Shown here piece after piece: positions 1 through 64,000 of a DNA stretch of 64,000 bases. The notes under the pieces were generated by a model. The model had not been told where the DNA came from. It saw only the letters and a list, made by a program, of their open reading frames with translations, and made no database searches. This DNA is from a virus, in IMG/VR virus record IMGVR_UViG_3300034073_002585, positions 64,001 through 128,000 of that record. One strand, 5' to 3'. How positions within the stretch are numbered: the stretch's first letter is position 1; each line of letters starts with the position of its first letter. The position numbers and the translations under genes were made by a program.

Positions 1-263
1 TTCGTATGTTGGTCGTGGTGTCGGACGGAAACTACACGCCGAGCCAGACGGACAGAGCCAAGCAGATTCTCGCAGAGTGCCGACAGAGTGGCGTGGCGGT
101 TCTATGGATTACACCGAGAGGTTGCTACTCGTATGGTGCGAAAGACATTCTCGGAAGTTCGGCGTGGGGAGTTCACTTGGACGACCTAGACACCGCCGAG
201 ATTGCGAGGCTTGTCGGCAAGTCGGCGAGCGAAGCGTTAGCAAAGGTTGGTTCGCAGATGTAG
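1..263 (+). CDS. VWA-domain protein, C-terminal part (5' truncated by window)
   Basis: LVVVSDG motif followed by helix and GVAVLWI strand, typical of a vWA C-terminal half; the frame is open to the window edge. Confidence 0.6.
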   Translation, partial: RMLVVVSDGNYTPSQTDRAKQILAECRQSGVAVLWITPRGCYSYGAKDILGSSAWGVHLDDLDTAEIARLVGKSASEALAKVGSQM

Positions 264-354
264 TCGAGCCACAACGGATTGCCTAACCGAGAGGTTGAGC
301 GAAAGGTGATTACCCCCCTTTATCACTACTAGTTCCCAAACGGATAGGTAATAG

Positions 355-410
355 AAGCCCCCACAGCCAAGTGCTTCCCCCAGTCTTGGTTCGTGGGGGT
401 TTCGTCTTTT
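355..410 (+). terminator. Intrinsic terminator with C-rich loop
   Basis: GCCCCCAC..AGCCAAG / CTTGGTT..GTGGGGGT stem followed by T-rich tail. Confidence 0.7.
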
Positions 411-552
411 GACCCAGACCATTTTTTGACTGAAGGTGTGTATTTATTTTTTGTTACGACTTTTGAAAAAAGACTTGTTTTGTTTGCGAAACCTAGTAGG
501 ATTGGAGTATCCAATCAGGGACGAAATAGAAGTAGTCCCAAAAAGGGGAGAG

Positions 553-891
553 ATGACGAAAGTCACCAAAGCCCAGCCAGTCGGCTCAAAGACTGACACG
601 AAGGTAACTCGTAAGTTCGTTACCAAACTCAACGAGTTCGTTGAGGTTCGTTCTCTACAAAACCTCTACAAGAAGTTGGCTGACGAGGGTCGTGCCGAAA
701 TCTTCAACGAGGTGGGGGAAGCCGAGCAGGTGCTAATCCACAATGGCGTTCGGGTTGCGATTATCAGTAAGGTAACCAAGCCCGACATTGACAAGAAACT
801 TCTCGCCGAGAAGTATCCAGAGGCTTTTGCCGCTTGCTCAATCACTCGTGACGAGTTCCACATCAAGACAGCAACTCCGACCAAGAGATAA
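553..891 (+). CDS. Hypothetical protein, paralog of 8109-8474
   Basis: SD AAAAGGGGAG before ATG 553; IDKKLLAEKYPEAFAAC resembles IDEEKLAKDFPEAYEAC of the paralog. Confidence 0.8.
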   Translation: MTKVTKAQPVGSKTDTKVTRKFVTKLNEFVEVRSLQNLYKKLADEGRAEIFNEVGEAEQVLIHNGVRVAIISKVTKPDIDKKLLAEKYPEAFAACSITRDEFHIKTATPTKR

Positions 892-895
892 CCAG

Positions 896-928
896 AGAGG
901 GGGTTGGGCGAAAGCCCAGCCCCTTTTC
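896..928 (+). terminator. Intrinsic terminator
   Basis: GGGGTTGGGC-GAAA-GCCCAGCCCC-TTTT. Confidence 0.8.
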
Positions 929-1040
929 TCAAAATGCCGTTGTATTTATTTTTTGTATGACTTTTGACTCGCCGAGGCGTGCCGTAGAAAATGTCAGAGG
1001 TTAGTAGTAAATTGGTAGTAACAAGAAAGGGGGTTCTCAA

Positions 1041-1382
1041 ATGAGAGAGCCAGTAGCACTAGACCCAGTAGGCGTGGCAGGACTTAGCCTCACCATGATT
1101 GGAGTTCTCGTTGAGCAGTATGTAAGAGAGGGTTACGCCGACCCAACCATGTATCGGGCATTGAAAGGGGCAGGCGAACTAGCGGAACACCTACGGGAGT
1201 GGGTTATGTCAGAAGCACCAGACGAAACGGAACTGCTTGACGGCGTGACCGACTTACTTATGAACCTAGAACTTACCGCTATGGAGTGTGGCGAGGTCGT
1301 AAACCGAATCATTGACGAACACGGCTTGCCTGTTGATAAAAAGTCGTGGACACGGCTTGACATTGACGGCACGCAGGACTAA
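1041..1382 (+). CDS. Hypothetical protein
   Basis: 113-aa ORF with SD AAAGGGGG. Confidence 0.8.
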   Translation: MREPVALDPVGVAGLSLTMIGVLVEQYVREGYADPTMYRALKGAGELAEHLREWVMSEAPDETELLDGVTDLLMNLELTAMECGEVVNRIIDEHGLPVDKKSWTRLDIDGTQD

Positions 1383-1392
1383 GGTGGTAGGT

Positions 1393-1686
1393 ATGAAGTT
1401 CTATCAAGCACTCGGCGAGGTAATCAGAGAGCAACGGCTTGCCAAAGAGATGACCCTTCGTGATGTAGCCCAGACGGGTTATGTTTCTATGGGACACCTG
1501 TCAGATGTGGAGTGTGGACGGAAAGAGGGTTCTTCCCAGTTCATTCACGCAGTTGCTAACGGCATAGGCATAGAGCCTCACGAACTAATTTTGAAGGCAG
1601 GTTTCAGAATGGCAGACCTGACCATTCCAGATACACCAGAAAAACTTTTATTGGGCGATTCGCAATTCGAGACAGCCAGACTCTAG
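1393..1686 (+). CDS. XRE-family HTH regulator, ClgR-like
   Basis: ALGEVIREQR..TLRDVA...VSMGHLSDVECGRKEGSS follows the actinobacterial ClgR pattern (TLREVS..VSLGYLSEVERGRKEASS). Confidence 0.8.
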   Translation: MKFYQALGEVIREQRLAKEMTLRDVAQTGYVSMGHLSDVECGRKEGSSQFIHAVANGIGIEPHELILKAGFRMADLTIPDTPEKLLLGDSQFETARL

Positions 1687-1702
1687 AAGTCTGAAACCCA
1701 AA

Positions 1703-1733
1703 GACCCTAGCGAGTGGAAACGCTAGGGTTTTT
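1703..1733 (+). terminator. Intrinsic terminator
   Basis: ACCCTAGCG...CGCTAGGGT-TTTT. Confidence 0.8.
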
Positions 1734-1873
1734 GCATTTCCAAATTTTCTTGTTTGGCGTGTATTTATTTTTTGTTTGGCTTCCAATCGCTTTTGATGAA
1801 AATGTCTGCCAATCCTGATAGAGTTTTCTTGTTGGGAGTTCCAAGTGTGAACTACAACAGAAAGGGGTAGCAG

Positions 1874-2221
1874 ATGAGCAAGTCTGCTTTTTTGATTCGA
1901 GAGGATTTTTCTTTCGAGCGTTTGGAGTTAGAGGGCAACACCTTGAAGGTGTTACAGAGTGCCGTTGATGGCTTGATTCAACCTGTTGATTTGAGCGACA
2001 GCCTGACTGTCTGGGTAAATGAAGAGGGGCTATTCAGAAATGATTTTGATGTGAACCTTTTTGCTACTGCTATTTATCACCAAGCATTTCCGACTGCGGA
2101 TAACCCACTTGTAGGCCCTGCCGTCTTTACAGGTGGTTCTGATGATGAGGGCAACACCCTCGGATTGAGCGAGCAGATGATTGCCAACCTAGCGACATGG
2201 GCTCTGGCTCTCGCCAAGTAA
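1874..2221 (+). CDS. DUF3846-like protein
   Basis: LQSAVDGLIQPV..VWVNEEG..N..AT..LVGPAVFTG..DEG.T.GL pattern. Confidence 0.7.
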   Translation: MSKSAFLIREDFSFERLELEGNTLKVLQSAVDGLIQPVDLSDSLTVWVNEEGLFRNDFDVNLFATAIYHQAFPTADNPLVGPAVFTGGSDDEGNTLGLSEQMIANLATWALALAK

Positions 2222-2235
2222 CACAGAGGTAAGAC

Positions 2236-2266
2236 TGCCCCCGCTTCGGCGGGGGTTTTCTTTTTT
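2236..2266 (+). terminator. Intrinsic terminator
   Basis: GCCCCCGC-TTCG-GCGGGGGT-TTTCTTTTTT. Confidence 0.85.
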
Positions 2267-2389
2267 CCGTTTTTTGTGCGGGTAGCGTGTATTTATTTTT
2301 TGTATGAAGTTTTTATGAAATGCCGACAATAAACTTGATAATGTCAGAGTGCCGTGCTTTACTAGAGGTATCCAAGAAAAGGAGAGGGA

Positions 2390-2632
2390 ATGTTCAGTAA
2401 CTATCCAGAGGGTTCAATGCGAGGCTCGGGTATCTATTCGGTTGAGGTGTCTTATGACGCTTTCGATTGCGAGAACGAGGAGTGCGGACAGCACAACGAG
2501 GCTGGCGATACTGCGACTGATGACTGGGGACACTACACGATTGAGTGCGAGTTCTGCGGAGTGACCTACACAGAGAGCAGTCTGGCACAGGACAAAGATG
2601 ATTACTACGCCGACTATTCCGAGGACAGGTAG
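2390..2632 (+). CDS. Acidic Zn-ribbon-like hypothetical protein
   Basis: SD AAGGAGAGG; CENEEC...CEFC. Confidence 0.75.
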   Translation: MFSNYPEGSMRGSGIYSVEVSYDAFDCENEECGQHNEAGDTATDDWGHYTIECEFCGVTYTESSLAQDKDDYYADYSEDR

Positions 2633-2640
2633 GGGCTAAA

Positions 2641-2781
2641 ATGGCAACGCAATACGAATACGAATGTCGCTCTTGTGGAAGTGCGGTTTGGCTAGACCAA
2701 GAACAGCACGACCACTACGAGAGCAACAAAGAAAAGGGAAGCGGGTTCACAATGCCAAAGTGCGCCGACTGCTGGAAATAG
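2641..2781 (+). CDS. 46-aa Zn-ribbon protein (not in ORF track)
   Basis: MATQYEYECRSCG...PKCADCWK*; SD AGGTAGGGG upstream; fills the gap between neighbours. Confidence 0.7.
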   Translation: MATQYEYECRSCGSAVWLDQEQHDHYESNKEKGSGFTMPKCADCWK

Positions 2782-2792
2782 GGAGAGGAAAA

Positions 2793-2993
2793 ATGACAAC
2801 AACGACCCGCTACTGCTGGAACTGCGAGGAAGAACTAAACGCCGAGAACACAGGTTCTTATGGTGGGTTCGATTCAAGCAACCACTACTATTCAAGTATC
2901 TATGGCGGAGATGGCGACACAGCGCCGTTCACAAAGTGCGACTCTTGTTTTGATGCCGACAACGACAGATATCTAGAGAGCCTTTACGAGTAG
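2793..2993 (+). CDS. 66-aa Zn-ribbon protein
   Basis: SD GGGAGAGGA; CWNC...CDSC. Confidence 0.7.
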   Translation: MTTTTRYCWNCEEELNAENTGSYGGFDSSNHYYSSIYGGDGDTAPFTKCDSCFDADNDRYLESLYE

Positions 2994-3137
2994 GCAATAC
3001 CAAAGATTTACTGCCCAATAATTCTGTGCGGGACACAGAGTTGGGCAGTTTTTTATTGCCGATTTTTGGCGACTATTTTTTGTTCTTCGAGTGTATTTAT
3101 TTTTTGTTCCAGGCTGCCGAAACTTTTTACTAATGAT

Positions 3138-3166
3138 TTGACTTCGCCGACCAAACCTAGTATCTT
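3138..3166 (+). promoter_or_regulatory. sigmaA-type promoter
   Basis: TTGACT-17 bp-TATCTT, about 30 bp after the box at 3092. Confidence 0.6.
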
Positions 3167-3206
3167 TGTAAGTGTCAGAAAGACACAGAGTGAAAGGAAT
3201 CCAGAA

Positions 3207-3476
3207 ATGGAAACGACAAAAGAAGTAATCAAGGCTAGACTCATGGAGATTGAGGAGCGCCAAAAAGAACTGGCACAGAGTCGCCGAGAGATGGCACTAG
3301 ACATGGCTGTTGAAGTTGGGACAGACGAGCTAGTTGGTATCAACCTTGACTCACTATCAAAGTGGGCAAGAAGAATTAGGAAAGTCAATACAGAGATGAA
3401 AGTTTTGGCAGACGAGCGCCGTTGGTTGAGAGAGAGCAGACGCCGACTCAACCCTTGCGAGTGCGACTGCCACTAA
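3207..3476 (+). CDS. Coiled-coil hypothetical protein
   Basis: SD GAAAGGA, ATG 3207; heptad-like charged sequence. Confidence 0.75.
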   Translation: METTKEVIKARLMEIEERQKELAQSRREMALDMAVEVGTDELVGINLDSLSKWARRIRKVNTEMKVLADERRWLRESRRRLNPCECDCH

Positions 3477-3490
3477 GGTTAGTCCCCCCT

Positions 3491-3534
3491 AACCCCCGCC
3501 CCCGTCAGAGAAATCTGGCGGGGGTTTTCTTTTT
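3491..3534 (+). terminator. Intrinsic terminator
   Basis: CCCCCGTCAGA-GAAA-TCTGGCGGGGG-TTTTCTTTTT. Confidence 0.85.
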
Positions 3535-3672
3535 GTCGTTCGTTGAATTTTTCATTGAGAGCTGTACAAAAAATAAATACAAGTAGGTAGCACAATAATT
3601 TTTGCTGCCGTGTTTCTTTTGTTTTTCTTCTTTTTACTGCTATACTTGATGTAATCAAGAAAGGGGGACACA

Positions 3673-3972
3673 ATGTCCACAAGCACCACCACCGCCCGCA
3701 ACGAGTTTCTTTCCGCCGTATGCGAGCCACTACGCACCATCACTAGCGAGAACCTCACCAAGAGCGCATGGGTAGCTGGAGTTGAAATCATTGCTCTGGC
3801 AAATCGCCTTGCCGACCTTGAGGTTTCCGTAGAGCTTCTAGAGAACGAAATCAAGCTAGGCAACCTCCACTTCGCCGTTGATGGTCACAACTGGAGCGAC
3901 TACGCAAAGGTTTACAACAACAACTTTGTGGAACTGTGCCAGTTGCTACGAGCAAGAAGGCTTGCTAAGTAG
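3673..3972 (+). CDS. Hypothetical protein
   Basis: SD AAAGGGGG; extended -10 TGCTATACT upstream. Confidence 0.75.
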   Translation: MSTSTTTARNEFLSAVCEPLRTITSENLTKSAWVAGVEIIALANRLADLEVSVELLENEIKLGNLHFAVDGHNWSDYAKVYNNNFVELCQLLRARRLAK

Positions 3973-3987
3973 TATCCAAAACACCAA

Positions 3988-4017
3988 GCCCCCTGTTTCG
4001 GCAGGGGGTTTCTTTTT
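3988..4017 (+). terminator. Intrinsic terminator
   Basis: GCCCCCTG-TTTCGG-CAGGGGGT-TTCTTTT. Confidence 0.8.
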
Positions 4018-4151
4018 GCCGTGACGAGAAAGTCTCCCTCTTTCTGTGTGTATTTATTTTTTGTCCAGGACTTCAACATGCCGACAACTTTTTGTCAAAA
4101 TGTCTCTTATGGGTGCTATGCTCTAAGTAACCAAAGAAAGGGGACAACCAA

Positions 4152-4328
4152 ATGGTTGGAGTAGGGCAGCTACTAAGTAGCTTGAATTTGAATGTGATTG
4201 CGAGCGCCGTAGAAGGCGAGACAACAGTTCCTTGGACTCTTTTGTTAGAAGATGAGGAATTCCTAAAGATAGCAAAATACGCCAACACCTTACAAGAGGT
4301 TGTTGACTGGGTAAACGAGAACTACTAG
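4152..4328 (+). CDS. 58-aa hypothetical protein (not in ORF track)
   Basis: SD AAAGGGGA then MVGVGQLLSSL...DWVNENY*. Confidence 0.7.
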   Translation: MVGVGQLLSSLNLNVIASAVEGETTVPWTLLLEDEEFLKIAKYANTLQEVVDWVNENY

Positions 4329-4335
4329 GGGGTGA

Positions 4336-4539
4336 ATGATGAGCGTAAAGTATCCAGAGATTGAAGTTCAACTTTCGGGAAATGATGGAAATGCTTATGC
4401 GATTATGGGGGCGATACAGAAAGCCCTACGCCGAGCAGAGGTTCCACAACACGAAATTGAGCAATACCTAAACCAATCCATGAGCGGAGACTATGACAAC
4501 CTTTTGCGGGTTGCCATGAATTGGGTGACAGTTCACTAA
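4336..4539 (+). CDS. Conserved small phage protein (GNAYAIMG...SGDYDNLL family)
   Basis: L.G.DGNA..I.G....AL...SGDYD.LL motif familiar from phage/plasmid small proteins; function unknown. Confidence 0.75.
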   Translation: MMSVKYPEIEVQLSGNDGNAYAIMGAIQKALRRAEVPQHEIEQYLNQSMSGDYDNLLRVAMNWVTVH

Positions 4540-4552
4540 TCAAACCAAAGAC

Positions 4553-4586
4553 AAACCCTCGCAAAGTTGCGGGGGTTTTTCTTTTT
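4553..4586 (+). terminator. Intrinsic terminator
   Basis: AAACCCTCGCAA..TTGCGGGGGTTT-TTCTTTTT. Confidence 0.8.
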
Positions 4587-4704
4587 CCCGTGATAATTTC
4601 GGCGCTCGCCGTATGTATTTATTTTTTGTCTAGCTCATCAGCAACAGATTTGCGGTTTATGTGTGTGCCGTGTTAGGGTATGAGTATCAAGAAAGGAGTT
4701 CCCT

Positions 4705-5091
4705 ATGGGAGCAAGAACAGTTTGGGAGATTCGGACTTATTCCGACAGGCCCTCTATTTATCTATACAGCCACTGGGGTGGCGACACTAAGTGGATTGAC
4801 ACAGTTCAAGCCTTAGAGCAAGCTAGATTCCGCTGGGATGACCCGAGTTATGGAGCAAGGATTTTCATTAGCCAGATTGTTGGAAGCCAATGGGACCTAG
4901 AAACAGGATTCGGTATCACTGCTGGAGATTCTGGAGAAGTTCCATTCGAGGAGAGCTATTTCAATGCGGTAATAGATTTCTCATCAAAGACAGTGACCCT
5001 AGGAGAGCACCTATACACTTTCGAGGAGTTTGTGTCCGCCGATGACATTACTGAACAGCTTGGCAATGAGTTCTGGGAGGTTAGCGCCTAA
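4705..5091 (+). CDS. Hypothetical protein (IYLYSHWGG motif)
   Basis: SD AAGGAG; MGxR...YxHWxG N-terminal motif. Confidence 0.75.
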   Translation: MGARTVWEIRTYSDRPSIYLYSHWGGDTKWIDTVQALEQARFRWDDPSYGARIFISQIVGSQWDLETGFGITAGDSGEVPFEESYFNAVIDFSSKTVTLGEHLYTFEEFVSADDITEQLGNEFWEVSA

Positions 5092-5375
5092 TGGGTAATC
5101 TACAAGCTCAAGAAATGGCGGCGCTCACTGACCTTGACATAGCGCTAACTTGGCACCTGCGGTCGAACCACTATCCACCCGTGCCGTTGACAATGCTTGA
5201 ACCATGTAAACAAGCGATTGACGCTTACTGGGAAGATGACCTAGATAGGCAGATTGACTTGAATGGAAGTTTCTACAGGGGCGAACCTTTTGCCCCTGCT
5301 AGAGAGATTATTATCGCTCATCACCTAGACGCTTGGTGTGAGGGCGAGGAAGAGGAGTTCGACGATGCCGATTAA
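5091..5375 (+). CDS. Hypothetical protein (WHLRSNHYPPVP motif)
   Basis: Translationally coupled (TAATG) 94-aa ORF. Confidence 0.75.
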   Translation: MGNLQAQEMAALTDLDIALTWHLRSNHYPPVPLTMLEPCKQAIDAYWEDDLDRQIDLNGSFYRGEPFAPAREIIIAHHLDAWCEGEEEEFDDAD

Positions 5376-5763
5376 GGATAAGGAGAAATACAATGCTTAC
5401 ATGCGGGAATACAACAACAGAACCTATGCCCTTAGGTGTGACAAGTTCCGAGCCCAATTAGGCAACAAGTGCACAAAGTGCGAGAGCACAGATAGCCTAA
5501 ATTTCAGTGGCACCACCCCGCTAGGTAAGTCTTTTGATTTGTCGCGCCGAATGACTAGTGCACCAATGAAAGACTTGCAAGAGCTTTTTGACAACAGCAA
5601 CTACACGCTATTGTGCAACAAGTGCCTAGCAAAGCAAACCAAAGGCGTAGAGCATGGAGGAGGTATTTCTGGCGTGCGGAATTGTAAGTGCGATTTGTGT
5701 AAAGCTAAGAAAGCCGAATACATGCGGAGCTACATGAAGAAGAAACGAGCTACAATAGACTAG
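5365..5763 (+). CDS. HNH-like Zn-binding protein, probably catalytically degenerate
   Basis: LGNKCTKC...LLCNKC...HG..SG..NCKCDLC layout of actinophage HNH proteins. Confidence 0.65.
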   Translation: MPIKDKEKYNAYMREYNNRTYALRCDKFRAQLGNKCTKCESTDSLNFSGTTPLGKSFDLSRRMTSAPMKDLQELFDNSNYTLLCNKCLAKQTKGVEHGGGISGVRNCKCDLCKAKKAEYMRSYMKKKRATID

Positions 5764-5786
5764 CCAAAGCAATGTCGCTTGGCTAT

Positions 5787-5870
5787 TGCTAGAGATTTTG
5801 TCCCCCCTTTCTCTCTAGCATGCGGGTTACAACTTTCCCCCCTTTAGTTGTAACCCGCTTTTTCTTTTTT
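5787..5870 (+). ncRNA. 6C-RNA-like tandem hairpins with C6 loops; the second hairpin doubles as terminator
   Basis: TGCTAGAGA[TTTTGTCCCCCCTTTC]TCTCTAGCA then GCGGGTTACAACT[TTCCCCCCTTT]AGTTGTAACCCGC + T tract. Confidence 0.5.
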
Positions 5871-5944
5871 GTCGCCTGCTTTTTCTCTTCCGTTGAGTGT
5901 ATTTATTTTTTGTTCAACTTTAGCCACGCCGTCAAATAAAGTGC

Positions 5945-5972
5945 TTGACTAATTTGACAGGACTGGTAGGCT
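5945..5972 (+). promoter_or_regulatory. sigmaA-type promoter
   Basis: TTGACT-16 bp-TAGGCT; the following TATTACATCAGCCAA is shared with the promoter at 7422. Confidence 0.65.
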
Positions 5973-6014
5973 TATTACATCAGCCAAAAGGTTGGTAAAA
6001 GGAAAGGGGACAAA

Positions 6015-6230
6015 ATGTTCACACTAAGAAGGTTCGCAGGTGCAGTAATCACCATGCCAATCGTGTTCGGTATCTATGCGGTTATCTACTTTGGTCTAGG
6101 TCTAGTAGCAAACAGCTACATGAGTATTGGACTATTCACCCAAAACCTATACGCCGTTGGATTCGGCTGGGTGATTGCGGTTACATTCGCTAAGCAGTTC
6201 TTCAACCTAATCGAAAAGCTAGGAGAGTAA
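6015..6230 (+). CDS. Small membrane protein (2 TM)
   Basis: Two hydrophobic segments; SD AAAGGGGA. Confidence 0.75.
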   Translation: MFTLRRFAGAVITMPIVFGIYAVIYFGLGLVANSYMSIGLFTQNLYAVGFGWVIAVTFAKQFFNLIEKLGE

Positions 6231-6232
6231 TA

Positions 6233-6385
6233 ATGGAAAACATCATTGAAGCAGTGCTACTAATCGGAGTAGCGTTCATTCCAGTAGGAGCGTTCTTGCT
6301 AGGGTTCGTAGTCGCCAAGATTTCTAATGGTGGTGGTAACCCGAAGGGTCGTCACGCCAAAGGTCGTGGCAGACACGCCAAGTAA
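6233..6385 (+). CDS. 50-aa membrane protein with basic GRHAK-repeat tail (not in ORF track)
   Basis: SD AGGAG; MENIIEAVLLIGVAF...GRHAKGRGRHAK*. Confidence 0.7.
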   Translation: MENIIEAVLLIGVAFIPVGAFLLGFVVAKISNGGGNPKGRHAKGRGRHAK

Positions 6386-6394
6386 GTTCCACCG

Positions 6395-6430
6395 AAGCCC
6401 CTCGCAGAAATGTGGGGGGTTTCTTTTTTT
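6395..6430 (+). terminator. Intrinsic terminator
   Basis: AAGCCCCTCGCA-GAAA-TGTGGGGGGTTT-CTTTTTTT. Confidence 0.8.
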
Positions 6431-6566
6431 GCGGGCAGCCTCTTATTTTTTTGTTTTTAGGTTGTATTTATTTTTTGTCTAACTTCAGACACACCTGCCG
6501 ACTTGATTTGCGATTACGGGTAGGAGGCTCTAAGCTATTACTAAGAACAAACAGGGAGGGGCAGAA

Positions 6567-6815
6567 ATGCTAAACAGACCAGACCAAGAGGCAGAGCTAA
6601 TCTTCGCTATGGTGATGAAGCTAGGCGGAGAGCACAACTACTCAGAGCACACCAAGGCTACGATTTGGGCAGAGTGTAATCGTAACCCTAAGCTACGCAA
6701 CCTAGCGTTGCAGTATCTAGCTGGGTCAAGCAACAGGGCAGACCTAAACCTGCACCGACTACACACCGAAATTGTGGAAGTATTCTTCCCTGAAGTAAAG
6801 GAGTTGATTGGCTAA
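6567..6815 (+). CDS. Hypothetical protein
   Basis: SD GGGAGGGG; promoter TTGCGA-17-TAAGCT at 6508-6536. Confidence 0.75.
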   Translation: MLNRPDQEAELIFAMVMKLGGEHNYSEHTKATIWAECNRNPKLRNLALQYLAGSSNRADLNLHRLHTEIVEVFFPEVKELIG

Positions 6816-6961
6816 TGGCTATCACGATTACAGAACTTACGACTTGCTACCAATGCGAGCGACCAATTATGGCACCGAAAGATTCAGTTCACCCGCTATG
6901 CGAAATTTGTGACCAGGGTTTTGACGAGTGGTTCACTAAGCAGTTAGGTATGTTCAAGTGA
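6815..6961 (+). CDS. 48-aa Zn-ribbon protein (not in ORF track)
   Basis: Coupled TAATG start; CYQC...CEIC; ends in GTGA overlap with next gene. Confidence 0.7.
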   Translation: MAITITELTTCYQCERPIMAPKDSVHPLCEICDQGFDEWFTKQLGMFK

Positions 6962-7272
6962 TTGAGTTTGAGCAGAAGTATTCAACGCCGAGAGCACAAA
7001 GGCAGTATGAGCTTGAAACTCTAATCAAGCACTATGAAGTTGAGCGTGCCGAGAACATTAGGCGACTATTGTTTTCGATTGGAGTTGGTTTTGCTTATGT
7101 TCTACTTATGGGAGGAGTTATAGGTTATGGAACTTTTGCTGGAGGCTATGCCGTATTAGGTTGGCTGTCAGTAATTACAGTTGGGCTATTCATAGCTGGC
7201 GAGTTTGTGAAAGTCAATGCCGAGCTTAGTCGCCCAAACCTCAACCACCCAGAAAGATTTATACAGAGTTAG
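6958..7272 (+). CDS. Membrane protein (2 TM)
   Basis: Two hydrophobic helices. Confidence 0.7.
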   Translation: MIEFEQKYSTPRAQRQYELETLIKHYEVERAENIRRLLFSIGVGFAYVLLMGGVIGYGTFAGGYAVLGWLSVITVGLFIAGEFVKVNAELSRPNLNHPERFIQS

Positions 7273-7294
7273 TCCCCCCTAACACCCCCCCACG

Positions 7295-7338
7295 CCCCCG
7301 CTAGGTTTCTGAACCTTTCCTAGCGGGGGTTTTCTTTT
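7295..7338 (+). terminator. Intrinsic terminator
   Basis: GCCCCCGCTAGG...CCTAGCGGGGGT-TTTCTTTT. Confidence 0.85.
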
Positions 7339-7421
7339 ACCTCGAAAGCACCTCGAATTTTTTTGCGGGAGGGTGTATTTATTTTTTGTCTAGTTGTTGC
7401 CGACACGATTGGTAAAAGGAT

Positions 7422-7449
7422 TTGACAAATCTAAATAAGGTGCTAGGCT
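7422..7449 (+). promoter_or_regulatory. sigmaA-type promoter with extended -10
   Basis: TTGACA-16 bp (ending TGC)-TAGGCT. Confidence 0.7.
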
Positions 7450-7494
7450 TATTACATCAGCCAAGGTGGTTGATACAAAGAAAAGGGGTAAAAA

Positions 7495-7791
7495 GTGAAC
7501 AGCAGGACTTACGAGAACATTCAGGGGATTGGAAGCTGGGTAGCTTTCCTAGCTACTGGAGTGGCTTTCCCATTCAGCTTGGAGTATGCGGGATTGATTG
7601 ACGCAATGAGCGCAGACCTATACACCGAGGGTAGGGCGATGATGTTCCTAATCATTGTGGTCAGCATTTCAATTCTGGCAGTAACCCTAGCGGTCAAGGC
7701 TGGACTATCTTGGGCAGAATACAAGTGGTATTACCGCCAAGACCTAGCACAGAAGCTACACCGCCTAGCAGACAGGATTGCCAAGCGATGA
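7495..7791 (+). CDS. Membrane protein
   Basis: SD AAAAGGGG, GTG start, 2 hydrophobic segments. Confidence 0.7.
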   Translation: MNSRTYENIQGIGSWVAFLATGVAFPFSLEYAGLIDAMSADLYTEGRAMMFLIIVVSISILAVTLAVKAGLSWAEYKWYYRQDLAQKLHRLADRIAKR

Positions 7792-7898
7792 AGCAACTAG
7801 CCAAGAGGGTTGAACCCTTGGTGCTGGAAGTTCTGGCAGTTGTCGTCTTGCCGAGGATTGCTGGAGCAGTAGCCAAGAGGTTAGCCAAAACTAAATAA
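7788..7898 (+). CDS. 36-aa hypothetical peptide
   Basis: ATGA overlap with previous gene; ends just before terminator. Confidence 0.5.
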   Translation: MKQLAKRVEPLVLEVLAVVVLPRIAGAVAKRLAKTK

Positions 7899-7907
7899 GA
7901 AGTGAGG

Positions 7908-7939
7908 AAGCCCCCGCCAAGTGCGGGGGTTTTTCTTTT
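7908..7939 (+). terminator. Intrinsic terminator
   Basis: AAGCCCCCGC-CAAGT-GCGGGGGTTT-TTCTTTT. Confidence 0.8.
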
Positions 7940-8016
7940 GCTTGCCGTTGTGATTTTTGCTGTTGTTGGGTGTATTTATTTTTTGTTCAAACTTTCAACA
8001 CGATTTTGAAATAGAT

Positions 8017-8045
8017 TTGACAACTACTAATCCACCCCCTAGACT
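8017..8045 (+). promoter_or_regulatory. sigmaA-type promoter
   Basis: TTGACA-17 bp-TAGACT. Confidence 0.75.
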
Positions 8046-8108
8046 GATTACATCAGTTCAGAAGTAGAGCTGATAACCGAAACTAGATAACTACAAAGGG
8101 GAGACGAA

Positions 8109-8474
8109 ATGTCCACAATTACTAAAGCAGTAGCAAAGGCTGAGCAGGCACAGGTTGCCGAAGGCAAAGCCACCAAGCGAATCGTAGATGCGGTCAAGGA
8201 GCTAGTAGAGCTTAGGGCTGAAATCGCAGAGCTTGAGAAGCGTAAGAACTCACTTACCGCAGAGCTAGAGCAGGTGTTCGGTGTAGACAAAGAAGCCAAG
8301 ACTTCAAAGCACACCACACTTACCTACCACGGTGTAGATGTTGTTCGCTACGAATGGCGCAAGCGTAAAGGGATTGACGAGGAGAAACTAGCCAAGGACT
8401 TCCCAGAAGCTTACGAAGCTTGCTACAAGGCAGACAAGACCGTATACGGCTTGATAGTGTCACTGTTCAAGTAA
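8109..8474 (+). CDS. Hypothetical coiled-coil protein, paralog of 553-891
   Basis: SD AAAGGGGAG; shared C-terminal IDxxxLAxxxPEAxxAC. Confidence 0.8.
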   Translation: MSTITKAVAKAEQAQVAEGKATKRIVDAVKELVELRAEIAELEKRKNSLTAELEQVFGVDKEAKTSKHTTLTYHGVDVVRYEWRKRKGIDEEKLAKDFPEAYEACYKADKTVYGLIVSLFK

Positions 8475-8481
8475 ACCGAAA

Positions 8482-8513
8482 GACCCCTAGTCAGAAATGG
8501 CTAGGGGTTTTTT
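8482..8513 (+). terminator. Intrinsic terminator
   Basis: ACCCCTAGTCA-GAAA-TGGCTAGGGGT-TTTTT. Confidence 0.85.
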
Positions 8514-9243
8514 CATTTCTGGCACAGTGCCGTAGTTAGTTAGAGGCTATACAAAAAATAAATACAGGTATGCCGTTCGAGTATTCTGCCGTGATTGCTC
8601 ATTGAGTCAGGTGAAGTTGTTATGCCGTAGATGGTTATACCCCCATAGCCCTAACCATTGAGGGGGGTGTAGCTGTCCCCTACAAGCCTTAGAGCCCGTA
8701 GCAGACCCACTCCCCAGACATAAGTAGGGCAAAGTCTCTAACCCACCACCTAAGTCTGTCTGCCGTAAAGCTGATAAATGCCCCTAAGAAGTCATAGAAG
8801 CTCTTTAAAGGGCATTGGCACTCTTATCTATGTCCCAGACAGGTAAAAGCTTTCTAGGAGCAACCTAGACCCTTATAGCTACAACTTATGAACTCACTCT
8901 TATTCGATGTCATAGCTAGACCTTGACTAGAAGCATTAGCTAGTTGTCTAGGCACTCTTTGACAGGTTTTTTCAATACCCCCTAGACAAGACAAGGAGTT
9001 TGTCACGACATTCTTGGCAGGCATACCCCCTAGGGTATGGAAACAATCTGGAAGGCACCATTTCACAACCGCTGCCCTCTCACCCGCCAAAAGCAGTCAA
9101 CGCTAAGGTACTAAATCTTCCGCTACGGACACCCCCTCTTTTTTGAAAAACTACCCCACCCCCCTTTCTAAAATGCCCTAAAAATTTCCAAAAATTTTTT
9201 AAAAAAATAAACGCCCCTATTTTTACCCCTTAAAATAGAATCC

Positions 9244-9741
9244 ATGTCTCGAAGAACAGCACGTGGACAACAGCTTCCTCCTCACGAGGTCGAGCTCTTG
9301 AACACACTAAAAGGCGAGCAGCGCATTGAGCGCGTAGCGGCGTTATTTAACGCGGGATGGTCACTTCAGACCATTGGGGATTCACTACTGCCAAAGCACC
9401 CACGCTCCACTGTACGCTCTTGGGTTCTTCGAGCTAGCGGGCTCAACACACTAGACGCCCCTATTCCAACACCAAAATTAAAAACACCAGAAGGCGGATA
9501 CCAAAAGGTAAAACCCGAGTCTCCAGGAATCCCGCAAGGCGACCTTGAGCAAATCCGCTACCTGGCTCCTCTGGCGAGAACGTACCGTTCACGTATGTCC
9601 TCAACGTCAGCATACGCCGTTGCCAACCAGCGTCTAACCGACCTGTGCAAGCGGCTCCATGAAAATAATGTCTCAGTGCGTGAACTGGCTGAGGCTGCGG
9701 GCGTAACATACCGAGCTATGTACAAGAGGCTCTTCCTCTAG
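9244..9741 (+). CDS. Double HTH DNA-binding protein
   Basis: AGWSLQTIG..RSTVRSW and VSVRELAEAAGVTYRAMYKRL; probably leaderless (TAAAAT 7 nt upstream of ATG). Confidence 0.75.
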   Translation: MSRRTARGQQLPPHEVELLNTLKGEQRIERVAALFNAGWSLQTIGDSLLPKHPRSTVRSWVLRASGLNTLDAPIPTPKLKTPEGGYQKVKPESPGIPQGDLEQIRYLAPLARTYRSRMSSTSAYAVANQRLTDLCKRLHENNVSVRELAEAAGVTYRAMYKRLFL

Positions 9742-9753
9742 CTCCCCGTCAAC

Positions 9754-9783
9754 TTGACAAGTAATAGACGCCCCTATTACCAT
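9754..9783 (+). promoter_or_regulatory. sigmaA-type promoter
   Basis: TTGACA-18 bp-TACCAT upstream of the NlpC/P60 gene. Confidence 0.55.
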
Positions 9784-9834
9784 ACCCTCAACAACTAAAT
9801 AAGACCAAGTACTAACGCAAGGAAAGGTAGGTCG

Positions 9835-10515
9835 ATGTTAGCCAACACCAAACACCAAAAAGATAGGATGGTTTTCTCCATCCTCTCGACGCTGCTATTC
9901 ATAACGGCGTCCAGCGCAATCTATACAACCCCATCCGCCAACGCCGTTCAAGAAAAGGCATTGGAGGCAAAACTAATAACGTACACGGTTCCTGCTCCGC
10001 CAGAGAATCTATTCAACACAATCTCCACGCTTGACAGGTTTACAAACAAAATCTCTGAGCTGGAAGAAACGATTCAACAAAGAGAATCAACTATTTACAT
10101 CGTAAAAACCCGTGCCGAGCAAGACCTTGAGGCACTACGGAACACTTACGTTTCCATGGACCAAGCCCTCATCGAGCTGTCCAGTTACGTAGGCGAAACC
10201 CCCTACGGCTTCGGAGACACCCCCGCACGCTGGGACTGCTCTGGCCTAACTCTCTGGTTCTACCAGACTTACCGAGGCATAACCCTCCCACACTCCGCTA
10301 CAGCTCAAAAGCTTGGCGGTACTGAAGTAGGCGCACCTATTCCAGGTGATTTAGTTGCCTTTAGCTACGGTAACCGTTCTGAGGCGTTCCATATCGGCGT
10401 CTACGTTGGCTCAGGTATGTTTATTCACGCAAAGAACCCAAATGCTGATACAGTGCTAGAAACTTTGGATTCTTTTGTAAAAAATAATATTACAGTTGCA
10501 TATATCCGCTACTAG
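9835..10515 (+). CDS. Secreted NlpC/P60 cell-wall peptidase
   Basis: N-terminal hydrophobic signal, coiled coil, GETPYGFG..WDCSGLT..PGDLVAF..HIGVYVGSGMFIHA. Confidence 0.9.
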   Translation: MLANTKHQKDRMVFSILSTLLFITASSAIYTTPSANAVQEKALEAKLITYTVPAPPENLFNTISTLDRFTNKISELEETIQQRESTIYIVKTRAEQDLEALRNTYVSMDQALIELSSYVGETPYGFGDTPARWDCSGLTLWFYQTYRGITLPHSATAQKLGGTEVGAPIPGDLVAFSYGNRSEAFHIGVYVGSGMFIHAKNPNADTVLETLDSFVKNNITVAYIRY

Positions 10516-10530
10516 TGCTATGCTAGGAGC

Positions 10531-10725
10531 ATGAATTACGAAAAACTAGTTCCGCTCCTAGCAATGGTGGCTATTACGATTATTATTGCTGCACCAGCAA
10601 TGAAGAGAATCGTTAGCAACATCCTAGAAGCCAGACGTATCCGCCGACACAAGAAAAACCTTCCTGGTCCACTCCTTGGTGTCGTATACCCTCCCCACAA
10701 GACAACCGACAAAGAGACAGACTAA
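10531..10725 (+). CDS. Small membrane protein
   Basis: One TM then basic tail. Confidence 0.65.
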   Translation: MNYEKLVPLLAMVAITIIIAAPAMKRIVSNILEARRIRRHKKNLPGPLLGVVYPPHKTTDKETD

Positions 10726-10727
10726 CC

Positions 10728-10895
10728 ATGAAGCTATACCTGTTTTTACGTTCCATCATTTGGACCGCCGTTTTTTCAGTACTAGCCGCCGTTCTGACAT
10801 TAATATCGGCGTTTACCGCACCAACCCTAGCTATCCCGCTAGGACTAATCTCCGTTTCCCTAGCAATTCTTTCTCCTAGAAGGAGCGACTACTAA
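10728..10895 (+). CDS. 55-aa 2-TM membrane protein (not in ORF track)
   Basis: MKLYLFLRSIIWTAVF...ILSPRRSDY*. Confidence 0.6.
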   Translation: MKLYLFLRSIIWTAVFSVLAAVLTLISAFTAPTLAIPLGLISVSLAILSPRRSDY

Positions 10896-11065
10896 TGTTC
10901 GAGCCTTCCTCTGAAGCAATTATTTGGATTCTAGGTATTATTACAACTTTTCTAGCCGTTATTGTTTTGGTTACGGTTATTGCAGTAATATTTACCTTCA
11001 CGGGACCGCCACACGACATTCATGACGTAGAAATTGACGGAACCCCTAAGAAAAGAGATAAATGA
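10895..11065 (+). CDS. 56-aa 1-TM membrane protein (not in ORF track)
   Basis: SD AAGGAG, TAATG coupling; MFEPSSEAIIWILGII... Confidence 0.6.
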   Translation: MFEPSSEAIIWILGIITTFLAVIVLVTVIAVIFTFTGPPHDIHDVEIDGTPKKRDK

Positions 11066-11346
11066 AAATGGCCTACACAAAGATAATTTCTGTAAGCACC
11101 TATGACGACTTTAGAGAAATGCTGCCAAGTAGTGGCGTCTTTGATATGACTGACTGCTCCATACAGATTTGGTGCCCGCAGGAGTCAGACACTAAAGAAG
11201 TGGAACGAATGGTTCATTTAGTTGAATCAATGGTTCACGTAACCGATGTTCAAATAGGTTCAAGGATAGAAGATATGGCTGAAGATAAGTACAGCGTAGT
11301 TATCACTGAAATTCAGAACAATATCCGAAATAAATACTTGAGCTAG
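11062..11346 (+). CDS. Hypothetical protein
   Basis: 94-aa ORF coupled to upstream gene. Confidence 0.65.
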   Translation: MKMAYTKIISVSTYDDFREMLPSSGVFDMTDCSIQIWCPQESDTKEVERMVHLVESMVHVTDVQIGSRIEDMAEDKYSVVITEIQNNIRNKYLS

Positions 11347-11361
11347 AGAGTAGGAAAATAA

Positions 11362-11940
11362 ATGACAACCGACGATAAGAAATACATCAAGAAGAATCAG
11401 CAGCTTCCTACAGAGATAAAGCTCGAGTTTGACAAACTCTCTGGGAATAATGCCATGAGAGATATCCTGATTAAGAATCTAGTTGACGCTAACTGGACTT
11501 ACGAGGCAATCTCAAATGCGAGTGGACTCACTAGAGAGCGAGTTCGTCAGATTGCAAATGCTGTAGAGCGTCTGGCAGACGAGTTTCAGTATGACTTAAA
11601 TATTGAAATTCCAGAGCCGCCAGTTAAGCCTGAAAGGCCTAAAGCGCAGTACGTGGAGCCAAGTCCAGAGACTCTCAAGCGCCTACTGGAACTTCAGCCT
11701 TACGCTCAGCTAGTTAGAGCAAATGGACAGAAGTATCGCAAAGAGGCAGAAGAATACACCGCTCTGCTTAACCACGCTCACACGGTTGAGGGAGTTACCC
11801 TCTACCGACTAGCTAAGCGTCTAGGAGTTACCCACGGTGCTCTACGCTTCAGACTTGTACGTTACGGTTACAAGAAACCAGTTACTGCAACCAGTAAGGT
11901 CTACCAACCAATCATCAAAGACAACAGAGTGACGAACTAA
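11362..11940 (+). CDS. Double HTH DNA-binding protein, paralog of 9244-9741
   Basis: NWTYEAISNASGLTRERVRQI (sigma region-4-like HTH) and VTLYRLAKRLGVTHGALRFRL. Confidence 0.8.
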   Translation: MTTDDKKYIKKNQQLPTEIKLEFDKLSGNNAMRDILIKNLVDANWTYEAISNASGLTRERVRQIANAVERLADEFQYDLNIEIPEPPVKPERPKAQYVEPSPETLKRLLELQPYAQLVRANGQKYRKEAEEYTALLNHAHTVEGVTLYRLAKRLGVTHGALRFRLVRYGYKKPVTATSKVYQPIIKDNRVTN

Positions 11941-11942
11941 CA

Positions 11943-12170
11943 ATGCAAACAATTGAAGAGCTATATCACAAGGACATTCATCAGGAAAGATTTGCTATGC
12001 TTGTTGCTGCAAGGGTAAACGAAATCCTGTCTGGAACTGCCGCTGTTTTGGAATTTCCAAAGGCTGGTGGCGTGTTTAACACTCCAGAGGAAGAAGTCCT
12101 ACTATTCGCAGATGTAATCGCAAGAGTAGTCTGCGCAAACCTAAACCAAGGAGAGGAAATCGTTGAGTAA
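11943..12170 (+). CDS. Hypothetical protein
   Basis: 75-aa ORF between HTH gene and katG. Confidence 0.6.
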
Positions 12171-14352
12171 CTACGACGTAAACGACAGCTCTGCTGCCAA
12201 GTGCCCAGTTCCGCATGGAACTGCAGGAGGAGCGTCCGCAGAGATGGGAACAACTAACAATGACTGGTGGCCAAACCAGATTAGTGTTGACCCGCTACTA
12301 AAGGGTAACCCAAAGAGTGACCCGTACGAAGATGACTTCGACTACGTTGAGGAGTTTAACTCCCTGAACTTAGACGAGCTTAAGGCAGACATTGTTGCCT
12401 GCATGAAGGACAGCCAGCCTTGGTGGCCAGCAGATTACGGACACTATGGTCCGCTATTCATTCGCATGGCTTGGCACTCAGCTGGAACCTACCGCGTAAG
12501 CGACGGCCGTGGCGGTGGAGGCGAAGGTCTACAGCGTTTCGCTCCGCTTAACAGCTGGCCAGACAACGTAAACCTAGATAAGGCTCGCCGTCTACTATGG
12601 CCAGTCAAGAAGAAGTACGGCCGCAAGATTAGCTGGGCTGACCTAATGATTCTCGCTGGTAACGTTGCTCTTGAGGACATGGGCTTCCCAACCTTCGGGT
12701 TTGCTGGTGGACGTGCAGACGTCTGGGAGCCAGACAACACTTACTGGGGCAACGAGACCGAGTGGCTAGCCAACAAGCGTTACGAGCCAGGCCGCGAAGC
12801 TGACTCTCTAGAGGACCCGCTAGCTGCTGTACAGATGGGTCTTATCTACGTAAACCCAGAGGGTCCAGATGGCAACCCAGACTTCAAGCTGGCTGCTGCT
12901 GACATTCGCACCACCTTTGCCCGCATGGCCATGAACGACGAGGAGACTGTTGCTCTGATTGCTGGTGGTCACGCCTTCGGTAAGACTCACGGTGCTGGAC
13001 CTGCAGACCAGGTTGGCCCAGAGCCAGAGGCTAACGACAAGCTAGAATCTGTTGGCCTTGGCTGGGAGAACTCTCAGGGCACTGGACATGGCGCTGACAC
13101 AATCTCCTCTGGTCTAGAGGTTACCTGGACTCCTAACCCGACCCGCTGGGACAACGACTACCTACGCCTCATCTACAAGTACGAGTGGGAGCTAGAAGAG
13201 TCTCCTGCTGGTGCAAAACAGTGGCGTCCAGTAAATGACGAAGTATATCCAGAGGACGTGGCTCCACACGCCCACAACGAGGGTGAAATCGTCATCCCTC
13301 GCATGCTGACTACTGACCTTGCTCTCCGCTTCGGAGACGAGGAGTACGACCGCATCAGCCGTAAGTTCCTAGAGGACTTCGACTACTTCACTGACGTCTT
13401 CGCTCGTGCGTGGTTCAAGTTGACCCACCGCGACATGGGACCACGTGCACGCTACCACGGTCCAGAGGTTCCTCAGGAAGTTCTACTGTGGCAGGACCCA
13501 GTTCCATCTAGCGTTGCTCCAACTGTTCTACAGAAGCAAATGACTCGCATCAAGCTAGACGAGGCTGGTCTAACAATTCCAGCACTTGTTCGAGCTGCAT
13601 GGGCGGCTGCATCAACCTACCGCAACACTGACAAGCGCGGTGGAGCGAACGGTGCACGCATCGCTCTAGAGCCACAGCGTAGCTGGCCAATTAACGCTCA
13701 GGTTAATGGCATTATCGACGAGCTAAAGAAGATTCAGCCAGAGTCTGGCATGTCTCTTGCTGACATCATCGTGTTTGCTGGTGGCGACGCAATTGAGCGT
13801 GCTGCAAAGAACGCTGGAGTTCCAGTTGTGGTTGACTTCCTTGGAGGTCGCGGTGACGCAACTCAGGAGCAGACTGACGTTGAGTCCTTCAACCACTTGT
13901 ACCCAGTTGCAGATGCATTTGTTAACTGGAGCCACAAGAAGTATGCAGACTCGCTAGACCGTCTACTAATCGACAAGGCAACCCTTCTAGGGCTGACCCC
14001 TCCAGAGATGGTTGCTCTGTATGGTGGACTACGCGCACTAGGTGTTTCAACCAACGACCACGGCGTACTTACAGACCGTAAGGGCGTCCTCTCTAATGAC
14101 TTCTTTGTCAACATTCTTGACATGGACATCGAGTGGAACCCAGTACTAGATAACCTGTATCAGGGACGCGACCGCAGGACTCAGGAAGTCAAGTGGGTTG
14201 CATCTCGTGCAGACCTAGTATTTGCATCTAACTCAATTCTCCGTGCTTACTCAGAGGTTTACGCTTCTGACGACGGCCTAGAGAAGTTCGTGACTGACTT
14301 TGTCTCTGCATGGACCAAGGTCATGAACAACGACAGGTTCGATGTAAGATAG
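12163..14352 (+). CDS. katG: Catalase-peroxidase
   Basis: [88 protein letters not shown]. Confidence 0.98.
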
Positions 14353-14531
14353 ATTTAGAGGCACGAACGGCTATCGCTATTGCAGTGACAGGTCGTAACT
14401 CTCTAAAAGGCAAACCGCCAACTAACTCGTGCGGGTAGCCTAAGAGGCGCGGGCTTTGGATTGGGAATTCCCGATTGGGCCCGCGTCTTTTCTATTATGT
14501 TAAAATATTTACCCAACCAGTAAGGAGAACC

Positions 14532-15128
14532 TTGCTATCAGAATTAGTAAGAGAAGAGACAAAGGAAGCGCACAACGCTGCCGAACGTAGTCCGTTTATT
14601 GCTGCCCTTATGAAGGGCGAACTACCCTCTGCTGCATACTTTGACTATCTTGGGCAGCTGGCTCCAATATATGAAGCAATAGAGAAATGGGAAGGTAATC
14701 TTCCATTCTTTGACCGACGCCTCGACCGATTCGACAGAATTATTTCCGACCTTGAGTATCACGGCACTGTTCTTATCTTGGATGAAACTGTTGCTTATGC
14801 TAGACATTTACAAGAGATTGTAAAGAATAAGGAACAAATTAAGATTCTTGCTCACCACTATGTTCGCTATCTCGGTGACCTAAGTGGAGGTCAGGCTATT
14901 GGTGCCCTAATTGCGCGTAATCTGTCCATCCCACCGAACTTCCTATCTTTTTACGAGTTTGATGATATTGGTGACCGCGTTCGCTACAAAGAAACTTACA
15001 GAGAAAATTTAGACACGCTAATCTCTGAAGAGAGCTACGAAGAGTTCATTGAAGAGGCAAAGCTTGCTTTCGAATACACCAGAAAAATTTTCTTCGCTTT
15101 AGGCGAAAAGTGGGACACTAATTTCTAA
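14532..15128 (+). CDS. Heme oxygenase (HmuO/HO1 family)
   Basis: LSELVREETKEAHNAAE (proximal His), AHHYVRYLGDLSGGQ, EEAKLAFE; TTG start after SD AAGGAG. Confidence 0.93.
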   Translation: MLSELVREETKEAHNAAERSPFIAALMKGELPSAAYFDYLGQLAPIYEAIEKWEGNLPFFDRRLDRFDRIISDLEYHGTVLILDETVAYARHLQEIVKNKEQIKILAHHYVRYLGDLSGGQAIGALIARNLSIPPNFLSFYEFDDIGDRVRYKETYRENLDTLISEESYEEFIEEAKLAFEYTRKIFFALGEKWDTNF

Positions 15129-15148
15129 ATCTGTGTTACTATATTTCC

Positions 15149-15369
15149 AACAGCAATCCGACGGGAGAGCTGGAGTATGGCGGAACACCTCCAAAGCCAA
15201 ATGGGGGGGGCAACGCACAGGTGGCTCTTAGCAGAGTGGTTAGCGACCGAACATCTGGTCTGTCCAAAATGGGTACTACAGAACCGCATTGGCTTGACAG
15301 TGGTAGTAAAAGCAACCCTACCTACTCACCATAACACCCTCGTAGAGATACGGGGGTGTTATACTTTTT
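15149..15369 (+). ncRNA. Candidate structured non-coding RNA
   Basis: Extended -10 (TGTTACTAT) upstream, long-range AAGCCAA.TG/CATTGGCTT pairing, terminator ATAACACCCTCGTA-GAGA-TACGGGGGTGTTAT + T tract. Confidence 0.35.
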
Positions 15370-15400
15370 ACAACCCCGCCAGCCTTAAGGGGTTGGCCCT

Positions 15401-15472
15401 TCCTCTCTAGCTCAATGGCAGAGCAACGAGCTGTTAACTCGTCGGTTCGTGGTTCGAATCCACGGAGGGGAG
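15401..15472 (+). tRNA. tRNA-Asn (GTT)
   Basis: Acceptor TCCTCTC/GAGGGGA, D arm GCTCAATGGCAGAGC, anticodon arm ACGAG-CTGTTAA-CTCGT, T arm CGTGG-TTCGAAT-CCACG; CCA not encoded. Confidence 0.95.
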
Positions 15473-15496
15473 CAATACAGGTAGAATAGAACTCCT

Positions 15497-16924
15497 ATGG
15501 GTAAAAGCATTATGGAGCAGCTCGCGCAGCTGCCAGAAGAAGAACGCAATGCGATTCTAGCGGGCATGGACCCAGAGTCTCTTGTGTGGGACTGGTCCGT
15601 CTGGGGGCGTCCAGAGCAGTTTGCACCAGAGGGTGATGACTGGAACGTCTGGCTAGTTCTCGCTGGTCGTGGTTTTGGTAAGACCCGTTTAGCTTCCGAG
15701 TGGGTACGTGAGCAAGCTAAATACACCAACGAAGGCCAACGTCGCTTTGCTCTCGTTGCTCGTACCGCAGCTGACGTACGTGACGTTATTGTTGAAGGTG
15801 AATCTGGGATTATTAATATTTCCCCTCCTTCTGAGAAACCACACTACGAGCCTTCGAAGCGTCGTCTGACTTGGCCTAACGGAAATACCGCAACACTCTT
15901 TACCGCGGATGAGCCTGACTCTCTTCGTGGTCCTCAGTTCACCCACGCCTGGGGCGATGAGATTGCAGCTTGGCGTCAGACTCCAGATGCTGCGGGTATG
16001 ACCGCCTTCGACAACCTCCGAGTTGGTACTCGTCTCGGTAGAAATCCAAAGCTTATTTGTACCACTACACCTAAGCGTGTTCCACTTCTTTACAAGCTAA
16101 TTGAAGAGTCAAGAACAGATAAGCCTGGTGGTGCTAAGGTGGTAGTTACCAGAGGTTCTACCTTGGATAACGCTGGTAACTTGTCTCAGGCATATCTGGA
16201 CACAATTACTGGCGTTTACGAGGGCACATCACTAGCTCGTCAGGAGCTTTATGGTGAAATGCTTGACGACGTTGAAGGAGCTCTTTGGAATGAAGAGATG
16301 GTTGAGAGCGCCAGAGAGATGGCTTACCCGCCTATTACTCCGCTTCGTGTTATCGGCGTGGACCCTTCGGTTGCTGAAAATCCCCGTGACGAGTGTGGAA
16401 TTGTGGTATGTGCGTCGACTGCCGACCATGACCTCTATAAGAGAAACGCTTGGGTTCTTGAGGACGCTTCAATTCATGGTTCCCCAGACACCTGGGCCCG
16501 TAGGGTTGTGGAGATGGCTCGTAAGTGGGGTTGTCCCGTTGTTGCCGAGGTTAATCAAGGAGGCGCTTTGGTTAAAAATGCCATCCTCTCGATTGACCCG
16601 ACGGTCAAAGTATTAGAAGTTCACTCCAAATACGGAAAGCAGCTACGTGCAGAGCCAGTAGTGCTTGCTTACGAACAGCAGCGTGTCCACCATGTTGGCT
16701 ACCACACAGACCTAGAGTCTCAGATGTACTCTTGGATTCCAGAAAGTGCATCTAAATCCCCAGACCGCGTCGACGCACTAGTCCACGCACTAACTGCACT
16801 GCTAATTAAGCCGCCTCCAGGATTCTCTGGCGGAAAAATACGTGCCAAGAGCTTTGCTGACCGCAAACTGGGAGTTACAAACCCAAACAACCGACCTGGT
16901 GGAAGAATTTTTAGGGTAAGATAG
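15497..16924 (+). CDS. terL: Terminase large subunit
   Basis: Walker A AGRGFGKT, LRGPQF..AWGDE, TTTP, nuclease IGVDPS and SPDRVDA. Confidence 0.95.
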   Translation: MGKSIMEQLAQLPEEERNAILAGMDPESLVWDWSVWGRPEQFAPEGDDWNVWLVLAGRGFGKTRLASEWVREQAKYTNEGQRRFALVARTAADVRDVIVEGESGIINISPPSEKPHYEPSKRRLTWPNGNTATLFTADEPDSLRGPQFTHAWGDEIAAWRQTPDAAGMTAFDNLRVGTRLGRNPKLICTTTPKRVPLLYKLIEESRTDKPGGAKVVVTRGSTLDNAGNLSQAYLDTITGVYEGTSLARQELYGEMLDDVEGALWNEEMVESAREMAYPPITPLRVIGVDPSVAENPRDECGIVVCASTADHDLYKRNAWVLEDASIHGSPDTWARRVVEMARKWGCPVVAEVNQGGALVKNAILSIDPTVKVLEVHSKYGKQLRAEPVVLAYEQQRVHHVGYHTDLESQMYSWIPESASKSPDRVDALVHALTALLIKPPPGFSGGKIRAKSFADRKLGVTNPNNRPGGRIFRVR

Positions 16925-17286
16925 TGGCAAAGATACTTGTGGATAGGTTTCCCTGTAACCTGGTGGCCGTGCCTTCAGGATTTACAGATGACATGACTAC
17001 TCTATGTAGTCAGCCTCCCACCCAAAAAGCAAACTACTTAGACGTTACGAGGGTGATTGTTACTGATGAGCACATATTGGTCGCTAAAGACAGCCCCCAG
17101 GGGCCGCAAATCGTATTTCGAGAGACATATGAAACGTTCGTGGGCTCTCAAGACGCTGGTGAAGACTCTTATGTCACCACTTCGTCGGGAAAAATGCTAG
17201 CCTTCAGGAAAGATAGAGGCTGCGGATGTGGTTCTAGGCTTAGAGGCTGGAATCCGTACAACACAATAAACTCAATTAAAGACTAA
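16924..17286 (+). CDS. Hypothetical protein
   Basis: 120 aa with C-terminal GCGCGSRLR motif. Confidence 0.7.
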   Translation: MAKILVDRFPCNLVAVPSGFTDDMTTLCSQPPTQKANYLDVTRVIVTDEHILVAKDSPQGPQIVFRETYETFVGSQDAGEDSYVTTSSGKMLAFRKDRGCGCGSRLRGWNPYNTINSIKD

Positions 17287-18269
17287 TGATTAGCCAAGAC
17301 ACAATTTTTGTTAGTGTCCCTGCTTTCAACGAGGTCGATAGAGTTGTGCAGACAATAACTAATGCCATAGAGATGGCTGATAGCCCAGAAAATTTATTTT
17401 TTGGTGTAGTACTGCATGAATCAGTCGAGATGTCTGAAATACCTGAACTGCCTCAAACTAAAATCATCAGAGTACTCTTCCCCTCTGGACTCGGAAGTGG
17501 CCTGACGAGGCTAATGACGCACACTATGTATAACAAACAAAAGTATTTCTTAGCTGTGGATTGTCACACGCTATTTGCTCGTTCCTGGGATAAAAAATTA
17601 GTATCTCAGTACGAAGAAATTAGACAAAACGAGAGCCTAGAGAAAGCTGTGATAACACATCCAGGAATAGTCTGGTGGCAAGAATCAGACGGAACTGTCG
17701 TTAACTATCCGATTAACGGGGAACCTGACCCAAAGATGCTTCATGGGGCTCCACAAATCTATAAAATCGATAAAAAGTATGTCCGTAAAGATTTCCCAGA
17801 GACTGACGGAGATTACACATTAAGAATTAATCACGACTACTCGAAAAAATATACTGAAAACCTTACGATGTCTTGGAATTTCTGCTTCGGGATGCCTGAA
17901 TTTTTTATGTATGACATTCCTGTTCAGCCATACTCCTACTACAAAGGTGACCAGGAGCTAGTTGCATTAAGAGCGTGGACTAGAGGGTATAAATTCTATT
18001 CAATTAATACTCCGATAGTCTGGTCTTTAGATAAAGGGAAAGACAAACTGCTTTCGCGGTACGATAGACACACTGAAGTAGAATCTACACCAAGCGAATA
18101 TTTAGATTTAAAAAGAAACAATAGCTGGCTAGGCATAGAAGAAGGTTTAAAGTATTTCTGGGGCGACAAATTCGGGTTTTATGGCGCTCCTGACAAAGAA
18201 TCTTGGGAAAACTACATGAATAGGCTAGGATATCTAGAACTAATTAATCAGAAGAAAGTAGAAGACTAA
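17286..18269 (+). CDS. GT-A glycosyltransferase (GlcNAc-transferase-like)
   Basis: TIFVSVPAFNE, YFLAVDCHTLFARSWD, LRAWTRGY; AT-rich. Confidence 0.8.
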   Translation: MISQDTIFVSVPAFNEVDRVVQTITNAIEMADSPENLFFGVVLHESVEMSEIPELPQTKIIRVLFPSGLGSGLTRLMTHTMYNKQKYFLAVDCHTLFARSWDKKLVSQYEEIRQNESLEKAVITHPGIVWWQESDGTVVNYPINGEPDPKMLHGAPQIYKIDKKYVRKDFPETDGDYTLRINHDYSKKYTENLTMSWNFCFGMPEFFMYDIPVQPYSYYKGDQELVALRAWTRGYKFYSINTPIVWSLDKGKDKLLSRYDRHTEVESTPSEYLDLKRNNSWLGIEEGLKYFWGDKFGFYGAPDKESWENYMNRLGYLELINQKKVED

Positions 18270-18273
18270 TCTG

Positions 18274-18564
18274 ATGGAAATTACAGCTGTAAATTTTATA
18301 ATTCTGGCTCTTGGAGCTTTTAGATTGACTCATTTGATTACGACAGACGCGATTGCTGACGGTTTCCGTACCTGGGTGTGGTCAAAATACTCCCCGATGA
18401 CCAAAATCGGGTACCTAATCACCTGTAATTGGTGTACAGGGTTCTGGGTTTCACTACTTTTCGTAATTGGAGTCTCAATTTTACCCCAAGTTACCTTTGT
18501 GGTATCATTAATCTTGGCTATTTCTGCTGCAATCGGGCTACTTTCAGCCTGGATTGAGCGATAG
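18274..18564 (+). CDS. DUF1360-like membrane protein
   Basis: RLTHLITTD.I...R, YLITCNWCTGFWVS. Confidence 0.75.
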   Translation: MEITAVNFIILALGAFRLTHLITTDAIADGFRTWVWSKYSPMTKIGYLITCNWCTGFWVSLLFVIGVSILPQVTFVVSLILAISAAIGLLSAWIER

Positions 18565-18583
18565 GAACAGGTAGGAGCCAAAC

Positions 18584-20326
18584 TTGGCAATTTTTAAGAA
18601 AGATAACGCGAACAAGGGCAATGCCCGTCAAAATGTACGCGCTGCTGCTCCGAAGAACGCTACTCGTGTTGCTCCAGGTGTTTCTATCGATTCTTTTGGT
18701 GTTGTTTACGCAGAACCACAGGTATTTAACACACCTAGACCACTTACAGCTGCAGCTGCTCAGGTAAACCTACAAGACAAAGGTGAAGCAGAGCTATTTA
18801 AAGCTCGTCGCCAGTCCGCCTCTACCTCTTGGCAAAGCGAAGCCTGGGAGTACTACGACTCCATTGGCGAAATCAAGTACGCATTTAACTTAGTTGCGTC
18901 TGTTGTATCTCGTATTCGCCTCTATGCAGCTGCAATCAACAACCCAAATGAAGCTCCATCCCCCATCGACAGCGTGGAGCAGGTAGACCCTAGACTTTCA
19001 GCTGCAGCTCAGAGGGCACTTGACCGTCTAAGCTCTGCATTTGGGGGACAGGCGGGTCTTTTGAAGGATGCAGCCCTAAACCTTCAGGTTACAGGTGAGT
19101 GTTACCTGGTTCAGGTTCCAGAGCGAGTTGGCTCTGGACTACCAGAATCCTGGGACATCCGCTCTGTAGACGAACTTCAAGTTGACGCTAAGGGCAACTA
19201 CATCATTAATCCCCGCCGTGAGATTGGCGGTGGTACTGCATCTTTTATGTCTCAGGGCAATAAAGAAGCGATTGCACTACCTAGAAGCGCATTTGTTGGT
19301 CGTATCTGGCGCTCACACCCTCGCTACACCCAAGAAGCTGATTCTTCTATACGAGGACTTTTGGACCTCTGCGCTGAACTACTCTTGCTCAACCGCACAT
19401 TCCGTGCCACCGCACGCTCGCGTCTCAACGCTGGTGCCTTATACCTACCTGACGGTCTGTCGGTTGCAGCAAGTCCTGACCCTGACTATCCTTATGATGA
19501 AGACGGGGAATACAACGAGCAGTTCAACCCAGACGAAGCAGCAGACGAGTTTGAAGACCAGCTCATTGATGCAATGACCACCCCAATTAAGGACGAGGAC
19601 TCTGCTTCCGCAGTTGTTCCTCTAATTATTCGTGGTCCTGCTGAACTTGGTGACAAGATTAAGCAGTTCAAGTTCGAGCGTTCATTCGACCCAGCTCTTG
19701 CTCAGCGTGCAGACCGTGTACTAGAGCGTATCATGCAGGGCCTAGACGTCCCTAAGGACGTTGTGACGGGTCTAGCCAACGTTAAGTACTCTAACGCTCT
19801 TCAGATTGATGAAGCCCTCTACAAGGCCCACATCGAGCCTCTGATGCTACTTATCGTTGACGCACTGACTGTCATGTACTTGCGTCCATATCTAGTTGCC
19901 AACGGCTACCCCGCTGAAGAAGTAAAGAACGTCTGCATTTGGTATGACCCAAGCCTAGTTGCAACCCGCAATGACCGCGCTGCAGACGCAGACATGGGCT
20001 TCGACAAGATGGCTGTATCTTACGATGCGTGGCGTCGCGCTCATGGATTCTCCGAAGCAGATGCACCAGACCCTAAAGAATTTGCTCTTAGGTTAGTTCT
20101 AAGCAAGGGAATGGTAACGCCTGAATTGACTGAAGCTATGCTACAAGCAGTAGCGCCAGAAATCATGGGCCAAATCAGAAAACAAGCAATGGAGCAGAGC
20201 GGAGCTGGCATTCCACCAGAGGTAGACCAGCTGCTACAAAATGAAGCTCCCGTTGCCGAGCCAGAAGAACAGCCTGAAGGTGGAGACACCGATTCAGCTC
20301 CACCACTAGCGGAACCAGAGGCATAA
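18584..20326 (+). CDS. Portal protein
   Basis: WQSEAWEYYDSIGEIKYA, RIWRSHPR, VVPLIIRGP; 580 aa; position after terL. Confidence 0.85.
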   Translation: MAIFKKDNANKGNARQNVRAAAPKNATRVAPGVSIDSFGVVYAEPQVFNTPRPLTAAAAQVNLQDKGEAELFKARRQSASTSWQSEAWEYYDSIGEIKYAFNLVASVVSRIRLYAAAINNPNEAPSPIDSVEQVDPRLSAAAQRALDRLSSAFGGQAGLLKDAALNLQVTGECYLVQVPERVGSGLPESWDIRSVDELQVDAKGNYIINPRREIGGGTASFMSQGNKEAIALPRSAFVGRIWRSHPRYTQEADSSIRGLLDLCAELLLLNRTFRATARSRLNAGALYLPDGLSVAASPDPDYPYDEDGEYNEQFNPDEAADEFEDQLIDAMTTPIKDEDSASAVVPLIIRGPAELGDKIKQFKFERSFDPALAQRADRVLERIMQGLDVPKDVVTGLANVKYSNALQIDEALYKAHIEPLMLLIVDALTVMYLRPYLVANGYPAEEVKNVCIWYDPSLVATRNDRAADADMGFDKMAVSYDAWRRAHGFSEADAPDPKEFALRLVLSKGMVTPELTEAMLQAVAPEIMGQIRKQAMEQSGAGIPPEVDQLLQNEAPVAEPEEQPEGGDTDSAPPLAEPEA

Positions 20327-20327
20327 C

Positions 20328-20783
20328 ATGCACCACCCAAACCCTGAAGTTGCTAAAAAGCTTGCAGTTCTACTTTCTGATGTAGTTACTGCAAAGTTTG
20401 TATTGCACGGCTACCATTGGAACGCCCTAGGACCAGACTTTGGAGAGATGCATGACTTCTTCTCCATGCTGTACGAAGATGTTGCAGATTCTATTGACCC
20501 GCTGGCAGAGAACATTCTTAAGGTTGGCTTCCCTGCTCCTTACCTTCTAGCAGATTACGTTGAGATGTCCTGCATCAAGGAAGAGCGTCAGGACGGGACG
20601 TCCACCAAGTTCATGCTCGACTCGGCACTACGAGTTATGGAGCACCTATATGACTGCCACACCGAAGCCCTGCATCTTGCAGAGTCCTGTGACCTTCAAG
20701 GTCTTATGGATTTCCTAGCTGGACGTATTGACATGTACGCGAAGTGGAAGTGGCAGATTAAGGCCTACCTAGGAGTTCGTTAA
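20328..20783 (+). CDS. dps: Dps / ferritin-like protein
   Basis: HGYHWNALGPDFGEMHDFF..LYE....IDPLAE..., K.KWQI signature. Confidence 0.88.
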   Translation: MHHPNPEVAKKLAVLLSDVVTAKFVLHGYHWNALGPDFGEMHDFFSMLYEDVADSIDPLAENILKVGFPAPYLLADYVEMSCIKEERQDGTSTKFMLDSALRVMEHLYDCHTEALHLAESCDLQGLMDFLAGRIDMYAKWKWQIKAYLGVR

Positions 20784-21575
20784 ATGTCATACCTTGAGAA
20801 CGTTCTTAGAGCTACTGGAGGGCATGCCGCTCCAGAAGAAGTTGTTTATCTTGAGGAAGAGCAAGAAAAAGAAGAAGAGAATCTTTCTTCATACGTAGAC
20901 TCTGTTGTTGCAACTGCTGGCTCTAAGCCAGCACCTAAGAAGGACCAAATTAAGGGTTCGAGCAAGAACGCAAAGGGCTCTGCTTCAGGTGGAAAGACTA
21001 TTACTTTCAGTAAAAATGTAGAGAATTCTTTAAAAGAAAAAGTAGAGTCTCACAACAAAAAGTATGGCGACAATGCTTCTAAAAAGACATCTTTGAAGAC
21101 CCTCAAGGCTGTTTATCGTAGAGGTGCGGGGGCATTCTCCACTTCTCATCGTCCAGACCAGAATCGTAACTCATGGGCGATGGCTCGTGTAAATGCTTTT
21201 CTTCACCTTCTAAGAACTGGAAGCCCGAAAAATAGTAAGTACACAACGGACAATGACCTGCTACCAGCAACCCACCCTAAGTCTTCTAAAAAGAACGCAT
21301 CTTCTTTGACCGCAGCTGCTATGGTGGTGGCTGATACCGTATCTCAGTCTTCCGTTGTAGAACTTTTTAGCTACGAAGATTACGAATCAGACGAGCACGC
21401 AATCTTTTCTTTAGCCGAATACTCTGACTTAGGGTACGAGGCCATCCCTAGCATTAAGGCATCTTGGATTAGGGCACTAGAAGCTGGTGAAGATGCATTC
21501 TCTAGAGCGGCAGATTTGGCCATCAATCTGTATGATAGTAGAGACGCCGACCTACTACCTAAAAAGGAAGCATAA
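20784..21575 (+). CDS. Putative head-associated protein
   Basis: LKAVYRRGAGAFSTSHRP..WAMARVNAFL domain; head operon position. Confidence 0.6.
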   Translation: MSYLENVLRATGGHAAPEEVVYLEEEQEKEEENLSSYVDSVVATAGSKPAPKKDQIKGSSKNAKGSASGGKTITFSKNVENSLKEKVESHNKKYGDNASKKTSLKTLKAVYRRGAGAFSTSHRPDQNRNSWAMARVNAFLHLLRTGSPKNSKYTTDNDLLPATHPKSSKKNASSLTAAAMVVADTVSQSSVVELFSYEDYESDEHAIFSLAEYSDLGYEAIPSIKASWIRALEAGEDAFSRAADLAINLYDSRDADLLPKKEA

Positions 21576-22072
21576 TGAACACATGGGACTCATTGATTCA
21601 TCCCGAAGAGATTGCCGACACTGTTAGCTTCTATAACGAAAAAGTCGGAGATTCTAGGCATGTCACTGCTGAAACTGCAATTAAGGTAGTGTCCCAGGCT
21701 TTCAACTACTACGACTATCTAGAAGATGAAGAGCGGGCTGACGCAATTAGATATGATTTGCAGAGCTTCTGCGAATATGCAACCACAGCTTTTAACTCAG
21801 AAGATGATTTAAGTTTTTCCGACAGATACTCCAGTCTTTTGGCATCAGGTCACCCGTATGCACCAAAAGTAGACAGACTAGCATTAGCTGATTGGATTGC
21901 TGGTGCTCCAGAGCTTACTTACGCTGGGAAGTCTGCAATTGTTGCAGCTTTAAACCCATATACCGACCTAGAAGTAGTTAGACATGCCAATATTCGTCTG
22001 ACTATTATGGCTCAAAACTCGGAGCTTTCTGTAAACACAATGTATCTACTAGAAGAAGCACTTCGCTCCTAA
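21575..22072 (+). CDS. Hypothetical protein
   Basis: 165-aa coupled ORF. Confidence 0.7.
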   Translation: MNTWDSLIHPEEIADTVSFYNEKVGDSRHVTAETAIKVVSQAFNYYDYLEDEERADAIRYDLQSFCEYATTAFNSEDDLSFSDRYSSLLASGHPYAPKVDRLALADWIAGAPELTYAGKSAIVAALNPYTDLEVVRHANIRLTIMAQNSELSVNTMYLLEEALRS

Positions 22073-22136
22073 CTCGGTATATAACACATTAGGGTAGAAT
22101 TATAGGGAGTTTCTACCTTTATATAGAGGATATTTC

Positions 22137-24992
22137 ATGACTGAAAACCTAGCCCTACTTTCGGATGGCAATTCTTCTGCTGCTCGACGTGCTCGTGTAA
22201 AGCTTCAGCCCCGCGATAAGAAAGGTCGCTGGATTCCTACTGGCGCTTCCTTGTTCGCTATGATTCGCGGCCTCGGCGGCGAGGTAAAGAAGTATCTACT
22301 TAAAGCTATTGGTGGAACTGCAACTAAGAAGGGTGAAAAGAATTACATTAGAGCACTCCTTACTGAGGATGCTCCAGAGCTAGGTCTAAAGAAAAATACC
22401 GTCCTTGAGATTGACCCTAAAAACGGTGAACTAGACACGGGGGTTAAACTAAGTAAAGACTTCCTTCGTAGAAAAGGCATTGACCCAGACCTACAGCACA
22501 CACTACCAAAATCTTTGGCAGAGCAGCCACAGGACGTAAAAGACTTAAACCCACAAGCGGCTGATGACCTAGACATAGAGCTAGCTAATGGAGAGCTTAC
22601 TGACGAAGAAGACAAAGATTTCCGTGCAGAGCGTGATGCAGAGCCACTAGCAAAACTTCCTCCAGGAATGGAGGAGCTAGACCAGAAAGAGGTTGACGCT
22701 CTTCTTGATGGCACCACCGAAGAAGCTCCTAGCCCTTCTGCTGACACTAAAAAATCTCCTTCAGACATGACTATGGATGAACTAAAGAGGGAAATTGAAA
22801 CTCCTGTTGACCCAGCATCTCCAGGGACTTTCGAGCGCTACAACGAAGTTGCTACCGAATTTTATAAGAGAGGCGGATACTCTGTATCGCCTGGACCATC
22901 TGATAGGGCAGTGGATGAAGCTCTAGCTGAAGCTTTCTACAATGGTGAAGTTCCAAATATTGACCAGCTGGTTGATAAGGCTAAGGCTCCTGCCCCTAAG
23001 TCTACTCCTGTAACGGTAGCTAACCTAAAGCCTGGAGATATCGTAAAGGTTAAAGGCGCGGAATATCCTGTTGTGTCCACTAAGCAGCGTAATAGTGGTG
23101 GCTGGGATGTTTTCGTTGACGATAACGGAAGAAATGCCAATATCGCTGCTCTAAAAGATTCAAACGGAAATCCTCTATTCCCAAGCGGTATCCCTGGGAC
23201 CGCTACTCTAGAGAAGACTGGAACTGTCAGTAAGCCAAAGGCTCCTGACGCTACCCCCGACGTAACCCCTGACGCTACCCCGTCGGCTCCAACTAAGAAG
23301 AAAGTCTCTCCTCCTAAGCCAAAGCCTACAAAGAAGCCTCCTAAAGCTTCTACCCCGAAGAAACCGCCTGTTATTCCTCAGGGGCGCGAGGATGATGGAG
23401 AAGATATTTCTCCAAACATCAAACCTCTAGAAGACATGCAAAATGTTAAGGTTGCCAATCTAATTGACCCTAACACTGGAAAGCCAGTTAAGGGGGACAA
23501 TGGAAAGCCTATTGAAGACCCTAATGCTATTTACAATGCCCTACTAGAGCAGAACCCTCAAGCAAAGGTCAGCAAGAGCGGGCACATAATTTTAGAGCGT
23601 CAAGACTTTACTGACAATGACGGTAGGGTTTGGAAGTATGAAGTTGCAGTAGCAAGAACCCATGGAAATAAGTACATGGAGAGGTATACCTTCACCGACG
23701 ATAAAGGTGAAAGCAAGACTTTCTACCACTACGACTACAAAGACTCCTTTGCTGCTATTTATGGCGACAAGAATGGTGTTTATGTTTTCCGTGACCAACT
23801 ACTTGGTAGGGCTATTCCTGGAAAGCAGCCACCTACTAGAAATACTCTGAACTACTTTGGAGAAAAGAAGACACTAAACGACAGAATTAGGTTCTTCAGG
23901 GGGATGACAAAAGAGGGCTTCAAGCCTACCCCCGACGACTTGGCAACAAAGAGTTCGTTTAAACTACTTACTCCCGAAGAAGTAGTATCTAAGTGGCTAA
24001 ACGGGCGCGCCGAGAAATATAACAAGTCTGGCCAAGCTAGGGGTACGGTTCTACAGAACTTTGTTGGCTCAGCATGGGAAGCCATCGAAGCAGATGACCT
24101 TCCTACGTTTGAAGCTAGAATCCAGCAACTACTGGGACGCCTACCAGACGATGAGTCTTCTCGTGAACTTTTGATGAAGGCTCTTCGTGACGGTATCAAA
24201 GAAAAATTCAATGGAACTCCTTTGGGTAGAAAAGTTGCTCCTCTGGCAAACAACCTTGAGAAGAAAATTCTTACCGAAGGCCTCGACATTAGAGACCTAC
24301 AGCGCCGACCATTCTCCGCAAAAGATGGCAAGACTATCGTGGAAAAGGGAAATAAGGTTCGCTACTGGAACAACGTCGGCGAGTGGTCTATTGGTGAAGT
24401 CCTTGCTCAGTTGCCACCAAGAACTAGCACTGGAGGCAAGAATACCTACGATGACGTAGTGGCAGTAAGATTCGGTGATGGAAGCATCCACCTACTGCGT
24501 TCAAACAGAATGGATGTACTTGGTGATGAGCTTGATTTTGACCTGAATCTCCACGACAAAGACTCTGATGCCACAGATTTCAAGCCAAACCTAAAGGGAC
24601 AAGCACTTAGAGATGCCAGAGGTTATGGTTTTGATTTTGGCGAAGAGGAGCGTAGGGACGACGACAATGCAGATGCAGACACAGACGATGTCGTTAACAC
24701 CGCAGACACGGACGCGGCTGCTCCTTACCTAGGCTCAGACGGAGTCGATGCCGACGAACCAGCTGCTGACGATACTGAGGATGCAACTGCCCCAGAAGGA
24801 AACATTGCTGGCTTCGAGGCAGGAGACGTCTGGCCAGACGAGAACGGTGACCGTATGGGAACCTTCGTTGAAGCACAGAAGGTGTCAGACCCAGAGACTG
24901 GTGCCGAAGCATGGGCGGTTATTTGGTTGGACGATGATGGCGACGAGCAATTAGAGATTATTCCTCTAGATTCGAGCCGCGTCCCAAAATAG
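22137..24992 (+). CDS. Large putative virion/ejection protein with N-terminal QPRDxxGRW motif
   Basis: 951 aa with P/K-rich and acidic linkers; ends at slippery C CCA AAA TAG. Confidence 0.75.
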   Translation: MTENLALLSDGNSSAARRARVKLQPRDKKGRWIPTGASLFAMIRGLGGEVKKYLLKAIGGTATKKGEKNYIRALLTEDAPELGLKKNTVLEIDPKNGELDTGVKLSKDFLRRKGIDPDLQHTLPKSLAEQPQDVKDLNPQAADDLDIELANGELTDEEDKDFRAERDAEPLAKLPPGMEELDQKEVDALLDGTTEEAPSPSADTKKSPSDMTMDELKREIETPVDPASPGTFERYNEVATEFYKRGGYSVSPGPSDRAVDEALAEAFYNGEVPNIDQLVDKAKAPAPKSTPVTVANLKPGDIVKVKGAEYPVVSTKQRNSGGWDVFVDDNGRNANIAALKDSNGNPLFPSGIPGTATLEKTGTVSKPKAPDATPDVTPDATPSAPTKKKVSPPKPKPTKKPPKASTPKKPPVIPQGREDDGEDISPNIKPLEDMQNVKVANLIDPNTGKPVKGDNGKPIEDPNAIYNALLEQNPQAKVSKSGHIILERQDFTDNDGRVWKYEVAVARTHGNKYMERYTFTDDKGESKTFYHYDYKDSFAAIYGDKNGVYVFRDQLLGRAIPGKQPPTRNTLNYFGEKKTLNDRIRFFRGMTKEGFKPTPDDLATKSSFKLLTPEEVVSKWLNGRAEKYNKSGQARGTVLQNFVGSAWEAIEADDLPTFEARIQQLLGRLPDDESSRELLMKALRDGIKEKFNGTPLGRKVAPLANNLEKKILTEGLDIRDLQRRPFSAKDGKTIVEKGNKVRYWNNVGEWSIGEVLAQLPPRTSTGGKNTYDDVVAVRFGDGSIHLLRSNRMDVLGDELDFDLNLHDKDSDATDFKPNLKGQALRDARGYGFDFGEEERRDDDNADADTDDVVNTADTDAAAPYLGSDGVDADEPAADDTEDATAPEGNIAGFEAGDVWPDENGDRMGTFVEAQKVSDPETGAEAWAVIWLDDDGDEQLEIIPLDSSRVPK

Positions 24993-25012
24993 ATAGGGCT
25001 GCTTCTGGCCCT
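24983..25012 (+). other. Predicted programmed -1 ribosomal frameshift site
   Basis: X XXY YYZ heptamer CCCAAAA directly before TAG; hairpin AGGGCT-GCTTCT-GGCCCT 5 nt downstream; -1 frame open 24938-27154. Confidence 0.75.
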
Positions 25013-27154
25013 TCTGACGAGGGTTCGGATTCAGCCCCTAAGCCAAAAGTAGCTAAAAGCTTAGCTGGTAATAACTTTGACCTATCGAAGGTTCGCACCC
25101 TAAATAAGTCAGCTAAGCCTGGTCCAGGTAGACCCAGAACTCGTCCGATTGACCCCAATTGGAATGACCTTAAGGCTATAGAGAGTGAAATTTTCGCTAC
25201 TATACCTGCAGACGTAGACCTAGACGAGTTAAACGATAAAATTTCAGCTGTTCGAGAGGCCAGGGCCTCTGACGATGCTAAGCAATATGCAGCCGCATTG
25301 AGAGATTTAATTGTTTTCCACCAAGACAGTTTTAAAGCTGACGAGTCCTACTCCCCTAGAGACCTAGATGCTGCTGTAAAAGCTGACGAACTGCTTTCCT
25401 CTGACCCTAGGGCCATAGCTGTAGTTAGAGGTGTCTTACACGTAGGAGCTAGGGACGGTAAATCGCCTAAAACCCTAACACAGCTGCTGGATGACGCTAA
25501 GCAGAATTTTAAAGACAATAGAGCAGATGTTAGACCGCATCTTGCAGCTTTAGGTGGCGACTGGGAGACAAAGGGTGCCATCCAACTTGCTGATGACATG
25601 CAGGTCGAATTTGAGGCCGAGTTTATCAGGCAAGGCGCTCACCCTGGCGAAGCGGTGTTTAGGGCGAAACGTAGGGTAGCTCAAGTCTTAAATGACATGG
25701 CAACAGACCACAAGAAGTCCTACATAGTTTTGACATCTAAACAAGATAATGCATCCATAAAACTATTCATGGGCTCCAAGTCAGGAACGATGGTACCTGT
25801 AGCTGCTCCCGATGAGGTTGCCCAGATTCGTGTTGGTATAACTGCTGCAAGAGCTAACAAGTTCAATAAAGACCCTATAAATGTAAATGTTATGGCTAAT
25901 GACAGCACTTCAGCTATGCCTACAGCTGTCTCGTCTCAGCTGGATGATGGTGATTTGGCCTTCACATACTTTGGCGGGGATGGAGTATTTATCTACCCTC
26001 AAAGGGTAAGCAAGATGTTGGCAGATGGAGTCGACTCTAACTGGTTCTCTACCAATATTAAAGACTCTAAAGACCTATACAAGCACCTAATTGTTCATGA
26101 AACTGGTCACCTACAGATGTATAAACTGTGGGGACAAGGTAAAGGTTCTGGTAGAGCAGAGCTAGAGAAAGATTTCACTAACTTTAACGTTTCTAAAGAT
26201 GGAACTAGTGACTATGGTAGCGAGAGTATTTCTGAAAGTTTTGCCGAACAGTACGCTAAGTATTTGTTGACTGGAAATGCTTCGCAAGAATTTATAGACC
26301 TGCTTAGCTCTAAGGGCTTAACTAAGGCTCAGCTAAATAAAAAGTGGCGAGAAAACCACAAGAGTCTATTTAGCTCTGGATATGATATCTTCTTCAAATT
26401 CCTCGATGGTGTTATGGTTGATGACCAGCAGGGAGTTACTCCAGAGTACAATGGACCAGAAGCTAGGGAGTACTCAGATGGCGGAAAATACGGCGCTGGC
26501 ATCGTCCACAGACTCGGTCGTATATTAGGATTTACTAGCAATAAGCCTGACAAAGTTGACTCTATAAAAAATGATAAATATGTCATTTATAGGGGCCTAC
26601 AATCTGCTAACAATAGAACTCCTATTGATATGCATGCTCAGTTTATGTATGCTGATATGCCATACTATGGATACGGCATCCACGGGGATGGCCAGTACTC
26701 AAGTACTAATCGTCGTACTGCTCGCGGTTATGCAGGATATACAGACGACGGGGTAGTAAAAATGCGAGTCAAGCCCACTGCAAAAGTCTATTCAGAAGGT
26801 GGCCGAGGCTCTGACAATCTGTTTGACCCTGCTGTATCTAATGATGGTATCGATATTAGGGACGTCTACGCTAAGCTCTTTGACTCAGATGGAATTTTGG
26901 CTCAAATAGTTCTCAATGAAATTGACCCTGACTTGTCTGGATACGAGTTGCAAGCTCAAATAGACCTTCTAGCTAGAAAATTAGGAATTATTAATGGCAA
27001 CTATATGGGAAGCAAGTCTCACCTAGCTGCCCTTCTAGGCTTTCAAGGTATTGAAATAAATCAAGGTGGAGAGTCTTTTGTAGTTATACTTGATAGGAGT
27101 ATGCTAGAGATGCAAGACCCGAATGCCCAGATAACGCAAGGATTAAACTCATAA
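24989..27154 (+). CDS. Frameshift extension: zincin metallopeptidase + ADP-ribosyltransferase-like domain
   Basis: LIVHETGH...SESFAE; IYRG...GYGIHGDGQYSS...A.GYA...GFQGI..VILDR; the track start 25298 (TTG) has no SD and the frame is open about 120 codons further upstream. Confidence 0.7.
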   Translation: MDRAASGPSDEGSDSAPKPKVAKSLAGNNFDLSKVRTLNKSAKPGPGRPRTRPIDPNWNDLKAIESEIFATIPADVDLDELNDKISAVREARASDDAKQYAAALRDLIVFHQDSFKADESYSPRDLDAAVKADELLSSDPRAIAVVRGVLHVGARDGKSPKTLTQLLDDAKQNFKDNRADVRPHLAALGGDWETKGAIQLADDMQVEFEAEFIRQGAHPGEAVFRAKRRVAQVLNDMATDHKKSYIVLTSKQDNASIKLFMGSKSGTMVPVAAPDEVAQIRVGITAARANKFNKDPINVNVMANDSTSAMPTAVSSQLDDGDLAFTYFGGDGVFIYPQRVSKMLADGVDSNWFSTNIKDSKDLYKHLIVHETGHLQMYKLWGQGKGSGRAELEKDFTNFNVSKDGTSDYGSESISESFAEQYAKYLLTGNASQEFIDLLSSKGLTKAQLNKKWRENHKSLFSSGYDIFFKFLDGVMVDDQQGVTPEYNGPEAREYSDGGKYGAGIVHRLGRILGFTSNKPDKVDSIKNDKYVIYRGLQSANNRTPIDMHAQFMYADMPYYGYGIHGDGQYSSTNRRTARGYAGYTDDGVVKMRVKPTAKVYSEGGRGSDNLFDPAVSNDGIDIRDVYAKLFDSDGILAQIVLNEIDPDLSGYELQAQIDLLARKLGIINGNYMGSKSHLAALLGFQGIEINQGGESFVVILDRSMLEMQDPNAQITQGLNS

Positions 27155-27456
27155 TGGCTGATGAAGAAAACAGAGAAATGGAAGAGAGAGCCATAGAATA
27201 CTCTCGACTATTTGCTAGAGCAATGGGGCAGGCTACAGATTCTGATTATTTCAGTAGTGACGGTAAGTCATGGGATGAAGCTGCAGATTGGATAAAAGAC
27301 AATAATTATGTGCCCAAATCTCGTGAGTTCCGAAAACTAATTATCGATGAGATTTACCAGATATTAGAGACTAAACCCCTCCCACCTAAAGAGAGCTTCT
27401 CTGGGGAGCTACAAAAGTTCTTGGATAGATATGAAGAAAGGCGTAAAAATGGATAA
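27154..27456 (+). CDS. Hypothetical protein (candidate immunity)
   Basis: Coupled TAATG to the toxin-like ORF. Confidence 0.65.
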   Translation: MADEENREMEERAIEYSRLFARAMGQATDSDYFSSDGKSWDEAADWIKDNNYVPKSREFRKLIIDEIYQILETKPLPPKESFSGELQKFLDRYEERRKNG

Positions 27457-27637
27457 ACCAAAACGCGACTTCAACACCAAAGTAACTTACTACCTAGAAG
27501 ACTTTTCTGGCAAAAAAGCACCAAAAGAGGTAGTGGTTGACTTATCTGAACTACCGAACGAAGAGCTAGACCAGCTCCTATTCCACGTACCAGAGGCAAC
27601 ATCTGAAATCGTATATCGTGAATTATACGGTCAATAG
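27449..27637 (+). CDS. Hypothetical protein
   Basis: SD GAAAGG, 62 aa. Confidence 0.55.
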   Translation: MDKPKRDFNTKVTYYLEDFSGKKAPKEVVVDLSELPNEELDQLLFHVPEATSEIVYRELYGQ

Positions 27638-27714
27638 AATAAGAACACAAAAAATCAGTGTAAAATAGACAGTAGCCAAACACTGGTCTATTTTCCGCGG
27701 TTAGAGAGTTATAA

Positions 27715-28086
27715 ATGGCAAAAAGCAGCATCGTAGATGTCTGGTTCTATGTAGACCCACAATCAGAGAGTATTGACTCGGTTGTTTGCTGGTTCCCTAT
27801 GGGCATGTCTGTCCGCGAAGGCGGAGACTGGGAAATTTCAAGCAAAGAGGAAGCTGGAATCAACGACAAGCTTTCTAAGCATGATGTCTATCAATTGGAC
27901 TGGGATACAGACCCTCTAGTAATTGATGATTCTTACGATTTCGACGACCCAGAGAACGAACACGCTGCTATAAAAATGTACGACAAGGGAGAGCTTACCT
28001 TGGAAAGTTTGATGGAGTACTCAGAAAAAATTATGAGTGCACCAGAGGACGCCTCTGAATACGACGACTTGGAAGTCGAGGACTAA
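27715..28086 (+). CDS. Acidic hypothetical protein
   Basis: 123 aa. Confidence 0.7.
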   Translation: MAKSSIVDVWFYVDPQSESIDSVVCWFPMGMSVREGGDWEISSKEEAGINDKLSKHDVYQLDWDTDPLVIDDSYDFDDPENEHAAIKMYDKGELTLESLMEYSEKIMSAPEDASEYDDLEVED

Positions 28087-28087
28087 A

Positions 28088-31000
28088 TTGCTCAAGTTTG
28101 TTGGCGCTACTGACGAACTGGCTTTTTTTGAAAAAGATGGCCAGTATGCTGCTATTTACATTGACACTAATTTAATTGCTGATTTTTCAGAGTACGAAAT
28201 AGCAGACCACCTGCAGAAGCTTCCATCTACTCCATCAACTAAGGTTTTCTCTAACTCAGCTATAGAGCTAGTATCTGCCGCACTAACCTCATTAGACCCA
28301 GTTGTAGCTTCAGGAGACAGGATGTATACAATTCCTGAGGGTGCTACTTCTGAAGCTAAAAAAGCACTAGAGTGGCGTAAAGAGCACAAGCGTGGTGGTA
28401 CCCCTGTTGGTATGAATACTGCTCGTACTCTTGCTAAAGGCGGGCAGATTGGCATCAAGAAGGTTCGCCATATCGCAAAGTATTTCCCTCGTCACGAAGT
28501 TGACAAGAAGGGCAAAGGCTGGGCACCTGGAGAAGACAACTTCCCATCAAACGGCCGCATTGCCTGGGCGCTTTGGGGCGGCGATGCTGCATGGCGCTGG
28601 GCTCGTGCAATCGTAGAGCGCGAAGATAGAAAAGCAAAGACTGCTAGTGGATATGCATTCTCCAATTATGAAGAAGATTTAGACACATACGGCTACACCG
28701 ACGGTTATGGTTCTGATTTAGATGCTTTTAAAGCAGCTCATTACATGGACGAAAACGCTGGCCCCGAATTTATGGCACGCGTCAGGACCGATGGCTCTGG
28801 AATTGACAGACTATATAAAATTGAAATAGACGGAAGTGTATTTGTCTGGGATGACTGCGGATGGGATAACCTAGGTCACGTAGATGGAGATGTTTATTTT
28901 TACGACCGAGAATTGGATGACGAGCTCGATTTAGTTGATGTAGAGCACGTAATGATTGACCCGTCGTCTGCGGTTATCGTTTCTGCATTCCTGCAAGAAC
29001 GCCCTTTCCAGCCAGTAAAACTAGATGAGATTGACCCAGAAGAGACAGCTATTATGGCTGAAGGTCTTTATGAAGAAGACTTCACCATGATTGACAGGGT
29101 AATTACTGCAGCAGGTGAAACTCCTATTAGCGGTAAGACTTCTAAGGCAGACCAGGATGGCGACGGAAAACTAGATACCCAGTTTTTGTCTGACAAGGCC
29201 AAATCACAGCCTAGAGATAAAGACGGTCTTTTTGTCAGCGTTGGCTCTCGCACTGTCGTGGGTGGAGACAAAGAGCGTGGTTCTGGAGAGATTACCCGTA
29301 TTGATTATGACCGAAATCGGGTTGTTGTTAGACTAGACAATGGTAAAACCATTTCTGTTGACCCTAAGTACACTCAGGCTGAAGACAAATTTGATGGCCC
29401 TATGCAGATGCCTAGCGCTGTCCCTCCTGTAGATTTTTCAGGAATTTTAGGAGAGCCAAGAAGTCCTAGGGGTGCTATAGCAACTCTTCCTGGAACAATG
29501 GCACCTCTAACCGCTAAAGACGTTCAACTTCTTTTAAACGACTACCCTAAATATGTCCAAAAGATGCGTGACTCCTACAAGCTCTATGAGGACAACCCTA
29601 AGGGTCTTAGGGATTATGACAAGAAGTATATGGAAAAGCGGTATGGACTTAAGGCTGCTGGAGAGAAAGAGTCTGATGCAATCAACTCTCCTAAAGAGTC
29701 TGACGTACCAGCTAAGTACCTAGCTATCGTTTCCCCAGAAGACAAGACCGCAGTTATGGACGTTGTCGCCATTGTGCCAGCGTCCAAGACATCTACCGAA
29801 CCTACTATTTACGAGCGTCGCGAAGGTAAGTGGACTAAGAATGACCAGATTCTAAATGACCTTAAGTCTTCTACCCCTCCTCCAGTAATTCCTCTAGACG
29901 AGAAGGAAGTTCTAAACGACGTCCTTAAGCAAGCAGACGAGGCTACAATGCAGGCCTCGGCTTACGACTTTAATCAGTTCTGGTACGGCGTAGTCGAGCC
30001 GCTACTAGCTAAAGGTGGAGTAGACCGTAACCGAGGAAATGCAGAAAAGCTTCGTCGTTATTGGACTCGTGGTAAGGGTGCTCTCAAGATTCGCTGGGGA
30101 ACCCCTGGCGACTGGACCCGTTGTGTCCGACTACTGTCTAAGTACATGGGCCCACGTGCAAAGGGCTACTGCCAGCTTCGCCACAAGGAAGTTACTGGTG
30201 TCTACACTGGTAGCAAATACAACGTAGGCAAGAAGAGAGGCCGTAAAGCTTCTGGTTACCTATTTGCAACTGAGGCAGAGTTTGAAAAAGCAATGATTTC
30301 TAAGTCAGAACTTATTGCTAAGGCTCAGGATGCTAGAGAAAAAATTAGCTTAATTGCGTCGGCTGCTGGTCAAGGCTCTAAGTTCTTAATTCCTATGCTT
30401 GTACCAGAAGAAGTGGAATCTGGAGACGGACGCAAGTTTAAGTCTGGTGCAATTAGTGTTCGCGATTTACCAGTTCCTCTACTATGGCAGATTAAAACTG
30501 GTGCAGGCCACGACGGCTCTGTTGTAGTTGGTCGCATTGACTACATCGAGCGCGTTGAGGGTGGTATGGGTAATGCATACGGTGTCTTTGACAACGGACC
30601 ATATGGCCGTGAAGCAGAGCGTCTAGTTCGTCATGGCTTCCTACGCGGCGTTTCTGTAGACCTCGACCAGTTCGAGGCAAAAGAGGAAAAGAAGCCAAAA
30701 GAAGAAATGTCCGAGGAAGATGGCGATTCGATTGGTAAGGATAAACTTACCATAAATAAGGCCAGAATAATGGCTGCTACAATTGTAGCTAAGCCAGCAT
30801 TCCAAGAATGCTCTATTGAATTGCAAAACGAGGGGGACCAGGAGGAAACCGTGACCCCAGAAGACGGCGTTTACGAGGAGTCGATGGAAGACTTCGCTGA
30901 CCTCGAACCTATCGCAGCCTCTGGCTTCTTGAAGCAGGAAGTCCCAATGACTCCTCCTTCAGATTGGTTCAAGCACCCAGGCCTGACTAAGCCAACCCCG

Positions 31001-32698
31001 CTCACTGTGGACGAGAATGGTCGTATTTACGGCCACATTGCAGCATGGAATGTAAACCACATCGGTTTGCCTCGTGCAACCAAGCCGCCACGTTCTCGCA
31101 GCAAGTACGCCTACTTCCACACTGGTGTTCTCCGTTGCGACGACGGTACTGATGTTCCAGTTGGTCAGCTAACTCTTGCTGGAGGACACGCTCCTCTAAA
31201 TGCAGATGCAGCTTCGGCCGCTAAGCACTACGATGACACCGCTTCCGCTGTTGCAGATATTCACTGTGGTGAAGACGAGTACGGTATATGGTGTGCAGGT
31301 TCAATCCGCCCTGGGCTAGATGAAATGCAGATTCGCGCACTTCGTGCTTCTGCTCCTTCTGGAGACTGGCGACCTATTAACGGCTCACTCGAGCTTGTTG
31401 CTATCTGCCAGGTTAACGTTCCTGGATTCCCGACTGCTCGTGCAATGATTGCATCTGGCAAGGTTTTGGCTCTGGTTGCTGCTGGAGCAAGCTACATGGC
31501 CGCTATGAAGTGTTCTGGGGCTGCATGCTCTCTCAACACCAAGGCAGAACTGCTAGGACAGCTTGCCGCAAGTGCACCAGACCTAAAGGGCCGTGTCAGG
31601 GAAGCAAAGAAGGCGCTACGTGCTGCCAACTTGCAGGCTATAACTGCAAGTGCAGCAGAGTTCCGCGAGAAGGCTCTAGTTGCAGCTGCTGTAGCTGAGC
31701 TTGCCAAGATTTCTGAAGATGAGCGCATGGAGCTTGCCAAAGAAGGTAAGGCAATGCCAGATGGGGCTTACCCAATTCGTAATGTGGAAGACCTTAAGAA
31801 TGCTATTCAGGCTTATGGTCGCGCAAAGGCTTCAGAGCGACGTGCAGTTCGCAAGCACATTATGAATCAGGCTCGTAAGCTCAAGCAATGGGCTTTAGTG
31901 CCAGAGCACTGGAAGAATGCTGATTCTATGGAAGCAGCTCAGCGGGTTGCATCCATGCGTGCAGCAATTACTGCCGCCGCTAACAAAGACTGCGGCTGCG
32001 AGTTGGATGGAAAGTCGGTGGTGGCTGCTGGCCCAAAAGACGAGGAGATTTCTGATTCAGACCTAAAAAAATTGCGTGACGCTAAAGAAGAAGCTGACAA
32101 GCAAACTGAAGAAGAAATCGCTGAAGCCGAAAAAGTTAAAGCTGGAAAGACTAGCGTAGAAGACAAGTATGACGACGAAGGTCGTCAGAAATACGTTTCT
32201 GGCGTAAACCAGCCTCGTGACGCTAAAGGTAAGTATCGCACCGTGTTGGCTCGCCTAAAGCAGAACCTCGGGGTAGCTGGTTTAGCAAAAGCCCTTAAAA
32301 AGGCTGAAGATGCAGAAAATCTTGACTTTGCTGGTGACTACAGCGCTTCAGCTGCGGCTAGCTCAGAGCTGTTAGGCATGATTGACAGACTCGACAGTGG
32401 AGCACTAAATGCAGAAGCACTGGAAAATGTTAAGGGAACTGCAGCTGAATTAGGTAAGGTAATTTCAAATCTGCCTCTACCATTCGGTGAAGAAGCCCAA
32501 AAAGTTAGATTTAGCGATTTGCCAGCGGGATTGAAGGACCTCATTGAGGGAATGATTGACCGCGTTGAAAGCAAAATCGGTAAAAAGGACGCAGATATTG
32601 CTACGCAAAACCTGAAGTCCTACATGTCAGGAGCAGATGTTTACTCTCAGGGAGAGGTTCAATCTGAGATGAGCAAGCTACTCCGACTACTTACCTAA
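28088..32698 (+). CDS. Multidomain head protein containing capsid maturation protease
   Basis: ESGDGRKF..LPVPLLWQ..GHDGSVVVGRI..LRGVSVDLD (HK97-type prohead protease); second domain GRIYGHIA..SGDWR..VNVPGFP; start uncertain (28037 or TTG 28088). Confidence 0.8.
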   Translation: MLKFVGATDELAFFEKDGQYAAIYIDTNLIADFSEYEIADHLQKLPSTPSTKVFSNSAIELVSAALTSLDPVVASGDRMYTIPEGATSEAKKALEWRKEHKRGGTPVGMNTARTLAKGGQIGIKKVRHIAKYFPRHEVDKKGKGWAPGEDNFPSNGRIAWALWGGDAAWRWARAIVEREDRKAKTASGYAFSNYEEDLDTYGYTDGYGSDLDAFKAAHYMDENAGPEFMARVRTDGSGIDRLYKIEIDGSVFVWDDCGWDNLGHVDGDVYFYDRELDDELDLVDVEHVMIDPSSAVIVSAFLQERPFQPVKLDEIDPEETAIMAEGLYEEDFTMIDRVITAAGETPISGKTSKADQDGDGKLDTQFLSDKAKSQPRDKDGLFVSVGSRTVVGGDKERGSGEITRIDYDRNRVVVRLDNGKTISVDPKYTQAEDKFDGPMQMPSAVPPVDFSGILGEPRSPRGAIATLPGTMAPLTAKDVQLLLNDYPKYVQKMRDSYKLYEDNPKGLRDYDKKYMEKRYGLKAAGEKESDAINSPKESDVPAKYLAIVSPEDKTAVMDVVAIVPASKTSTEPTIYERREGKWTKNDQILNDLKSSTPPPVIPLDEKEVLNDVLKQADEATMQASAYDFNQFWYGVVEPLLAKGGVDRNRGNAEKLRRYWTRGKGALKIRWGTPGDWTRCVRLLSKYMGPRAKGYCQLRHKEVTGVYTGSKYNVGKKRGRKASGYLFATEAEFEKAMISKSELIAKAQDAREKISLIASAAGQGSKFLIPMLVPEEVESGDGRKFKSGAISVRDLPVPLLWQIKTGAGHDGSVVVGRIDYIERVEGGMGNAYGVFDNGPYGREAERLVRHGFLRGVSVDLDQFEAKEEKKPKEEMSEEDGDSIGKDKLTINKARIMAATIVAKPAFQECSIELQNEGDQEETVTPEDGVYEESMEDFADLEPIAASGFLKQEVPMTPPSDWFKHPGLTKPTPLTVDENGRIYGHIAAWNVNHIGLPRATKPPRSRSKYAYFHTGVLRCDDGTDVPVGQLTLAGGHAPLNADAASAAKHYDDTASAVADIHCGEDEYGIWCAGSIRPGLDEMQIRALRASAPSGDWRPINGSLELVAICQVNVPGFPTARAMIASGKVLALVAAGASYMAAMKCSGAACSLNTKAELLGQLAASAPDLKGRVREAKKALRAANLQAITASAAEFREKALVAAAVAELAKISEDERMELAKEGKAMPDGAYPIRNVEDLKNAIQAYGRAKASERRAVRKHIMNQARKLKQWALVPEHWKNADSMEAAQRVASMRAAITAAANKDCGCELDGKSVVAAGPKDEEISDSDLKKLRDAKEEADKQTEEEIAEAEKVKAGKTSVEDKYDDEGRQKYVSGVNQPRDAKGKYRTVLARLKQNLGVAGLAKALKKAEDAENLDFAGDYSASAAASSELLGMIDRLDSGALNAEALENVKGTAAELGKVISNLPLPFGEEAQKVRFSDLPAGLKDLIEGMIDRVESKIGKKDADIATQNLKSYMSGADVYSQGEVQSEMSKLLRLLT

Positions 32699-32816
32699 AA
32701 AATAAGGTAAAATTATCGTAGGTTTAAGCGCCTCGCGCTCTGTGCGCCGAGTCCCTTAGCCTTGACTGTAAATAGGATGTAAGTCACATCCACAACTAAC
32801 TGGCCTAGGAGGTACA

Positions 32817-34997
32817 GTGTACGACCAAATCAAGACTCAGCTTGACACTATCACTGAGCTAAGCGATGAACAACTCGCAGAGCTTCAGGCAGATATTGTC
32901 AGCCAGTTTGAAATGGTTGAGGGTGAAGACCCGACTCCTGAGACAGTTGATGCTATGACGTCACTAGCTGACTCTCTTGACATCGTTCGCGGCGAGCTAT
33001 CTAACCGCGAGGCTATGGCCGCTGAGCTTGCTCAGCGTGCCGCTGAGGCTACCGCCCGTGTCAAGGGACAGGTTGCTGACGAGGGAGAAGAAATGGCTAT
33101 GACCGAAGACGAGCCTATGGAGGAAGCTCCTGCAGAAGAGGCACCAGCCGAGGAGGAAACTCCAGAAGCTGAGACCCCTGAAGAGGAAGCTCCAGAAAGC
33201 ACCGAGGATGAGGCCAAGGAAGAAGACAACAAGGAGGAAGAAATGTCTGTAGATGAGACCATCGCAGCATCCGCTTCTGAGCAAGAGTCTGCGCCTGAGG
33301 CAATCACCGAGGCCGCTACTGTCGAGACCGCTGAGGTCTCTGCTCCAGAAGCAGAGCTTTCTACCGAAGAGGTAGAAGCTCCAGCTGAAGAGGCTGTAGC
33401 TGAGGCTCCAGTCGAGGCAGAGGCATCAGTCGAAGAGACTGTTGTCGAGGCCGCAGAGGCAACCGAGGCATCCGTAGAGGGTACCGAGGAGACCGTAGCT
33501 GAGACCCCTGAGGTCGCAGAAGCATCAACCGCTCAGGAAGACGGTTCTGAACTATCAACCGAGACAGAGGAAGCAACCGAGCTTTCAACCGAGGAAACTG
33601 CCGAGGCAGTTGCTGAAGTTGAGACTGCTGCCGAGCTCTCTTCTGAAGAAACTATCGAAACATCAACCGCTCTTGTAGAAGAGCAGAAGGAGCAGGCAGT
33701 GACCGCTGCAGCTGAACAGCCTTTCGAGGCCCCAGCCGACCGTCAGCCTGTAGTTCAGGTAACCGAGGCTCCAGTAGCAATCACTGCTGGCGCTGACATC
33801 CCTGGCTACAGCGCGGGAAGCGAAATTAAGGACATGAATGAGGTTGCTACTCTTATGGAGAAGCGCCTTCACTCGCTACGCCGTGTAAACGGTGGCGACG
33901 GAGAGCAGCACATTGTTGCATCGTTCTCCACCCAGTACCCAGAGGCCAGATTCCTGGGCTCTGACGCCGAAGCAAACGCTGCAAAGATTGAGGGCGTTGT
34001 TGGTCGTGAGGCACTTGTTGCTTCTGGTGGCCACGCTGCTCCAGTCGAGACCAAGTACGACATTTTCGGCCTTGGTTCAACCACCGTTCGCCCAGTTCGC
34101 GATGCACTGCCTCGCTTCCAGGCTGACCGTGGCGGTATCCGCTTCGTAACCCCACCAAGCTTTGCTTCTGGTGACTACGCAGACGCAGTTGGCATCTGGA
34201 CCGCTGCAAACGACTCCGCTGAGACCCCTTCTCCTTCGAGCAAGACCTCGCTGACCGTTTCAGCTGCTGCAGAGAACACTGCTGTAACTGACGCTGTAAC
34301 CCTACAGCTACAGTTCGGTAACCTAATGACTCGCGCTTACCCAGAGTTGATTGCTCGCCACAACGAGCTAGCTCTAGTACAGCACGCACGCGAGGCTGAG
34401 GTTAACTTGCTAACCAAGATTGGTGAGGCATCCACTGCTGTTACCTCTGGAACCCTAATTGGTTTCGGTCGTGACTTCCTTGTGACCCTTCGCAAGGCAG
34501 CTGTTGCTTACCGCTCACGTCACCGTATTGCTCCGACCACTCAGCTAAAGGCTATCATTCCTGACTGGGTATTCGACGCAATGGCAGCTGACCTAGCTAT
34601 CGCAATGCCTGGCGACAACACCATCGCTGTTGGTCGCTCCGAGATTGAGGGCTACCTCGCTCAGAGCAACGTAACTCTAGTTGCAACCCCTGACCAGAAC
34701 TATTTTGGTGCACAGGGTGCTGCAGCTCTTCTAGAGTTCCCAGACAGCTTCGTATGGTACATGTTCGCAGAGGGCACCTTCCTATTCTTGGATGGCGGCA
34801 CTCTAGACCTAGGTATCATCCGCGACAGCTCCCTAGTTGGAACCAACGACTACAAGATGTTCGTTGAGACCTTCGAGGGTCTAGCCAAGGTTGGTATCGA
34901 GTCTCTAAAGGTAACCCAGACCGTTAACATCAACGGTGTGGCTGCTGCTCTACGCGACACCACTGGTGGCGCAACTGCAGCTGCTATCGAGCTCTAA
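32817..34997 (+). CDS. Major capsid protein with long acidic N-terminal scaffold-like region
   Basis: Strong SD AGGAGG; LVASGG.AP..YDIF, VRDALPRFQADRGGIRF, LDLGIIRDSSL..NDYKMFVETFE; strong terminator after. Confidence 0.88.
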   Translation: MYDQIKTQLDTITELSDEQLAELQADIVSQFEMVEGEDPTPETVDAMTSLADSLDIVRGELSNREAMAAELAQRAAEATARVKGQVADEGEEMAMTEDEPMEEAPAEEAPAEEETPEAETPEEEAPESTEDEAKEEDNKEEEMSVDETIAASASEQESAPEAITEAATVETAEVSAPEAELSTEEVEAPAEEAVAEAPVEAEASVEETVVEAAEATEASVEGTEETVAETPEVAEASTAQEDGSELSTETEEATELSTEETAEAVAEVETAAELSSEETIETSTALVEEQKEQAVTAAAEQPFEAPADRQPVVQVTEAPVAITAGADIPGYSAGSEIKDMNEVATLMEKRLHSLRRVNGGDGEQHIVASFSTQYPEARFLGSDAEANAAKIEGVVGREALVASGGHAAPVETKYDIFGLGSTTVRPVRDALPRFQADRGGIRFVTPPSFASGDYADAVGIWTAANDSAETPSPSSKTSLTVSAAAENTAVTDAVTLQLQFGNLMTRAYPELIARHNELALVQHAREAEVNLLTKIGEASTAVTSGTLIGFGRDFLVTLRKAAVAYRSRHRIAPTTQLKAIIPDWVFDAMAADLAIAMPGDNTIAVGRSEIEGYLAQSNVTLVATPDQNYFGAQGAAALLEFPDSFVWYMFAEGTFLFLDGGTLDLGIIRDSSLVGTNDYKMFVETFEGLAKVGIESLKVTQTVNINGVAAALRDTTGGATAAAIEL

Positions 34998-35015
34998 ACA
35001 TAACTGAAAATAAAT

Positions 35016-35051
35016 AGGGTTGCTCCCTGGCCTTCGGGCCAGGGGGCTCCC
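35016..35051 (+). terminator. Stem-loop after major capsid gene
   Basis: GCTCCCTGGCC-TTCG-GGCCAGGGGGC. Confidence 0.7.
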
Positions 35052-35084
35052 GCCCCCTAAAAGATTTTAAATTAAGGATTTTAA

Positions 35085-35957
35085 ATGGCTTTCTCAAAGA
35101 CAGGCGTCGTATCAGCTCCCGCTATTGTGCCGTCAGCATTTGGCCTGCTCTCAGTAGCCAAGCCAGAGAACGCGCCAAACGAAGACCAGTGGATTCGTGG
35201 ATTTTCTCAAGAATGGGAAACCACCCTACAGTCCCTAACTAACTGGGATGACACTGACAGCACTTCTGAAGAACTTGTTTCTTCCCTAATTACTTACTAC
35301 ACCGACATTAAGCCTTTCTTCATTGAACTCGCCGAAACTCGCTCTGGCCTAAGCTTCAATGCAATTGACAGAATTGCCCGACTTACTCGTCAGTTAGATG
35401 GCGCTACCCAGAAGGCCATGGAAGCAGAGCTCTGGGATGGAGCTATTCGTAAGGGAGCGTCCCACAACAACAAGGCACTTTCTGACGCAGACGCAACACT
35501 AGTAAATAGCGGCACTGCACTTTCTGCACAGAAGGCTCTCGCTCAGCTTGAGTTCGCTATCTCTGAAATGTCTCACGCTGGAGAAAACGGAGTCATACAC
35601 ATGACCCGCGACGTTGCAGCTCTACTTTCTACTACTGGTCAGGTATTCCTTCACGAAGAAGGTAAGCCTCATCTTCAGACTTTGTCTGGTACTCCAGTTG
35701 TAATCGGTTCTGGATATTCTGGAAACGGACCGACTGGTGTATCTGGTGCAACCGCATCAGCTACCAACAAATGGATGTACGGCAGTGGTGTTGTTAAGAC
35801 CTATCTTGGCAACATTGATGTCGTAAACGACAATCTAGCGCAAGCATACGATGTGTCGGGAAACGCAAATGACATGAGTATCAAAGCAATCCGCCCTGCT
35901 GCGGTTTACTTTGACACATCCATCCACCTAGCCGCAAGAGTTGACCTCTCGGCTTAA
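35085..35957 (+). CDS. Second capsid-type protein (pentamer/minor capsid-like)
   Basis: FGLLSVA, ALAQLE..GVIHM..GTPVVIGSGY..WMYGSG; same position as in mycobacteriophage cluster B-like heads. Confidence 0.6.
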   Translation: MAFSKTGVVSAPAIVPSAFGLLSVAKPENAPNEDQWIRGFSQEWETTLQSLTNWDDTDSTSEELVSSLITYYTDIKPFFIELAETRSGLSFNAIDRIARLTRQLDGATQKAMEAELWDGAIRKGASHNNKALSDADATLVNSGTALSAQKALAQLEFAISEMSHAGENGVIHMTRDVAALLSTTGQVFLHEEGKPHLQTLSGTPVVIGSGYSGNGPTGVSGATASATNKWMYGSGVVKTYLGNIDVVNDNLAQAYDVSGNANDMSIKAIRPAAVYFDTSIHLAARVDLSA

Positions 35958-35982
35958 ACAAGAAACTAAGGAGAATAGCTAG

Positions 35983-37089
35983 ATGGCTACTCAAGAATAT
36001 GCAGCCAGCATTCAGGGTGTGTCAATCCGTGTCACCCGCCTAGATGCTGCTGGTAACCTTATGGGCGGAGCTGGTGACTCATACACCACCTCTGCTTTTA
36101 TGCGTGTTTCATTCACCCCTGAATATGAAGAGGGCGATGAAATCACGGAGAAGGGTGCCAACGGTGTTGTATGTGTAACATACAAGGCCCCAGACACTCT
36201 AAAGCGTATCACCATGGAGCTCGCAATCTGTGAGCCAGACCCAGAGCTAACCGCTCTGATTTCTGGTGGTCTGCTTCTTCGCAAGAACCTAAACACTGCA
36301 GACAACCCAGACCACAAGTCTGTTGGTTGGGCTGCTCCTGGTGTTGGTGACGACCCAGCTGGTAACGGTGTTGCTCTAGAGGTATGGTCTCACGCGGTTA
36401 AGGACGGAAAGCGTGCAGCTGTTCTTCCTTACTTCCACTGGATTTTCCCATTCGTAAAGATGCGTCAATCTGGTGACCGTGTAATCGAGAATGGCTTAAT
36501 GGCTAACACCTTCGAGGGCTACGGTCTGGGAAACATTAACTTCCAGTCTGGTATCGACGGCCGCTGGGAGTTCCCAGTTGCTGCAGAGCGTCCATACGCA
36601 TATGCACGCAGCGACTGGGCTCCAACTGGTCTAAATGGCTTCTACACCTGGACTGACGAGACTGGCCCAGTCTACTTCACCTCGGCTCTAGCAATTAATG
36701 CAAGCACTCCTGCTCTAGCTAACGTATCAGCCACTCTCTCTGGCACAACCGCTACTCTTATCTTCAATGGTGACCCAAACATCGAAATTGGTGACAGCAT
36801 TAAGGTAGAGAACGTTGGAGCTCCATTCAATGGAACCTTCACTGTTGCTGGTGCTACTGGAAACAACGTAACCTACTCAACCAGCTCGATTACAGCTGAC
36901 ATTGATAGCTACGCAGTTAGCCGCGGTGCCAAGGTTACTGTAGTTAACAGTGCTACCGAGGGCCCTGACTACACTGCAGTCACTGACCTTGGTGCTGGTG
37001 GTGCTACTTACAACGTCCCTGGTAACATCGGCTACAACGCTGACAACACCATTGACAACATCATTGCATCAAACGAAAACCCTAGCTAA
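35983..37089 (+). CDS. Major tail protein
   Basis: IRVTRLDAAG, PEYEEGDEITEKGANGVVC, LAICEPDPEL; C-terminal Ig-like beta region. Confidence 0.85.
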   Translation: MATQEYAASIQGVSIRVTRLDAAGNLMGGAGDSYTTSAFMRVSFTPEYEEGDEITEKGANGVVCVTYKAPDTLKRITMELAICEPDPELTALISGGLLLRKNLNTADNPDHKSVGWAAPGVGDDPAGNGVALEVWSHAVKDGKRAAVLPYFHWIFPFVKMRQSGDRVIENGLMANTFEGYGLGNINFQSGIDGRWEFPVAAERPYAYARSDWAPTGLNGFYTWTDETGPVYFTSALAINASTPALANVSATLSGTTATLIFNGDPNIEIGDSIKVENVGAPFNGTFTVAGATGNNVTYSTSSITADIDSYAVSRGAKVTVVNSATEGPDYTAVTDLGAGGATYNVPGNIGYNADNTIDNIIASNENPS

Positions 37090-37099
37090 TAACTAGAAA

Positions 37100-37146
37100 T
37101 AACGGGTGGTGGCTTGAGCAAATTAGCTTGGGCTACCACCCGTTAA
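37100..37146 (+). terminator. Stem-loop after major tail gene
   Basis: AACGGGTGGTGGCTTGAGC...GCTTGGGCTACCACCCGTT. Confidence 0.7.
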
Positions 37147-37165
37147 ACTTATAAAGAGGTAAAAC

Positions 37166-38287
37166 ATGGCAAGTAACCTATGGATTCTCCCAGAAGAAAT
37201 GGGAGACTATTCATACACTGAGTACACCCTAGAGGCAGCTCAGGTTGCGTCAAACCTACTCTGGGCCATGTCTGGACGTAAGTACACAGGAGAGACAATT
37301 GTCACCGAGCGTTACACATGCACCCTTCGCAACAATAGAATGGGCCCTTCCACTCGCACTAACAGCCCTGTACTATTTGGTGGTGATGTCTATAACATTC
37401 CGTCAGGAGATTACGACGAGTATTCTGAACTTACTTCCGACGGGCTTTCGCCAGAATCGCGCATCAGACTCCGTGGACGACCAGTAACTAGAATTATAAC
37501 CATTAGAAACAGAAATGGCCTAATCCTAGACCCTTCTAGCTACTATCTAGTAGACCACTCCACCATTCAAATTAAAGCTGGTACCCCTTGGACCCCTTGT
37601 AACGTAGAAATTACTTACGCTTACGGTATTCCAGTCCCGACCGCTGGAAAGATGGCAGCTCGTAAACTTGCCATTGAGTTTGCACGACTATGGCAGGGTG
37701 ATGAAAACTGCGAGCTCCCTCAGCGTGTGACCTCTGTTTCACGTCAGGGCGTTTCTTACACCATCCTTGACAACCAAGAATTTATTGACGAGCTTCGTAC
37801 TGGTCTTTACGAGATTGACCTCTTTCTTAAGACAGTCAACCCAGACAATGCCCGCCGAAAGTCAAAGGTTTTCTCTGTAGACACTCCTCGTGCTCGTAAG
37901 TATGTAGCAAAGCCACCAAAGCTAGTTGCCGATGCAGATTTTGATTTAGTTCTAAACGCTACTAGCAACTCTGATTCTATTAGCTGGACTTCCACAGATT
38001 CTGGAACAGATTTAAGTAACTTCTTCCCCCAAAACGCTACCTACAGCCCTAAATTAGTTATTAGAAATTATGGAGAGACTTCTTCAACAATCGTAGATTC
38101 TTCATACATCACTCTAGATTATGACGCTGAAACTTTAGATTTCACTATTCCCTATACTACTGCTCAGTCTGTGTTGGGGATGGTGGACCCAGGAACCTGG
38201 ACACTTTACGCTTCTTCAACCGAAGATGACGTAGAGAGCCTGGTCGAACTTGCATCTGGAAACCTCCAGGTCAAGCTTTACACCTAA
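37166..38287 (+). CDS. Head-to-tail adaptor
   Basis: ASNLLWAMSGR, CELPQRVTSVSRQGVS, TGLYEIDLFL..VNP. Confidence 0.75.
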   Translation: MASNLWILPEEMGDYSYTEYTLEAAQVASNLLWAMSGRKYTGETIVTERYTCTLRNNRMGPSTRTNSPVLFGGDVYNIPSGDYDEYSELTSDGLSPESRIRLRGRPVTRIITIRNRNGLILDPSSYYLVDHSTIQIKAGTPWTPCNVEITYAYGIPVPTAGKMAARKLAIEFARLWQGDENCELPQRVTSVSRQGVSYTILDNQEFIDELRTGLYEIDLFLKTVNPDNARRKSKVFSVDTPRARKYVAKPPKLVADADFDLVLNATSNSDSISWTSTDSGTDLSNFFPQNATYSPKLVIRNYGETSSTIVDSSYITLDYDAETLDFTIPYTTAQSVLGMVDPGTWTLYASSTEDDVESLVELASGNLQVKLYT

Positions 38288-38300
38288 GAAAGAAGGAAAT

Positions 38301-38513
38301 ATGTCTGTTCAGACTAACTTCCGTGCCCAGGACATGCTGGGTGCCGAGAAGCCTGCCCCTAAGAAGGCTGCCCCTGCTCCTCGCGCTGTTTCTGCTCCTG
38401 CTCCAACCCCAGTGGTAGAGCCAGTAGTCGTAGAGCCAGTAGTCGTAGAGCCAGCAGTACTAGAGGAGACCGAAGAGGCTCCTGCTGTTGAGGAGACCTC
38501 CGTAGAGGAGTAA
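38301..38513 (+). CDS. Small Pro/Glu-rich protein
   Basis: SD AAGGA; tandem GTAGAGCCAGTAGTC (VEPVV) repeats. Confidence 0.6.
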   Translation: MSVQTNFRAQDMLGAEKPAPKKAAPAPRAVSAPAPTPVVEPVVVEPVVVEPAVLEETEEAPAVEETSVEE

Positions 38514-38516
38514 TCC

Positions 38517-39026
38517 ATGCCAAGCCAAGAACTAGACCTAACTGGTGTCTCTGAGGATGCGGTACACCTCAGAGATATGATGGAAGGTGTACTGGAGAGA
38601 GTACAAGATATCTTTCAGTCATACAACGTAGAGCTGCCAGCTCGTCGCTATTGGACGATGGCAACTCCCGCTGTTGACTGCGAACAGCTAGTAGTCTATT
38701 TCCAGCAAATGTATTTAGGTGCTCCAGGAGCGGAGGTTGGCGAACCGCAGCGTTGCCACGTTCCTAGGAGTGCAACCATAGCAATATCAATCTCTAGACA
38801 AACTGCTATCGTTAGCCAAAATGGAAGGCCCCCTTCTCAGGAGAAAATCACTGAGGCCGCCGAGGTTATGGCTATTGACGCTTGGGTTTTGATGGAGTCT
38901 ATAAACCTTCTAGACCAGTGGGATAACACTGGGTATGGGGTTGGAGTGGTGGCTACTTTAGATGTGACTGCTCCAGAAGGCGGATTTCAGACGACAACGA
39001 TGTTAGTAACGATGGCGGTACCATAA
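38517..39026 (+). CDS. Putative head-tail/tail terminator protein
   Basis: Position; DCEQLVV...PEGG motif. Confidence 0.5.
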   Translation: MPSQELDLTGVSEDAVHLRDMMEGVLERVQDIFQSYNVELPARRYWTMATPAVDCEQLVVYFQQMYLGAPGAEVGEPQRCHVPRSATIAISISRQTAIVSQNGRPPSQEKITEAAEVMAIDAWVLMESINLLDQWDNTGYGVGVVATLDVTAPEGGFQTTTMLVTMAVP

Positions 39027-39027
39027 A

Positions 39028-39537
39028 ATGCCTAAAGGATTACCAGACAGCTTTTTAGCCACAGCGGCCCTTAGAGGAGCCAGACGATTAAATCGCGGTG
39101 GCGGTGGCGGTGGTGGACCTACTTATTACCACATAACTAAGGTAGTCCTATATAAGCCAATCATAAATTTCGAACTTCGAAACATGTATGGCATGGTAGG
39201 AAGATATATCCGAAAAGTTGGCCAAAGAATAGCTTGGAAAGCAAGAGGCCAGGTCGGAGTAAAGACTGGACGACTGAAAGCCAGCATTAGGATGAAAGTC
39301 ATCCGTAATTTGGGTGAAGTTGCTGTAAAAATCGGTGGATACACTGACTATGCACTTCTCCACCACGAAGGCTCTAAGCCTCACATGATTGTTCCTAAAA
39401 AACCTGGTAATCAGTTGGTATTCATGAAGGGCACCAAGCTAATTCGTACTCCTGTAGTGATGCACCCAGGTACCAGGCCTAATAAATATTTAACTAGACA
39501 CCTTCGACCATCAATCCTTAGAGGCATCAAGCCGTAG
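39028..39537 (+). CDS. HK97 gp10-like neck protein
   Basis: VGVKTGRLKASI, YALLHHEG, VMHPGTRPNKYL. Confidence 0.7.
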   Translation: MPKGLPDSFLATAALRGARRLNRGGGGGGGPTYYHITKVVLYKPIINFELRNMYGMVGRYIRKVGQRIAWKARGQVGVKTGRLKASIRMKVIRNLGEVAVKIGGYTDYALLHHEGSKPHMIVPKKPGNQLVFMKGTKLIRTPVVMHPGTRPNKYLTRHLRPSILRGIKP

Positions 39538-39628
39538 TCTCCTTAATAACAACAAAAATACTACGATAAAATTAACTAGTGGCACCAGCCACAATAAATG
39601 ATGCATATACAGATTGAGGTAATACATA

Positions 39629-39961
39629 ATGGCAAAGTTTAAGGACTTTGGAGCCCCTACCGTAGAAGGTGGAGAGCCAATTTCATTCAAGCTTTTTGAT
39701 GAAGAGTTCCACTGTGTTCCAGCTCTTCCAGGAAAAGTAATTCTTGGGATTGTTGCAAAGTCTAGCTCCAACAACCCTAGTGACCAGGCAGCCATCATTG
39801 ATGACTTTTTTTCTAAGGCACTAGTTAATGAGAGCCTAGAAAGATTTAATGCTCTGATTGAAGATAAAGATAAAGCTATCTCGGCAGAGACATTGGGAGA
39901 GATTACTGGATGGTTAGTAGAGCAGTACGCTGACCGCCCAAATCCGCAGCCAGAGGTCTAG
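39629..39961 (+). CDS. Tail assembly chaperone (G)
   Basis: Position before tape measure; WLVEQYADRP end with slippery CCCAAAT. Confidence 0.8.
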   Translation: MAKFKDFGAPTVEGGEPISFKLFDEEFHCVPALPGKVILGIVAKSSSNNPSDQAAIIDDFFSKALVNESLERFNALIEDKDKAISAETLGEITGWLVEQYADRPNPQPEV

Positions 39962-40308
39962 CACTTTGGGCCGTGGACCTCTGGCCATACGTAAACGGTA
40001 AGGCCATAACCCTAGGGTTGAACTTAGGAGAAATGGAAATGAGTCAAATGCTTGACGTAATCCACTATCTCTTCGAAGAAGACTCTAGGTATACAACCGC
40101 TGAAGAGGCAGAGGCTTTGAGCGAAATGCGTACTGCACTGTATGGAGTTCTTTACGGAACAACATACAACTACAGAGTAAAAGTAGATAAGTCTGGAAAT
40201 TCGTCTGGAATGCCAGGAAATGCTACAAAGCCGTACATACCACCTACGGATTTTGATGCAGATTCTCCGCTACCATTCGGCTCTCTCCTAGACTCTCCAC
40301 TAGGTTAA
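39937..40308 (+). CDS. Tail assembly chaperone extension (GT) via -1 frameshift at CCCAAAT 39937-39943
   Basis: -1 frame is open from the heptamer (KSAARGLALWAVDLWPY...) to 40308. Confidence 0.75.
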   Translation, partial: PKSAARGLALWAVDLWPYVNGKAITLGLNLGEMEMSQMLDVIHYLFEEDSRYTTAEEAEALSEMRTALYGVLYGTTYNYRVKVDKSGNSSGMPGNATKPYIPPTDFDADSPLPFGSLLDSPLG

Positions 40309-40317
40309 GGCACATAG

Positions 40318-43104
40318 ATGATTATAGGTCAAGCAGAAGTTATCGTAAGTCCGATAACTCGCGGATTCGAGCGCAAGCTTCGCAACGACCTTAAATCTAT
40401 GGGCGGAGTCGTAGGCGCTCAAGCAGGTAAATCTTTAGGACAGAAACTTGCTTCTGGGTTCCAGGCTTCTACTGGAAATATTTTTGACAAGCTCTCTGGT
40501 GCCCTAGAAAATGTACAGGGAGAAGCTGAAGCTGCTAGAGAAAAATTTCAAGGTTTAACCAGAGCTGGTTATGTACTTCAGGCTGTAGTTGGACCACTTG
40601 TTGGCGGCCTATCTTCTTTAGTAGTTTCTATTGGAACGTTAGTTGGTGTAGTAGGCAAAGCTGCACCTGCAGTAGCTGCTCTTGGAACAGCCTTTTTAAC
40701 CCTAAAGGTTGCTATGGCTGTTGCCAAGGCTGGATTTGGTAACATATTTGCTGCTGTAAAACAAGCTACAGACCCGACTAAAGCTTTAGGTAAATCTATT
40801 GCTGAAATCAGGGAAGAGTTTCAGCAACTTCAGTTTGATGCGGAGCAGGCAACTCTATCAGAATCTAGGGCTGCCTTAAATCTTGAGGATGCTTTAAATA
40901 ACCTACGTAGGGTTCAGGACCTTCCCCCTAACTCTCGTGCACGTCGTGAAGCTCAGTTGGCTTACGAAGAAGCAGAGCTTGCCTTCCGTAGAGCTAAAGA
41001 CCGTGCTGCTGATTTAAATGAAGAAGTTGCTAAAGGCCCTGAAGCACTGAAAGACAAGTCTGGCTCTGACCCCTTTGCTGGACTAAATGCTTATCAAAGA
41101 GATTTTGCTCAGTACTTAGCCACTGAGATTATGCCTCTAATTAAAGAATTAGAGCTTGAGCTATCTAAAGCACTTTTGCCTCCTCTCAAGGGAGCGGTTG
41201 AGATTCTTAGAATGGAGCTCTATCCGCTTCTAAAAAGAAGACTTCCCGAAGTAGCAGAAAAAGTAGGTCTAGCCTTCCAGGACATCGTTATTGATGTTAC
41301 TGCTCAGGAAAACCTAGAGAAGATGGATTCTATACTTCTCGAAATGCAACCAAACATTGAGCTAATGGGCGACTTGTTTGGCAACATCTTAGACGTAATC
41401 CTATCTATAGTAGATGCAACAGGCCCACTAGTTACAGACTTTTTAACGTGGGCGGTAGACCTAACCAGCCAGTGGTCGGAAAATCTAACCACACTGAATA
41501 AAGACGGAAGACTGGACCAGTTCTTTGCCGATGCGGGGAAGTATGCTGAGGATTTAGGCGAAATTATTGGCAACGTCTTTGACGGAATCGGCAACTTGAT
41601 TGGGCTAACTACTGGCCCTGGCAGTGCTGGCGAAGACATGATTCAGTGGATGAAAGACGGCACTGAGACCTTTGCCAATATGTTTGCTGAGGACCCTGCG
41701 GGTGGTAAGCAGTTCTTCAAAGATGCTTTTGCAAATGCTCAGTCAGTAATGAGCTCTATTGGTGCCCTAATTGGGGAAATATTAGGACTTGCAGACAACC
41801 CTAATATTAAGACTACATTTGACACTCTAAAAGAGGGGGCCCCTGCCCTAGGAGAAGCCCTAGGCAAGATGGTAGATGCTGGCCCATCATTTGCAAATTT
41901 AGTAGTTACCATTACTGAAATAGTAAACAAGCTTACGGATTCAGAACAAATATCAGCCTTCTTCGACACCTTAAATATCGGAGCTGAGAAATTCAGTGCA
42001 TTCTTGGACACTGACATAGCAAAAACATTGCTCGCCAATTTAGGTCCTATATTTGCAACATTCAGTGCAATAGGTGTAATTTTTGACGTAATTAAGTTTG
42101 CATTCTTAACTATCGTTGGATATTTTGCTGCGTTCTTTACATTTAAAAAAGGCATAATGCCACTGTTCGACGGGATGGCTAAGGGCCTAGGCAAGATTAA
42201 ATTCTTAGGTCCTATATTTACTAAGCTCGGTGGCGGTGGACTTTTTGCTATTTTTGTTCTTCTGGTTCAGAAAGCCGTAGAGTTCTACAACACTATTGAC
42301 GGCTTTAAGACCATGGTGGATAACGTATTCAAAACCATTGGTGATTCTTTTGGCGAGCTTTTTGCTGAAATAGAAAGAACTTTTGCTCTGATTTTCGGAG
42401 GCGAAGACGGTGGAGGGTTGTTCTCTGTCCTTGACCCGATAATTCAAGTTATTCTAGAAGTATTAATACCAGCATTAGGATTCCTACTGTCTACGTTTAT
42501 AGATGTAGTTACTATGATTCTCAGCTGGGTCAACAACCTCATAGAGGGAGTAATCCCAGGATTCCAGACAATTGTCGATGGAATTATGCTGCTATTCAGC
42601 GGCGATTTGATGGGCGGCCTGGGTAAAATTGGCGAGGGGATTGGAAAACTCATAGGCGGGATATTCCAGTTTGTAGTCAACAGCATTATTGATTTAATTA
42701 ACTTTGGTATTAAAGCAGTAAACAACCTAATAAGTATTGCTACAGACTCCGAGTTCGGTAAGTGGCTAGGGGATGTCCTAGGCGTTAACATGAAGTCTTT
42801 CCAAATAGGACTAATACCTCGTGTAGATTTCTTCTCTGGCGGACCGCTCCCTAGCCAAGTTGCCGCCGCTGGTGGCGCAGACAGGGCCCTAATAAATAGA
42901 TTCAACAACTCTAACGCTTATACTCAGTTCAACAACCAGAGGAACGCTGCAATAAATGCTCCTACACAGAGCCCTGGTGCTAGCGAGGCTAACCGAGGAG
43001 ATATCAATATTACTGTAAACCCTGCACCTGGCATGGATGTTAACGAGCTAGCCAATGCAGTTGGTAACCGAGTTGCACTTGGAATTAGGAAGGGCACCCT
43101 ATAA
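40318..43104 (+). CDS. Tape measure protein
   Basis: 928-aa helical A/G-rich protein after the chaperones. Confidence 0.9.
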   Translation: MIIGQAEVIVSPITRGFERKLRNDLKSMGGVVGAQAGKSLGQKLASGFQASTGNIFDKLSGALENVQGEAEAAREKFQGLTRAGYVLQAVVGPLVGGLSSLVVSIGTLVGVVGKAAPAVAALGTAFLTLKVAMAVAKAGFGNIFAAVKQATDPTKALGKSIAEIREEFQQLQFDAEQATLSESRAALNLEDALNNLRRVQDLPPNSRARREAQLAYEEAELAFRRAKDRAADLNEEVAKGPEALKDKSGSDPFAGLNAYQRDFAQYLATEIMPLIKELELELSKALLPPLKGAVEILRMELYPLLKRRLPEVAEKVGLAFQDIVIDVTAQENLEKMDSILLEMQPNIELMGDLFGNILDVILSIVDATGPLVTDFLTWAVDLTSQWSENLTTLNKDGRLDQFFADAGKYAEDLGEIIGNVFDGIGNLIGLTTGPGSAGEDMIQWMKDGTETFANMFAEDPAGGKQFFKDAFANAQSVMSSIGALIGEILGLADNPNIKTTFDTLKEGAPALGEALGKMVDAGPSFANLVVTITEIVNKLTDSEQISAFFDTLNIGAEKFSAFLDTDIAKTLLANLGPIFATFSAIGVIFDVIKFAFLTIVGYFAAFFTFKKGIMPLFDGMAKGLGKIKFLGPIFTKLGGGGLFAIFVLLVQKAVEFYNTIDGFKTMVDNVFKTIGDSFGELFAEIERTFALIFGGEDGGGLFSVLDPIIQVILEVLIPALGFLLSTFIDVVTMILSWVNNLIEGVIPGFQTIVDGIMLLFSGDLMGGLGKIGEGIGKLIGGIFQFVVNSIIDLINFGIKAVNNLISIATDSEFGKWLGDVLGVNMKSFQIGLIPRVDFFSGGPLPSQVAAAGGADRALINRFNNSNAYTQFNNQRNAAINAPTQSPGASEANRGDINITVNPAPGMDVNELANAVGNRVALGIRKGTL

Positions 43105-44063
43105 TGTCAGAATACTATGACTACGCTCCCGCTGGAGATGCCAAACTTCAGTCTGAAGAAAATAAGTTAGTCAACACAGCTCTCACTAAATACCCAGAGC
43201 CATATCTGTCGGGACTCAAGTTAAATGCTGACATAGAGTTCAATGGTTTAACCCTGAATACAATAGACGAGAATAACGTACTCTGGGTAGTCTCTGACAT
43301 CGAAGGTTGGTGGACTCTACCTGAGTCAGAGCTCCCTGACCTACCTCGCGGTTGGGGGGACGGTTCTTACGAGGCAGTCGGTAGATGGTCAAATAGAGTA
43401 ATAAATCTAAACGGGTCATTCTTACCTCAGAGGCCAGAGGATGCTCCCGCCGCTCGAAATGCACTGATTCAGGCTGCAAACTTAATTAAGACTGGCGGAT
43501 GGCTTAAAGTAAACGAAGATGACTACGTGCGAGCTGCGTATGTTCGTTTGAGTGGTGCCCCCATCATCACTAGCGTGAATGCTAGGGGTAGACACGATTT
43601 TACCATTGCACTTAAGGCCAATGACCCATACAAGTACGAATATGTAGATGGCCAAGGAGATGGCTATAACTATGTCGAGATATCTAATGGTGCTACTGCA
43701 AATGTAATAAATAATGGAAATATTGCTACTCCAGTAGTTTTCTCTATCACTGGTGGCTTAAGTTCTAATTCTGAAGATTCAGCGTTTATTTTAAATAATA
43801 CGACTGGTGAAGAAATAAAAATTATAGGTGCAGCTACAACATCTCAGGCACTAGAGATTGACACCAAAAATAGAGAAGTTCTCTTAGTAACCAACCCAGG
43901 GCAAGAGGATGAGGTAGTCGAAAACGGTAGAGCGAAAGTCTCTGTTCTATTGGATTGGATGTATCTACAACCAGGAACAAACAATATAGAATTTTACGAC
44001 TCTGCGGCACCTTCAGCTAGTTCTGTCTGCACCGTTTATTGGCGGTCTGCCTGGATTGGCTAA
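43104..44063 (+). CDS. Distal tail (Dit-like) minor tail protein
   Basis: IEGWW, LKANDPYKY, LQPGTNNI, WRSAWI; follows tape measure. Confidence 0.8.
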   Translation: MSEYYDYAPAGDAKLQSEENKLVNTALTKYPEPYLSGLKLNADIEFNGLTLNTIDENNVLWVVSDIEGWWTLPESELPDLPRGWGDGSYEAVGRWSNRVINLNGSFLPQRPEDAPAARNALIQAANLIKTGGWLKVNEDDYVRAAYVRLSGAPIITSVNARGRHDFTIALKANDPYKYEYVDGQGDGYNYVEISNGATANVINNGNIATPVVFSITGGLSSNSEDSAFILNNTTGEEIKIIGAATTSQALEIDTKNREVLLVTNPGQEDEVVENGRAKVSVLLDWMYLQPGTNNIEFYDSAAPSASSVCTVYWRSAWIG

Positions 44064-44100
44064 GTGCTAAAATAATATTAAAGACAATTAAGGACAAAAG

Positions 44101-46212
44101 ATGCCAGTAGCAACATCTGCAACTAACGGTGCAGTAGAGTACCGCTACTTTGTCTGCGACTTGATGACTAACGAGCTTCTAGCTGAAATCCCCTTCAGGG
44201 GAGTCTCGTACACTCGCTCGCTAACTGAGGCTGGAACATTCACTGGTGACATTGCTGTTACTGATGACACCTACAACTTGAGCCTATATGAAAATACTCT
44301 TCCAGCCAAAACTGCCCTATATGTGCTTCGAGACGGCGTTTGCGTTTGGGGAGGAATAATTTGGAGCCGAACCTACAGCTTAATAGATAAAGTTTTGTCG
44401 GTAACAGCGGCAGAATTCACTAGCTATTTGGCACACAGAGTGTTGTGGAAAACCTGGAATACTTCATATGAAGCTACTGCTGAAATTTCAGGCAACACTA
44501 TGACCGCCACTCTCACTGGCGGGCTTTATGATTTTTATGTTGGGGAGCCAGTATACATATACTGGAATGAGGGGTACTCGATATACAACGGCTATTTTGA
44601 AATCTTGACTGTAGACACTACAGAAGATAATCGTTCCATAATAACCGTGCCAGCCGAGTATATTGATGCAAAAACTGGCAACAAAAAAGATATACCTACC
44701 CTCTCAGTGGGTGAAGATAATCCGATAACAATAGAAACAAGACAGGATACGTATAATTACGTTAAATCCTTGCTTACAGAGCTAGAGGCTGATTTATTTA
44801 ATTTTGACTTTGCAAATGACGAAATCAGGCCAGGCATAGATTTATTTAATGAAGTAGCTACTATTTCTAGGTCATCTAATGTTGCAACGATTACTACATC
44901 TAAAAAGCATGAACTAGTTCCAGGACAAAAAGTTAAAGTCTCTGATGTTCAAGCCGACGGAGACTTTGACAATGAAGAAGCAGTAGTTTTAGATGTATTG
45001 AGCGACTACATTTTTACCTATAGCAATGAGGGAAGCAACGTTAGTACAACTTCTGAGGGGCCCTTAGAAGTTACTATAAGTAGCTTCGCTAGGTCAGCCA
45101 ACGTCGCAACTTTTGAGACGGTTGGCCCGCACGGTCTATCTGAGGGCAACATAGTTTACATGGAAAATGTCAGTCAAACTTTCGATGGGTATGGGATAGT
45201 TTATGGTACTCCTTCATCCACTACATCTTTTCAGGTAGTTCAAATCGGGTCAAACATTGCAAAAAGCTACACTGAAACTGACAATGTAGATTTTCGACCT
45301 CAATTTAAGAGGATTGCCTCTGTCAGGTATGGGACATTTGGAGAGTTCTCAACTCTAGGTGACATTGGTTTTGATTTATCGCAGAGTCCAGATTATAGCT
45401 ACTACTTACAAGCTAATCCAATCGTACGAGGGTTCGAGCTAAAAACAGTTGCAGAGATTTTAGATGAATACTCTACAAAGCCAGACGGCTTCGAGTACAG
45501 AGTAGACTGCGTATACGATGAAACTACTAATACATTTAAGAAGTATTTTAAAGTATTACCACTAATCCCCACTAGCCTAGTCGAATATATCGAGTCTCAG
45601 CCAGACGGTTGGACGGGGGAAATTCCTGCAGATGCGTACGGCGCTGAGCAGCTAGTATTTGAGTTCCCTGGAAACGTACTAGAAGCACAGTTTGAAGAAA
45701 ATGCAGATGAAGCAGCCACTAGATTTTTTGTTCAGGGTAAAGATTCTAGACTCAGCTCGGAGGCCAGTCAGCCGTATTCAGCAGCAGCTAACCACAAGCT
45801 GCTTCGACAGGGTTGGCCAATTTTAGATGCAGTAGATGACTTAGACTCTGATAACGAAACTATTTTATATAAGCAAGCTGCTAGACTACTAGAAGAAGCT
45901 GTTCCTCCAATTAGTACTTTCACTATTTCAGTAAACGGCTCGGCTAGACCATTCGTCGGAACTTACAGTCCTGGAGACTGGTGTTCAGTTAAGCTTAACG
46001 ACCAGTTCGTGGCTCTTAGGGCTCAGAGCTATTTGGAGCAAGACTATGGCACAGACAATGGCGTTCTAGTTAGAAAAATAATATCTTTTAGTGTTACGGT
46101 TCCAGACACTCCAAGTTACCCTGAAGGGGTAGAGCTAGAACTAGTGACGGAGCCGTCCATCCCAATAAGCGGAGTAACTATTATTGACGGAAAGGCCTTC
46201 CTTGGGAATTAG
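44101..46212 (+). CDS. Minor tail (hub/Tal-like) protein
   Basis: YRYFVCDL..LLAEIP..VSYTRSL, VWGGIIW, FEFPGNV. Confidence 0.75.
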   Translation: MPVATSATNGAVEYRYFVCDLMTNELLAEIPFRGVSYTRSLTEAGTFTGDIAVTDDTYNLSLYENTLPAKTALYVLRDGVCVWGGIIWSRTYSLIDKVLSVTAAEFTSYLAHRVLWKTWNTSYEATAEISGNTMTATLTGGLYDFYVGEPVYIYWNEGYSIYNGYFEILTVDTTEDNRSIITVPAEYIDAKTGNKKDIPTLSVGEDNPITIETRQDTYNYVKSLLTELEADLFNFDFANDEIRPGIDLFNEVATISRSSNVATITTSKKHELVPGQKVKVSDVQADGDFDNEEAVVLDVLSDYIFTYSNEGSNVSTTSEGPLEVTISSFARSANVATFETVGPHGLSEGNIVYMENVSQTFDGYGIVYGTPSSTTSFQVVQIGSNIAKSYTETDNVDFRPQFKRIASVRYGTFGEFSTLGDIGFDLSQSPDYSYYLQANPIVRGFELKTVAEILDEYSTKPDGFEYRVDCVYDETTNTFKKYFKVLPLIPTSLVEYIESQPDGWTGEIPADAYGAEQLVFEFPGNVLEAQFEENADEAATRFFVQGKDSRLSSEASQPYSAAANHKLLRQGWPILDAVDDLDSDNETILYKQAARLLEEAVPPISTFTISVNGSARPFVGTYSPGDWCSVKLNDQFVALRAQSYLEQDYGTDNGVLVRKIISFSVTVPDTPSYPEGVELELVTEPSIPISGVTIIDGKAFLGN

Positions 46213-49200
46213 AAAGCGTAGAAGAAGACTAACGTCTTTAATGAGTCGATTAGAGCAAAGAGTTAGGTCTGTTGAACTTAGGTCTACAAACTTGCTCACT
46301 AGTAGCGAGATTGCAGCTGCAGTAGAAATAGGTGTCCCATCTGATGGACCAGAAACTGTTGTCAGTGCTTCTGCTCCCTATCAATTTAAGAAAATTCAAG
46401 ATGCATACGTTTACCCTAAAGCTTTAACTGGGCTCTCGTCTGACAGAGTAGAAATCTATTTAGAAGTAGATACTGGAGCCGCAGTCGGAGACAGGATAGA
46501 GATATCTGGTATCCACTGGGCAACTAGTAGCCCAATCGATGTAACTAGTGATAACTTTACTGTTCTAGCAACTGACACCCCGCCGTGGGATGGCAGAAAA
46601 TCCTACATGCATGACCCTACTGAAGACCAGCTGAGTGGGGTAACAATAAGCAATACTTACTACTTTCAGCCCGAGACGGCTGCACCCCAGACTTGGTCAA
46701 CCAGACGAAGACTTCAAACCAGACGATTAGTTGATTCTTTTTCTGTAACAGACACCACTGTTACTTTGACTATGAATGCCACTCACCATTTTGAGGTGGG
46801 AGACGTTATATATGTAGACATATATTCTGAAGATTCTAGAGCTTATGGTGTAGATGGCCTATTTAGGGTCACTGCCGTAGACTCTACTGTAATAGAATAC
46901 GAATTAGATGCAGGAGTAGATACTCCTACTGGAGACATAACTCCTGTCACTCCAGTCTACGTTTTTCCCGTAGCCAGAGAATGGGCTCAGGACGGTTCAA
47001 TTTGGGTAGACAGTTCAAGCAATAAAACCTATTACTGGGATGGTCTTCGCTGGACTGAGTACACCCCAAGTACGCAGGTTGAAGCAGACGGTGACCCACC
47101 AGCACCTCCAACATCTTTAAGTGTTTCCAGTACCGCAACTCTAGTTGGAGCAACTTATACCCCTAGAGCAGAAGTAACTTTGTCGTGGACTGCCCCCACT
47201 CAAACAGCTGCTGGGGAAGAGTTGACAGACCTGGCTGGATACAAGATTAGGTGGAGGAGAGGTTCATCTGAAGATTGGCGTTCTGTATCAGTATTTGATT
47301 CCACAATCTCTTCATACACTTTTGCTGAAGATGTTTCTTTCCAACAAAATACTGCTTACAGTTTTCAGCTATATGCTTTTGATTCTGGACTCCAAGACTC
47401 CACTGCTGCCACAGCCTCTCATACGACAGCAAAGTCGGCGGGGGACCACTCCATCTACAAGCCTACTCTTCCTGTAGTCACTAGTAGGCTAGGTACTATA
47501 ACTGTCACATGGGACGGTAAATTAGATACTGGTAGCGGAGAAATAACTGCTCCAAGCAGCATTGTCTCACTAAACATATATATGTCTACCTCGTCTGGCT
47601 TCACGCCGTCCGAAACTAACTTATATAAAAAAGTTCGAGTATTTGGCTCCGATGGTGGATTTGATGTAATTACTGACCTCACTTATAACACCACCTACTA
47701 TTTCATAATCAGCGTTTCCGATACGGCTGGTGTAGAGAGCCCTTACTCGTCACCCCAGGTAGCGGCTCAGATTTCACCACTAGTAGACACTGACATTATC
47801 TATTCAACTCTGAATAACTGGCCCTTTGCTGACGGTCTAGTCTCCGCTAGTGCTTTGGCTGATGGTTCAGTGTCTGCAGCTAAGCTTCTAGACGGCGCAG
47901 TGGAGGCCAACAAACTCAAGGCAAATGCAGTAACTTCTTTAGCTATAGCAGCAAATGCGGTAACTGCAGCGTCAATTGCCGCTAACGCAGTAACTGGTCC
48001 TGCTATTGCTTCCTCTGCAATTACTGCAGGTAAGATTGCCGCTGGCGCTGTGACTGCTACAACCATCGCTTCAGGTGCAATAACATCAGACAAGATAACT
48101 GCAGGGGCCATTGGGGCTACTCAGATAGCAGCCGATGCAATTACTGCAGATAAAATATCTGCTGGGGCTATTGGTGCGGACGAGATAGCTGCGGGCGCGA
48201 TTATTGCTGGAAAGATTGGTGCTGATGCTGTCACTGCAGCAACAATTGCTGCTGGTGCAATTACAGCTGGAAAAATTTCAACAAATGCTATTACTGCAGA
48301 CAAAATTGAAGCAGGAGCCATTACCGCAGTAAAAATTTCTTCTAGCGCAATTACAGCAGATAAAATTGAAGCAGGAGCCATTACCGCAGCAAAAATTGCC
48401 GCTGAAGCAATCACGGCTGAAAAACTTCAAGCTGATTTAGTTTTGACAAGCTTAATAAAAACTGGACCTGCAGGGACCGCAAGAATAGAAATTAGAGGGT
48501 CTAACATAGCCAATCCTGGCATTGTTTCTTTCAAGGGCGATGGAAGTACTGCATTCAGATTGTACTCTAACGGAATATCCTATCTTGACGACATAATTGT
48601 AGATACGGCTTCAGTGTCTGGAACTATAACTGGTGGAACAATTAGAACGGCAGCTAGCGGCCAAAGAGTTCAGATGCAGGGGTCCACTAATAGCCTTAGA
48701 TTCTATAACTCTAGCGGAGCCATAGCTGGCGAAATTGAAGGACAAACTCTAGGAGCAAGATTCGATAGCTCTCTTGGTGCATTCATTCAGGTTGGTGGTG
48801 GCGTTACCATGGGCTCTGGTTCCACTACAGCGACATCCGTAAACTCTAGCGGACTAGTTTTGCTAGTTGCCCCTACCACAACATTTGCAGCAAATCTAAG
48901 AAGGCCAGATGCTGGTAACGTAATTCAGGTAGTTTCTTCTGACCTAAGAATTAAGGAAAATGTTTTTAGTATTACAGACGGAATATCTGTAGTAAATCAA
49001 TTAAATCCTGTGACATTCAACAGCAAAGTAGATGGAACTGACAAGGTTGTCTCTGGGTTCTTGGCTCAGGATGTTGCTAATATCCTACCTGTTGAAACAT
49101 ATACTGCTGTTACAGAAGTAGAGGGGACTATTCCAGACTTTGACGGGGTAAATCCCGAGGATTTTGAGGAAAGCCCGCTGTTATCTCTTAACCATATAGA

Positions 49201-49297
49201 GCTTCTACCATATTTAACTAAAGCTATTCAAGAGCTAATACAGAAAAACTCTGACCTAGAAAACAGGATAGCTACCCTAGAAAGTTCGGGTGAGTAG
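46184..49297 (+). CDS. Tail fibre/receptor-binding protein with FN3 domains, 10-aa repeats and C-terminal S74-like chaperone
   Basis: PPAPPTSL..LSWTAP..YKIRW (FN3); AGAITADKI repeats; SSDLRIKENV..LNPVTF..GFLAQDV..L.KAIQEL. Confidence 0.85.
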   Translation: MTERPSLGIRKRRRRLTSLMSRLEQRVRSVELRSTNLLTSSEIAAAVEIGVPSDGPETVVSASAPYQFKKIQDAYVYPKALTGLSSDRVEIYLEVDTGAAVGDRIEISGIHWATSSPIDVTSDNFTVLATDTPPWDGRKSYMHDPTEDQLSGVTISNTYYFQPETAAPQTWSTRRRLQTRRLVDSFSVTDTTVTLTMNATHHFEVGDVIYVDIYSEDSRAYGVDGLFRVTAVDSTVIEYELDAGVDTPTGDITPVTPVYVFPVAREWAQDGSIWVDSSSNKTYYWDGLRWTEYTPSTQVEADGDPPAPPTSLSVSSTATLVGATYTPRAEVTLSWTAPTQTAAGEELTDLAGYKIRWRRGSSEDWRSVSVFDSTISSYTFAEDVSFQQNTAYSFQLYAFDSGLQDSTAATASHTTAKSAGDHSIYKPTLPVVTSRLGTITVTWDGKLDTGSGEITAPSSIVSLNIYMSTSSGFTPSETNLYKKVRVFGSDGGFDVITDLTYNTTYYFIISVSDTAGVESPYSSPQVAAQISPLVDTDIIYSTLNNWPFADGLVSASALADGSVSAAKLLDGAVEANKLKANAVTSLAIAANAVTAASIAANAVTGPAIASSAITAGKIAAGAVTATTIASGAITSDKITAGAIGATQIAADAITADKISAGAIGADEIAAGAIIAGKIGADAVTAATIAAGAITAGKISTNAITADKIEAGAITAVKISSSAITADKIEAGAITAAKIAAEAITAEKLQADLVLTSLIKTGPAGTARIEIRGSNIANPGIVSFKGDGSTAFRLYSNGISYLDDIIVDTASVSGTITGGTIRTAASGQRVQMQGSTNSLRFYNSSGAIAGEIEGQTLGARFDSSLGAFIQVGGGVTMGSGSTTATSVNSSGLVLLVAPTTTFAANLRRPDAGNVIQVVSSDLRIKENVFSITDGISVVNQLNPVTFNSKVDGTDKVVSGFLAQDVANILPVETYTAVTEVEGTIPDFDGVNPEDFEESPLLSLNHIELLPYLTKAIQELIQKNSDLENRIATLESSGE
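47860..48430 (+). repeat. Degenerate 30-bp tandem repeat (A-G-A-I-T-A-x-K-I-x)
   Basis: About 18 successive 10-aa units inside the tail fibre. Confidence 0.85.
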
Positions 49298-49767
49298 TGT
49301 TTTCAGTAAAAGACGGAGATAGGACACTCCAATTCAACGGTACTCTACTCGCCAAGTCCACATCGGAACGCAGAGGGGCTCACCGCTGGATTGAGTTCGA
49401 GCTATATAAAACAGAAAGCGGCTCTTACATTATGTCTAGAGTTGGCGTCTCACTCATGTTCCACGGAGCTGCCTGCTCTTTAGTGTCTAAATATAAACTT
49501 ACCGAATCCCTTGCCTACGACCTTCCTCGTAGAGCGGTGCCCTGCGAGGAGTGTCAGCCAGATGACAGCTTAGACTTGGTTTTCCCAGAAAAGTACAGAT
49601 ACTGGGCATTAGTGAGTAACCAAGCTCAGGCGGTACTAGATGCTCTATATAAGTATGACGACAATGGTTCTTACTATTTGACGAGTGTTGCTCAGCGTTT
49701 ATTGCAACAAGCTGCTAAGGTGGACAAAGACATTGCAGATGTGTACAATGTCGAAGTAATACCTTAG
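49297..49767 (+). CDS. Hypothetical protein
   Basis: 156 aa; RWIEFELYKT. Confidence 0.7.
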   Translation: MFSVKDGDRTLQFNGTLLAKSTSERRGAHRWIEFELYKTESGSYIMSRVGVSLMFHGAACSLVSKYKLTESLAYDLPRRAVPCEECQPDDSLDLVFPEKYRYWALVSNQAQAVLDALYKYDDNGSYYLTSVAQRLLQQAAKVDKDIADVYNVEVIP

Positions 49768-49780
49768 AGAAAGACGCTAA

Positions 49781-51601
49781 ATGACAAAAGGACTTGACGG
49801 AGTTCAACTCCATCTAGTCGACTCGATTGAGAAAGCTAGCGAGTTTATTCACTGGCTCGGAGAACGTCGTCCACTCAATGCAATCGCTATTGACACTGAA
49901 ACTGGTGAACTTCCTGGTAATCCACGTAAGGATGCCTTATCCCCTTGGCATGGTCGTCTACGTCTAGTTCAGGTTGGCGATGCTAGACAGGGGTGGGCCA
50001 TTCCCTGGGACACTTGGAAGGGCGTCTTTTATGAAGCAATGGAAAAGTTTGATGGTCCAATAGTTTGCCACAATATTGCCTTCGAGGCTAAATGGTTTGA
50101 CCAGCAGTCAACGTGGAAGATGCCCTGGCATCGTGCCCATGACACAATGCTTATGGCAAAGCTTATTGACCCACTGGGCACTGGAGCTCTAAAGAAGCTA
50201 ACAGAGCAACTTGTTGACCCCACAGCGGCGGCACTTCAATCTGTTCTAGACGCAAAGCTTATAGAGAATGGTTGGACATGGGGAACTGTTCCAGTTAACT
50301 TTGAACCGTACTGGTCATATGGCGCACTAGATACCGTGCTGACTATGAAACTTTTTGAGCAATTCTGGGAAGACACTGCTCCAGGCAAAAGATTCTCTAT
50401 CCCTTACGAGCTAGAAATGAATACGCGCCGTATAACTACTCAAATGGAGTTAAATGGGGCAAGGCTAGATTTAGAGTACTCAAACGCAAAGTATGAAGAG
50501 CTAATAAACTATAGCAGCTCAGTCTCATCTTGGGCAAAAAGCAGCTACGGGATAGGAATAGGAAGCAACCAACAGTTAGTAGCTCAGTTTGAAAAACTAG
50601 GGTTTGATATAACAGAAAAGACCGAAAAGGGTCAGAAGTCTGCCAATGCTGACCAGCTAAAAATGATTGTTCGAGATGGCAATGCTGAAGCCAAACAGTT
50701 AGCAGAAGCTACTCTGAACTATAGAAAATCACTAAAATTAGCAAACACCTATTTTGCTAACTTCATTAATGACAATACTGATGGCTTTGTCCACCCGTCT
50801 ATCAACACGATGGGTGCTCGTACTGGTCGTATGTCTATTCAGAACCCTGCACTACAGACCTTGCCTAAGGGTGATGACATTGTCCGCCGTGCATTCTTGC
50901 CTAAAGATGATGACCACGTAATTGTTACATCGGACCTTGACCAGGTCGAATTCCGCATGTTTGCTTCTCTGTCAAGAGACCCTAACCTTATTCAGCTGTT
51001 CTTGCGTTCAGACGCAACTGGCTCTGACCCATTCACAGAGATTGGCCGCGAGGTTTACAATGACCCGTCCATGGTTAAATCTGACAAGCGTCGTGCTCTC
51101 ATTAAGGGAGTTGTGTATGGCCGTCTATATGGTGCAGGTGTTGCAAAGCAGGCGCTTACTGCAGGCGTACCAGAAGAGCAGATGCGTGCAGTGTCTAACG
51201 CGTTCGATGAGCGGTATCCTGGCATGCAACGATTCCAAAAGTATGTAGAACAGACTGGCATGACCCGCCTTGAGACCGAAGGCCTTGGATATGTCAACAC
51301 CTGGACGGGACGCCGTCTTCCTTGTGACGAGGACCGTGTATACACACTAGTTAACTATTTGATTCAGGGTGGAGCTGCTGAGGTCTTTAAGTCCAACCTA
51401 GTAAAATTAGACCAAGCTGACTTGACTGACTTGCTAATTGTTCCAGTTCATGATGAAATTGTTCTAAACGCGCCTCGTAAGGATGCTGAAGAAATTAAGC
51501 AGCTTGTACGTAAGTGCATGACAACAACAGAAAATTGGTCAGTGCCGTTGACTGCAGACGTTGATGGTCCTCTAGAGAATTGGGGCGCAAAGTATGCCTA
51601 A
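49781..51601 (+). CDS. polA: DNA polymerase, family A (3'-5' exo + pol)
   Basis: IDTET, HNIAFE, TGRMSIQNPALQ, DLDQVEFR, YGRLYGAG, NYLIQGGAA, VHDEI. Confidence 0.95.
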   Translation: MTKGLDGVQLHLVDSIEKASEFIHWLGERRPLNAIAIDTETGELPGNPRKDALSPWHGRLRLVQVGDARQGWAIPWDTWKGVFYEAMEKFDGPIVCHNIAFEAKWFDQQSTWKMPWHRAHDTMLMAKLIDPLGTGALKKLTEQLVDPTAAALQSVLDAKLIENGWTWGTVPVNFEPYWSYGALDTVLTMKLFEQFWEDTAPGKRFSIPYELEMNTRRITTQMELNGARLDLEYSNAKYEELINYSSSVSSWAKSSYGIGIGSNQQLVAQFEKLGFDITEKTEKGQKSANADQLKMIVRDGNAEAKQLAEATLNYRKSLKLANTYFANFINDNTDGFVHPSINTMGARTGRMSIQNPALQTLPKGDDIVRRAFLPKDDDHVIVTSDLDQVEFRMFASLSRDPNLIQLFLRSDATGSDPFTEIGREVYNDPSMVKSDKRRALIKGVVYGRLYGAGVAKQALTAGVPEEQMRAVSNAFDERYPGMQRFQKYVEQTGMTRLETEGLGYVNTWTGRRLPCDEDRVYTLVNYLIQGGAAEVFKSNLVKLDQADLTDLLIVPVHDEIVLNAPRKDAEEIKQLVRKCMTTTENWSVPLTADVDGPLENWGAKYA

Positions 51602-52061
51602 ATATGTTTTGTCAGTAGACCCAGGAAAAATTACTGGAATGGCACTATTCAGTTACGAATATGGTTCGGAGCCAGTAATGGAGTGGTCTAAAGAGCTAGA
51701 ACAAGATGAAGTAGCAGATATTGTTCGTAATACCATTTGGACTCCAACAATCAGATACAACATAGACGTGGTCTGCGAAAGATTTGTTATTAATGCCCAA
51801 ACCGTAAGAAACTCTCAAGCTCCCTATTCCCTAGAAGTAATTGGTATCGTGAAGCAGTGTCTTAAAGATAACGGCAGGGCCATGGATGACATCTACTTTC
51901 AGACACCAGCTGATGCGATGACAATGTTTGACAATAAAAAACTAAAAAAACTTGACTATTGGCACGTTGGTGGTGGCGGCCACGCGCTGGATGCAATCCG
52001 ACACGCCCTTCTCAGATTAGTAAAAACTGGCTGGAAGCCTGTAAAATTGCTAGAAAATTAG
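51594..52061 (+). CDS. RuvC-like Holliday junction resolvase
   Basis: VLSVDPGKITG, VVCERF, HALDAIRH. Confidence 0.75.
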   Translation: MPKYVLSVDPGKITGMALFSYEYGSEPVMEWSKELEQDEVADIVRNTIWTPTIRYNIDVVCERFVINAQTVRNSQAPYSLEVIGIVKQCLKDNGRAMDDIYFQTPADAMTMFDNKKLKKLDYWHVGGGGHALDAIRHALLRLVKTGWKPVKLLEN

Positions 52062-52122
52062 TTATTATCAAAAAATACGTGCAAACGTAAATTTTTTATG
52101 ATAATATAGACATAGTGACGAA

Positions 52123-53961
52123 ATGGAGGCCCAATTGGGCGTTTTTGTAGAGCTTGAGAATGACCACATCATTATCAATGCCGAGTGGCGACTAAAAGAA
52201 GTCTGCCGTGCTTTGCCTGGTTCGAAGTGGGACTCAGATAGAAACGTTTGGCGTATCCCCGTCTCCTGGACTGGCTGTCTATCTCTTCGCTCGACTTTTG
52301 GTCAGCAACTAGAGATTGGACCAAAACTTTCCCAGTGGGCTAAAGAGGAAAAGGCAAGCAGAATTGACCCGAGTAATCTTTTAAGAGAGATAGAAGTAAG
52401 CGAGGACGGAGATGAAGACCTATTCCCCCACCAGCGAGCTGGCGTCGAGTTCCTATCTACGGCCCGTAGAGCCCTTCTAGCGGACGAACCAGGTCTGGGG
52501 AAGACAGCGCAGGCTATCAGGTCTCTAAAGCGCCTACATGACCGCGGAGAGCAGGTTTTCCCTGCCCTAATCGTCTGCCCAAACACACTTAAGACCAACT
52601 GGGAACGTGAGTTTGACCGTTGGTGGCCTGGCATTGATGTTCAGGTTATTAAAGGTACCGCGACTCAGCGGCGTAAGGCATTTGACCACGAAGCTCAGGT
52701 TTATGTAATCAACTGGGAATCCCTCAGGACTCACTCGCGTTTGGTGTCCTATGGCTCTATAGCCCTAGCTCGCTGCACCGAGTGCGGGGGGCATGACTCT
52801 AAAATTACAGTATCAAGATGTGAAGTTCACCAAAGGGAACTAAACACTATACCTTTTAAATCAGTTATTGCAGACGAAATTCACCGCTCTAAAGACCCTA
52901 AATCAAAGCAAACAAGAGCTCTTTGGGCAGCCTCTGGTGCAGCAGACATCAGGTATGCACTAACTGGTACACCTATCGCAAACGATGTTGTTGACCTATG
53001 GCCAATTCTCCACTGGCTAGACGAGAAAGAGTGGCCTAGTAAGACAAAGTGGATTGACCGTTACGTCAATACCTTTCCTAATGCATTCGGGGCTCTTATG
53101 GTTCTTGGCCTAAAGCCAGCTATGGAGTCAGAATTCTTTGCGGGCATCAATCCTCGTATGCGTCGAATGCTAAAGCAAAAAGTACTTCCTTGGCTACCTG
53201 AGGTCATCAATGACCGTAGGGATGTCGAGATGGGTGCTAAGCAAGAGAAGGCGTATAAGCAAATGCTTGAAAATATGATGGCTATGCTTGAGACTACCCC
53301 CAGCGAATATATGGAGAATGCCGAACTAGATGCAGGCGCGTTCTCTGGCGACATGGTGGTTGCGACTAATCCCATGGTGCAGATGGGTAGACTGATTCAA
53401 TTTGCTAGCGCTTACGGGCAGATTGAGTTGACAGAGACTGGCGAAAAAATGATTTTGTCAGACCCTTCCTGTAAAGTCGATGCTCTTATGGATGATATCG
53501 AGAACGGTGACTTTGGAGATGACTCTGTAGCAGTCTGTGCTGTTTCGAGGCAGCTAATCGAGCTGTTAAGTGCTCGTATGACTAAAGAAGGTATTAGGCA
53601 CGGACTAATTACTGGTGCTCAGAATGAAATGGAGCGTCAGCAGGCAATTGACGATTTCCAGTCTGGACGTACAAAGTGGATTCTGTTCACTGCCCAGGCT
53701 GGCGGTGTTGGTGTCACCTTGACAGCAGCACGCCGACTTGTTATGCTTCAGAGGCCATGGTCTCTTGTTGACTACAAGCAGGCTCTGGACCGCGTTCACA
53801 GAATTGGTTCTGAGATTCACGACTCGATTCTCATCACTGATTACGTGACCGAGGGGACTGTAGAGGAAAAAGTAATTGACACTTTGGGTGCTAAGGATTA
53901 CAATTTCCAACAAGTAGTTAAGGACAAAGAGCAACTGCTCAGAATGCTGAGAGACAAATGA
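52123..53961 (+). CDS. SNF2-family helicase
   Basis: LADEPGLGKT, DEIH, LTGTP, AGGVGVTLT, QALDRVHRIG; alternative TTG start at 52135. Confidence 0.93.
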   Translation: MEAQLGVFVELENDHIIINAEWRLKEVCRALPGSKWDSDRNVWRIPVSWTGCLSLRSTFGQQLEIGPKLSQWAKEEKASRIDPSNLLREIEVSEDGDEDLFPHQRAGVEFLSTARRALLADEPGLGKTAQAIRSLKRLHDRGEQVFPALIVCPNTLKTNWEREFDRWWPGIDVQVIKGTATQRRKAFDHEAQVYVINWESLRTHSRLVSYGSIALARCTECGGHDSKITVSRCEVHQRELNTIPFKSVIADEIHRSKDPKSKQTRALWAASGAADIRYALTGTPIANDVVDLWPILHWLDEKEWPSKTKWIDRYVNTFPNAFGALMVLGLKPAMESEFFAGINPRMRRMLKQKVLPWLPEVINDRRDVEMGAKQEKAYKQMLENMMAMLETTPSEYMENAELDAGAFSGDMVVATNPMVQMGRLIQFASAYGQIELTETGEKMILSDPSCKVDALMDDIENGDFGDDSVAVCAVSRQLIELLSARMTKEGIRHGLITGAQNEMERQQAIDDFQSGRTKWILFTAQAGGVGVTLTAARRLVMLQRPWSLVDYKQALDRVHRIGSEIHDSILITDYVTEGTVEEKVIDTLGAKDYNFQQVVKDKEQLLRMLRDK

Positions 53962-54887
53962 CAAATCCAGTTAGAATTTCTAACTCAGAGATTCAGACTT
54001 TTAAGGACTGCAGACGCAGATGGTGGTTTACCTACTACCGACGTCTACGTCCGAAGATTGCAGAATTCACTGGTGCTCTAGCTCTAGGTTCTCGTATTCA
54101 CGAGGCCCTAGACAGACACTACTCCACTGGTCAAGACCTTTTAGAAGCCCACGCGGAGCTTGTTAAAGAGGACATGAAGAAGATGAACGATGCATATCGT
54201 GACACGTCTGCCCTTGAGACTGAAGCCGAGCTTGGCCGTGTAATGCTAGAGGGCTACTTAGAGTGGATTGAGCTTAACGGTATTGATGCCGAGCTAGAAA
54301 TGATTTCTACAGAAGAAATTATCGAGCGTCCGATGCTAGATGGGCGTGTAACTCTTCAGGGAAAGATTGACATGCGTGTCCGTCGTAAGATTGATGGCGC
54401 TCGCATGTTCCGTGACTTCAAAACTGTTGGTGGCTCTTTTGCCGACTTCGGTTCTATTGCCCACATGAATGAGCAGGTACTGACATATATGCTCCTAGAA
54501 GAGGCTCAGAACAAAGAAGGCGAGCGAGCTGACGGAGCTATCTTCACGATGCTTCGTAAGGTTAAGCGCGGTGCTTATGCTAAGCCGCCGTTCTATGACC
54601 AGATTGAAGTTAGACATAATAAGTTTGCACTGCGTTCGTTTTACGAGCGTTTGGAAGGCACTCTAGAAGACATGATGCGTGTGCGTGATGCTCTAGATGC
54701 AGGTGAGAGCCACTTCCGCCACGTGTACCCTAAACCAAGCAGGGACTGCAAGTGGAAGTGCCAATTCTTCGCTATTTGCCCGTTAGTTGACGATGGTTCG
54801 GCAGCTGAAGCGGCGATTAGCGATGCGTTTGAGGTCGCCGACCCTTACGGATATTACGGAATCGAAGAGAAGAAGGGAAGTGAGTAA
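53958..54887 (+). CDS. Cas4/RecB-like PD-(D/E)XK exonuclease
   Basis: SEIQTFKDCRR, GKID..RDFKT, Q..TY, CKWKCQFFAIC (Fe-S cysteines). Confidence 0.85.
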   Translation: MTNPVRISNSEIQTFKDCRRRWWFTYYRRLRPKIAEFTGALALGSRIHEALDRHYSTGQDLLEAHAELVKEDMKKMNDAYRDTSALETEAELGRVMLEGYLEWIELNGIDAELEMISTEEIIERPMLDGRVTLQGKIDMRVRRKIDGARMFRDFKTVGGSFADFGSIAHMNEQVLTYMLLEEAQNKEGERADGAIFTMLRKVKRGAYAKPPFYDQIEVRHNKFALRSFYERLEGTLEDMMRVRDALDAGESHFRHVYPKPSRDCKWKCQFFAICPLVDDGSAAEAAISDAFEVADPYGYYGIEEKKGSE

Positions 54888-55654
54888 TGAGTAATGCAGT
54901 TGACCGCAGTTTAACAATTATGGTTTATGGCGAGTCCAAGGTTGGTAAGTCCAGCTTTGCTGTAACAGCTCCATACCCACGCCTAATGCTCGACGTTGAG
55001 GGAGGCCACCGCTTCCTACCAATCAACATCAAGTATTGGGACCCGCTTACTGAGGAACCGCCACTAGCAGATGGCACCTGGGACACCGTTGTAGTCAAGG
55101 TAAATGACTATGACGTTGTCATGAAGGCCTTCCAGTGGTTGCAGTCAGGAAAGCACCAGTTCAAGTCCTTGATTATTGACTCCATTTCGGAGCTCCAGGT
55201 CAAGTGCATGGACAACATTGCAGGCACAGAGCAGATGAAGATGCAACAGTGGGGCGAGCTACTTCGCCACATGGGAGCACTTCTTCGTGACCTCCGTGAC
55301 CTAACAATGCACCCTACCCAGCCTCTTGAGGCTGTGGTACTGACCGCTATGGCACGTAAGGGTCAGGATGGCGTTTACCGTCCTTACCTTCAGGGCCAGC
55401 TAGCGATTCAGGCCCCATATTTCTATGACATTCTTGGCGCTATTACTGTGGAGACGGAACCAAATCCAGACCCACTACAGCCGCCGTACAAGGTTCGCAA
55501 GATGTATGTCGAGCGTACCCCTGAGTACGAGGCTGGTGAGCGCGTTCAAGGACGTCTAGGCAAGGTAGTACAGCAGGGAGACCTTGGGGTCGAACGCATG
55601 CTGGACATGGTCTTCGGAGAAAAGAAGACACAAACAACAAGTAAAACCAACTAA
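54887..55654 (+). CDS. AAA (Sak4-like) recombination ATPase
   Basis: YGESKVGKS, LDVEGG, IIDSISELQ. Confidence 0.8.
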   Translation: MSNAVDRSLTIMVYGESKVGKSSFAVTAPYPRLMLDVEGGHRFLPINIKYWDPLTEEPPLADGTWDTVVVKVNDYDVVMKAFQWLQSGKHQFKSLIIDSISELQVKCMDNIAGTEQMKMQQWGELLRHMGALLRDLRDLTMHPTQPLEAVVLTAMARKGQDGVYRPYLQGQLAIQAPYFYDILGAITVETEPNPDPLQPPYKVRKMYVERTPEYEAGERVQGRLGKVVQQGDLGVERMLDMVFGEKKTQTTSKTN

Positions 55655-55665
55655 GGAAGGCAGTT

Positions 55666-56199
55666 ATGACTACTGTTAATTTCGCAGAGCTCGTCCAGAA
55701 GGCTGGAGATGCTGCTGCAAGCACTAACTATGAACCACTACCAGAGGGAGACTACGAGCTAAAGATTCTTGACGCTCAGGCTACTCAGACCTCCACTGGT
55801 AAGCTCATGTTCAAGATTACGACTGAGGTCCAGGGCGGTCCGCACGATAAGCGCCGCGTCTGGGACCAGTGGGTAGTTACTCCAGACAATGAGACCGCTA
55901 TGAACATCTTTTTTGCAAAGGGTGCAGCTATCGGTCTAGGCAAGGAGTACTGGCTAGCAAACCCTTCACCTGCACAGGTGGAGCAGGCTCTTCAGGGCCG
56001 TACTTTCCGTGGCAAGATTGCTATCCGCACTTACCAGGGTAAGCAGGGAAACGAGATTAAGAGCTACTACAGCTCTAGAATTGCTTCCCCTTCAGCTTCA
56101 GCTGCTCCAGTAGCTGCAGCCCCTGCTCCAGCCCCAGCGCCTGCACCTGCTCCAGCTCCTGCATCTCCAGTAGCTGGCAGTGAGGACGCACCGTTCTAA
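55666..56199 (+). CDS. DUF669-like single-stranded DNA-binding protein
   Basis: YEPLPEGDY, TGKLM, AP linker, acidic EDAPF tail. Confidence 0.8.
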   Translation: MTTVNFAELVQKAGDAAASTNYEPLPEGDYELKILDAQATQTSTGKLMFKITTEVQGGPHDKRRVWDQWVVTPDNETAMNIFFAKGAAIGLGKEYWLANPSPAQVEQALQGRTFRGKIAIRTYQGKQGNEIKSYYSSRIASPSASAAPVAAAPAPAPAPAPAPAPASPVAGSEDAPF

Positions 56200-56211
56200 A
56201 CAATATGTAGA

Positions 56212-56241
56212 AGGCAGGGTGGCTCTCGGGTCGCCCTGCCA
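56212..56241 (+). terminator. Stem-loop after ssb
   Basis: GGCAGGGTGGC-TCTCGG-GTCGCCCTGCC. Confidence 0.6.
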
Positions 56242-56262
56242 ACTACTTAATTAGGGAAAATA

Positions 56263-57273
56263 ATGAAAATACTTTTTACTGGCATGGGAACTCACCACTG
56301 CAAAAAGCCAGAAAACGCTAGTTTCTTTTCGCTTTTGTCTGACATGGTAGAAAATTTTTCCCAGGTGGAGTGGAAGTCTCCTGACGTAACGTGGACTAGA
56401 GAGTATCTAGAATCCTACGATGCGATTATATTTGGCATGCTACCTCCAACCGCCCTGAGCGCAAATAAACTATATGGCGGATTAAATGTATTAGGTTTGA
56501 TGTTTGACTCGCCTAAACTAAAGCTAGTAGTAGATAGCCCACAAATTTGGCAATACAAAAACAGTATCTCGGCTGTTGCAAAAGATTATGGGTATTTGTT
56601 AAATAACGCTTATAATAAAAAAGAAGGATACCAGTACGCAAAAAATAACGAGTATATAGTGTCTCGTGCCTGTGCTCATATGTTGGTTTCCGAATGGCCC
56701 AAAATTCTATATCCGTCTTTGCCTTGGAACTCAGACAACAGGGTAGCTCAGGCTTTAAGATTTGTAGACTCTTCAAGCCTCGTTGGACTAAATCTTGACT
56801 CTAAATTAATTTTGCCAGAACCTACGAGGATAGGGAGAGAGGACTACTGGTCAGTAGAAAACCACAAAAATAGTTGGGTTGACTACATATCTAAGTCTAT
56901 GTCTTTCCCTATGAAGGCAACAAAGTCTGGAAAAAAGACAGACGATTTGTATGCAGCCGAGACTATAGAAAATGGAGTCGGGCTTATTGTACCGCCTCAG
57001 GAAAGAAACATGATTACATGGTGGAACTATAGACTAGTTCAAGCCATGAACACCAGTACCCCCGTAGTGACATATTGGACAGATACCAAGGACTTTGACG
57101 CCTCCTGGGCATCACTGGCGTATCAAGTAGAAGATATGTCAGCAGTAAAAAGACAGACACTTGCTTCTAGACAACGCGAGGTCTACTTGGAAAACATAGA
57201 CAGAGAAGAATTTGTAGTCGAAAAGCTACAAAATATTCTGCTAGACTCTAAAAAGGAGAGAAATTATGCCTGA
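56263..57273 (+). CDS. Putative GT-B-fold glycosyltransferase-like protein
   Basis: MKILFTGM N-terminus; GLIVPP..WWNYRLVQAMNTSTPVVT resembles the GT-B C-terminal motif. Confidence 0.5.
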   Translation: MKILFTGMGTHHCKKPENASFFSLLSDMVENFSQVEWKSPDVTWTREYLESYDAIIFGMLPPTALSANKLYGGLNVLGLMFDSPKLKLVVDSPQIWQYKNSISAVAKDYGYLLNNAYNKKEGYQYAKNNEYIVSRACAHMLVSEWPKILYPSLPWNSDNRVAQALRFVDSSSLVGLNLDSKLILPEPTRIGREDYWSVENHKNSWVDYISKSMSFPMKATKSGKKTDDLYAAETIENGVGLIVPPQERNMITWWNYRLVQAMNTSTPVVTYWTDTKDFDASWASLAYQVEDMSAVKRQTLASRQREVYLENIDREEFVVEKLQNILLDSKKERNYA

Positions 57274-57700
57274 AATAAATCGCGAATGGATTATCGAACA
57301 ACTTCAAGCTGCAAAGGTTAAGGTTGGTTCTGGTAAAGCTATTATGAAGCTTTTAGAAGCCTGGGAAGAGATTCCTGAACTTAGTGACAATATGAAAGAA
57401 GAAGTACTTAAGATTTTCCCTCTTGTTGCTAGAGGAGTGGTTCTTAAGGTAGAGGAAGATGACAATGACTACAAATGGGTCCCACTGCAACCAGGACAAA
57501 TCTCAGTCGGAGATGTCGTCCGTGTTAAAGCAGATGCTTATGAGGACAAGCTCGGACCCATTCACAACGGTCGCCGCGGCACAGTGGTTGCAGTCCGCTA
57601 TGGCGACGTCATCTTCAACGACACCGACGGGAAAAAGCCAGAACTAAAGGGTGCCCACTATTCTCCTTACAAGTTAGAGAAAAGAGTAAGGAAAAACTAA
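57266..57700 (+). CDS. Hypothetical protein with SH3/KOW-like C-terminus
   Basis: ISVGDVVRVK..HNGRRGTVVAVRYG. Confidence 0.65.
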   Translation: MPEINREWIIEQLQAAKVKVGSGKAIMKLLEAWEEIPELSDNMKEEVLKIFPLVARGVVLKVEEDDNDYKWVPLQPGQISVGDVVRVKADAYEDKLGPIHNGRRGTVVAVRYGDVIFNDTDGKKPELKGAHYSPYKLEKRVRKN

Positions 57701-57954
57701 TGCGTACTTCATTCGAGCTAAAAATTACTGCTAGTAATATTAAAGAAGCTAAAGCCACAGCAATCCAAAAAATATCTTCTTTTCTTTCTATAGAAGAGAG
57801 TAAAGTCTCAGATGAAGTAAATATGGAACTCAAGGTCTCTTATCCAGAGGCTAAGACACTGGCTGAAATTACTCAGGCAGAGGATTCAAATATATTTGTG
57901 GTGACAGTCTACGGTTCAGTGAAACAGAGTGTTGCAAAACCTTTTGGTTTTTAG
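57700..57954 (+). CDS. Hypothetical protein
   Basis: 84-aa coupled ORF. Confidence 0.65.
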   Translation: MRTSFELKITASNIKEAKATAIQKISSFLSIEESKVSDEVNMELKVSYPEAKTLAEITQAEDSNIFVVTVYGSVKQSVAKPFGF

Positions 57955-57989
57955 TTGACAAATAAATAAAATACTGCTAGCTTGTACCT
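57955..57989 (+). promoter_or_regulatory. sigmaA promoter for a leaderless mRNA
   Basis: TTGACA-17 bp (ending TGC)-TAGCTT-6 nt-ATG 57990, no SD. Confidence 0.75.
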
Positions 57990-58481
57990 ATGCAAACATT
58001 TGTACCCCTGCTTGGCTCAGCAGATACAGCCAAAGTGTTAGACCGTGCCCGCCTGAATAAGCAAGCTCTTGAAGGTTGGCAAATTCTAATGAACTTAGTT
58101 CAACTAGACCCTCAGGGTAACCACCGTATATCTAAAGGTTGGTCCAACCACCCAGCCGTTAAGATGTGGCGTGGTCACGAAGGCGCTCTCACGGTCTACA
58201 TCGTCAAGATGGTTATGGAATGGGAGAAGCGTGGCTATAAGTCCACTATTGCCAAAAAAGCTGTCACCACATACATCCAAGCCGTCAAGCTAGGTCGTAT
58301 TACTCAGGGCAGTCACCGTCTTCCTGCATGGATGAGAGACAAAGAACTTTTTGACCAGATTGCATCCAGTCACCGTATGGCTTTACTCAACAAAGACTAC
58401 GAGTGGTACAGTCAGTTTGGTTGGCCTGAAGATGCTGGCACTAGACCAGACACGTACGACTACGTTTGGCCAGTACAGTAA
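57990..58481 (+). CDS. MSMEG_6728-like / pyrimidine-dimer glycosylase (DenV)-like protein
   Basis: MQTFVP..LDRARLNKQALE..QI..GWSNHPAVKMWRG..SHR.ALL.KD..WY..YVWP. Confidence 0.8.
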   Translation: MQTFVPLLGSADTAKVLDRARLNKQALEGWQILMNLVQLDPQGNHRISKGWSNHPAVKMWRGHEGALTVYIVKMVMEWEKRGYKSTIAKKAVTTYIQAVKLGRITQGSHRLPAWMRDKELFDQIASSHRMALLNKDYEWYSQFGWPEDAGTRPDTYDYVWPVQ

Positions 58482-58530
58482 TTTTGTAATTTACGGTAAG
58501 GTTTACGCATAAGCTACTAAATTTGTAGCT

Positions 58531-58869
58531 ATGAGACGTAAAAAGCAAGTATCTGAGCCTGTTTGGCTTACCTGGGAGGGCGAAGATTTTCCTCGTAAGT
58601 TCCATTCTGACTCGGTAGTTTTTTATATTAGTGAACACATTTATTTGGATGAAGATGTTGTTGCCAAAAAGTCGCTGGCACGTCAGATACAACTAGAGGG
58701 GCTCTCCTACTCCTTGGGAGAATCACTTCGCCTTATAGAAGATTCCTGGGTAACAAAGGCTGGATACTATTTTGAAGATGGCGATGAGGACTATCCTGTC
58801 TACTGTGAAATAGATGATTTAGATATTGAATGGGATGCCACATTCGTGGAGGTTCCAGTTGTTTGTTAA
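58531..58869 (+). CDS. Acidic hypothetical protein
   Basis: 112 aa, probably leaderless. Confidence 0.65.
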   Translation: MRRKKQVSEPVWLTWEGEDFPRKFHSDSVVFYISEHIYLDEDVVAKKSLARQIQLEGLSYSLGESLRLIEDSWVTKAGYYFEDGDEDYPVYCEIDDLDIEWDATFVEVPVVC

Positions 58870-59311
58870 TAGTCCAGACTGGCACGAAGATGCCGAGTGC
58901 GGTAAGGTCGAGCATGCCGACAAAATGGATAACTTTTTTGCAAATAAGCCTTCTCAGCAATGGGAAGCAAAAAAACTATGTAATGTCTGCCCAGTAAGAA
59001 AAGATTGCATTAAGTGGGCACTAGATAATAAGCAGCTCTGGGGTATTTGGGGTGGACTTGATTCCCGGCAGATTAGAAATACCCTCTCAGTTAACTGGGA
59101 CGGTCAAGAGATGCGTTATAAGAGATTCCCGCTCTGCCCTAACTGCAGAGCAAAAACAGATAAACTAAAAACAGCGGTTGTTGATAGACCAGACGGCGGC
59201 AGATGGGCAACTATGCGTATAGTTGGCTGTACCGAGTGTCACTTTACTTGGCAGAGCCGAACCAGTGCAAATGCGGTAGATGCCTATCACGCACAGAAAG
59301 ATAAAAACTAG
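58859..59311 (+). CDS. whiB: WhiB-family transcription factor with C-terminal Zn ribbon
   Basis: W...AEC..FF..AKKLCNVCPVRKDC..WAL...GIWGG; then CPNC...CTEC; TTG start after GGAGG. Confidence 0.9.
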   Translation: MFVNSPDWHEDAECGKVEHADKMDNFFANKPSQQWEAKKLCNVCPVRKDCIKWALDNKQLWGIWGGLDSRQIRNTLSVNWDGQEMRYKRFPLCPNCRAKTDKLKTAVVDRPDGGRWATMRIVGCTECHFTWQSRTSANAVDAYHAQKDKN

Positions 59312-60390
59312 TCTTTTTGTTCGTAGTATTTCATATTTGCTTTTAAGCGCTCATTTTCTGGGTTTAACCTAAGAGCCTCGGTTCCGTAAATAAAAGCGTC
59401 TTCAACGTTTCCTTCGTAATAACTTGCAATTGCTGCCAAATCCCATGGTAGATATCCCCAGGCGAAAGCTTCACACAAATAATCTAGGGGCTTCTCTACG
59501 ATATCTAGAGCCTTTTTAGCGAAATGCAAGCAACTTGCCCAAGATTGGACAGAATACAGATGCTGAGACATTTCAACCAAAGCTTCCCTACGACCAGGAG
59601 CTTCTTTAATTGCCTGTATCAGCCATTCTTCTCGGTTGTCAGGTTCAATTTTGGCTAGGTACCTCATAGAAGCTGCTCTCTCTGGGGCCCAGACGGCAGT
59701 AGGCAGGCTCAGGTGGCGTTTAAATTGCTTAGCTGCCTCTTCGTATAAGCCATTAAAATAAAGCTCTCTAGCGTAATAATAGGCGTTTCTGTCGTCCTCT
59801 GGTCTTTCATCTACGGCCATTTTTAGGAGGGGAAAATATTGTCCACGCGACTTTGTATTGTCTGGGTGATGGTGAATTTCTAGTCCAATCCAACCCTGGG
59901 TTTCTTTAGTGTCGCCATATGTGCGAAGAACTTCGTGGACTGGGTGAGTCCACCTGTAGCCCCTGCGTGCATGAATCTTATCTCCGCCGTACTGAAGGCT
60001 TGGCACAGTTTCTGCCTCATCCAGCCAATTCCAGGTATATTGATATCTGGGACGTGTCCAGCCACTGGAAAGTGCATCTGTCAAGTGGTCCTTCCAACCA
60101 GGAAGAAGCACTTCATCCATGTCCAGGGCAATACAGTAGTCAATGTCCTCTGGAATGGCTACGAGCGATGCATTGCGAGCGTCATCAAAACGCCAAGGAC
60201 GCACTTTTACGTCAATCACGTTGATTCCAAGCTTAATTGCAGTTTCACGGGTGCCATCTGTACTACCTGTATCTGCAATTAAGAGGTAATCAGCGTCTTT
60301 TGCGCTCTCATACCATCTTTCGACAAATTGCTCCTCGTTGAGGGCAATTGTGTATACGGCTACTTTGGCTCTTTTACTCTTTTTATCCAT
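59308..60390 (-). CDS. Family 2 glycosyltransferase with TPR repeats
   Basis: IALNEE, DTGSTDGT, RFDDARN, LDMDE, HPVHE, TPR-like C-terminus. Confidence 0.88.
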   Translation of the reverse strand: MDKKSKRAKVAVYTIALNEEQFVERWYESAKDADYLLIADTGSTDGTRETAIKLGINVIDVKVRPWRFDDARNASLVAIPEDIDYCIALDMDEVLLPGWKDHLTDALSSGWTRPRYQYTWNWLDEAETVPSLQYGGDKIHARRGYRWTHPVHEVLRTYGDTKETQGWIGLEIHHHPDNTKSRGQYFPLLKMAVDERPEDDRNAYYYARELYFNGLYEEAAKQFKRHLSLPTAVWAPERAASMRYLAKIEPDNREEWLIQAIKEAPGRREALVEMSQHLYSVQSWASCLHFAKKALDIVEKPLDYLCEAFAWGYLPWDLAAIASYYEGNVEDAFIYGTEALRLNPENERLKANMKYYEQKD

Positions 60391-60950
60391 ATTTGTAGTC
60401 CATTGTCTATAACTTGAAACTCATTAGAATAGCACGCCACAATACCGTCAACAGCTGGCTTTGGGTCTGCCCAGATGCCTTTACCTTGAGTCCATAGGTA
60501 GTCATCAAATGCTACAATCCCGCCTAACCCGACGCGGTGTACTGCATTTATGCCATCTTTTAGTACCTGAGGTGCCTCATGTCCTCCGTCAATATATATG
60601 AAATGAAAACCTCTTTTACCTTCTTCACTTGCAAAAAAGCTGTCGCTGGTGCCTTTGTAAACTTTAAGTCTTCCAGACTTTAATTTTTCAGCGTGTCTTT
60701 CCAGGTAAGTATCTTCTACTGATTTCCAATCTATAGTTTTGTGCTCTGATTCATCTGAACCCTCCCATGTGTCTACATCTAAAAGAGTCGACTCTGGGTG
60801 GGTCAAGACATTATCAAAAAGCCACTGGGTAGCATCTCCAGTGTATGCTCCTATTTGGAGGCACTGGATTGGTTGACCAGCGTACGGCATTAAATTTCTG
60901 AAGAAATAGACATCTGCTTTCCCTCTAATAAACCAGTTGGCGTATTCCAT
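60360..60950 (-). CDS. Class I SAM-dependent methyltransferase
   Basis: LQIGAYTGD, VDTWEGS, FIYIDGGH, GGIVAFDDY. Confidence 0.85.
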   Translation of the reverse strand: MEYANWFIRGKADVYFFRNLMPYAGQPIQCLQIGAYTGDATQWLFDNVLTHPESTLLDVDTWEGSDESEHKTIDWKSVEDTYLERHAEKLKSGRLKVYKGTSDSFFASEEGKRGFHFIYIDGGHEAPQVLKDGINAVHRVGLGGIVAFDDYLWTQGKGIWADPKPAVDGIVACYSNEFQVIDNGLQIWIKRVKEPK

Positions 60951-60954
60951 TAAT

Positions 60955-61158
60955 CTACCTTCTTCCCCACTTAACAAAATTCCATCCACGTTCATGTAAA
61001 TAATAAAGTACAGTCTTTGTTAAGACTTCCAGTGAAGCTATAGATGCTGCTGCAACTGGTTCTTTAGTTATTAGCCATGCTATTAGAAATGTGTCGGCAG
61101 TTCCTATAGCTCTCCATGAGAGTGCCTTTGCTGCAGACCTAGCTCTAGTTACTTTCAT
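60955..61158 (-). CDS. DUF2061-like membrane protein
   Basis: RSAAKALSWR.IGT..YYLHERGW. Confidence 0.8.
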   Translation of the reverse strand: MKVTRARSAAKALSWRAIGTADTFLIAWLITKEPVAAASIASLEVLTKTVLYYLHERGWNFVKWGRR

Positions 61159-61922
61159 ATTCCTAATTCTTTTCGTTTTTGGGTAGCAGATATGGATTGA
61201 AGTTCAGCACTAAGCTCTACTTTCTCAATCCTATATCCAACGTCTCTTCCATAAATAATATTAGTTATATTAGGCAATCTTAATATCACAGTATTACTCT
61301 CACTGCTTTTACTGTTTTGTTTCATATAAACAACAACTTCATCAACACTCAGGGGGTCTTTTTCTGAAGTTAAATGGGTATCCCTAATTCCCACTAAAAC
61401 CTGTTCTGTTCGTAGGTGCGCCTGAGTCTTCAACGCTTCGTGTCCCTCATGCCATGGTTGATATCTTCCAAGCATTAACGTAGTAGGAAGTTTCCAGTCA
61501 ACGAGATTTAATAGGCCCAGGACCGCGTCTTTTTCTTCATCTAGCGTTAGACCGTTTTTTATTTCTAAGCTATAAAAAGTAGATTCTGGTGATTCCCAAA
61601 TAGAGTTGGTGTCCTCGTATCTGCTTTTATCTACTCTATTTATGTAGATTTTAAAGTCTGAATCTCCGAACGCTAGTCTTGTCTGTTTAGTAGGATTTAC
61701 AAAATCCACGAAAACTAACTTACCCTGATTGGAAAGAAGTCTAGCAATTGCCCCCAATCTCCTGGCGTGCTCCACTCTATCCTCTAAAGAAAATCCCAGG
61801 TCCGAGCTCAAGTCAGCTCTAATTTCATCAGCATTTATATGTATAGCATCAGTGTGCTCTAAAAGTTTTTTGCATAAAGATGTTTTTCCAGAACCAGGAA
61901 GCCCGAAAAAAACTACAATCAT
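61155..61922 (-). CDS. Adenylylsulfate kinase-like domain fused to HxGH nucleotidyltransferase
   Basis: GLPGSGKT, NADEIR..LGFSLEDR (CysC-like); GRYQPWHEGH, ISATQKR. Confidence 0.8.
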   Translation of the reverse strand: MIVVFFGLPGSGKTSLCKKLLEHTDAIHINADEIRADLSSDLGFSLEDRVEHARRLGAIARLLSNQGKLVFVDFVNPTKQTRLAFGDSDFKIYINRVDKSRYEDTNSIWESPESTFYSLEIKNGLTLDEEKDAVLGLLNLVDWKLPTTLMLGRYQPWHEGHEALKTQAHLRTEQVLVGIRDTHLTSEKDPLSVDEVVVYMKQNSKSSESNTVILRLPNITNIIYGRDVGYRIEKVELSAELQSISATQKRKELGI

Positions 61923-61923
61923 T

Positions 61924-62550
61924 TTAATACCTATCTTTTAACTTTTCGTATAAATCTTTAATCTGCAACATTTCCATAGAGTTAGAGTAGCCATAGAGGA
62001 CCTCGGCAACTTCGTCGTAGAAAGGAGATTTCTTTCTAGGAACATGTCCTACCTCTAAATACATACTAGGGTCAATTGTGGAAATCTCACCTAATTCAAA
62101 GTTTCTATAGACCTCATCATTAGGCATTGTTTTTTCTCGCTTATTGTTAGCGAGCTCGGGATAGAAAGTCTCTAATTTTGTGAAAAAAGTGTCTACATCC
62201 TGAGTAAATTCTTCAAATACTGCAACAAAAAAATTTTCATGGTTGTAGACAAAATTCCATAGCTCGCTTAATTCATTAATTTTTCCCTTTACTTCCTGGG
62301 AAGCTGAAAAATTATCACTCAGTTTTTTAGCATGAACATGATGTGATATAAGGGTATCTACAGGGTCTCTAAGTGGAACTATAAAAGGATGAGAAAGACC
62401 ACCTGATATATAGTTTTTATGGTGAACCACGGAGTGAAGAGCATAGTTTTTATTTTCTATGTGATTTAAAAAATATCTATTTTTTAGGTGATGCATTAAA
62501 AAATTGTGGCCAGAGCGCTGAAACCCAGCTACGATTAAGTTTTCAATCAT
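61924..62550 (-). CDS. Sulfotransferase-like protein
   Basis: GFQRSGHNFL (5'-PSB loop), LRDPVDTLIS (3'-PB). Confidence 0.7.
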   Translation of the reverse strand: MIENLIVAGFQRSGHNFLMHHLKNRYFLNHIENKNYALHSVVHHKNYISGGLSHPFIVPLRDPVDTLISHHVHAKKLSDNFSASQEVKGKINELSELWNFVYNHENFFVAVFEEFTQDVDTFFTKLETFYPELANNKREKTMPNDEVYRNFELGEISTIDPSMYLEVGHVPRKKSPFYDEVAEVLYGYSNSMEMLQIKDLYEKLKDRY

Positions 62551-63749
62551 TTACCTAGTCCAAGTACTGAAATGTTTTCCCTAAGTTCATAGCTTCCCCC
62601 TATAAGCATAGTTAGAAGCCCTGGCTTAGATTCAACTCCAGCTCGGTCCCTAAACCACTCACTACCTGGGTCCGTGGTCGGAGCTTGAACCCAGAGGCGC
62701 TCTCCGATATCCATAGTGCGGAAGTTGTGGAAGTGTCCAGAAATCCAAAGGTCAGCAGCGCCTAGTGCAGTCTGTCCAGCGGCATGCTGAGAGAGAAATT
62801 TCATAGTATTATTCTGACCAGCTTGATGCCCGTGGAACATTCCAAGCATAGTTCCTTCAATATCTATAGTGAGAGTCTGATGCCCCGTGTTCGGGTAGCG
62901 AAACTCTACATGGGACAGCTCTGGGTTTTCTGCGCAAATGTCTTGTACAGCAGAGGCAATCTCAACGTTCCATCCGTCAGCGGGGTCCGTGACAACCTGA
63001 CGAGTTGCCTCGTCGTGGTTTCCGTTGATGACTGGCACAATTAGCCTGTCTACCAATGGGGCAAAAGCTTTTACCTGAGCCAACAACAACCTACGTGCCA
63101 CACGCGTCTGCTCCGTGATTCCGAGGTCTGATGCTGCCTGACCCTGTAGTCGTCCGTTCTGGCTAGTTGTGCCCTCTACGTGGTCACCAAGAAGGGCTAG
63201 CGCTATAGTACCTGGATTGATTCCAGCTTTCAGGTTTTGCTGGAAACGGTGTACAGCTTTTTCTGTAAGAGATAGGATTCGGTCTACTGACTGACCTGTG
63301 CCCTGACCGTTTGCCTTCTTACCAATCTGCTGGTCGCTAGGAGCAACCAAAAAAGCGCCCTCGCCAGTGGACTTCTTAGTCCCCTTGCCAGGACGCCATT
63401 TCTTAATGTGGTCTACGAGTTGTTCTATGTCTACTAAGTCGGAGACAGAGGCTACAGCTGGAACAACATTGACCCTAACTGACTCAAGCCACTCGCCGTC
63501 ATACTTCTGCCATTTACCTCTACGTAGTGAAGTAACGCACCATTCATTCGGGTTTAGTCCGAATTCTTCTAGAACAGTAGTGGCGTCTACTGCGTCGCCT
63601 TCAGCTCTAGGAGTTCCGACTACAAAGCCGCCTTTGGTGGTATCAATGTCCATCCTTGGACGCCAGTCCTCTGGCTGCTTAGTGGCTCGCACGTCTGAAC
63701 CACTGTGTCCAGGCATACGAAGTTTCTCTAGTTTTTCTGACAGGCTCAC
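62547..63749 (-). CDS. Metallophosphoesterase/nuclease
   Basis: SDQQIGK, LGDHVEG, GNHDE, FHGH, SGHFH. Confidence 0.8.
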   Translation of the reverse strand: MSLSEKLEKLRMPGHSGSDVRATKQPEDWRPRMDIDTTKGGFVVGTPRAEGDAVDATTVLEEFGLNPNEWCVTSLRRGKWQKYDGEWLESVRVNVVPAVASVSDLVDIEQLVDHIKKWRPGKGTKKSTGEGAFLVAPSDQQIGKKANGQGTGQSVDRILSLTEKAVHRFQQNLKAGINPGTIALALLGDHVEGTTSQNGRLQGQAASDLGITEQTRVARRLLLAQVKAFAPLVDRLIVPVINGNHDEATRQVVTDPADGWNVEIASAVQDICAENPELSHVEFRYPNTGHQTLTIDIEGTMLGMFHGHQAGQNNTMKFLSQHAAGQTALGAADLWISGHFHNFRTMDIGERLWVQAPTTDPGSEWFRDRAGVESKPGLLTMLIGGSYELRENISVLGLGK

Positions 63750-63757
63750 AGTTCTCC

Positions 63758-63958
63758 CTACTTTAGCCTATTGCACGAACATAATCCGCGCCTGTGTCTA
63801 TCTACCGCACTTGGGCTGACGTCATACCCTTCTTCACGAAGAGCATAAGCCAATCGGATGTTCGGCACGTGTTCTTCGTCACCAGGACGAGAATTAATAA
63901 TTCGGATAACGGCGTTTACGTCATCTTCTGAAAGCTTCGGGTCGTAAGTAACCTGCAT
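63758..63958 (-). CDS. Small hypothetical protein
   Basis: C-terminal RHRRGLCSC motif, typical of the gene upstream of such phosphoesterases in actinophages. Confidence 0.6.
   Translation of the reverse strand: MQVTYDPKLSEDDVNAVIRIINSRPGDEEHVPNIRLAYALREEGYDVSPSAVDRHRRGLCSCNRLK

Positions 63959-64000: not shown

Follow-up and report, generated by a model that had tools for sequence, protein, structure and literature searches.

On its plus strand, one domain of the genome of an uncultured freshwater actinophage is crowded with the word YGCCGW (equally WCGGCR on the minus strand), and we show that this word, built on the core GCCG, is a positively selected, co-oriented density signal. As a new observation, the zone of excess coincides edge for edge with a zone purged of restriction-type palindromes. 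We give a probability of about one in three to the reading that the domain is leading, pre-early DNA defended in cis, in which YGCCGW would act as a Chi-like polar signal.

Extent and content of the domain

The genome record comprises 154,192 bp (154 kb), and its assembly is circular-like with a 124-bp overlap. We analysed a window of 64,000 nucleotides of this record. Three features of the genome have common sharp borders, namely the YGCCGW excess, an array of promoter/terminator cassettes carrying small early-type genes, and the palindrome purge (Table 1). An endolysin-like gene sits just left of the domain.

Table 1. Coordinates of the domain and of the features in and next to it (window positions unless marked as genome).
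Feature	Position	Strand	Remarks
Special domain	genome 59,250-73,000 (13.8 kb)	+	YGCCGW-rich, 4- and 6-bp palindromes purged, promoter/terminator cassettes
Part of the domain in the window	1..9000	+	whole domain begins 4,750 nt left of the window and stops at about 9,000
YGCCGW, 54 copies	37..8766	+	core GCCG; WCGGCR on the other strand
3' end of VWA (CoxE-like) gene	1..263	+	617 aa; conserved in all relatives
Minus-strand patch of the word	159..1564	-	7 of the 13 minus copies of the domain, at 159, 214, 222, 1240, 1366, 1412, 1559; raw counts
16-nt box TGTATTTATTTTTTGT, 11 of 14 exact forward copies	439..7986	+	starts 439, 941, 1760, 2288, 3092, 4049, 4614, 5898, 6463, 7374, 7971; each downstream of a strong terminator
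Exact inverted 16-nt box	3566..3581	-
HNH endonuclease gene	5365..5763	+	low coding score; 4 of the 8 TGCA of the domain
Untranslated stretch closing the domain (770 nt)	8475..9243		dense palindromes back from 9108
Second inverted 16-nt box	8551-8566
First gene past the domain, HTH-like	9244..9741	+	165 aa; normal palindrome density, motif at background

The initial annotation had counted the word by hand, and its numbers proved exact: 54 copies on the plus and 10 on the minus strand in window 1-8,800, and 10 on the plus strand in 8,801-17,800. It had also described the excess as confined to this region. This holds genome-wide, as the plus-strand excess is found only at about 58-73 kb, but the window does not bound the zone, which starts 4.75 kb further left. 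Over the whole domain the strand ratio is 68:13 (plus to minus), with about one copy per 190 nt. From composition, each strand should have about 1.5 copies in 2 kb, and 9-18 per 2 kb were observed. All four variants of the word are raised (11-25 copies each). Between genome 58 and 74 kb, 72 of the 77 plus-strand GCCG are YGCCGW and the sequence around the word holds no information. This sharp flank rule arises partly by exclusion, because a G before the core gives GGCC and a G or C after it gives CCGG or GCNGC, all of which are purged. The intervals between copies are Poisson-like, so that a regular spacing was rejected.

Copies occur in all reading frames and in the spacers, as annotated: of the 54 copies, 34 are coding (22 as xxY GCC GWx, six apiece in the two other frames), and the remaining 20 lie in non-coding DNA. 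Some of these 20 are placed after a terminator and ahead of the following promoter box (genome 64935, 67057, 68017, 68607, and 71943). The cluster of five reported near 8528-8767 is also real; these TGCCGT copies (8528, 8571, 8587, 8623, and 8761) flank the inverted box in the left part of the closing untranslated stretch. The same end layout, with three to four (T)GCCG(W) beyond the last cassette, is found in G001, a relative with only 65% protein identity.

The cassettes are self-contained units that have promoters of their own and strong terminators of 11-13 bp. The domain genes are all on the plus strand in six of six phages; no credible minus-strand gene, which would have been a natural inverted-gene experiment, was found in the domains of these six. 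An AAA_5 ATPase gene lies within the domain just upstream of the VWA gene and is likewise conserved in all relatives. A PHROG scan of 20 domain proteins left most of them without a known function. It identified an HNH endonuclease and a protein resembling HTH repressors, and gave two weak hits to the C-terminal part of a RecE-like family; neither a recognisable nuclease inhibitor nor an A1/A2-type family was listed for these proteins. The HNH gene is probably a recent insertion, because of its low coding score and its share of the domain's TGCA (Table 1).

The purge is severe. With expectations computed from the rest of the genome, the observed versus expected numbers in the domain are 0/35 for ACGT, 1/60 for ATAT, 2/63 for TTAA, 2/41 for GTAC, 2/38 for GGCC, 1/15 for CGCG, and 8/66 for TGCA. 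The observed/expected ratio (O/E) is 0.13 for 6-mer palindromes (0.80 in the remaining genome) and 0.32 for 4-mer palindromes; outside the domain the two classes stand at 0.79-0.80. Avoidance is strongest at the left edge of the domain and relaxes to the right, with 2, 6, and 21 palindromes per third in this phage and 21, 34, and 46 in G001. A local lack of restriction sites is likewise seen in five relatives. The segment singled out by the initial annotation is thus special in a second respect, being co-extensive with a sharply bounded zone nearly devoid of restriction palindromes.

Selection for the word beyond codon usage and palindrome avoidance

Enrichment of the word did not vanish under nulls that preserve codons or composition. 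For window 1-8,800, a synonymous-codon shuffle gave 9.9 ± 2.7 expected coding copies for 34 observed (z about 9), and a dinucleotide shuffle of intergenic DNA gave 2.3 ± 1.5 for 24 observed. Our strictest null also caps 4-mer palindromes at their observed numbers. Capping raised the coding expectation from 15.9 to 27.5 ± 4.0, still below the 46 observed (z 4.7), and in non-coding DNA 24 copies stood against 2.7 ± 1.8. Over the plain shuffles, the plus-strand excess is therefore 3-fold in coding and 9-fold in non-coding DNA; with the strictest null, about 1.7-fold is left in coding DNA. The minus strand matches expectation in every data set, within genes and outside them, in support of the proposed polarity. 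A codon-usage artefact is rejected by these shuffles, although codon usage and palindrome avoidance together account for about 60% of the coding copies. A by-product of palindrome avoidance is rejected for non-coding DNA, and such avoidance, being strand-symmetric, cannot yield a one-strand excess. Spread by cassette duplication is rejected as well, because the flanks hold no information.

Non-coding DNA has the highest density (about 6 copies per kb), with a strand ratio of 24:6 (p=0.0014). As the word is at least as dense there as in genes, terminator-to-promoter spacers included, a signal at the DNA level, as originally proposed, is favoured.

G001 shows the same coding and non-coding excess with its copies elsewhere; under the strictest null it has 47 coding copies versus 20.4 (z 6.3) and 25 non-coding copies versus 4.0, and its non-coding strand ratio is 25:4 (p=0.0001). 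Of 23 aligned sites, the two phages share only 5, and some sites were created by amino-acid changes. Four further relatives, which use a different promoter box, have a weaker excess on the same side, 2.6-3.4-fold on the plus and about 1-fold on the minus strand. Across this freshwater actinophage clade, copy number is conserved and copy positions are not. Excess over strict nulls, site turnover, and random spacing together are what a Chi-type density signal would show. Neither the motif bias nor the purge is present in the cultured relatives Pumpernickel and DSL-LC01, or in T5.

Candidate functions of the word

The shared purge and one-strand word in the relatives suggest DNA built to survive host nucleases before phage proteins are made. 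In the reading that we prefer, the domain would form the pre-early portion of the chromosome that leads on entry, probably a long terminal repeat that the assembly has collapsed, and would lie bare in the cell while phage proteins are still lacking. It would for that reason be defended in cis, by removal of restriction sites and accumulation of a Chi-like word. A helicase-nuclease entering at a DNA end, either of the host RecBCD/AdnAB type or the phage's own, would read the word on one strand and switch from degradation to a recombination-promoting mode. The leading DNA would thereby be spared, and joining of the two terminal repeats could be aided. As far as the sequence goes, either end may fit as the one protected, and either strand as the one read. 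The properties expected of a Chi are found, as the word is short, asymmetric, over-represented beyond composition and codon usage, and strongly co-oriented. Known Chi words are G-rich 5-8-mers, and the present one is a 4-base core with degenerate flanks; we know of no Chi for Actinobacteria. A more specific version, which we regard as doubtful, is that WCGGCR/YGCCGW is the Chi-type word of a freshwater-actinobacterial AdnAB or RecBCD, and that this phage clade writes it on one strand, about once per 190 nt, into a restriction-site-free leading domain as a cis-encoded counter-defence that acts before the first phage protein. KatG gave no host signal (matches 55-61% identical, from many phyla), and the haem oxygenase had no match in 401 sampled genomes.

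Because all domain genes are on the plus strand in six phages, action of the word in pre-early transcripts, or on the non-template strand of the transcription bubble, predicts the same polarity. We consider such a role possible, though we lean against it. The word could be the site of an RNA-binding protein, of a sequence-specific RNase that times early mRNA decay, as RegB does at GGAG in T4, or an element at which RNA polymerase pauses or escapes termination. It is always on the sense strand of a fully co-oriented domain and limited to the cassette array, which has promoters and terminators of its own, and read-through from upstream cassettes could place even the spacers in RNA. However, its density peaks in non-coding DNA, copies lie between strong terminators and the next box and in the 770-nt end region, and their positions are random relative to starts, SD sequences, and 3' ends. 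An Rfam search gave no family match (one sub-threshold twister-P1 hit).

Alternatively, two separate causes might have produced the same word, which seems unlikely to us. The non-coding copies would then be sites of a cassette regulator, sharing the orientation of the promoters because one is placed near each of them, while the coding excess would follow from codon usage and from the purge of GGCC, CCGG, TGCA, CGCG, and GCNGC. The rise of the coding expectation under capping is in line with this, as is the shifted codon usage of the domain (GCC doubled, NNT codons halved). Eight of the 14 boxes have a copy 20-31 nt downstream, and TGCCG is the dominant form among non-coding copies; these copies past the promoter box fit a regulatory site too, which we count against the Chi-like reading. 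Nevertheless, the coding excess that remains in two phages, the amino-acid changes that create sites, the non-coding copies at variable distances upstream of boxes and in the end region, and the use of one word by relatives with different boxes all speak against two causes, which would have to converge by coincidence on the same 6-mer.

It is improbable that the word guides a DNA motor, in the manner of KOPS for FtsK or SRS for SpoIIIE, by orienting a host or phage translocase that would draw in the remaining genome once the leading domain has entered, in a second transfer step like that of T5. Copies are indeed co-oriented, dense, and limited to the putative leading domain, the AAA_5 ATPase and VWA pair is conserved within it, and T5 requires pre-early proteins for second-step transfer by a mechanism that is unexplained. 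However, two-step entry is a conjecture here, known guide words are G-rich 8-mers, and nothing ties the motif to the ATPase; to our knowledge, MoxR-type AAA_5 proteins do not act as DNA pumps.

The initial annotation had also offered decoy sites for a host restriction-modification (R-M) or BREX enzyme. This is unlikely, because a strand bias is not required of decoys, and a restriction site would have been purged in the minority orientation too, which is not the case. Evasion of Type III or Type ISP enzymes, which cut only between inversely oriented sites so that a single orientation would confer immunity (T7 holds its EcoP15I sites in one orientation), suits a short, asymmetric word in an otherwise heavily restriction-proofed domain, but we reject it as very improbable: the plus orientation is enriched 3-9-fold and not simply kept, and the 13 minus copies are at chance rather than purged like ACGT or GGCC, so that head-to-head pairs still exist.

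If the Chi-like reading is true, YGCCGW would be the first candidate Chi-like word for Actinobacteria, and the phage would guard one part of its chromosome by sequence design alone and the rest by trans-acting functions. Leading DNA could then be recognised in uncultured phages from sequence only, by sharp purge borders together with a one-strand word. Whatever the mechanism, the 6-mer purge far exceeds that measured in the terminal repeat of T5, and its restriction to a domain predicts that, in abundant freshwater phage-host pairs, host nucleases meet the genome in two phases.

Comparison with known systems

Like the word described here, KOPS and SRS are co-oriented and frequent, and they are read by a translocating enzyme. 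They are, however, genome-wide 8-mers whose skew switches at dif and which FtsK/SpoIIIE-type translocases read, whereas here a 4-6-mer occupies a single 14-18-kb phage domain in which no such translocase was identified. The domain does have a small conserved patch of opposite-strand copies (Table 1); relatives have six to seven minus-strand copies within the last 300-400 nt of the same VWA gene.

Another parallel is offered by the Chi-rich phages LLS, MD8, and P1, which rely on host RecBCD (Zheng et al, 2025, PMC12315714). There too, a short asymmetric word exceeds codon usage, is almost uniformly oriented, occupies one part of the genome, and turns over between relatives. In LLS (20:3) and MD8 (32:0), Chi sites have built up in clusters near the termini and in one prevailing orientation, and in P1 recombination between the terminal repeats depends on RecBCD. 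The role proposed for Chi is to tame an end-entering helicase-nuclease and to promote recombination, terminal repeats included (PMC12315714). The present word differs in that it is not a known Chi, is about 10 times denser, and is limited to a palindrome-free domain. Moreover, the described Chi-rich phages lack a recombination module of their own, and a member of that class (PMC12315714) would be expected to lack both such a module and a nuclease inhibitor. This phage, by contrast, has at genome 113.8-119.6 kb genes for a helicase, a RuvC-like resolvase and a RecA-like protein with 67% identity to Pumpernickel gp109.

The domain also matches the pre-early layout of T5 and BF23, with small genes under their own promoters and terminators, a large untranslated region closing the block, and an HNH insertion. 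In T5, host nucleases can reach the repeat before any phage protection is in place. T5-like phages resist R-M only at sites outside the repeat (PMC10644984; bioRxiv 10.1101/866236). Vulnerability to R-M lies in the T5-type terminal repeats, whose escape from host-DNA degradation is unexplained (PMC10644984). The T5 repeat shows no general purge (4-mer palindrome O/E 0.99 versus 0.92 outside) and no comparable one-strand word, and its A1 and A2 genes point towards the end, unlike the domain genes here, which all share one direction. For the present domain, the ends, a terminal repeat, and two-step entry are putative.

Finally, we compared the domain with the 20-kb direct terminal repeat of Microbacterium phage Pumpernickel (NC_073468) and related actinophages of 186-194 kb. 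In Pumpernickel the repeat is exact, measures 19,963 bp, and occupies the syntenic position, with only partial synteny. The contigs of two relatives stop 0.7-2.6 kb upstream of the endolysin gene. The Pumpernickel repeat is unlike the domain in its motif ratio (46:51) and palindrome content (O/E 0.90), and it includes the endolysin and HTH genes, both of which lie just outside the domain in our phage. The two phages are nonetheless related (portal 62%, RecA-like protein 67% identity), and the Pumpernickel repeat is a long run of small plus-strand genes upstream of terminase and portal that starts near the endolysin gene and contains a homologue of our endolysin-like gene. The segment proposed by the initial annotation as possibly the first to enter the cell is syntenic with the region that makes up the 20-kb terminal repeat of this cultured relative.

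Strand-biased excess of YGCCGW

An exact recount of YGCCGW (WCGGCR on the other strand) returned the approximate figures of the initial annotation, with 54 copies on the + strand and 10 on the - strand of window 1-8,800, and 10 on the + strand in the 9 kb that follow. The excess had been described as confined to the cassette region of the window. A genome-wide scan agreed that its + span is that of the cassette array, but placed the onset earlier, to the left of the window, which covers bases 64,001-128,000 of the 154,192-bp IMG/VR record, for a total extent of about 58-73 kb. In an unbiased comparison of k-mers between this zone and the rest of the genome, TGCCG, GCCGA, CGCCG and all four YGCCGW 6-mers were near the top, in a list that also holds terminator words, the ribosome-binding site AAAGGGG and words of the 16-nt cassette box.

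YGCCGW accounts for 72 of the 77 + strand GCCG in the zone, and each of its four variants is in excess (11-25 copies), against three RGCCGN and two YGCCGS. The selected core is GCCG read on the + strand, which reaches 3.0x the rest of the genome, whereas CGGC on the same strand stands at 1.0x. The zone is purged of GGCC, CCGG and GCNGC, so GCCG can be neither preceded by G nor followed by G or C; the Y...W flank rule is thus owed in part to the exclusion of purged words. In G001, the contig of a relative, A is tolerated 5' of the core. We found no information in the twelve positions on each side of GCCG in the zone, and motif spacing did not depart from random placement.

Genes were called with a coding-potential and SD model, under which 32% of the sequence is non-coding. 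As had been claimed, copies occur in several ORF frames and in the spacers: of the 54, the frame xxY GCC GWx, in which Ala precedes Asp, Glu or Val, accounts for 22 and the two remaining frames for 6 apiece, and the other 20 are non-coding. A synonymous-codon shuffle that preserved every protein and the codon usage of the zone gave 9.9 ± 2.7 coding + strand copies in the window against 34 observed, with the - strand at expectation, and a dinucleotide-preserving shuffle of intergenic DNA gave 2.3 ± 1.5 against 24. Both shuffles were rerun with a ceiling on every 4-mer palindrome, set at the number observed; under these stricter nulls we observed 46 coding copies versus 27.5 ± 4.0 and 24 non-coding copies versus 2.7 ± 1.8. 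The excess, whose disappearance under a codon- and composition-preserving null had been set beforehand as its refutation, therefore persists in coding and non-coding DNA alike. About 60% of the coding copies can be explained by codon usage together with palindrome avoidance, and the cleanest signal is that of the non-coding copies. Palindrome avoidance as the cause of the motif excess was rejected for non-coding DNA; being symmetric, it does not produce a one-strand excess.

Codon usage is shifted in the domain (GCC 0.29 vs 0.15 elsewhere). Compared with late genes, coding sequences at genome 58,000-72,800 use the T-ending four-fold codons GCT, CCT, TCT, ACT and CGT about half as often, and GCC, GCG, CGA and CCG about twice as often.

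A palindrome-poor domain in a large actinophage

The cassette box, the motif excess and the palindrome purge have common borders. Each forward box has a strong terminator before it and a sigma-70-like promoter after it, and the inverted copy at 8551-8566 is surrounded by five TGCCGT at the right border of the domain. Palindromes in the domain fall to 0.32 (4-mers) and 0.13 (6-mers) of expectation, compared with about 0.8 outside; depleted 5-6-mers include GCWGC, CAGCTG and GATGC-type words, and CTAG is never avoided. The left edge is abrupt, dense palindromes ending at genome position 59,222 and the boxes starting at 59,300, while the right edge lies within a 770-nt untranslated stretch (window 8475-9243), dense palindromes returning from window 9108. 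The purge weakens from left to right, 2, 6 and 21 sites surviving in successive thirds of the domain. Two palindromes are avoided over the whole 154-kb genome, where others are not: GATC (0, expected roughly 570) and CCGG (1, expected roughly 395).

Coordinates and counts of domain features
Feature	Location	Copies or observed/expected from rest of genome
Box TGTATTTATTTTTTGT	genome 59,300-72,566	14 exact forward + 2 inverted
Inverted exact copies of TGTATTTATTTTTTGT	window 3566-3581 and 8551-8566	
Palindromes	genome 59,250-73,000	ACGT 0/35, ATAT 1/60, TTAA 2/63, GTAC 2/41
Palindromes	genome 59,250-73,000	GGCC 2/38, CGCG 1/15, TGCA 8/66, TATA 13/54
Opposite-strand patch	window 159-227, 1240-1564	
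Opposite-strand patch	G001 107241-107519	
Opposite-strand patch	L006 8794-9220	
Opposite-strand patch	L007 11460-11714	
Opposite-strand patch	L011 11547-11801	
Opposite-strand patch	L010 11484-11825	

The right part of the untranslated stretch (window 9060-9240; L012 3300-3460), just upstream of the HTH gene, holds blocks conserved between our phage and G001, namely ACCGCT.CC.TCTCACCCG.CAAAA.CAGT and the A/T-rich TAAAAA...AAAAAAATA; its motif-bearing left part is not conserved. An HNH endonuclease gene inside the domain (window 5365-5763), which scores poorly as coding sequence and contains four TGCA, seems to be a mobile element that the purged zone gained recently, as in the terminal repeat of T5. 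Two small domain proteins (window 553-891 and 8109-8474), which are probably paralogues, weakly match the C-terminal part of PHROG 434 ('RecE-like recombination exonuclease'; E-values 3.5e-5 and 1.8e-6, respectively); the second, encoded by the final gene of the domain, is conserved in every relative.

Terminase, portal, capsid and tape-measure genes lie 3' of the domain. The genome has a G+C content of 45%, and its portal protein shares 70% identity with its counterpart in the uncultured lake phage DSL-LC01 and 57-62% with those of Microbacterium phages of 186-194 kb. From these identities and the late-gene content, we assign it to the large siphovirus-type actinobacterial phages. Between the domain and the terminase, at window 12163-15128, a full-length catalase-peroxidase KatG (Pfam E 1.7e-66) sits beside a haem oxygenase (E 2.8e-37); the 80 genome matches listed, which cover many phyla, share no more than 55-61% identity with this KatG.

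Conservation in relatives

Homologues of the CoxE-like VWA protein encoded in the domain were found on six IMG/VR contigs (51-87% identity), all with a palindrome-poor zone. On the 129.6-kb contig G001 (65% identity), 73 YGCCGW occur on the + strand between 102 and 120 kb, compared with 2 in the preceding 17 kb and 1 in the following 9 kb, and this span coincides with its own box, GTATCCACTTT, and its own palindrome purge. Under the strict nulls, G001 has 47 coding copies versus 20.4 ± 4.2 and 25 non-coding versus 4.0 ± 1.8, with the - strand at expectation. The initial annotation had called for relatives to be tested for the motif, and the bias recurs in four further distinct ones (2.6-3.4-fold on the + strand, about 1x on the - strand), where purge onset is equally abrupt. 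Neither word nor purge was present in DSL-LC01, Pumpernickel or T5.

Many cassette proteins are conserved among the relatives, in reshuffled order. The positions of the motif are not conserved, with 5 of 23 aligned coding sites common to our phage and G001, and some sites are created by amino-acid replacement, e.g. Lys to Ala. As positions turn over and counts persist, it is number and orientation that are kept, not place. The excess is genuine and sharply delimited; it is under selection and is conserved as a density signal. The box is invariant within each lineage, which has a version of its own (TAGTTATTTT in the relative L006; GTATCCACTTT in L007, L008 and L011; TATTTATT, of the type of our phage, in L010), so that the box undergoes concerted evolution within each genome, despite protein identities of 51-87%.

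The few copies on the - strand are unevenly spread: in every relative they cluster at the 3' end of the VWA gene and in the two conserved genes that follow it. Five relatives have 6-7 of them within the final 300-400 nt of the VWA gene, where our phage has three. Some fall at conserved Ser-Ala or Val-Gly-Lys codons, and the patch reflects either protein constraint or a conserved stretch of reversed polarity.

Candidate functions and known systems

Co-orientation argues for a factor that travels along one strand or reads it. In all six domains every gene has the same orientation, with which a transcription-linked reading of the motif is compatible in silico. DNA is favoured over RNA, because some of the excess non-coding copies lie between a strong terminator and the box that follows it, or in the untranslated end region. 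The non-coding copies would also fit a regulatory site near the box, many being 20-31 nt downstream of it. Sponge or decoy sites are unlikely, since such sites need no orientation, yet the copies are co-oriented.

The best available reading is that of the initial annotation, a polar DNA-level signal on the segment that would enter the cell first, and it gains independent support because the domain is palindrome-free. In this proposal, the domain would be leading DNA defended in cis, from which restriction sites have been deleted and to which a Chi-like word has been added. The polarity of the word is compatible with either DNA end, depending on the strand that is read; should the purge gradient mean that the left edge enters first, the 3'-ended strand would carry the word as 5'-WCGGCR-3'. 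A Chi-like reading is weakened by a core of only four bases.

Whether the domain could be terminal was considered against the genome of Microbacterium phage Pumpernickel (NC_073468), which has an exact direct terminal repeat of 19,963 bp (genes 1-52 = genes 302-353), not annotated as a repeat feature in its record. This repeat consists of small + strand genes, starts near the endolysin and lies upstream of terminase and portal. Homologues of its genes 5 and 49, both inside the repeat, are in our phage an endolysin-like gene 2 kb left of the domain and a sigma-r4/HTH gene 2.4 kb right of it, and thus just outside. In two relatives, the endolysin gene has a contig end 0.7-2.6 kb upstream of it, and a collapsed long repeat would assemble as a circle; the assembly here is circular-like, with a 124-bp overlap between the ends of the 154,192-bp record. 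A terminal position is suggested by these features, short of proof.

In T5-type phages, the terminal repeat is the part open to restriction before phage protection (PMC10644984; bioRxiv 10.1101/866236; T5 record), and how it escapes the degradation of host DNA has yet to be explained (PMC10644984). The closest described behaviour to that of our word is the accumulation of Chi in host-RecBCD-dependent phages, where sites cluster towards one end, turn over between relatives and are not accounted for by codon usage; a single orientation holds 20 of 23 sites in phage LLS and 32 of 32 in MD8, and terminal-repeat recombination in P1 requires RecBCD (PMC12315714). Our phage differs from the described Chi-rich phages in encoding RecA-like, RuvC-like and helicase genes of its own, which also weakens a Chi-like reading. 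The domain would join two already known kinds of feature, Chi-like or polar words and restriction-proofed leading DNA.

Follow-up and report, generated by a model that had tools for sequence, protein, structure and literature searches.

Organization of the cassette array

The DNA analysed here, referred to as the window, is a stretch of 64,000 nt from the 154,192-bp genome of an uncultured actinobacterial phage. Its beginning is occupied by a series of small gene cassettes punctuated by a 16-letter word, TGTATTTATTTTTTGT (hereafter, the box), with 13 exact matches spanning positions 439–8566 at spacings of 474 to 1284 bp (Table 1). The chance expectation for the window is 0.09 matches, and none of 100 shuffles reached 13; allowing up to two mismatches yielded no additional copies in the window. 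An earlier sequence-only reading of this DNA had reported the same number and spacing of boxes, and we recovered both. The array that it described is real and has no copy after 8566, but two of its 13 boxes (at 3566 and 8551) are inverted, which that reading had missed, and the array starts upstream of the window, where three further exact copies lie at genome positions 59300, 59727 and 60430 (window −4700, −4273 and −3570). The genome as a whole carries 16 exact copies, all within one 13-kb region, and 14 of them are co-oriented with transcription. A copy with one mismatch is present inside an ORF at genome position 56714, and no other copy was found in the rest of the genome with up to two mismatches. 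The box is devoid of dyad symmetry.

Each in-window box is preceded by a G+C-rich hairpin and a T-run (seven of these hairpins were listed individually), and downstream of all but the last come a TTGACA-like/TAnnnT pair, a GGGG-type Shine–Dalgarno sequence and 1–3 small ORFs, as the sequence-only reading had described. Its view of the cassettes as self-contained units of terminator, promoter and small genes was also borne out, and most of their products have no family match. The copy at genome position 59300 directly adjoins a stop codon, with no terminator in between. An inverted box closes the array; in a relative (G001) the array is likewise closed by an inverted box having one mismatch, and the final box of another locus (L214) is also inverted.

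Table 1. Boxes and cassettes of the array, in window coordinates
Feature	Position	Strand	Description
Box copy 1 (4th exact copy in genome)	439..454	+	Exact match; after hairpin/T-run ~357-412
Cassette 1	455..940	+	Promoter-like TTGTTT(475)-16-TAGGAT(497); ORF 553-891 (112 aa), only a weak match to RecE C-terminal phrog_434, paralogue of cassette 12 ORF; terminator ~899-930
Box copy 2	941..956	+	Exact match
Cassette 2	957..1759	+	TTGACT(964)-17-GAAAAT; ORFs 1041-1382 (113 aa), 1393-1686 (97 aa; XRE-type HTH, HTH_31/HTH_3 match); terminator ~1704-1735
Box copy 3	1760..1775	+	Exact match
Cassette 3	1776..2287	+	ORF 1874-2221 (115 aa, DUF3846); terminator 2237-2256
Box copy 4	2288..2303	+	Exact match
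Cassette 4	2304..3091	+	Cys-rich mini-ORFs 2390-2632, 2641-2781, 2793-2993 (no Pfam match); terminator ~3012-3050
Box copy 5	3092..3107	+	Exact match
Cassette 5	3108..3565	+	TTGACT(3138)-17-TATCTT; ORF 3207-3476 (89 aa); terminator 3498-3525
Box copy 6, inverted	3566..3581	-	Exact match; normal terminator-to-promoter slot, ahead of plus-strand gene; no minus-strand gene after it
Cassette 6	3582..4048	+	TTGTTT-16-TATACT; ORF 3673-3972 (99 aa); terminator 3986-4011
Box copy 7	4049..4064	+	Exact match
Cassette 7	4065..4613	+	ORFs 4152-4328, 4339-4539; terminator 4553-4578
Box copy 8	4614..4629	+	Exact match
Cassette 8	4630..5897	+	ORFs 4705-5091, 5091-5375, 5365-5763; double hairpin ~5790-5875
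Box copy 9	5898..5913	+	Exact match
Cassette 9	5914..6462	+	TTGACT(5945)-17-TAGGCT; ORFs 6015-6230, 6233-6385; terminator 6394-6423
Box copy 10	6463..6478	+	Exact match
Cassette 10	6479..7373	+	ORFs 6567-6815, 6815-6961 (zinc ribbon), 6958-7272; terminator ~7295-7340
Box copy 11	7374..7389	+	Exact match
Cassette 11	7390..7970	+	TTGACA(7423)-17-TAGGCT; ORFs 7495-7791, 7788-7898; terminator 7906-7934
Box copy 12	7971..7986	+	Exact match
Cassette 12	7987..8550	+	TTGACA(8017)-17-TAGACT; ORF 8109-8474 (121 aa); terminator ~8483-8515
Terminal box, inverted, closes array	8551..8566	-	Exact match; no promoter or gene beyond it in either direction

From the per-column information profile, we directly observed 16 invariant columns with sharp edges, the flanks, including promoter and terminator, being essentially random. 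This agrees with the earlier description of diverging flanks around an invariant 16-mer, and the profile contained no partner motif at a fixed spacing from the box. The inverted copies sit in the same terminator-to-promoter slot as the forward ones, as would be expected of a site read in DNA and not of an RNA element or a promoter.

Spacing of the box from promoters and terminators

The distance from the end of the T-run to the −35 element peaks at 28–32 nt in 42% of 162 predicted promoters, a fraction to be read with the facts that the promoter scan calls ∼110 sites in shuffled spacers and that many of the counted promoters come from related genomes and hence are not independent. Side peaks are present near 9, 22, 40 and 60 nt, and the vector strength of the spacing at a period of 10 was 0.40, against ≤0.21 in the 10 shuffles shown. 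In G001 alone, the values of this distance are 20, 20, 29, 29, 30, 30, 30, 40, 40 and 40. The terminator-to-box distance is broad (11–48 nt). As both promoters and transcription starts are predictions, so are the positions derived from them: in the main spacing class, the box would span about −79 to −64, and the box centres of the different classes, all upstream of a sigma-70-type promoter, would be separated by about one turn of the helix. We rejected the UP element, a degenerate A/T-rich sequence at −40 to −60 recognized by the alpha C-terminal domain, as an identity for a word that has this position and is invariant and lineage-specific. A separate AAAAAG tract often adjoins the −35 element.

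Box alleles in related phages

Relatives of this phage have the same layout, but at the corresponding syntenic slots each uses an invariant word of its own. We found at least nine box alleles (A, H, B, I, D, E, C, G and F), with 9–22 copies in each well-covered genome or locus; in the five whole records searched, the boxes are confined to one early-type region of 15–20 kb each. The information profiles of five genomes show 14–19 invariant columns between random flanks, and a T5–6 run is common to all alleles.

We compared the box type with the tree of an adjacent gene encoding a 651-aa protein. Alleles A, B, C and G are polyphyletic on this tree, and well-supported sister pairs carry different boxes. 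The replacement of one word by another was observed directly at syntenic positions. L135 and L137 have 6.2 kb in common at 93.5% identity (96–98% in most 200-nt windows), and at two syntenic sites their differences are confined to the box and the next 10–25 nt. Between L200 (box C) and L206 (box A), cassette genes are 89–95% identical in their coding DNA, while the box and promoter are not shared. These sharp edges, the lineage-specific alleles and the syntenic replacement within near-identical DNA indicate that, at the sequence level, the box behaves as a site recognized by a protein would, as had been proposed in the operator half of the earlier suggestion that it serves as an operator and/or a recombination site.

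A putative docking site for a regulator of the early regulon

We propose, with a probability of about 0.55, that a sequence-specific factor controlling the whole early regulon docks at the box, the centre of which would lie near −72. The factor, probably phage-encoded, would bind one helix face ∼30 bp upstream of the −35 element of each early-type sigmaA/sigma-70-like promoter, with minor classes of box centre near −62, −82 and ∼−50. Through the box it would turn the whole set of ∼16 small operons, which are presumed to be expressed early, on or off together, and its action may be either activating or repressing. Having one allele per phage lineage would give each lineage a regulon of its own. 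Between lineages, recombination of genes and conserved flanks would be free, but selection would keep every box matched to the resident allele. A difficulty for the model is that, if the box activates transcription ahead of all phage protein synthesis, a host- or virion-derived factor would be required. Two observations also do not sit easily with it. Zero mismatches in 16 copies are stricter than in most operator sets, which counts against a docking site, and the array of L135 is mixed, with three I boxes followed by one C box, which is hard to fit to a model with strictly one factor, unless this contig is a chimeric assembly.

The sequence-only reading had nominated the HTH proteins encoded at 1393, 9244 and 11362 as candidate readers of the box. 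The comparison of relatives did not support this: none of these proteins tracks the box type, and two of them retain identical recognition helices between phages whose boxes differ. Between genome positions 49 and 77 kb, no ORF has box-A-specific residues across the three A-type genomes, a result that weighs against the docking-site model, and a cognate immunity repressor co-varying with the box was not found either in this interval or among the HTH proteins. As no tyrosine integrase was found either, the phage looks virulent.

A possible extension, which we hold only tentatively, is that the word acts as a private barcode. If a factor made by the phage or delivered by the virion read only the word of its own lineage, it would secure exclusive control of the early regulon in mixed infections, and diversifying selection between competing phages, a kind of transcriptional immunity in a virulent phage, would maintain the divergence islands of the box plus 10–25 nt in otherwise freely exchanging genomes.

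The array has partial counterparts in other phages, of which the Cluster A stoperators/operators and the PeSL cassettes considered below come nearest. It also resembles the host-takeover module of Bacillus phage SPO1, in which small early operons are densely arrayed and each has a strong promoter and a terminator of its own; we are not aware of an invariant upstream word in that module with alleles that differ by lineage. The actinophage phiC31 of Streptomyces, reportedly described by Ingham et al. in 1994, is said to have highly conserved intergenic operators in its early region, near the early promoters, as the box copies are. However, those sites are said to be inverted repeats bound by the known repressor of a temperate phage.

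Alternative explanations

The box could be an upstream enhancer for the host machinery, either as a site for a nucleoid or activator protein or with its T6 tract as a phased bend, giving strong transcription before phage proteins appear; the alleles would then reflect different hosts. We regard this as unlikely, though it accounts for several of the observations. New phage proteins are not available when early promoters have to fire, the HTH proteins and the ORFs at 49–77 kb of the genome yielded no phage binder, and all alleles include a T5–6 run. Helical phasing near −62/−72/−82 is known for class I activators and phased bends, CRP acting at −61.5, −71.5 and −82.5 and Fis site I lying at −71 of rrnB P1, and the predicted box centres upstream of a sigma-70-type promoter resemble this arrangement. 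However, class I and Fis sites serve host regulons and are either palindromic or degenerate, whereas the box is asymmetric, invariant and specific to phage lineages, and a generic bend or UP-like element does not need 14–24 invariant, lineage-specific bases. Contigs with a common accession prefix, JACCDV (F and G) or JACCEA (B and C), which points to one source data set for each prefix, also carry different alleles. The 89–95% identity between phages with different boxes indicates a shared gene pool and probably shared hosts. Furthermore, the 23-nt F box, the one allele searched, is absent from 185,579 prokaryote genomes.

Next, a protein bound just past each terminator might act as a stoperator-like roadblock, which stops read-through and insulates the cassette. 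The stoperators/operators of Cluster A mycobacteriophages (L5, Bxb1 and Trixie) are asymmetric sites read by a monomeric two-domain repressor (PMC6550527, PMC9283540). Like the box, they are asymmetric sites of 13–16 bp in 16–30 copies (PMC6550527, PMC9283540), with lineage-specific consensus variants forming a graded series. The terminator before every in-window box, the orientation of 14 of the 16 copies with transcription, as for stoperators (PMC6550527), and the final box with no promoter behind it would all suit a roadblock. We nevertheless consider this role improbable. Cluster A sites are spread over the genome, mostly off promoters, and block elongation, whereas the box is confined to the 13-kb early-type region, lies upstream of promoter-like sites in helical register rather than inside transcribed DNA, is exact rather than a consensus, and is decoupled in type from the phylogeny of neighbouring genes. 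Its distance from the terminator is loose, while that to the next −35 element is phased, and the genome 59300 copy has no terminator at all. No integrase was found here, and neither the HTH proteins nor the ORFs at 49–77 kb of the genome included a cognate repressor that tracks the box.

An equally doubtful explanation is that the box is a PeSL-type recombination module, mainly supplying short homology for the gain, loss and shuffling of cassettes. In T4-type PeSL (promoter-early stem-loop) cassettes, as in this array, a terminator and an early promoter separate small genes that are variable and of unknown function, within a plastic region, and the conserved promoter–terminator composite is itself the exchange point (PMC2839356, PMC4122927). 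The gene content and order vary between relatives in both systems: here the cassette order of G000 differs from that of G001 and gene content is mosaic, so this part of the earlier proposal of cassette shuffling stands. The breakpoints expected at the box did not follow, except for one box-flanked indel, an extra cassette in L137 relative to L136; several short contigs from other samples also diverge just past a terminator or box, which is weak evidence. In nine close or cross-type comparisons, we observed breakpoints at the −10 element or start codon, after terminators, or in the terminator–box spacer. With breakpoints at gene starts and past terminators, there is little support for the box as a recombination site, and it is not the usual crossover point. 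Cassette genes also cross between arrays with different boxes, and the box therefore cannot supply the homology for those exchanges. Moreover, 16 bp is very short for homologous exchange; unlike in PeSLs, only this separate word is conserved, the promoter and terminator varying by cassette, and a divergence island in near-identical DNA is the opposite of a shared crossover site. That each relative has its own version of the word makes a regulator docking site most likely, rather than a recombination site.

Finally, the box might be recognized as a promoter by an RNA polymerase or sigma factor specific to the phage, with transcription starting at or just after it, as the near-perfect invariance and lineage-specific 'dialects' typical of T7-type promoters might suggest. 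This is very improbable, given that Pfam and PHROGs returned no hit to an RNA polymerase for the large proteins and that no gene with sigma region 2 was seen, that orientation is not strict (one of the two inverted copies lies ahead of a plus-strand gene), that a good predicted sigma-70-type promoter follows the boxes at a phased distance and that no fixed-spacing partner motif adjoins them.

Implications

These phages belong to a widespread group of large actinophages from freshwater and the subsurface. In arrays of this kind, genes are shuffled without any need for the conserved word, which limits the reach of the PeSL model for this group. If the docking-site model is true, one short word governs ∼16 operons of host-takeover-type genes, and the series of at least nine alleles is a natural experiment in the joint change of specificity of a regulator and all its sites. 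Ready-made test constructs are provided by the allele series, by near-identical pairs whose sole difference is the box, and by the 10-bp spacing classes; the factor, once found, would supply orthogonal promoter-control parts for Actinobacteria.

A 16-nucleotide box punctuates the array

The box TGTATTTATTTTTTGT occurs in 13 exact copies at window positions 439-8566, where 0.09 would be expected by chance, and no extra site was found in the window at up to two mismatches. Our count confirmed the 13 exact copies, 474-1284 bp apart, claimed by the sequence-only reading. Its description of the array stood as to copies and spacing; it had overlooked that two copies, those at 3566 and 8551, are inverted and that the array starts upstream of the window. 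Genome-wide, we counted 16 exact copies in the 154,192-bp record, which has direct terminal repeats, and all of them lie within genome positions 59300-72566.

A 15/16 match lies in coding sequence, where it encodes the peptide DVIIFC. The relative G001, which also has box A, shows a 15/16 match at the same codons, and phages with other boxes encode a DVIIFC-like peptide by different codons. Elsewhere in the genome, no match was closer than three mismatches. The exact 16-mer gave single chance matches only, among the IMG/VR matches listed, and GTDB genomes had no match to the 23-nt F box. Megablast against GenBank phages returned no match for the array region and, elsewhere in the window, a 261-bp capsid match to Actinomycetia phage DSL-LC01.

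The earlier layout of terminator, box, promoter and small ORFs, the last copy excepted, was borne out at the in-window copies. All of these are preceded by a G+C-rich hairpin with a T-run, and all but the last are followed by a TTGACA-like hexamer, a spacer of 16-18 nt, TAnnnT, a GGGG-type ribosome site and 1-3 small ORFs. When information was profiled per column, we observed 16 invariant columns with essentially random sequence on both sides; the profile was equally sharp in four relatives. Such a profile marks a recognition site and not a duplicated segment.

Genes lie on the plus strand from ~50 kb to 122 kb of the genome. Their order starts with small genes of unknown function and the box array, which is interrupted by an AAA_5 ATPase and a 651-aa protein. 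After the array come two conserved double-HTH proteins and an NlpC/P60 protein, then terminase, portal, capsid and tail genes, and last a family A DNA polymerase, an SNF2 helicase and a PD-(D/E)XK nuclease. An actinobacterial host is indicated by two WhiB-like genes, the longer of which has a conserved Cys-rich extension at its C terminus.

Most of the cassette products are orphans, and the set includes one XRE-type HTH protein, one DUF3846 protein, zinc-ribbon-like peptides and small membrane proteins. The proteins of the first and last in-window cassettes are paralogues and weakly match the C-terminal portion of RecE-like exonucleases (phrog_434, E 1e-5 to 1e-6). Past the terminal inverted box, ~680 bp without a convincing ORF or an Rfam match precede the first conserved double-HTH gene; this stretch could serve as a middle promoter region or as an origin. 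Apart from a tRNA at 15401-15472, Rfam returned just a sub-threshold twister match; the paired hairpins of the cassette 8 terminator matched no family.

Each lineage has its own invariant word

We fetched 31 viral and 28 metagenome loci anchored on the AAA ATPase and the 651-aa protein. Many relatives have the terminator-box-promoter layout in common, each with its own invariant word; more distant relatives showed no invariant word. The alleles follow one plan, a GTAT-like start, 3-4 variable bases, a run of five or six Ts and two variable bases. In the five whole records searched (this phage and G001 to G004), 16-22 copies each lie within one region of 15-20 kb, nearly all co-oriented with the genes. 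A syntenic slot upstream of the ATPase operon, behind a conserved hairpin, holds the lineage's own allele in each case. We found no inverted boxes heading minus-strand genes. In one type D locus, two tandem inverted boxes 25 nt apart are followed, in their own orientation, by TTGCGA-17-TATACT and no ORF, which may mark a small antisense or non-coding transcript.

Box alleles and features of the array, its surroundings and its relatives
Feature	Sequence	Location
Allele A	TGTATTTATTTTTTGT	this phage, G001, L206
Allele B	TAGTTATTTTTTCT	15 loci, e.g. L129, L130, L195, L196, L203
Allele C	GTATCCACTTTTTTAC	16 loci, e.g. L131, L134, L137, L200
Allele D	TGTATTCGTTTTTTCC	L146, L158
Allele E	ATTTTTCATTTTTTCCA	L154, L157
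Allele F	GTTCCGACTTTTTCATTAGTAAG	L191
Allele G	CGTTTTCACTTTT	L192, L217 (also 2 copies in L207)
Allele H	GTATTTATTTTTTCT	L214
Allele I	GTATTCATTTTTTCT	L135
Coding box match		genome 56714-56729 (window -7286), inside ORF 56250-57104
WhiB-like genes		genome 11604-11813 and 122880-123071 (window 58880-59071)
Paralogous cassette proteins		window 553-891, 8109-8474
Cassette 8 terminator, two adjacent hairpins with C-rich loops	TCCCCCCTTT	window 5790-5875
Stretch after terminal inverted box		window 8567-9243
Tandem inverted D boxes		L146:5718-5760
Mixed I/C array		L135:7912-13790 (G005:49232-55106)
Tandem HTH_17 protein		genome 57935-58477
XRE protein		window 1393-1686
87-aa HTH protein		genome 53907
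88-aa HTH-like protein		genome 127758
Membrane protein		genome 49605
179-aa Cys-rich protein		genome 52778-53317 (L128:3778-4317)
Sigma4-like double-HTH proteins		window 9244-9741, 11362-11940
Promoters with AATGTC	e.g. TTGATAATGTC, TTGTCAAAATGTC	window 984-1000, 1793-1810, 2335-2350, 4089-4105; genome 59335-59350
(G)ACACGCC(G) or TGCCGAC motif		window 455-8100 spacers; L147, L129, L130, L131, L154, L157
Hypervariable spacer		L129:9440-9530, L190:2680-2732, L211:11463-11593, L204:7823-7909

Box type is uncoupled from ancestry

A quick maximum-likelihood tree built from the 651-aa protein shows polyphyly for alleles A, B, C and G (the 3 rows with allele A need 3 changes), and several well-supported sister pairs differ in box. 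L135 (type I) and L137 (type C) have 6.2 kb in common; identity is 93.5% overall and 96-98% in most 200-nt windows. Two syntenic intergenic positions in this pair have a different box and different sequence over the following 10-25 nt, and the upstream terminator and downstream core promoter are nearly identical. In L200 (C) and L206 (A), cassette coding DNA is 89-95% identical in permuted order; the homology runs from the -10 or start codon through the terminator, where the sequence reaches that far, and box and promoter differ. So genes and conserved flanks pass between lineages while boxes stay uniform within each genome. Uniform boxes amid such gene flow need selection through something that reads the word. 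The L135 contig has a mixed array, with a type C box after three of type I; this is either a true recombinant or a chimera that metagenome assembly made from two strains.

Search for the factor that reads the box

Among the ORFs in genome 49-77 kb, none had residues that the three A-type genomes share and that are specific to box A. The tandem HTH_17, XRE, 87-aa HTH, 88-aa HTH-like, Cys-rich and membrane proteins failed to track box type. The Cys-rich protein is conserved, with several CxC/CxxC/H clusters, a zinc-binding look and no family match, and is present even in relatives without a box. The proteins at window 9244 and 11362 are related, each having two HTH motifs, of which one resembles sigma-70 region 4. 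None of the HTH proteins that the sequence-only reading had nominated (1393, 9244, 11362) tracks box type. Phages with boxes A, C and E have identical recognition helices in the two sigma4-like proteins, whose target is probably a conserved site and not the box. Whole-genome comparison covered one independent genome per allele. Pfam scans of further genes common only to this phage and G001 gave a Macro domain, an M23 peptidase and nothing else. L135 and G002, compared for a divergent gene in a near-identical background, proved mosaic over most of their length.

A host factor, or an intrinsic bend, acting at the box is an unlikely explanation. Contigs of the same data set, as their same-source-like accession prefixes suggest, carry different alleles, and phages with different boxes have near-identical DNA in common; these sequence comparisons favour a phage-encoded reader.

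The box is phased with the predicted promoter that follows

We measured spacing in 162 predicted promoters from 25 sources, many of them related genomes; the predictor calls ~110 sites in shuffled spacers too. Counted from the T-run end, the -35 most often lies 28-32 nt away (42%), with side peaks near 9, 22, 40 and 60 nt; the vector strength of this distance at a 10-nt period is 0.40, compared with ≤0.21 in the ten shuffled controls shown. In G001, the box end lies 20, 20, 29, 29, 30, 30, 30, 40, 40 and 40 nt from the -35 (probability ~1e-5 by a rough post-hoc binomial estimate). Terminator-to-box distance is broad, 11-48 nt. Because the -35 distance is phased and the terminator distance broad, the box would belong to the following predicted promoter, on a fixed helix face. 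That it is a roadblock or insulator behind each terminator we regard as improbable. The box centre is predicted near -72, with minor classes near -62, -82 and ~-50. The box-to-promoter spacing resembles that of class I activator sites.

Many cassettes, of several box types, have a looser second motif, (G)ACACGCC(G) or TGCCGAC, between box and -35, and an AAAAAG directly upstream of the -35 often comes after it. GCCGAC is present in 5/14 box-to-(-35) spacers (0.12 expected), CGCCGT in 7/14 spacers of G001 and GACACG in 9/19 of the relative G004. The ACACGCC-type motif may be the site of a conserved regulator; the double-HTH proteins are candidate readers of it, or candidate middle/late regulators. 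A promoter subclass with AATGTC right after the -35-like hexamer is also seen in relatives with other boxes.

Recombination mostly spares the box

Cassette shuffling at the box had also been proposed. This phage and G001 do differ in cassette order, and the relatives are mosaic in gene content, but breakpoints lie mostly away from the box: in close pairs we located them at gene starts, after terminators, or in the hypervariable spacer from the 651-aa gene's terminator to the first box. One clean case of a box-bounded extra cassette (L137 relative to L136) speaks for a recombination module, a reading to which these breakpoints leave little credence. The box may serve as microhomology now and then; the breakpoint positions argue that it is not a general exchange point. 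The spacer is hypervariable even between 98-99% identical genomes and has CCAGAC repeats in type B phages. A promoter for a private polymerase is highly implausible; no RNA polymerase or sigma region 2 was detected. A tyrosine integrase was not detected either.

Proposed role of the box

Our main reading, at a probability of roughly 0.55, is that a sequence-specific factor would dock at the box, at a predicted ~-72, and would co-ordinately control the early regulon by activation or repression. In this proposed role the array comes closest to the operator/stoperator sets of Cluster A mycobacteriophages: asymmetric sites in many copies, oriented, whose lineage-specific variants co-evolve with a repressor (PMC6550527, PMC9283540). 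It differs from these in the location of the copies, and no cognate repressor was found in genome 49-77 kb or among the HTH proteins. It also resembles PeSL cassettes, but differs in the conserved part and the breakpoint positions (PMC2839356, PMC4122927). The box is a real feature under strong selection, and its unusual traits here are the exactness of its copies, an allele series that does not follow phylogeny, and tiny patches of divergence where it lies.

Follow-up and report, generated by a model that had tools for sequence, protein, structure and literature searches.

What is the role of two adjacent hairpins, each with a run of six C in its open loop, at the end of an early phage transcript? 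This question was raised by a viral record of 154,192 bp with direct terminal repeats, from which bases 64001-128000 were analyzed (this whole 64-kb stretch is called the window, and positions refer to it unless another genome is named). The portal protein of the phage is 70% identical to that of the Actinomycetia phage DSL-LC01 and approximately 60% identical to those of Microbacterium phages, which places its host among the actinobacteria. The phage also carries a full-length gene for the catalase-peroxidase KatG (window 12163-14352). A blastn search of window 5000-7000 against deposited phages gave no match.

The sequence-only reading of this locus had described two adjacent perfect stems of 9 and 13 bp, each exposing a C6 loop, and the coordinates, the predicted fold, and the count of the loop sequence TCCCCCCTTT bear out this description. 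The module consists of the following parts:

5761-5785, plus strand: H0, a small imperfect hairpin (-10.4 kcal/mol, z -3.3)
5787..5820, plus strand: H1, a perfect 9-bp stem (arms 5787-5795 and 5812-5820) with a 16-nt loop (5796-5811)
5822..5858, plus strand: H2, a perfect 13-bp stem (arms 5822-5834 and 5846-5858) with an 11-nt loop (5835-5845) that holds a C6 run
5859..5870, plus strand: the U-tract of the intrinsic terminator, in which 11 of 12 bases are T

H0 overlaps the TAG stop codon (5761-5763) of the HNH ORF 5338..5763, and in the loop of H1 the C6 run is followed by UUUC. RNAfold of 5755-5885 gave exactly H0, H1, and H2 at -46 kcal/mol (z = -8.9), and none of 200 shuffled sequences folded as well. 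Folded separately, the energies of H1 and of H2 with its tail were -10.7 kcal/mol (z -4.9) and -21.8 kcal/mol (z -9.8), respectively. The window has exactly two copies of TCCCCCCTTT (5801 and 5836), each within one of the loops, compared with 0.12 copies expected from shuffled sequences. A scan for viral contigs that hold this loop 10-mer twice gave nothing but low-complexity matches and unrelated repeats.

Two other ways of reading the same bases were rejected. On the minus strand, the loops would be G-rich and could serve as SD-like sites together with a 10-codon mini-ORF; that strand has neither a promoter nor a T-run, and the C-loop hairpins are without exception oriented like the genes. 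The second was a 39-aa ORF (5820..5939), which lacks an SD and whose start lies within the H1 stem. The tetranucleotide CTAG was seen in many cassette-end hairpin stems (e.g., CTAGAG, GCTAGG, and CCTAGC), with examples at window 1706-1729, 5787-5820, and 7294-7330 and in the L024, L025, and L021 hairpins, which belong to different phages and non-orthologous sites.

The module lies in an early-gene cassette array that covers window 1-8600 and 7 kb upstream of the window. The parts of a cassette come in the order of a strong intrinsic terminator, an invariant 16-mer box, a sigma-A-type promoter, a short leader, and one to three small ORFs. The box opens each cassette and has 17 copies genome-wide. 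The box copies in the window and the features around the module are as follows:

439, 941, 1760, 2288, 3092, 4049, 4614, 5898, 6463, 7374, and 7971, plus strand: copies of the 16-mer box
3566 and 8551, minus strand: copies of the 16-mer box
4705..5375, plus strand: cassette genes of 128 aa (4705-5091) and 94 aa (5091-5375), whose transcript ends in the hairpin module
5338..5763, plus strand: HNH endonuclease gene (phrog_4234, E 5.8e-14)
5898..5913, plus strand: the 16-mer box that opens the next cassette
5945..5972, plus strand: inferred promoter of the next cassette (TTGACT, 16-nt spacer, TAGGCT), by analogy with the promoter upstream of 7495
6000..6016, plus strand: SD and spacer in the leader of ORF 6015..6230, with which the H1 loop is predicted to pair best locally

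The HNH gene overlaps the 3' end of the 94-aa gene and sits between the cassette genes and the hairpins. The inferred promoter at 5945..5972 was absent from the output of a consensus promoter scan. Related but distinct versions of the box were found in relatives: the phage G001 has 25 copies of a 14-mer ending in TTATTTTTTCT, and the phage G002 has more than 30 copies of a box whose first 14 bases are common to that of the window. This indicates that the cassette architecture is a feature of the clade. A scan of viral contigs for the 16-mer box itself gave only single chance matches, in AT-rich contigs. A conserved small hairpin (ATCAGCC..GGTTGAT-like) opens several leaders directly downstream of the inferred transcription start (window 5980-5997 and about 7440-7460, and in G001 the leaders after boxes 12227, 12607, 20231, and 20652), and it is common to different phages.

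The earlier suggestion that the element is made from a cassette 3' end was confirmed, with H2 in the terminator position of the cassette unit. By its modeled fold, H2 with its T-run is the intrinsic terminator of the cassette, a point absent from the earlier reading: a stable GC-anchored stem is followed by a U-tract at the end of the transcription unit. We assigned this function because the distance from the end of the H2 stem to the 16-mer box is 40 nt, compared with 32-40 nt for other cassette terminators, and because the energy of H2 (-21.8 kcal/mol) is similar to that of the cassette terminators at 6394 and 3498 (-22.7 and -23.9 kcal/mol, respectively). A consensus terminator scan missed H2 because the loop limit of the scan was 8 nt. 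No sigma-70-type promoter upstream of the module was found in the promoter scan; a lone TACAAT at 5751-5756 has no -35 element.

Such a terminator may need no further function. The module could be a terminator and 3'-end stabilizer only, which stops transcription and blocks 3' exonucleases, and its C-loops would then be partnerless and inert, for example because RNases cleave them poorly or because they are remnants of the GCCCCC arms that many terminators of the array have. We consider this explanation unlikely. It agrees with the equality of H2 and the other cassette terminators in energy and position, and G5/C5 tracts are the usual stem material in the array. However, most terminators in these arrays have loops of 4-5 nt such as GAAA or UUCG, so that an 11-nt C-rich loop and an additional upstream hairpin are unnecessary for termination.

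The comparison with related phages also bears on this point. Using tblastn synteny, we found homologs of the 128-aa and 94-aa genes in G001 (locus L021/L042) and in the L024 contig, where the homologs of the 128-aa gene have 53-56% amino acid identity. The same double hairpin stands directly 3' of the cassette-gene homologs in both, without an HNH gene. Therefore, we believe that the HNH gene is an insertion in this phage, which looks like a homing-type one, and that the module is older than the HNH gene. The HNH gene was rejected as the carrier of the module: an HNH homolog at locus L002 is followed by tRNA genes, without hairpins.

In G001, hairpin 1 has a 9-bp stem with a CTAGAG core and a 12-nt loop with C6, and hairpin 2 has a 12-bp stem that differs throughout, a 12-nt loop with C5, and a T-run after it. 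The L024 module resembles that of G001. The CTAGAG stem core and the C-loop of H1 are kept in both relatives. The H2 stems of the relatives are wholly different in sequence with the pairing kept, and their loops keep C5-6 with U flanks. Judged by sequence, conservation of the module at the orthologous site extends to at least two uncultured related phages. The sequence-only reading had made itself dependent on loop conservation in relatives, and this conservation was found. Both loops have retained their C-runs although the stems were completely replaced and protein identity is down to 53-57%, which argues against a mere stabilizer with inert loops.

A covariance model built from the window sequence alone recovered the G001 and L024 copies at E values of 1e-7 to 1e-5, as well as two further copies in G002, a third phage. 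In an alignment of the five best sequences, which was fitted to the structure and mixes orthologous and non-orthologous copies, 95% of the cells pair, compared with 30-46% after sliding of the partners, and both sides have changed in 19 of the 22 pairs. The alignment shows double hairpins with freely varying stems, not a single evolving lineage. Besides the orthologous module, approximately ten tandem C-loop hairpins were seen at the ends of other cassettes in three relatives, on the transcribed strand only. In a census, tandems ending in a T-tailed terminator numbered three in G001, four in G002 (one of them triple), and two in L024, and all hairpins of the array region with a stem of at least 7 bp and a loop of C5 or more also lie on the transcribed strand. 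In more distant contexts (L277-L280 and L287), C-loop hairpins stand after a gene homolog or act as terminators. Since the stems within one genome are mutually unrelated, a recently spreading repeat is unlikely. What is conserved, at the level of sequence comparison, is the loop motif and the architecture, and the C-rich loops are very likely under selection. In the nearest deposited phage, DSL-LC01 (57% GC), the gene homolog is followed by just one hairpin, whose loop reads ACCCCUC, and no copy of the 16-mer box was found. A single hairpin with a GCTAGAG stem start, a C7 loop, and a T-run was also seen between genes at 3897-3931 (minus strand) of L023; L023 and L027 are two viral contigs of 41-43% GC from phages without a shown relation to this phage.

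With which sequences could the loops pair? The sequence-only reading had claimed that part of the H1 loop is the exact reverse complement of the SD-to-ATG region of the next cassette. This was confirmed: ATTTTGTCCCC (5795-5805) is exactly complementary to 6006-6016, which spans SD to ATG of ORF 6015..6230 and is the only 11-nt complement of the H1 loop in the window. The chance of a match of at least 11 nt in the next 300 nt was 0.27% for fully shuffled loops and 2.3% when the C6 core was fixed. A second fit claimed at 3661 was retained in part: the loop does pair at 3661-3670, but one C must be bulged, because the loop has C6 and the site has G5. Exact 10-nt complements, AGAAAGGGGG, lie at 1024 and 3658. 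Nine of the ten complements of at least 9 nt in the window fall in cassette leaders, and no complementary site of at least 8 nt was found in the cassette's own mRNA.

The leaders themselves are unusual. Cassette-first genes in three phages have RAAAGGGG and then an A-rich spacer. Examples in the window are as follows:

1024-1040, 1859-1873, 3658-3672, 4135-4151, and 6000-6014: GAAAGGGG-type leaders

Internal and downstream coupled genes have GGAG-type SDs according to a crude gene caller, and by the same crude gene calls AAAGGGG is present in 9 of 14 leaders of this genome, compared with GGGG-type SDs in approximately 6% of other genes. The SDs of the GAAAGGGG type make a G.U wobble with 16S rRNA. 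The H1 loop with its closing bases is the antisense of the leader consensus GAAAGGGG..ACAAA, from the SD to just before the start codon. The 3' half of this loop, CCCCCCUUUCU, is the anti-SD tail of 16S rRNA, CCUCCUUUCU, with U changed to C; the tail sequence was present in three of five Actinomycetes genomes checked. The conserved UUUC flank of the subclade lengthens the complementarity to the leaders, which an inert stabilizer would not need.

Predicted energies point in the same direction. The duplex energies of the H1 loop with the 14 leaders, other start regions, and random sites were -13.9 (mean), -6.0, and -3.8 kcal/mol, respectively, values that overstate binding because a hairpin loop engages only part of the predicted duplex. 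The loop is predicted to bind more tightly than the anti-SD tail on 79% of the leaders and 37% of other starts. At the leader 6000-6016, the predicted energy was -18 to -21 kcal/mol for the H1 duplex, compared with -12.5 kcal/mol for the anti-SD tail. The predicted opening cost was 0-0.4 kcal/mol for the loops and 2-3.6 kcal/mol for the SD region. The earlier idea that the loops are complementary to the array's own SD sequences is thus upheld as far as predicted accessibility and the match to G-rich SD leaders go. By predicted pairing, the loops have what defines the class of anti-SD RNAs, namely an accessible C-rich sequence complementary to the SDs of defined targets. In an exploratory test of 11 elements in three phages with heuristic leader calls, the leader of the next cassette was the favored partner (mean normalized rank 0.29, p = 0.007), and the cassette's own leader was a poor one (mean normalized rank 0.67, p = 0.03).

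Part of this pairing signal is trivial, because any U-flanked C-run complements any strong actinobacterial SD, and the leaders also bind the anti-SD tail well. Some relatives speak for the inert stabilizer. L277 and L280 have C-loop hairpins, that of L277 right behind the homolog of the 128-aa gene, yet their leaders are of the GAAAGGA type, and their loops are without the UUUC flank. Counts of C-loops and GGGG leaders at 66 related loci showed no significant association (rho 0.11, p 0.38; Fisher p 0.08). In G001, the cassette with the module has a G5 leader itself. In view of these three observations, the C-run may serve another target, either a protein or, as for 6C RNA, host G-tracts, and the match to the leaders may be a peculiarity of this subclade.

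Our best explanation, to which we assign a probability of 0.42, is that the element is a 3'-terminal RNA module of the early cassette (genes 4705-5763) whose loops pair with GAAAGGGG leaders; anti-SD pairing with these leaders is the best-supported mechanism, at about 0.4. H2 with the U-tract is its terminator, and H1 and H0 are extra 3'-UTR hairpins. The open C-loops would pair with the unusual GAAAGGGG SD leaders of cassette-first genes. We speculated that the loops can out-compete 30S binding, because a G-C pair would replace the G.U wobble of the ribosome. The module might act in cis, as a translational insulator on read-through transcripts that extend into the next cassette, or in trans, with stable 3' fragments damping early-gene translation. 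By analogy, the design would resemble that of 6C RNA or of S. aureus RNAIII, whose hairpins 13 and 14 have C-rich loops. A wider version, which we put forward tentatively and regard as rather doubtful, is that the uncultured actinobacterial phage clade runs a distributed, self-encoded anti-SD system through CCCCCUUUC terminator loops. In such a system, the first gene of each early cassette would have a GAAAGGGG site that pairs with 16S rRNA only through a wobble, and the open CCCCCUUUC loops of several terminators would bind this site more tightly than the ribosome. Read-through or a build-up of 3' fragments would then automatically shut off the early genes that follow, so that the terminators would double as a built-in translational insulator or timer, having converged on the design of host 6C RNA.

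The resemblance to 6C RNA raised the question of membership in this family, for which a search by the Rfam 6C model had been named as the check. The result was negative. RF01066 gave no match at the gathering threshold (47 bits) in the window and none at E <=10 in 5650-6000; it also gave none at E <=10 in the whole phage and none at E <=5 in the arrays of the relatives. The same model was above the cut-off in 86 of 151 Actinomycetes genomes, a tally that includes five unpublished genomes (G022, G031, G039, G043, and G050), whose sequences were otherwise left unused. Sub-threshold Rfam matches (lactis-plasmid, E = 3; ftsZ-DE, E = 0.17 on a relative) were treated as chance. The conserved second stem of 6C, in which GACGACCCCCGC pairs with GCGGGGGUCGUC in most members, is absent from the phage stems. 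Among the papers of the library searched, none linked 6C RNA to mycobacteriophages. The likeness of layout that had been proposed does hold against 30 real 6C RNAs: in these, the hairpins measure 10-12 bp and 13 bp, the loops hold C6-C11, the second stem is conserved, and the tail is weak. Two adjacent hairpins with approximately six or more C per loop were found here as well, with C6 in H1 and H2 and C5-C6 in the relatives. In the reverse direction, the phage-derived model R2 scored one real 6C (that of L134) at 33 bits, and its best match in the genome G157 was the 6C locus of that genome. Among the 151 Actinomycetes genomes, R2 had matches in three, all weak, and it found nothing in five small Actinomycetes genomes. 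No host copies were found in the genomes searched, and the likeness to 6C is one of design and not of detectable descent.

The four smallest genomes sampled (G017, G046, G062, and G076; 1.4-1.7 Mb) had no 6C match and very few first-look candidates. They may represent streamlined, probably low-GC actinobacteria without a recognizable 6C.

The shared layout leaves room for a 6C mimic directed at the host, in which the loops pair with G-rich host mRNAs that are 6C targets and reprogram replication or division during takeover; the phage leaders would then not be the main target. We think this improbable. The layout almost equals that of real 6C, with its C6-8 loops on stems of 10-12 bp and 13 bp. 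Phages whose leaders are not G-rich have kept the C-runs as well, and R2 does reach the two 6C sequences named above. 6C acts without a chaperone (PMC6486639). However, the low-GC small genomes tested matched neither 6C nor the phage model, and KatG gave no clue to a host, being ~60% identical to proteins of many phyla with no host signal and no clear donor. It is the phage leaders specifically that the loops fit, through their U-rich flanks and their antisense match to the spacer of the leader.

A protein might read the loops instead. The C-loops could be recognition sites of an RNA-binding protein that tunes termination, read-through, or processing, like nut/boxB or put, and three mini hairpins with C-rich loops, which sit 2-30 nt upstream of terminators, suit this idea:

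305..327, plus strand: C6-loop mini hairpin upstream of a cassette terminator
3477..3494, plus strand: C-loop mini hairpin just after a stop codon and before the terminator 3498-3525
7268..7283, plus strand: the same kind of C-loop mini hairpin, 16 nt long, before the terminator at about 7294-7330

Conserved loop sequence with free stem sequence is typical of protein-bound hairpins. However, the sites of one protein seldom differ in loop length as much as those of the census do (5 to 16 nt), no protein was identified as a candidate binder, and the extended antisense match to the leaders is left unexplained. We give such sites a low probability, much as for a host-directed mimic. Capture of a true 6C homolog from a host chromosome with later divergence is very improbable: it would account for the common architecture and for the weak detection of two 6C loci by the phage model, but not for the silence of RF01066 on the element, the phage, and the relatives, the missing hairpin-2 stem (GACGACCCCCGC and its partner), the match of the phage model in so few genomes, or the multi-copy placement of the module at mRNA 3' ends.

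If the C-loops do act on the leaders, as in our preferred explanation, the phage would carry a riboregulator built into its transcription terminators. Some 17 early cassettes in tandem could then be insulated or timed by simple means that involve RNA only, and the odd GGGG-type ribosome site of these cassettes would be explained. The chaperone-free C-loop/G-tract logic of 6C would also extend from actinobacterial chromosomes to their viruses. On a more modest reading, there is a conserved loop motif of terminator hairpins across several uncultured freshwater-type actinophages, an RNA family absent from Rfam.

Compared with ordinary intrinsic terminators, H2 has the same GC-anchored 13-bp stem and U-tract, and it differs in its 11-nt conserved C-rich loop and in the extra C-loop hairpin upstream. 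With 6C (RF01066; B11 of Mycobacterium), the module shares adjacent hairpins of ~10 and 13 bp, C-runs of approximately six or more in open loops, and the actinobacterial lineage common to 6C and the phage host. The loops of 6C pair with G-rich RBSs such as AGGGGGG of panD, for which no chaperone is needed (PMC6486639). In contrast to 6C, the phage stems are AU-richer and not conserved in sequence, and the loops are U-flanked and mimic the 16S tail. Moreover, the phage module has a strong U-tail and stands at an mRNA 3' end in several copies per genome. 6C is a stand-alone small-RNA gene with its own promoter. The phage module is a 6C analogue and not a 6C member, and it forms a separate phage-specific family.

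Other bacterial RNAs use C-rich sequences against SDs. In RNAIII of S. aureus, the C-rich loops of hairpins 7, 13, and 14, including that of the terminator hairpin, pair with target SDs and block translation. The module would be similar by analogy in having C-rich loops that include the terminator hairpin's own; RNAIII is a large, separately transcribed bacterial regulatory RNA, whereas the phage element is only the short tail of a transcript and recurs at the ends of cassettes. For the icaR mRNA (PMC3868564), a UCCCC motif of the 3'-UTR is reported to pair as an anti-SD with the SD region and to repress translation. It acts on its own 5' UTR, whereas in the phage the own leader is among the poorest partners and that of the next cassette among the best. 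The RsaE/RoxS sRNAs of Firmicutes use unpaired C-rich motifs as anti-SD seeds. They differ from the phage module in that they have another fold, belong to another phylum, and are encoded by stand-alone genes.

Follow-up and report, generated by a model that had tools for sequence, protein, structure and literature searches.

In tailed phages, programmed frameshifting is textbook knowledge where it produces tail chaperones or adds short decorations to capsid or tail proteins. The structural proteins among these are exemplified by the head and tail proteins of phage A2 and the capsid proteins 10A/10B of phages T3 and T7, where ribosomes slip back one base near the 3′ end of the gene and a longer minor isoform is produced (PMC5009743). 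The extensions acquired in A2 and T3/T7 are short, and most of them are Ig-like decorations of a major capsid or tail protein. For enzymatic cargo encoded by head genes the situation is different: frameshifting is mentioned nowhere (0 mentions) in the papers on polyvalent proteins (PMC5512222) and on MuF polymorphic toxins (PMC5576092), and in the PRFect paper MuF-like and VIP2-ART gene pairs are listed merely among unverified predictions (PMC10885494). In the literature searched, we found no description of large enzymatic effector modules that are appended by a phage frameshift.

The locus described here differs from the A2 and T3/T7 cases in that 721 residues with two enzyme-type domains would be added to a protein that is not a capsid protein. 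On the basis of sequence comparisons we consider it quite probable that a conserved programmed -1 ribosomal frameshift joins this 721-residue module, as putative cargo, to some copies of a 951-aa carrier protein. The window, i.e. the whole stretch of 64,000 nucleotides that was analysed, belongs to a 154-kb uncultured phage of freshwater actinobacteria. All features discussed below are on its + strand.

Reading frames, slippery site and stem-loop

The carrier gene (22137..24992, 0 frame) is located between the portal gene (18584-20326) and the genes for the prohead-protease protein and the major capsid protein. It encodes 951 amino acids and its final codons are GTC CCA AAA TAG. In the -1 frame, a stop at 24935-24937 precedes an open stretch that begins at 24938 and ends with the TAA at 27152-27154. 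The extension (24989..27154) would start with AUA at 24989 and comprise 721 new residues, so that the predicted fusion has a length of 951 + 721 = 1,672 aa. The earliest ATG, GTG or TTG codon in the extension frame is a TTG at 25298 (codon 105) and the earliest ATG is found at 25598 (codon 205); both lack the purine-rich Shine-Dalgarno sequence that genuine genes of the head module possess. The initial annotation is accurate in these respects: it had reported a 951-aa ORF ending on an in-phase CCCAAAA (24983-24989), a -1 frame that is stop-free over 24938-27154 without a Shine-Dalgarno-led start, and a fusion of about 1,670 aa. The predicted junction sequence is ..SSRVPK/IDRAASGPS.., for which the junction-spanning Glu-C peptide would be IIPLDSSRVPKIDRAASGPSDE; trypsin would split the junction into VPK and IDR. 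The extension is followed by an ORF of 100 aa (27154..27456) of which the ATG overlaps the extension TAA (TAATG). This ORF is syntenic in the relatives, gave no family match in Pfam or PHROGs, and is possibly a coupled partner of the extension.

The slippery heptamer C CCA AAA (24983..24989) is of the X XXY YYZ type and in phase, with its first C at a third codon position, and it is directly abutted by the 0-frame stop TAG (24990..24992). Lactobacillus phage A2 reportedly uses C CCA AAA as its frameshift heptamer too. The CCCAAAN sequences on the + strand of the window (n = 23) were scanned for phase, length of the -1 frame and downstream fold. At only two of them, 24983 and 39937, is the phase right close to where a long ORF ends, the -1 frame long (723 and 123 codons, respectively) and the fold strong (-24.9 and -23.3 kcal/mol, respectively, with the other sites at -2 to -20 kcal/mol). 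The occurrence of CCCAAAA at 24983 exceeds chance. The second site, also noticed in the initial annotation as a CCCAAAT at the tail chaperone shift, indeed lies in the tail-chaperone gene of the same genome, where C CCA AAU (39937-39943) is in phase and separated from its -23.3 kcal/mol hairpin by a 5-nt spacer. In principle a nearly identical fusion could arise by transcriptional slippage, if RNA polymerase were to add or drop an A in the short A4 run and thereby produce a minority of in-frame fused mRNAs. However, four A's are far below the homopolymer lengths known to support transcriptional slippage (see PMC5009743). Moreover, what characterises ribosomal slippage, and not polymerase slippage, is present here: a conserved CCC, an exact codon phase and a spaced hairpin. 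This origin of the fusion is very improbable.

The signal is conserved. At least 17 related contigs, obtained from IMG/VR, ENA, JGI and one NCBI MAG and representing at least 14 distinct signal sequences, possess the invariant CCCAAAA with TAG or TAA right behind it and a -1 frame that is open for 704-1,004 codons; the check whether homologues keep the heptamer and the stop thus had a positive outcome. Identities to these relatives are 35-79% for the carrier and 32-67% for the extension. Across the relatives the codon before CCA is GTC, CTC, GGC, TCC or AGC, encoding V, L, G or S, and the first six codons of the -1 frame are codon-invariant, whereas invariant amino acids elsewhere are encoded by 2-5 codons each. 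Because the codon before CCA is constantly NNC despite the changing amino acid, and the first six -1 codons are fixed, selection acts at the nucleotide level. Two adjacent frames would look the same if an indel had been introduced by sequencing or assembly or if a gene had been broken recently, and this bare look is the one thing in favour of such an origin. Against it, the arrangement recurs in 17 independently assembled contigs from various samples and databases with 32-79% protein identity. The sequencing indel that the initial annotation wished to see checked is excluded by these independent assemblies, and the probability of an artefact or a broken gene is negligible.

Protein conservation in the extension begins at its first residue, i.e. 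at the shift site, and includes residues 1-105, which have no start codon. Differences in this start-less part at codon positions 1/2/3 amount to 9/2/32 between the window and L010 and to 3/1/34 between L001 and L005. Judged from this dominance of third-position substitutions, the start-less "gap" of 305 nt is under purifying selection as a -1 frame coding sequence, in agreement with the coding nature that had been considered probable for it. Gene callers treat the extension differently: in each of the 24 database homologues it is called as a gene of its own, and homologues are annotated as proteins of 582-739 aa. This is what would be expected of an independent gene with an internal or non-canonical start, next to which the heptamer would be incidental. 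However, the called starts vary between homologues and have no Shine-Dalgarno sequence, an independent start being conserved in none of them. Moreover, protein conservation and purifying selection reach upstream past all called starts up to the heptamer, and heptamer and stop are nucleotide-invariant despite a protein divergence of about 50%. An independent gene is therefore highly improbable.

An in-frame fusion of carrier and extension was not found in a profile search against 1.84 billion representatives, in which no family-level match exceeded about 1,010 aa. Longer, in-frame fused forms of the extension were also absent from a search restricted to longer proteins, which is weak evidence. 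In the distant lineage L007/L019, one ORF encodes in frame a HExxH tail of a different kind (HELWH in L007). The check for homologues that are in-frame fusions therefore gave a divided answer: none joins these two parts, but L007/L019 has an in-frame ORF with another tail. Since that tail is encoded in frame, a frameshift is not obligatory for proteins of this kind. Comparison of the zincin profile of the extension (see below) with the in-frame tail of L007 gave an hhalign probability of 0.7%, i.e. no detectable relationship, so the HELWH tail resembles the zincin at the motif level only.

Downstream of the heptamer, with a distance of 6 nt, an interrupted stem-loop of 42 nt and about 16 bp (24996..25037) is present with a basal stem GGGCUG/CAGCCC. 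It is the thermodynamically preferred structure (dG -24.9 kcal/mol, z -2.5). A corresponding hairpin (-22 to -27.5 kcal/mol) is present in all 14 distinct homologous sequences; the upper stems are unrelated. The spacer in the homologues is 6 nt; in one fold the base extends to 3 nt. Covariation supports the structure: in 11 sequences 97.5% of the cells are paired and four pairs show compensatory changes; the covariation score was reached by 0 of 500 shuffles, and sliding of the partners decreased pairing to 27-56%. The initial annotation was right about the presence of a downstream hairpin, but the 6-bp AGGGCT/GGCCCT helix that it placed 5 nt downstream, although it can be drawn, is not conserved; the conserved structure is the 42-nt stem-loop. 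An upstream SD-like GGGG was also considered as a stimulator and was dropped, as it occurs in some homologues and is absent from the window's own clade.

The position of the stem-loop also bears on reinitiation, in which ribosomes that have terminated at the TAG would start again, with no AUG, at a -1 codon close by, for example the AUA at 24989, giving a separate enzyme of about 720 aa. The stop abuts the start of the conserved -1 coding region and the surrounding codons are invariant, as would also be required by any coupled-translation signal. However, AUG, GUG and UUG are out of reach in every homologue, and reinitiation would not explain why the codon before CCA invariably ends in C. Initiation would be hindered by a stable hairpin located 6 nt past the point of restart, whereas for frameshifting such a hairpin is the classical stimulator, and the heptamer-spacer-hairpin design is matched at the tail-chaperone frameshift site. 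We consider reinitiation improbable and interpret the locus below as a site of programmed -1 frameshifting.

Carrier protein and domains of the extension

The carrier is a chain of small domains, with a model confidence (pLDDT) of 66.6. It is composed of SH3/KOW/Tudor-like barrels, a conserved core (residues 464-715), and Pro/Ala-rich and acidic linkers. No family match was obtained in Pfam, PHROGs or the PDB; low-complexity linkers were the only matches in the PDB profile search, and a protein-atlas search gave no usable match. Fold searches retrieved helical bundles and small barrels of a generic kind (EF-P domain I/KOW-like, Z 8.1; Tudor-like, Z about 7), without a functional lead. Classification of the carrier as a minor head protein of the MuF/SPP1 gp7 type was rejected, as Phage_Mu_F was detected neither in the carrier nor in 11 homologues at E-values up to 1; MuF domains were confined to some of the remote homologues that the ART-like domain has. 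A GLSSG cleavage tag was looked for and is absent from the carrier, the extension and the neighbouring 1,553-aa protein.

The N-terminal module of the carrier (residues 6-113, 22152..22475) is shared with giant single-ORF actinophage proteins that are encoded at the same position of the head module. Profile comparison gave an hhalign probability of 97.7% (E 1.7e-12) with gp68 of Microbacterium phage Cece and of 91.5% (E 8.6e-7) with a 3,289-aa protein of the Actinomycetia phage DSL-LC01. When the 120-aa N-terminal piece was used in a tblastn search of a cultured-phage collection, 7 Microbacterium phage records were matched; DNA and protein searches of that collection with the whole carrier and extension gave no match. 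Like the carrier, Cece gp68 (1,654 aa) and the DSL-LC01 protein are encoded with the portal on one side and the capsid maturation protease on the other, and they possess the homologous N-terminal module of about 100 aa. Unlike the window locus, each is a single uninterrupted ORF, of which the remainder is unrelated and without a detected zincin or ART domain; the zincin profile against Cece gp68 gave an hhalign probability of 0.1%, which indicates no detectable relationship.

Direct searches of the extension in Pfam and PHROGs yielded nothing usable. Its first 51 residues (24983..25135) are predicted to form a disordered linker (pLDDT < 50) that carries a conserved GPGRPRTxPIDPxW motif, and a helical region connects this linker to the zincin domain. 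The latter (extension residues 163-451, 25469..26335) was assigned by profile and fold to the lethal factor (LF)/Pro-Pro-endopeptidase (PPEP, M34-like) type. Structural alignment with VIA-align to LF chain 1yqy_A gave a Z score of 11.2 and an rmsd of 6.7 over 200 residues. The Z scores with LF chains range from 11.0 to 11.4 (about 190-200 residues aligned), and those with PPEP-1, PPEP-2 and PPEP-3 are 9.0-9.5, 8.6 and 9.0, respectively. Foldseek E-values by themselves are weak (0.1-1), and the sequence profile matches LF with E-values of 7e-5 to 3e-3.

Two motifs of the zincin are invariant. The HETGH sequence (26096..26110) corresponds to HExxH (H372, E373, H376) and is the same in 23 sequences. 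The S-x-Y-G...E-x-F-A-E motif (S409, Y411, G412, E418 and E422; 26207..26248) consists of invariant columns and aligns residue by residue with the LF segment that contains the Tyr and the third zinc-ligand Glu. From what is known of LF, we take H372, E373, H376, Y411 and E418 to be the metal-ligand and catalytic residues. The LF catalytic domain and PPEP-1/2/3 (MEROPS M34) thus share the fold, the HExxH and the SxYG...ExFAE motif with the extension, whereas sequence identity is just 8-14% and the window zincin is located in a phage head module. Pfam ATLF had no match above the gathering score for the window protein and gave weak matches in 10 of 19 remote relatives (best E 0.0019). Because ATLF remains below the Pfam threshold, the zincin is a distant relative of this fold and not a member of the Pfam family.

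The C-terminal domain (26420..27151) is distantly similar to ADP-ribosyltransferases (ART) of the ART-PolyVal/PARP-DT clade, as indicated by remote homologues and BFVD matches. Residues R537, Y572, E646, E691 and R705 are invariant. The domain itself has no direct Pfam match; it finds remote homologues with E-values of 1e-8 to 1e-23, of which 9 of 37 match Pfam ART-PolyVal (best E 4e-6) and 5 of 37 match PARP. PDB profile matches are ARTs throughout, but weak (E 0.0057-2), with 7rb4_A (labelled diphtheria toxin C domain) at E 0.0057 and tankyrase/PARP1 matches at E 0.1-2 on the GxGxY...A..Y segment. In BFVD, a 'PolyVal ADP-Ribosyltransferase' and a second phage protein annotated as ART-PolyVal-like were matched with a probability of 0.99 but an E-value of about 0.01. 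For the window protein, the ART assignment is transitive and weak, pointing to a putative distant relationship. E697, which corresponds in position to the catalytic Glu of PARP, is not constant among the family members (S in L003, T in L006). In view of this variable residue and the missing Pfam match, the ART-like domain may be non-canonical or inactive. Of the zincin and ART-like domains that had been claimed initially, the zincin holds by profile and fold, and the ART-like part is distant with weak direct matches.

Proposed mechanism and relation to known systems

In the proposed mechanism, ribosomes translating the carrier mRNA would arrive at C CCA AAA, tRNA-Pro occupying the P site and tRNA-Lys the A site, and the 42-nt stem-loop would hold them at the heptamer just before the 0-frame stop. 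Most ribosomes would terminate there and release the 951-aa protein. A fraction would slip back one base, to CCC AAA, read AUA GAU AGG and onward, and produce the 1,672-aa fusion. The fusion would thereby obtain the flexible linker, the helical region, a zinc metallopeptidase domain of the LF/PPEP type with intact catalytic motifs, and the distant ART-PolyVal-like domain. By analogy, we assume that the two products are made in a fixed ratio with the fusion as the minor isoform.

The cargo role is suggested by analogies to polyvalent proteins, MuF-effector proteins and T4 Alt. The carrier may be built into or under the capsid via its conserved N-terminal module; because it belongs to no recognisable virion-protein family, it is the gene position only that points to incorporation in the virion. 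The frameshift would then fix the number of enzyme-bearing copies in each virion at a low level, and after ejection the enzyme domains might attack targets in the host; alternatively, they might process the cargo. A fuller version of this scheme is tentative and we lean slightly towards doubting it: the locus might be a Gag-Pol-like dosing device in which the N-terminal module is the capsid-incorporation signal of giant cargo proteins in large actinophages, the frameshift rather than a plain fusion sets how many copies carry the LF-type protease and the ART-like warhead in this lineage, and the protease frees the warhead or attacks host proteins after ejection.

Similar to this locus, tail chaperone frameshifts of the G/GT type use a conserved heptamer with an RNA structure and give two products in a set ratio. 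They occur in a different gene, the extension is only about 120 aa, and what is made is an assembly chaperone, not enzymatic cargo. Conversely, the polyvalent proteins of phages and conjugative elements (PMC5512222) and the MuF polymorphic toxins (PMC5576092) resemble the window protein in content, with an LF-unified zincin, an ART domain, a portal/terminase neighbourhood and predicted co-delivery with DNA. With its zincin and ART-like domains the extension possesses, as polyvalent proteins do, at least two effector-type domains in a head-gene neighbourhood. However, the described proteins are single in-frame polypeptides, whereas the window protein forms a single polypeptide that includes the carrier only if the frameshift occurs, and no MuF domain was detected in the window carrier.

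If the fusion is made, its extension would be among the longest frameshift-encoded extensions in any bacterial virus, and automatic annotation would split such proteins into a 'hypothetical protein' and a start-less orphan. The site is compact (about 55 nt) and conserved with natural compensatory variants, and could serve as a ready reporter cassette for frameshifting in actinobacteria. The arrangement is reminiscent of Gag-Pol of retroviruses and totiviruses, where a particle-associated protein sometimes runs on into enzyme domains so that few enzyme copies are carried. The proteins are unrelated, those viruses infect eukaryotes, and capsid incorporation of the window protein is something we only infer. 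If the fusion is made, polyvalent or effector cargo of phages can be dosed at the level of translation, comparable to retroviral Pol.

Probable frameshift site and its homologues

The head-module ORF at 22137-24992 encodes a protein of 951 amino acids, here called the carrier, and terminates with GTC CCA AAA TAG, which places the heptamer CCCAAAA (24983-24989) in X XXY YYZ phase. The initial annotation had proposed a -1 frameshift at this position, and all sequence elements on which it relied are present in the window, except that its 6-bp hairpin is not the conserved element. The -1 frame contains a stop at 24935-24937 and is open thereafter as far as TAA at 27152-27154. After a slip on the heptamer the junction reads ..SSRVPK-IDRAASGPS.., giving a product of 951 + 721 = 1,672 residues, the last 721 of which are termed the extension. 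In this frame no start codon occurs before TTG at 25298 (codon 105) and no ATG before 25598; neither of the two is preceded by a Shine-Dalgarno sequence of the AGGAG/GAGGA type, which the real genes of the module do have. The 23 CCCAAAN sites on the window strand were compared by whether they lie in the correct phase close to the end of an ORF, whether the -1 frame is long and whether a strong fold immediately follows; all three apply only to the sites at 24983 and, in the tail-chaperone gene, at 39937.

Relatives of carrier and extension were gathered from four sources, covering IMG/VR (L001-L008, L025 and L030), JGI and NCBI metagenome contigs (L015-L018), and ENA, NCBI-MAG and JGI assemblies (L010-L013). 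CCCAAAA closes the carrier ORF in 17 contigs, with TAG or TAA as the very next codon and a -1 frame that runs on for 704-1,004 codons. These contigs contain at least 14 different signal sequences and share 35-79% identity in the carrier and 32-67% in the extension. The codon preceding CCA specifies Val, Leu, Gly or Ser, yet it is NNC in every case, and selection therefore acts on the nucleotide completing the heptamer and not on the amino acid. The first six -1 codons have the same nucleotides across all loci, save for one AGG to CGG replacement; invariant amino acids further into the extension are encoded by 2-5 different codons.

Alignment of the extension proteins holds from the first residues (PKIDRAA.., NFDLS, GPGRPRTxPIDPxW), far ahead of any start codon, and possible start positions vary from locus to locus. 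Over codons 20-105, differences at codon positions 1/2/3 number 9/2/32 between the window and L010 and 3/1/34 between L001 and L005. Because of this third-position excess in close pairs, the supposed 305-nt gap codes in the -1 frame, as had been suspected earlier: the start-less stretch is conserved as protein.

Among 1.84 billion representative proteins, a profile search gave no family-level match longer than ~1,010 amino acids, and no fused form came up when longer proteins alone were searched, so carrier and extension are not seen joined in frame. The exception to the frameshift arrangement is one distant lineage (L007/L029 and L019), in which the carrier itself continues in frame to 1,372 amino acids (L007:5956-10071; also L019), with neither heptamer nor -1 ORF. 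The tail in L007 is unrelated to the extension; it bears HELWH and SLYGSNERF, but its likeness to the zincin domain described below is at the motif level only (hhalign probability 0.7%). In three divergent relatives (L006:9288-12227, L008:8811-11822 and L018:6901-9913) the extension has an extra insert of ~280 amino acids that separates the HExxH helix from the SxYG..ExFAE segment; the motifs GSNPGG, DAxLANWD and DPGGSLLFRAQG are conserved in it, and it has no Pfam match. The frameshift signal is constant across cargo that differs.

Putative stimulatory RNA structure and the tail-chaperone site

Instead of the proposed 6-bp hairpin, the homologues share a larger interrupted stem-loop, located at 24996-25037 in the window. 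Its start lies 6 nt past the heptamer in 13 of the 14 distinct folds, with the base lengthened to 3 nt in that of L006; it measures 42 nt in 12 of the 14 and ~33 nt in the L013 type, with energies of -22 to -27.5 kcal/mol and z-scores of -2.5 to -4.1 among the homologues. At the base the stem GGGCUG/CAGCCC never varies; the upper stems are wholly different between clades, yet pairing is retained. When 11 sequences are aligned without gaps, 97.5% of the cells are in standard pairs and four of the five variable pairs changed on both sides; sliding the 3' partners by 1-3 columns lowers pairing to 27-56%. The covariation score was reached by none of 500 shuffles, a count that is not a probability since the sequences are related. 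Even with this kinship, the compensatory replacement of whole upper stems is hard to explain otherwise.

The tail-chaperone gene (39629-39961) carries C CCA AAU in phase at 39937-39943, and a hairpin of -23.3 kcal/mol (z -3.2) begins 5 nt downstream; the site spans 39937-39985. The -1 frame extends to 40308, just ahead of the 928-aa tape measure gene. This site is the classical, conserved tail-chaperone frameshift of phages and shows CCCAAAN-spacer-hairpin to be the design that the present phage employs. A tRNA-Asn (GTT) gene lies at 15401-15473, just before the terminase gene; a connection with AAU (Asn), the A-site codon of the tail-chaperone heptamer, is speculative.

The carrier site is best explained by a conserved programmed -1 ribosomal frameshift, which, judged by these comparisons, is quite probably the correct reading. 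Termination followed by reinitiation, an independent start for the downstream frame, slippage during transcription and an artefact were weighed as alternatives, but none accounts for the invariant phase of the heptamer, for the NNC codon or for a covarying hairpin at a set spacing.

Carrier and extension domains

Neither carrier nor extension has a direct Pfam or PHROGs match, and no recognisable family was found for the carrier. Its model (pLDDT 66.6) is a chain of small domains that includes small SH3/KOW/Tudor-like barrels and a conserved core, along with long linkers. Carrier residues 6-113 share homology with the N-terminal part of gp68 from Microbacterium phage Cece (hhalign 97.7%, E 1.7e-12), a 1,654-aa single ORF between portal and capsid maturation protease, and with residues 189-285 of a 3,289-aa protein of phage DSL-LC01 (91.5%, E 8.6e-7) at the same genome position. 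A module that is shared while the remainders vary suggests that these proteins are anchored or incorporated in a common way and carry cargo specific to each lineage.

An alignment of 23 sequences gave a confident AlphaFold2 model of the extension (mean pLDDT 81), in which residues 1-51 are disordered. Residues 163-451 form a zincin domain whose best fold match is the catalytic domain of anthrax lethal factor (LF; Z 11.2, rmsd 6.7 Å, 200 residues; LF entries Z 11.0-11.4), followed by the Pro-Pro endopeptidases PPEP-1/2/3 (Z 8.6-9.5). The sequence profile reaches LF independently of the fold (E 7e-5 to 3e-3), and that alignment covers HETGH and the S-x-Y-G...E-x-F-A-E segment, both invariant in the family. 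In LF, these motifs supply the pair of His ligands and the catalytic Glu, as well as the Tyr and the Glu that acts as third ligand, and the peptidase accordingly looks catalytically competent.

The C-terminal domain (~residues 480-723) is predicted to be a distant ADP-ribosyltransferase (ART) relative. Hundreds of proteins are found with its profile (E 1e-8 to 1e-23); among 37 remote relatives tested, nine match Pfam ART-PolyVal and five match PARP, and some carry MuF. Profile matches in the PDB are weak, the best-scoring being ARTs (a chain labelled diphtheria toxin C domain; tankyrase/PARP1), and in the viral structure library BFVD the phage proteins 'PolyVal ADP-Ribosyltransferase' and 'Lethal factor' are found at probability 0.99-1.0. 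ART activity is uncertain because the position of the usual catalytic Glu is not conserved in the family.

A 100-aa ORF (27154-27456), for which no family was found, overlaps the extension stop with its ATG (TAATG) and could encode a protein that is coupled to the enzyme module as its partner or that inhibits it. Downstream come small ORFs encoding ~62-68 aa (at 27431-27637 in the window) and ~123 aa, a synteny retained in L010-L013.

Genome setting and related systems

The parent IMG/VR record measures 154,192 bp and has direct terminal repeats; bases 64001-128000 were analyzed. The locus is surrounded by a head-tail module comprising the large terminase (15497-16924), the portal (18584-20326), a 1,553-aa protein (28037-32698) and the major capsid protein (32817-34997). 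The 1,553-aa protein has a Peptidase_S78-like prohead serine protease segment at residues 824-931, matches PHROG families annotated as head maturation protease/portal, and is a giant protease fusion like Cece gp70 (1,548 aa). A GlcNAc-transferase-like protein (17286-18269; Pfam GlcNAc, E 7.9e-21) is encoded between terminase and portal, and the portal gene is directly followed by genes for a Ferritin-like (Dps-type) protein of 151 aa (20328-20783; Pfam Ferritin, E 1.1e-9) and a DUF5824 protein (20784-21575). Just upstream of the terminase, a 729-aa haem peroxidase of the catalase-peroxidase type (12163-14352; Pfam peroxidase, E 1.7e-66) is encoded, an auxiliary function that is unusual in phages.

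The capsid protein shares 70% identity with that of DSL-LC01, a metagenome-assembled Actinomycetia phage from Dishui Lake, and 55-57% with those of Microbacterium phages of 186-195 kb. Since, in addition, a freshwater Actinomycetota MAG includes one homologous contig, the host is very probably a freshwater actinobacterium.

The extension-bearing carrier would plausibly be a capsid-carried, translationally dosed effector. Polyvalent proteins have as their signature a zincin unified with LF together with an ART, encoded among head genes (Iyer et al., PMC5512222); the extension likewise combines an LF-type zincin with an ART-like domain at such a position, and it also resembles MuF toxins (PMC5576092). 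Neither paper mentions frameshifting, and the PRFect paper (PMC10885494) lists MuF-like/VIP2-ART pairs only as unverified predictions. Compared with these systems, the novelty would be the extension of a head-module protein by effector cargo of a familiar kind through a recoding mechanism that is itself familiar.
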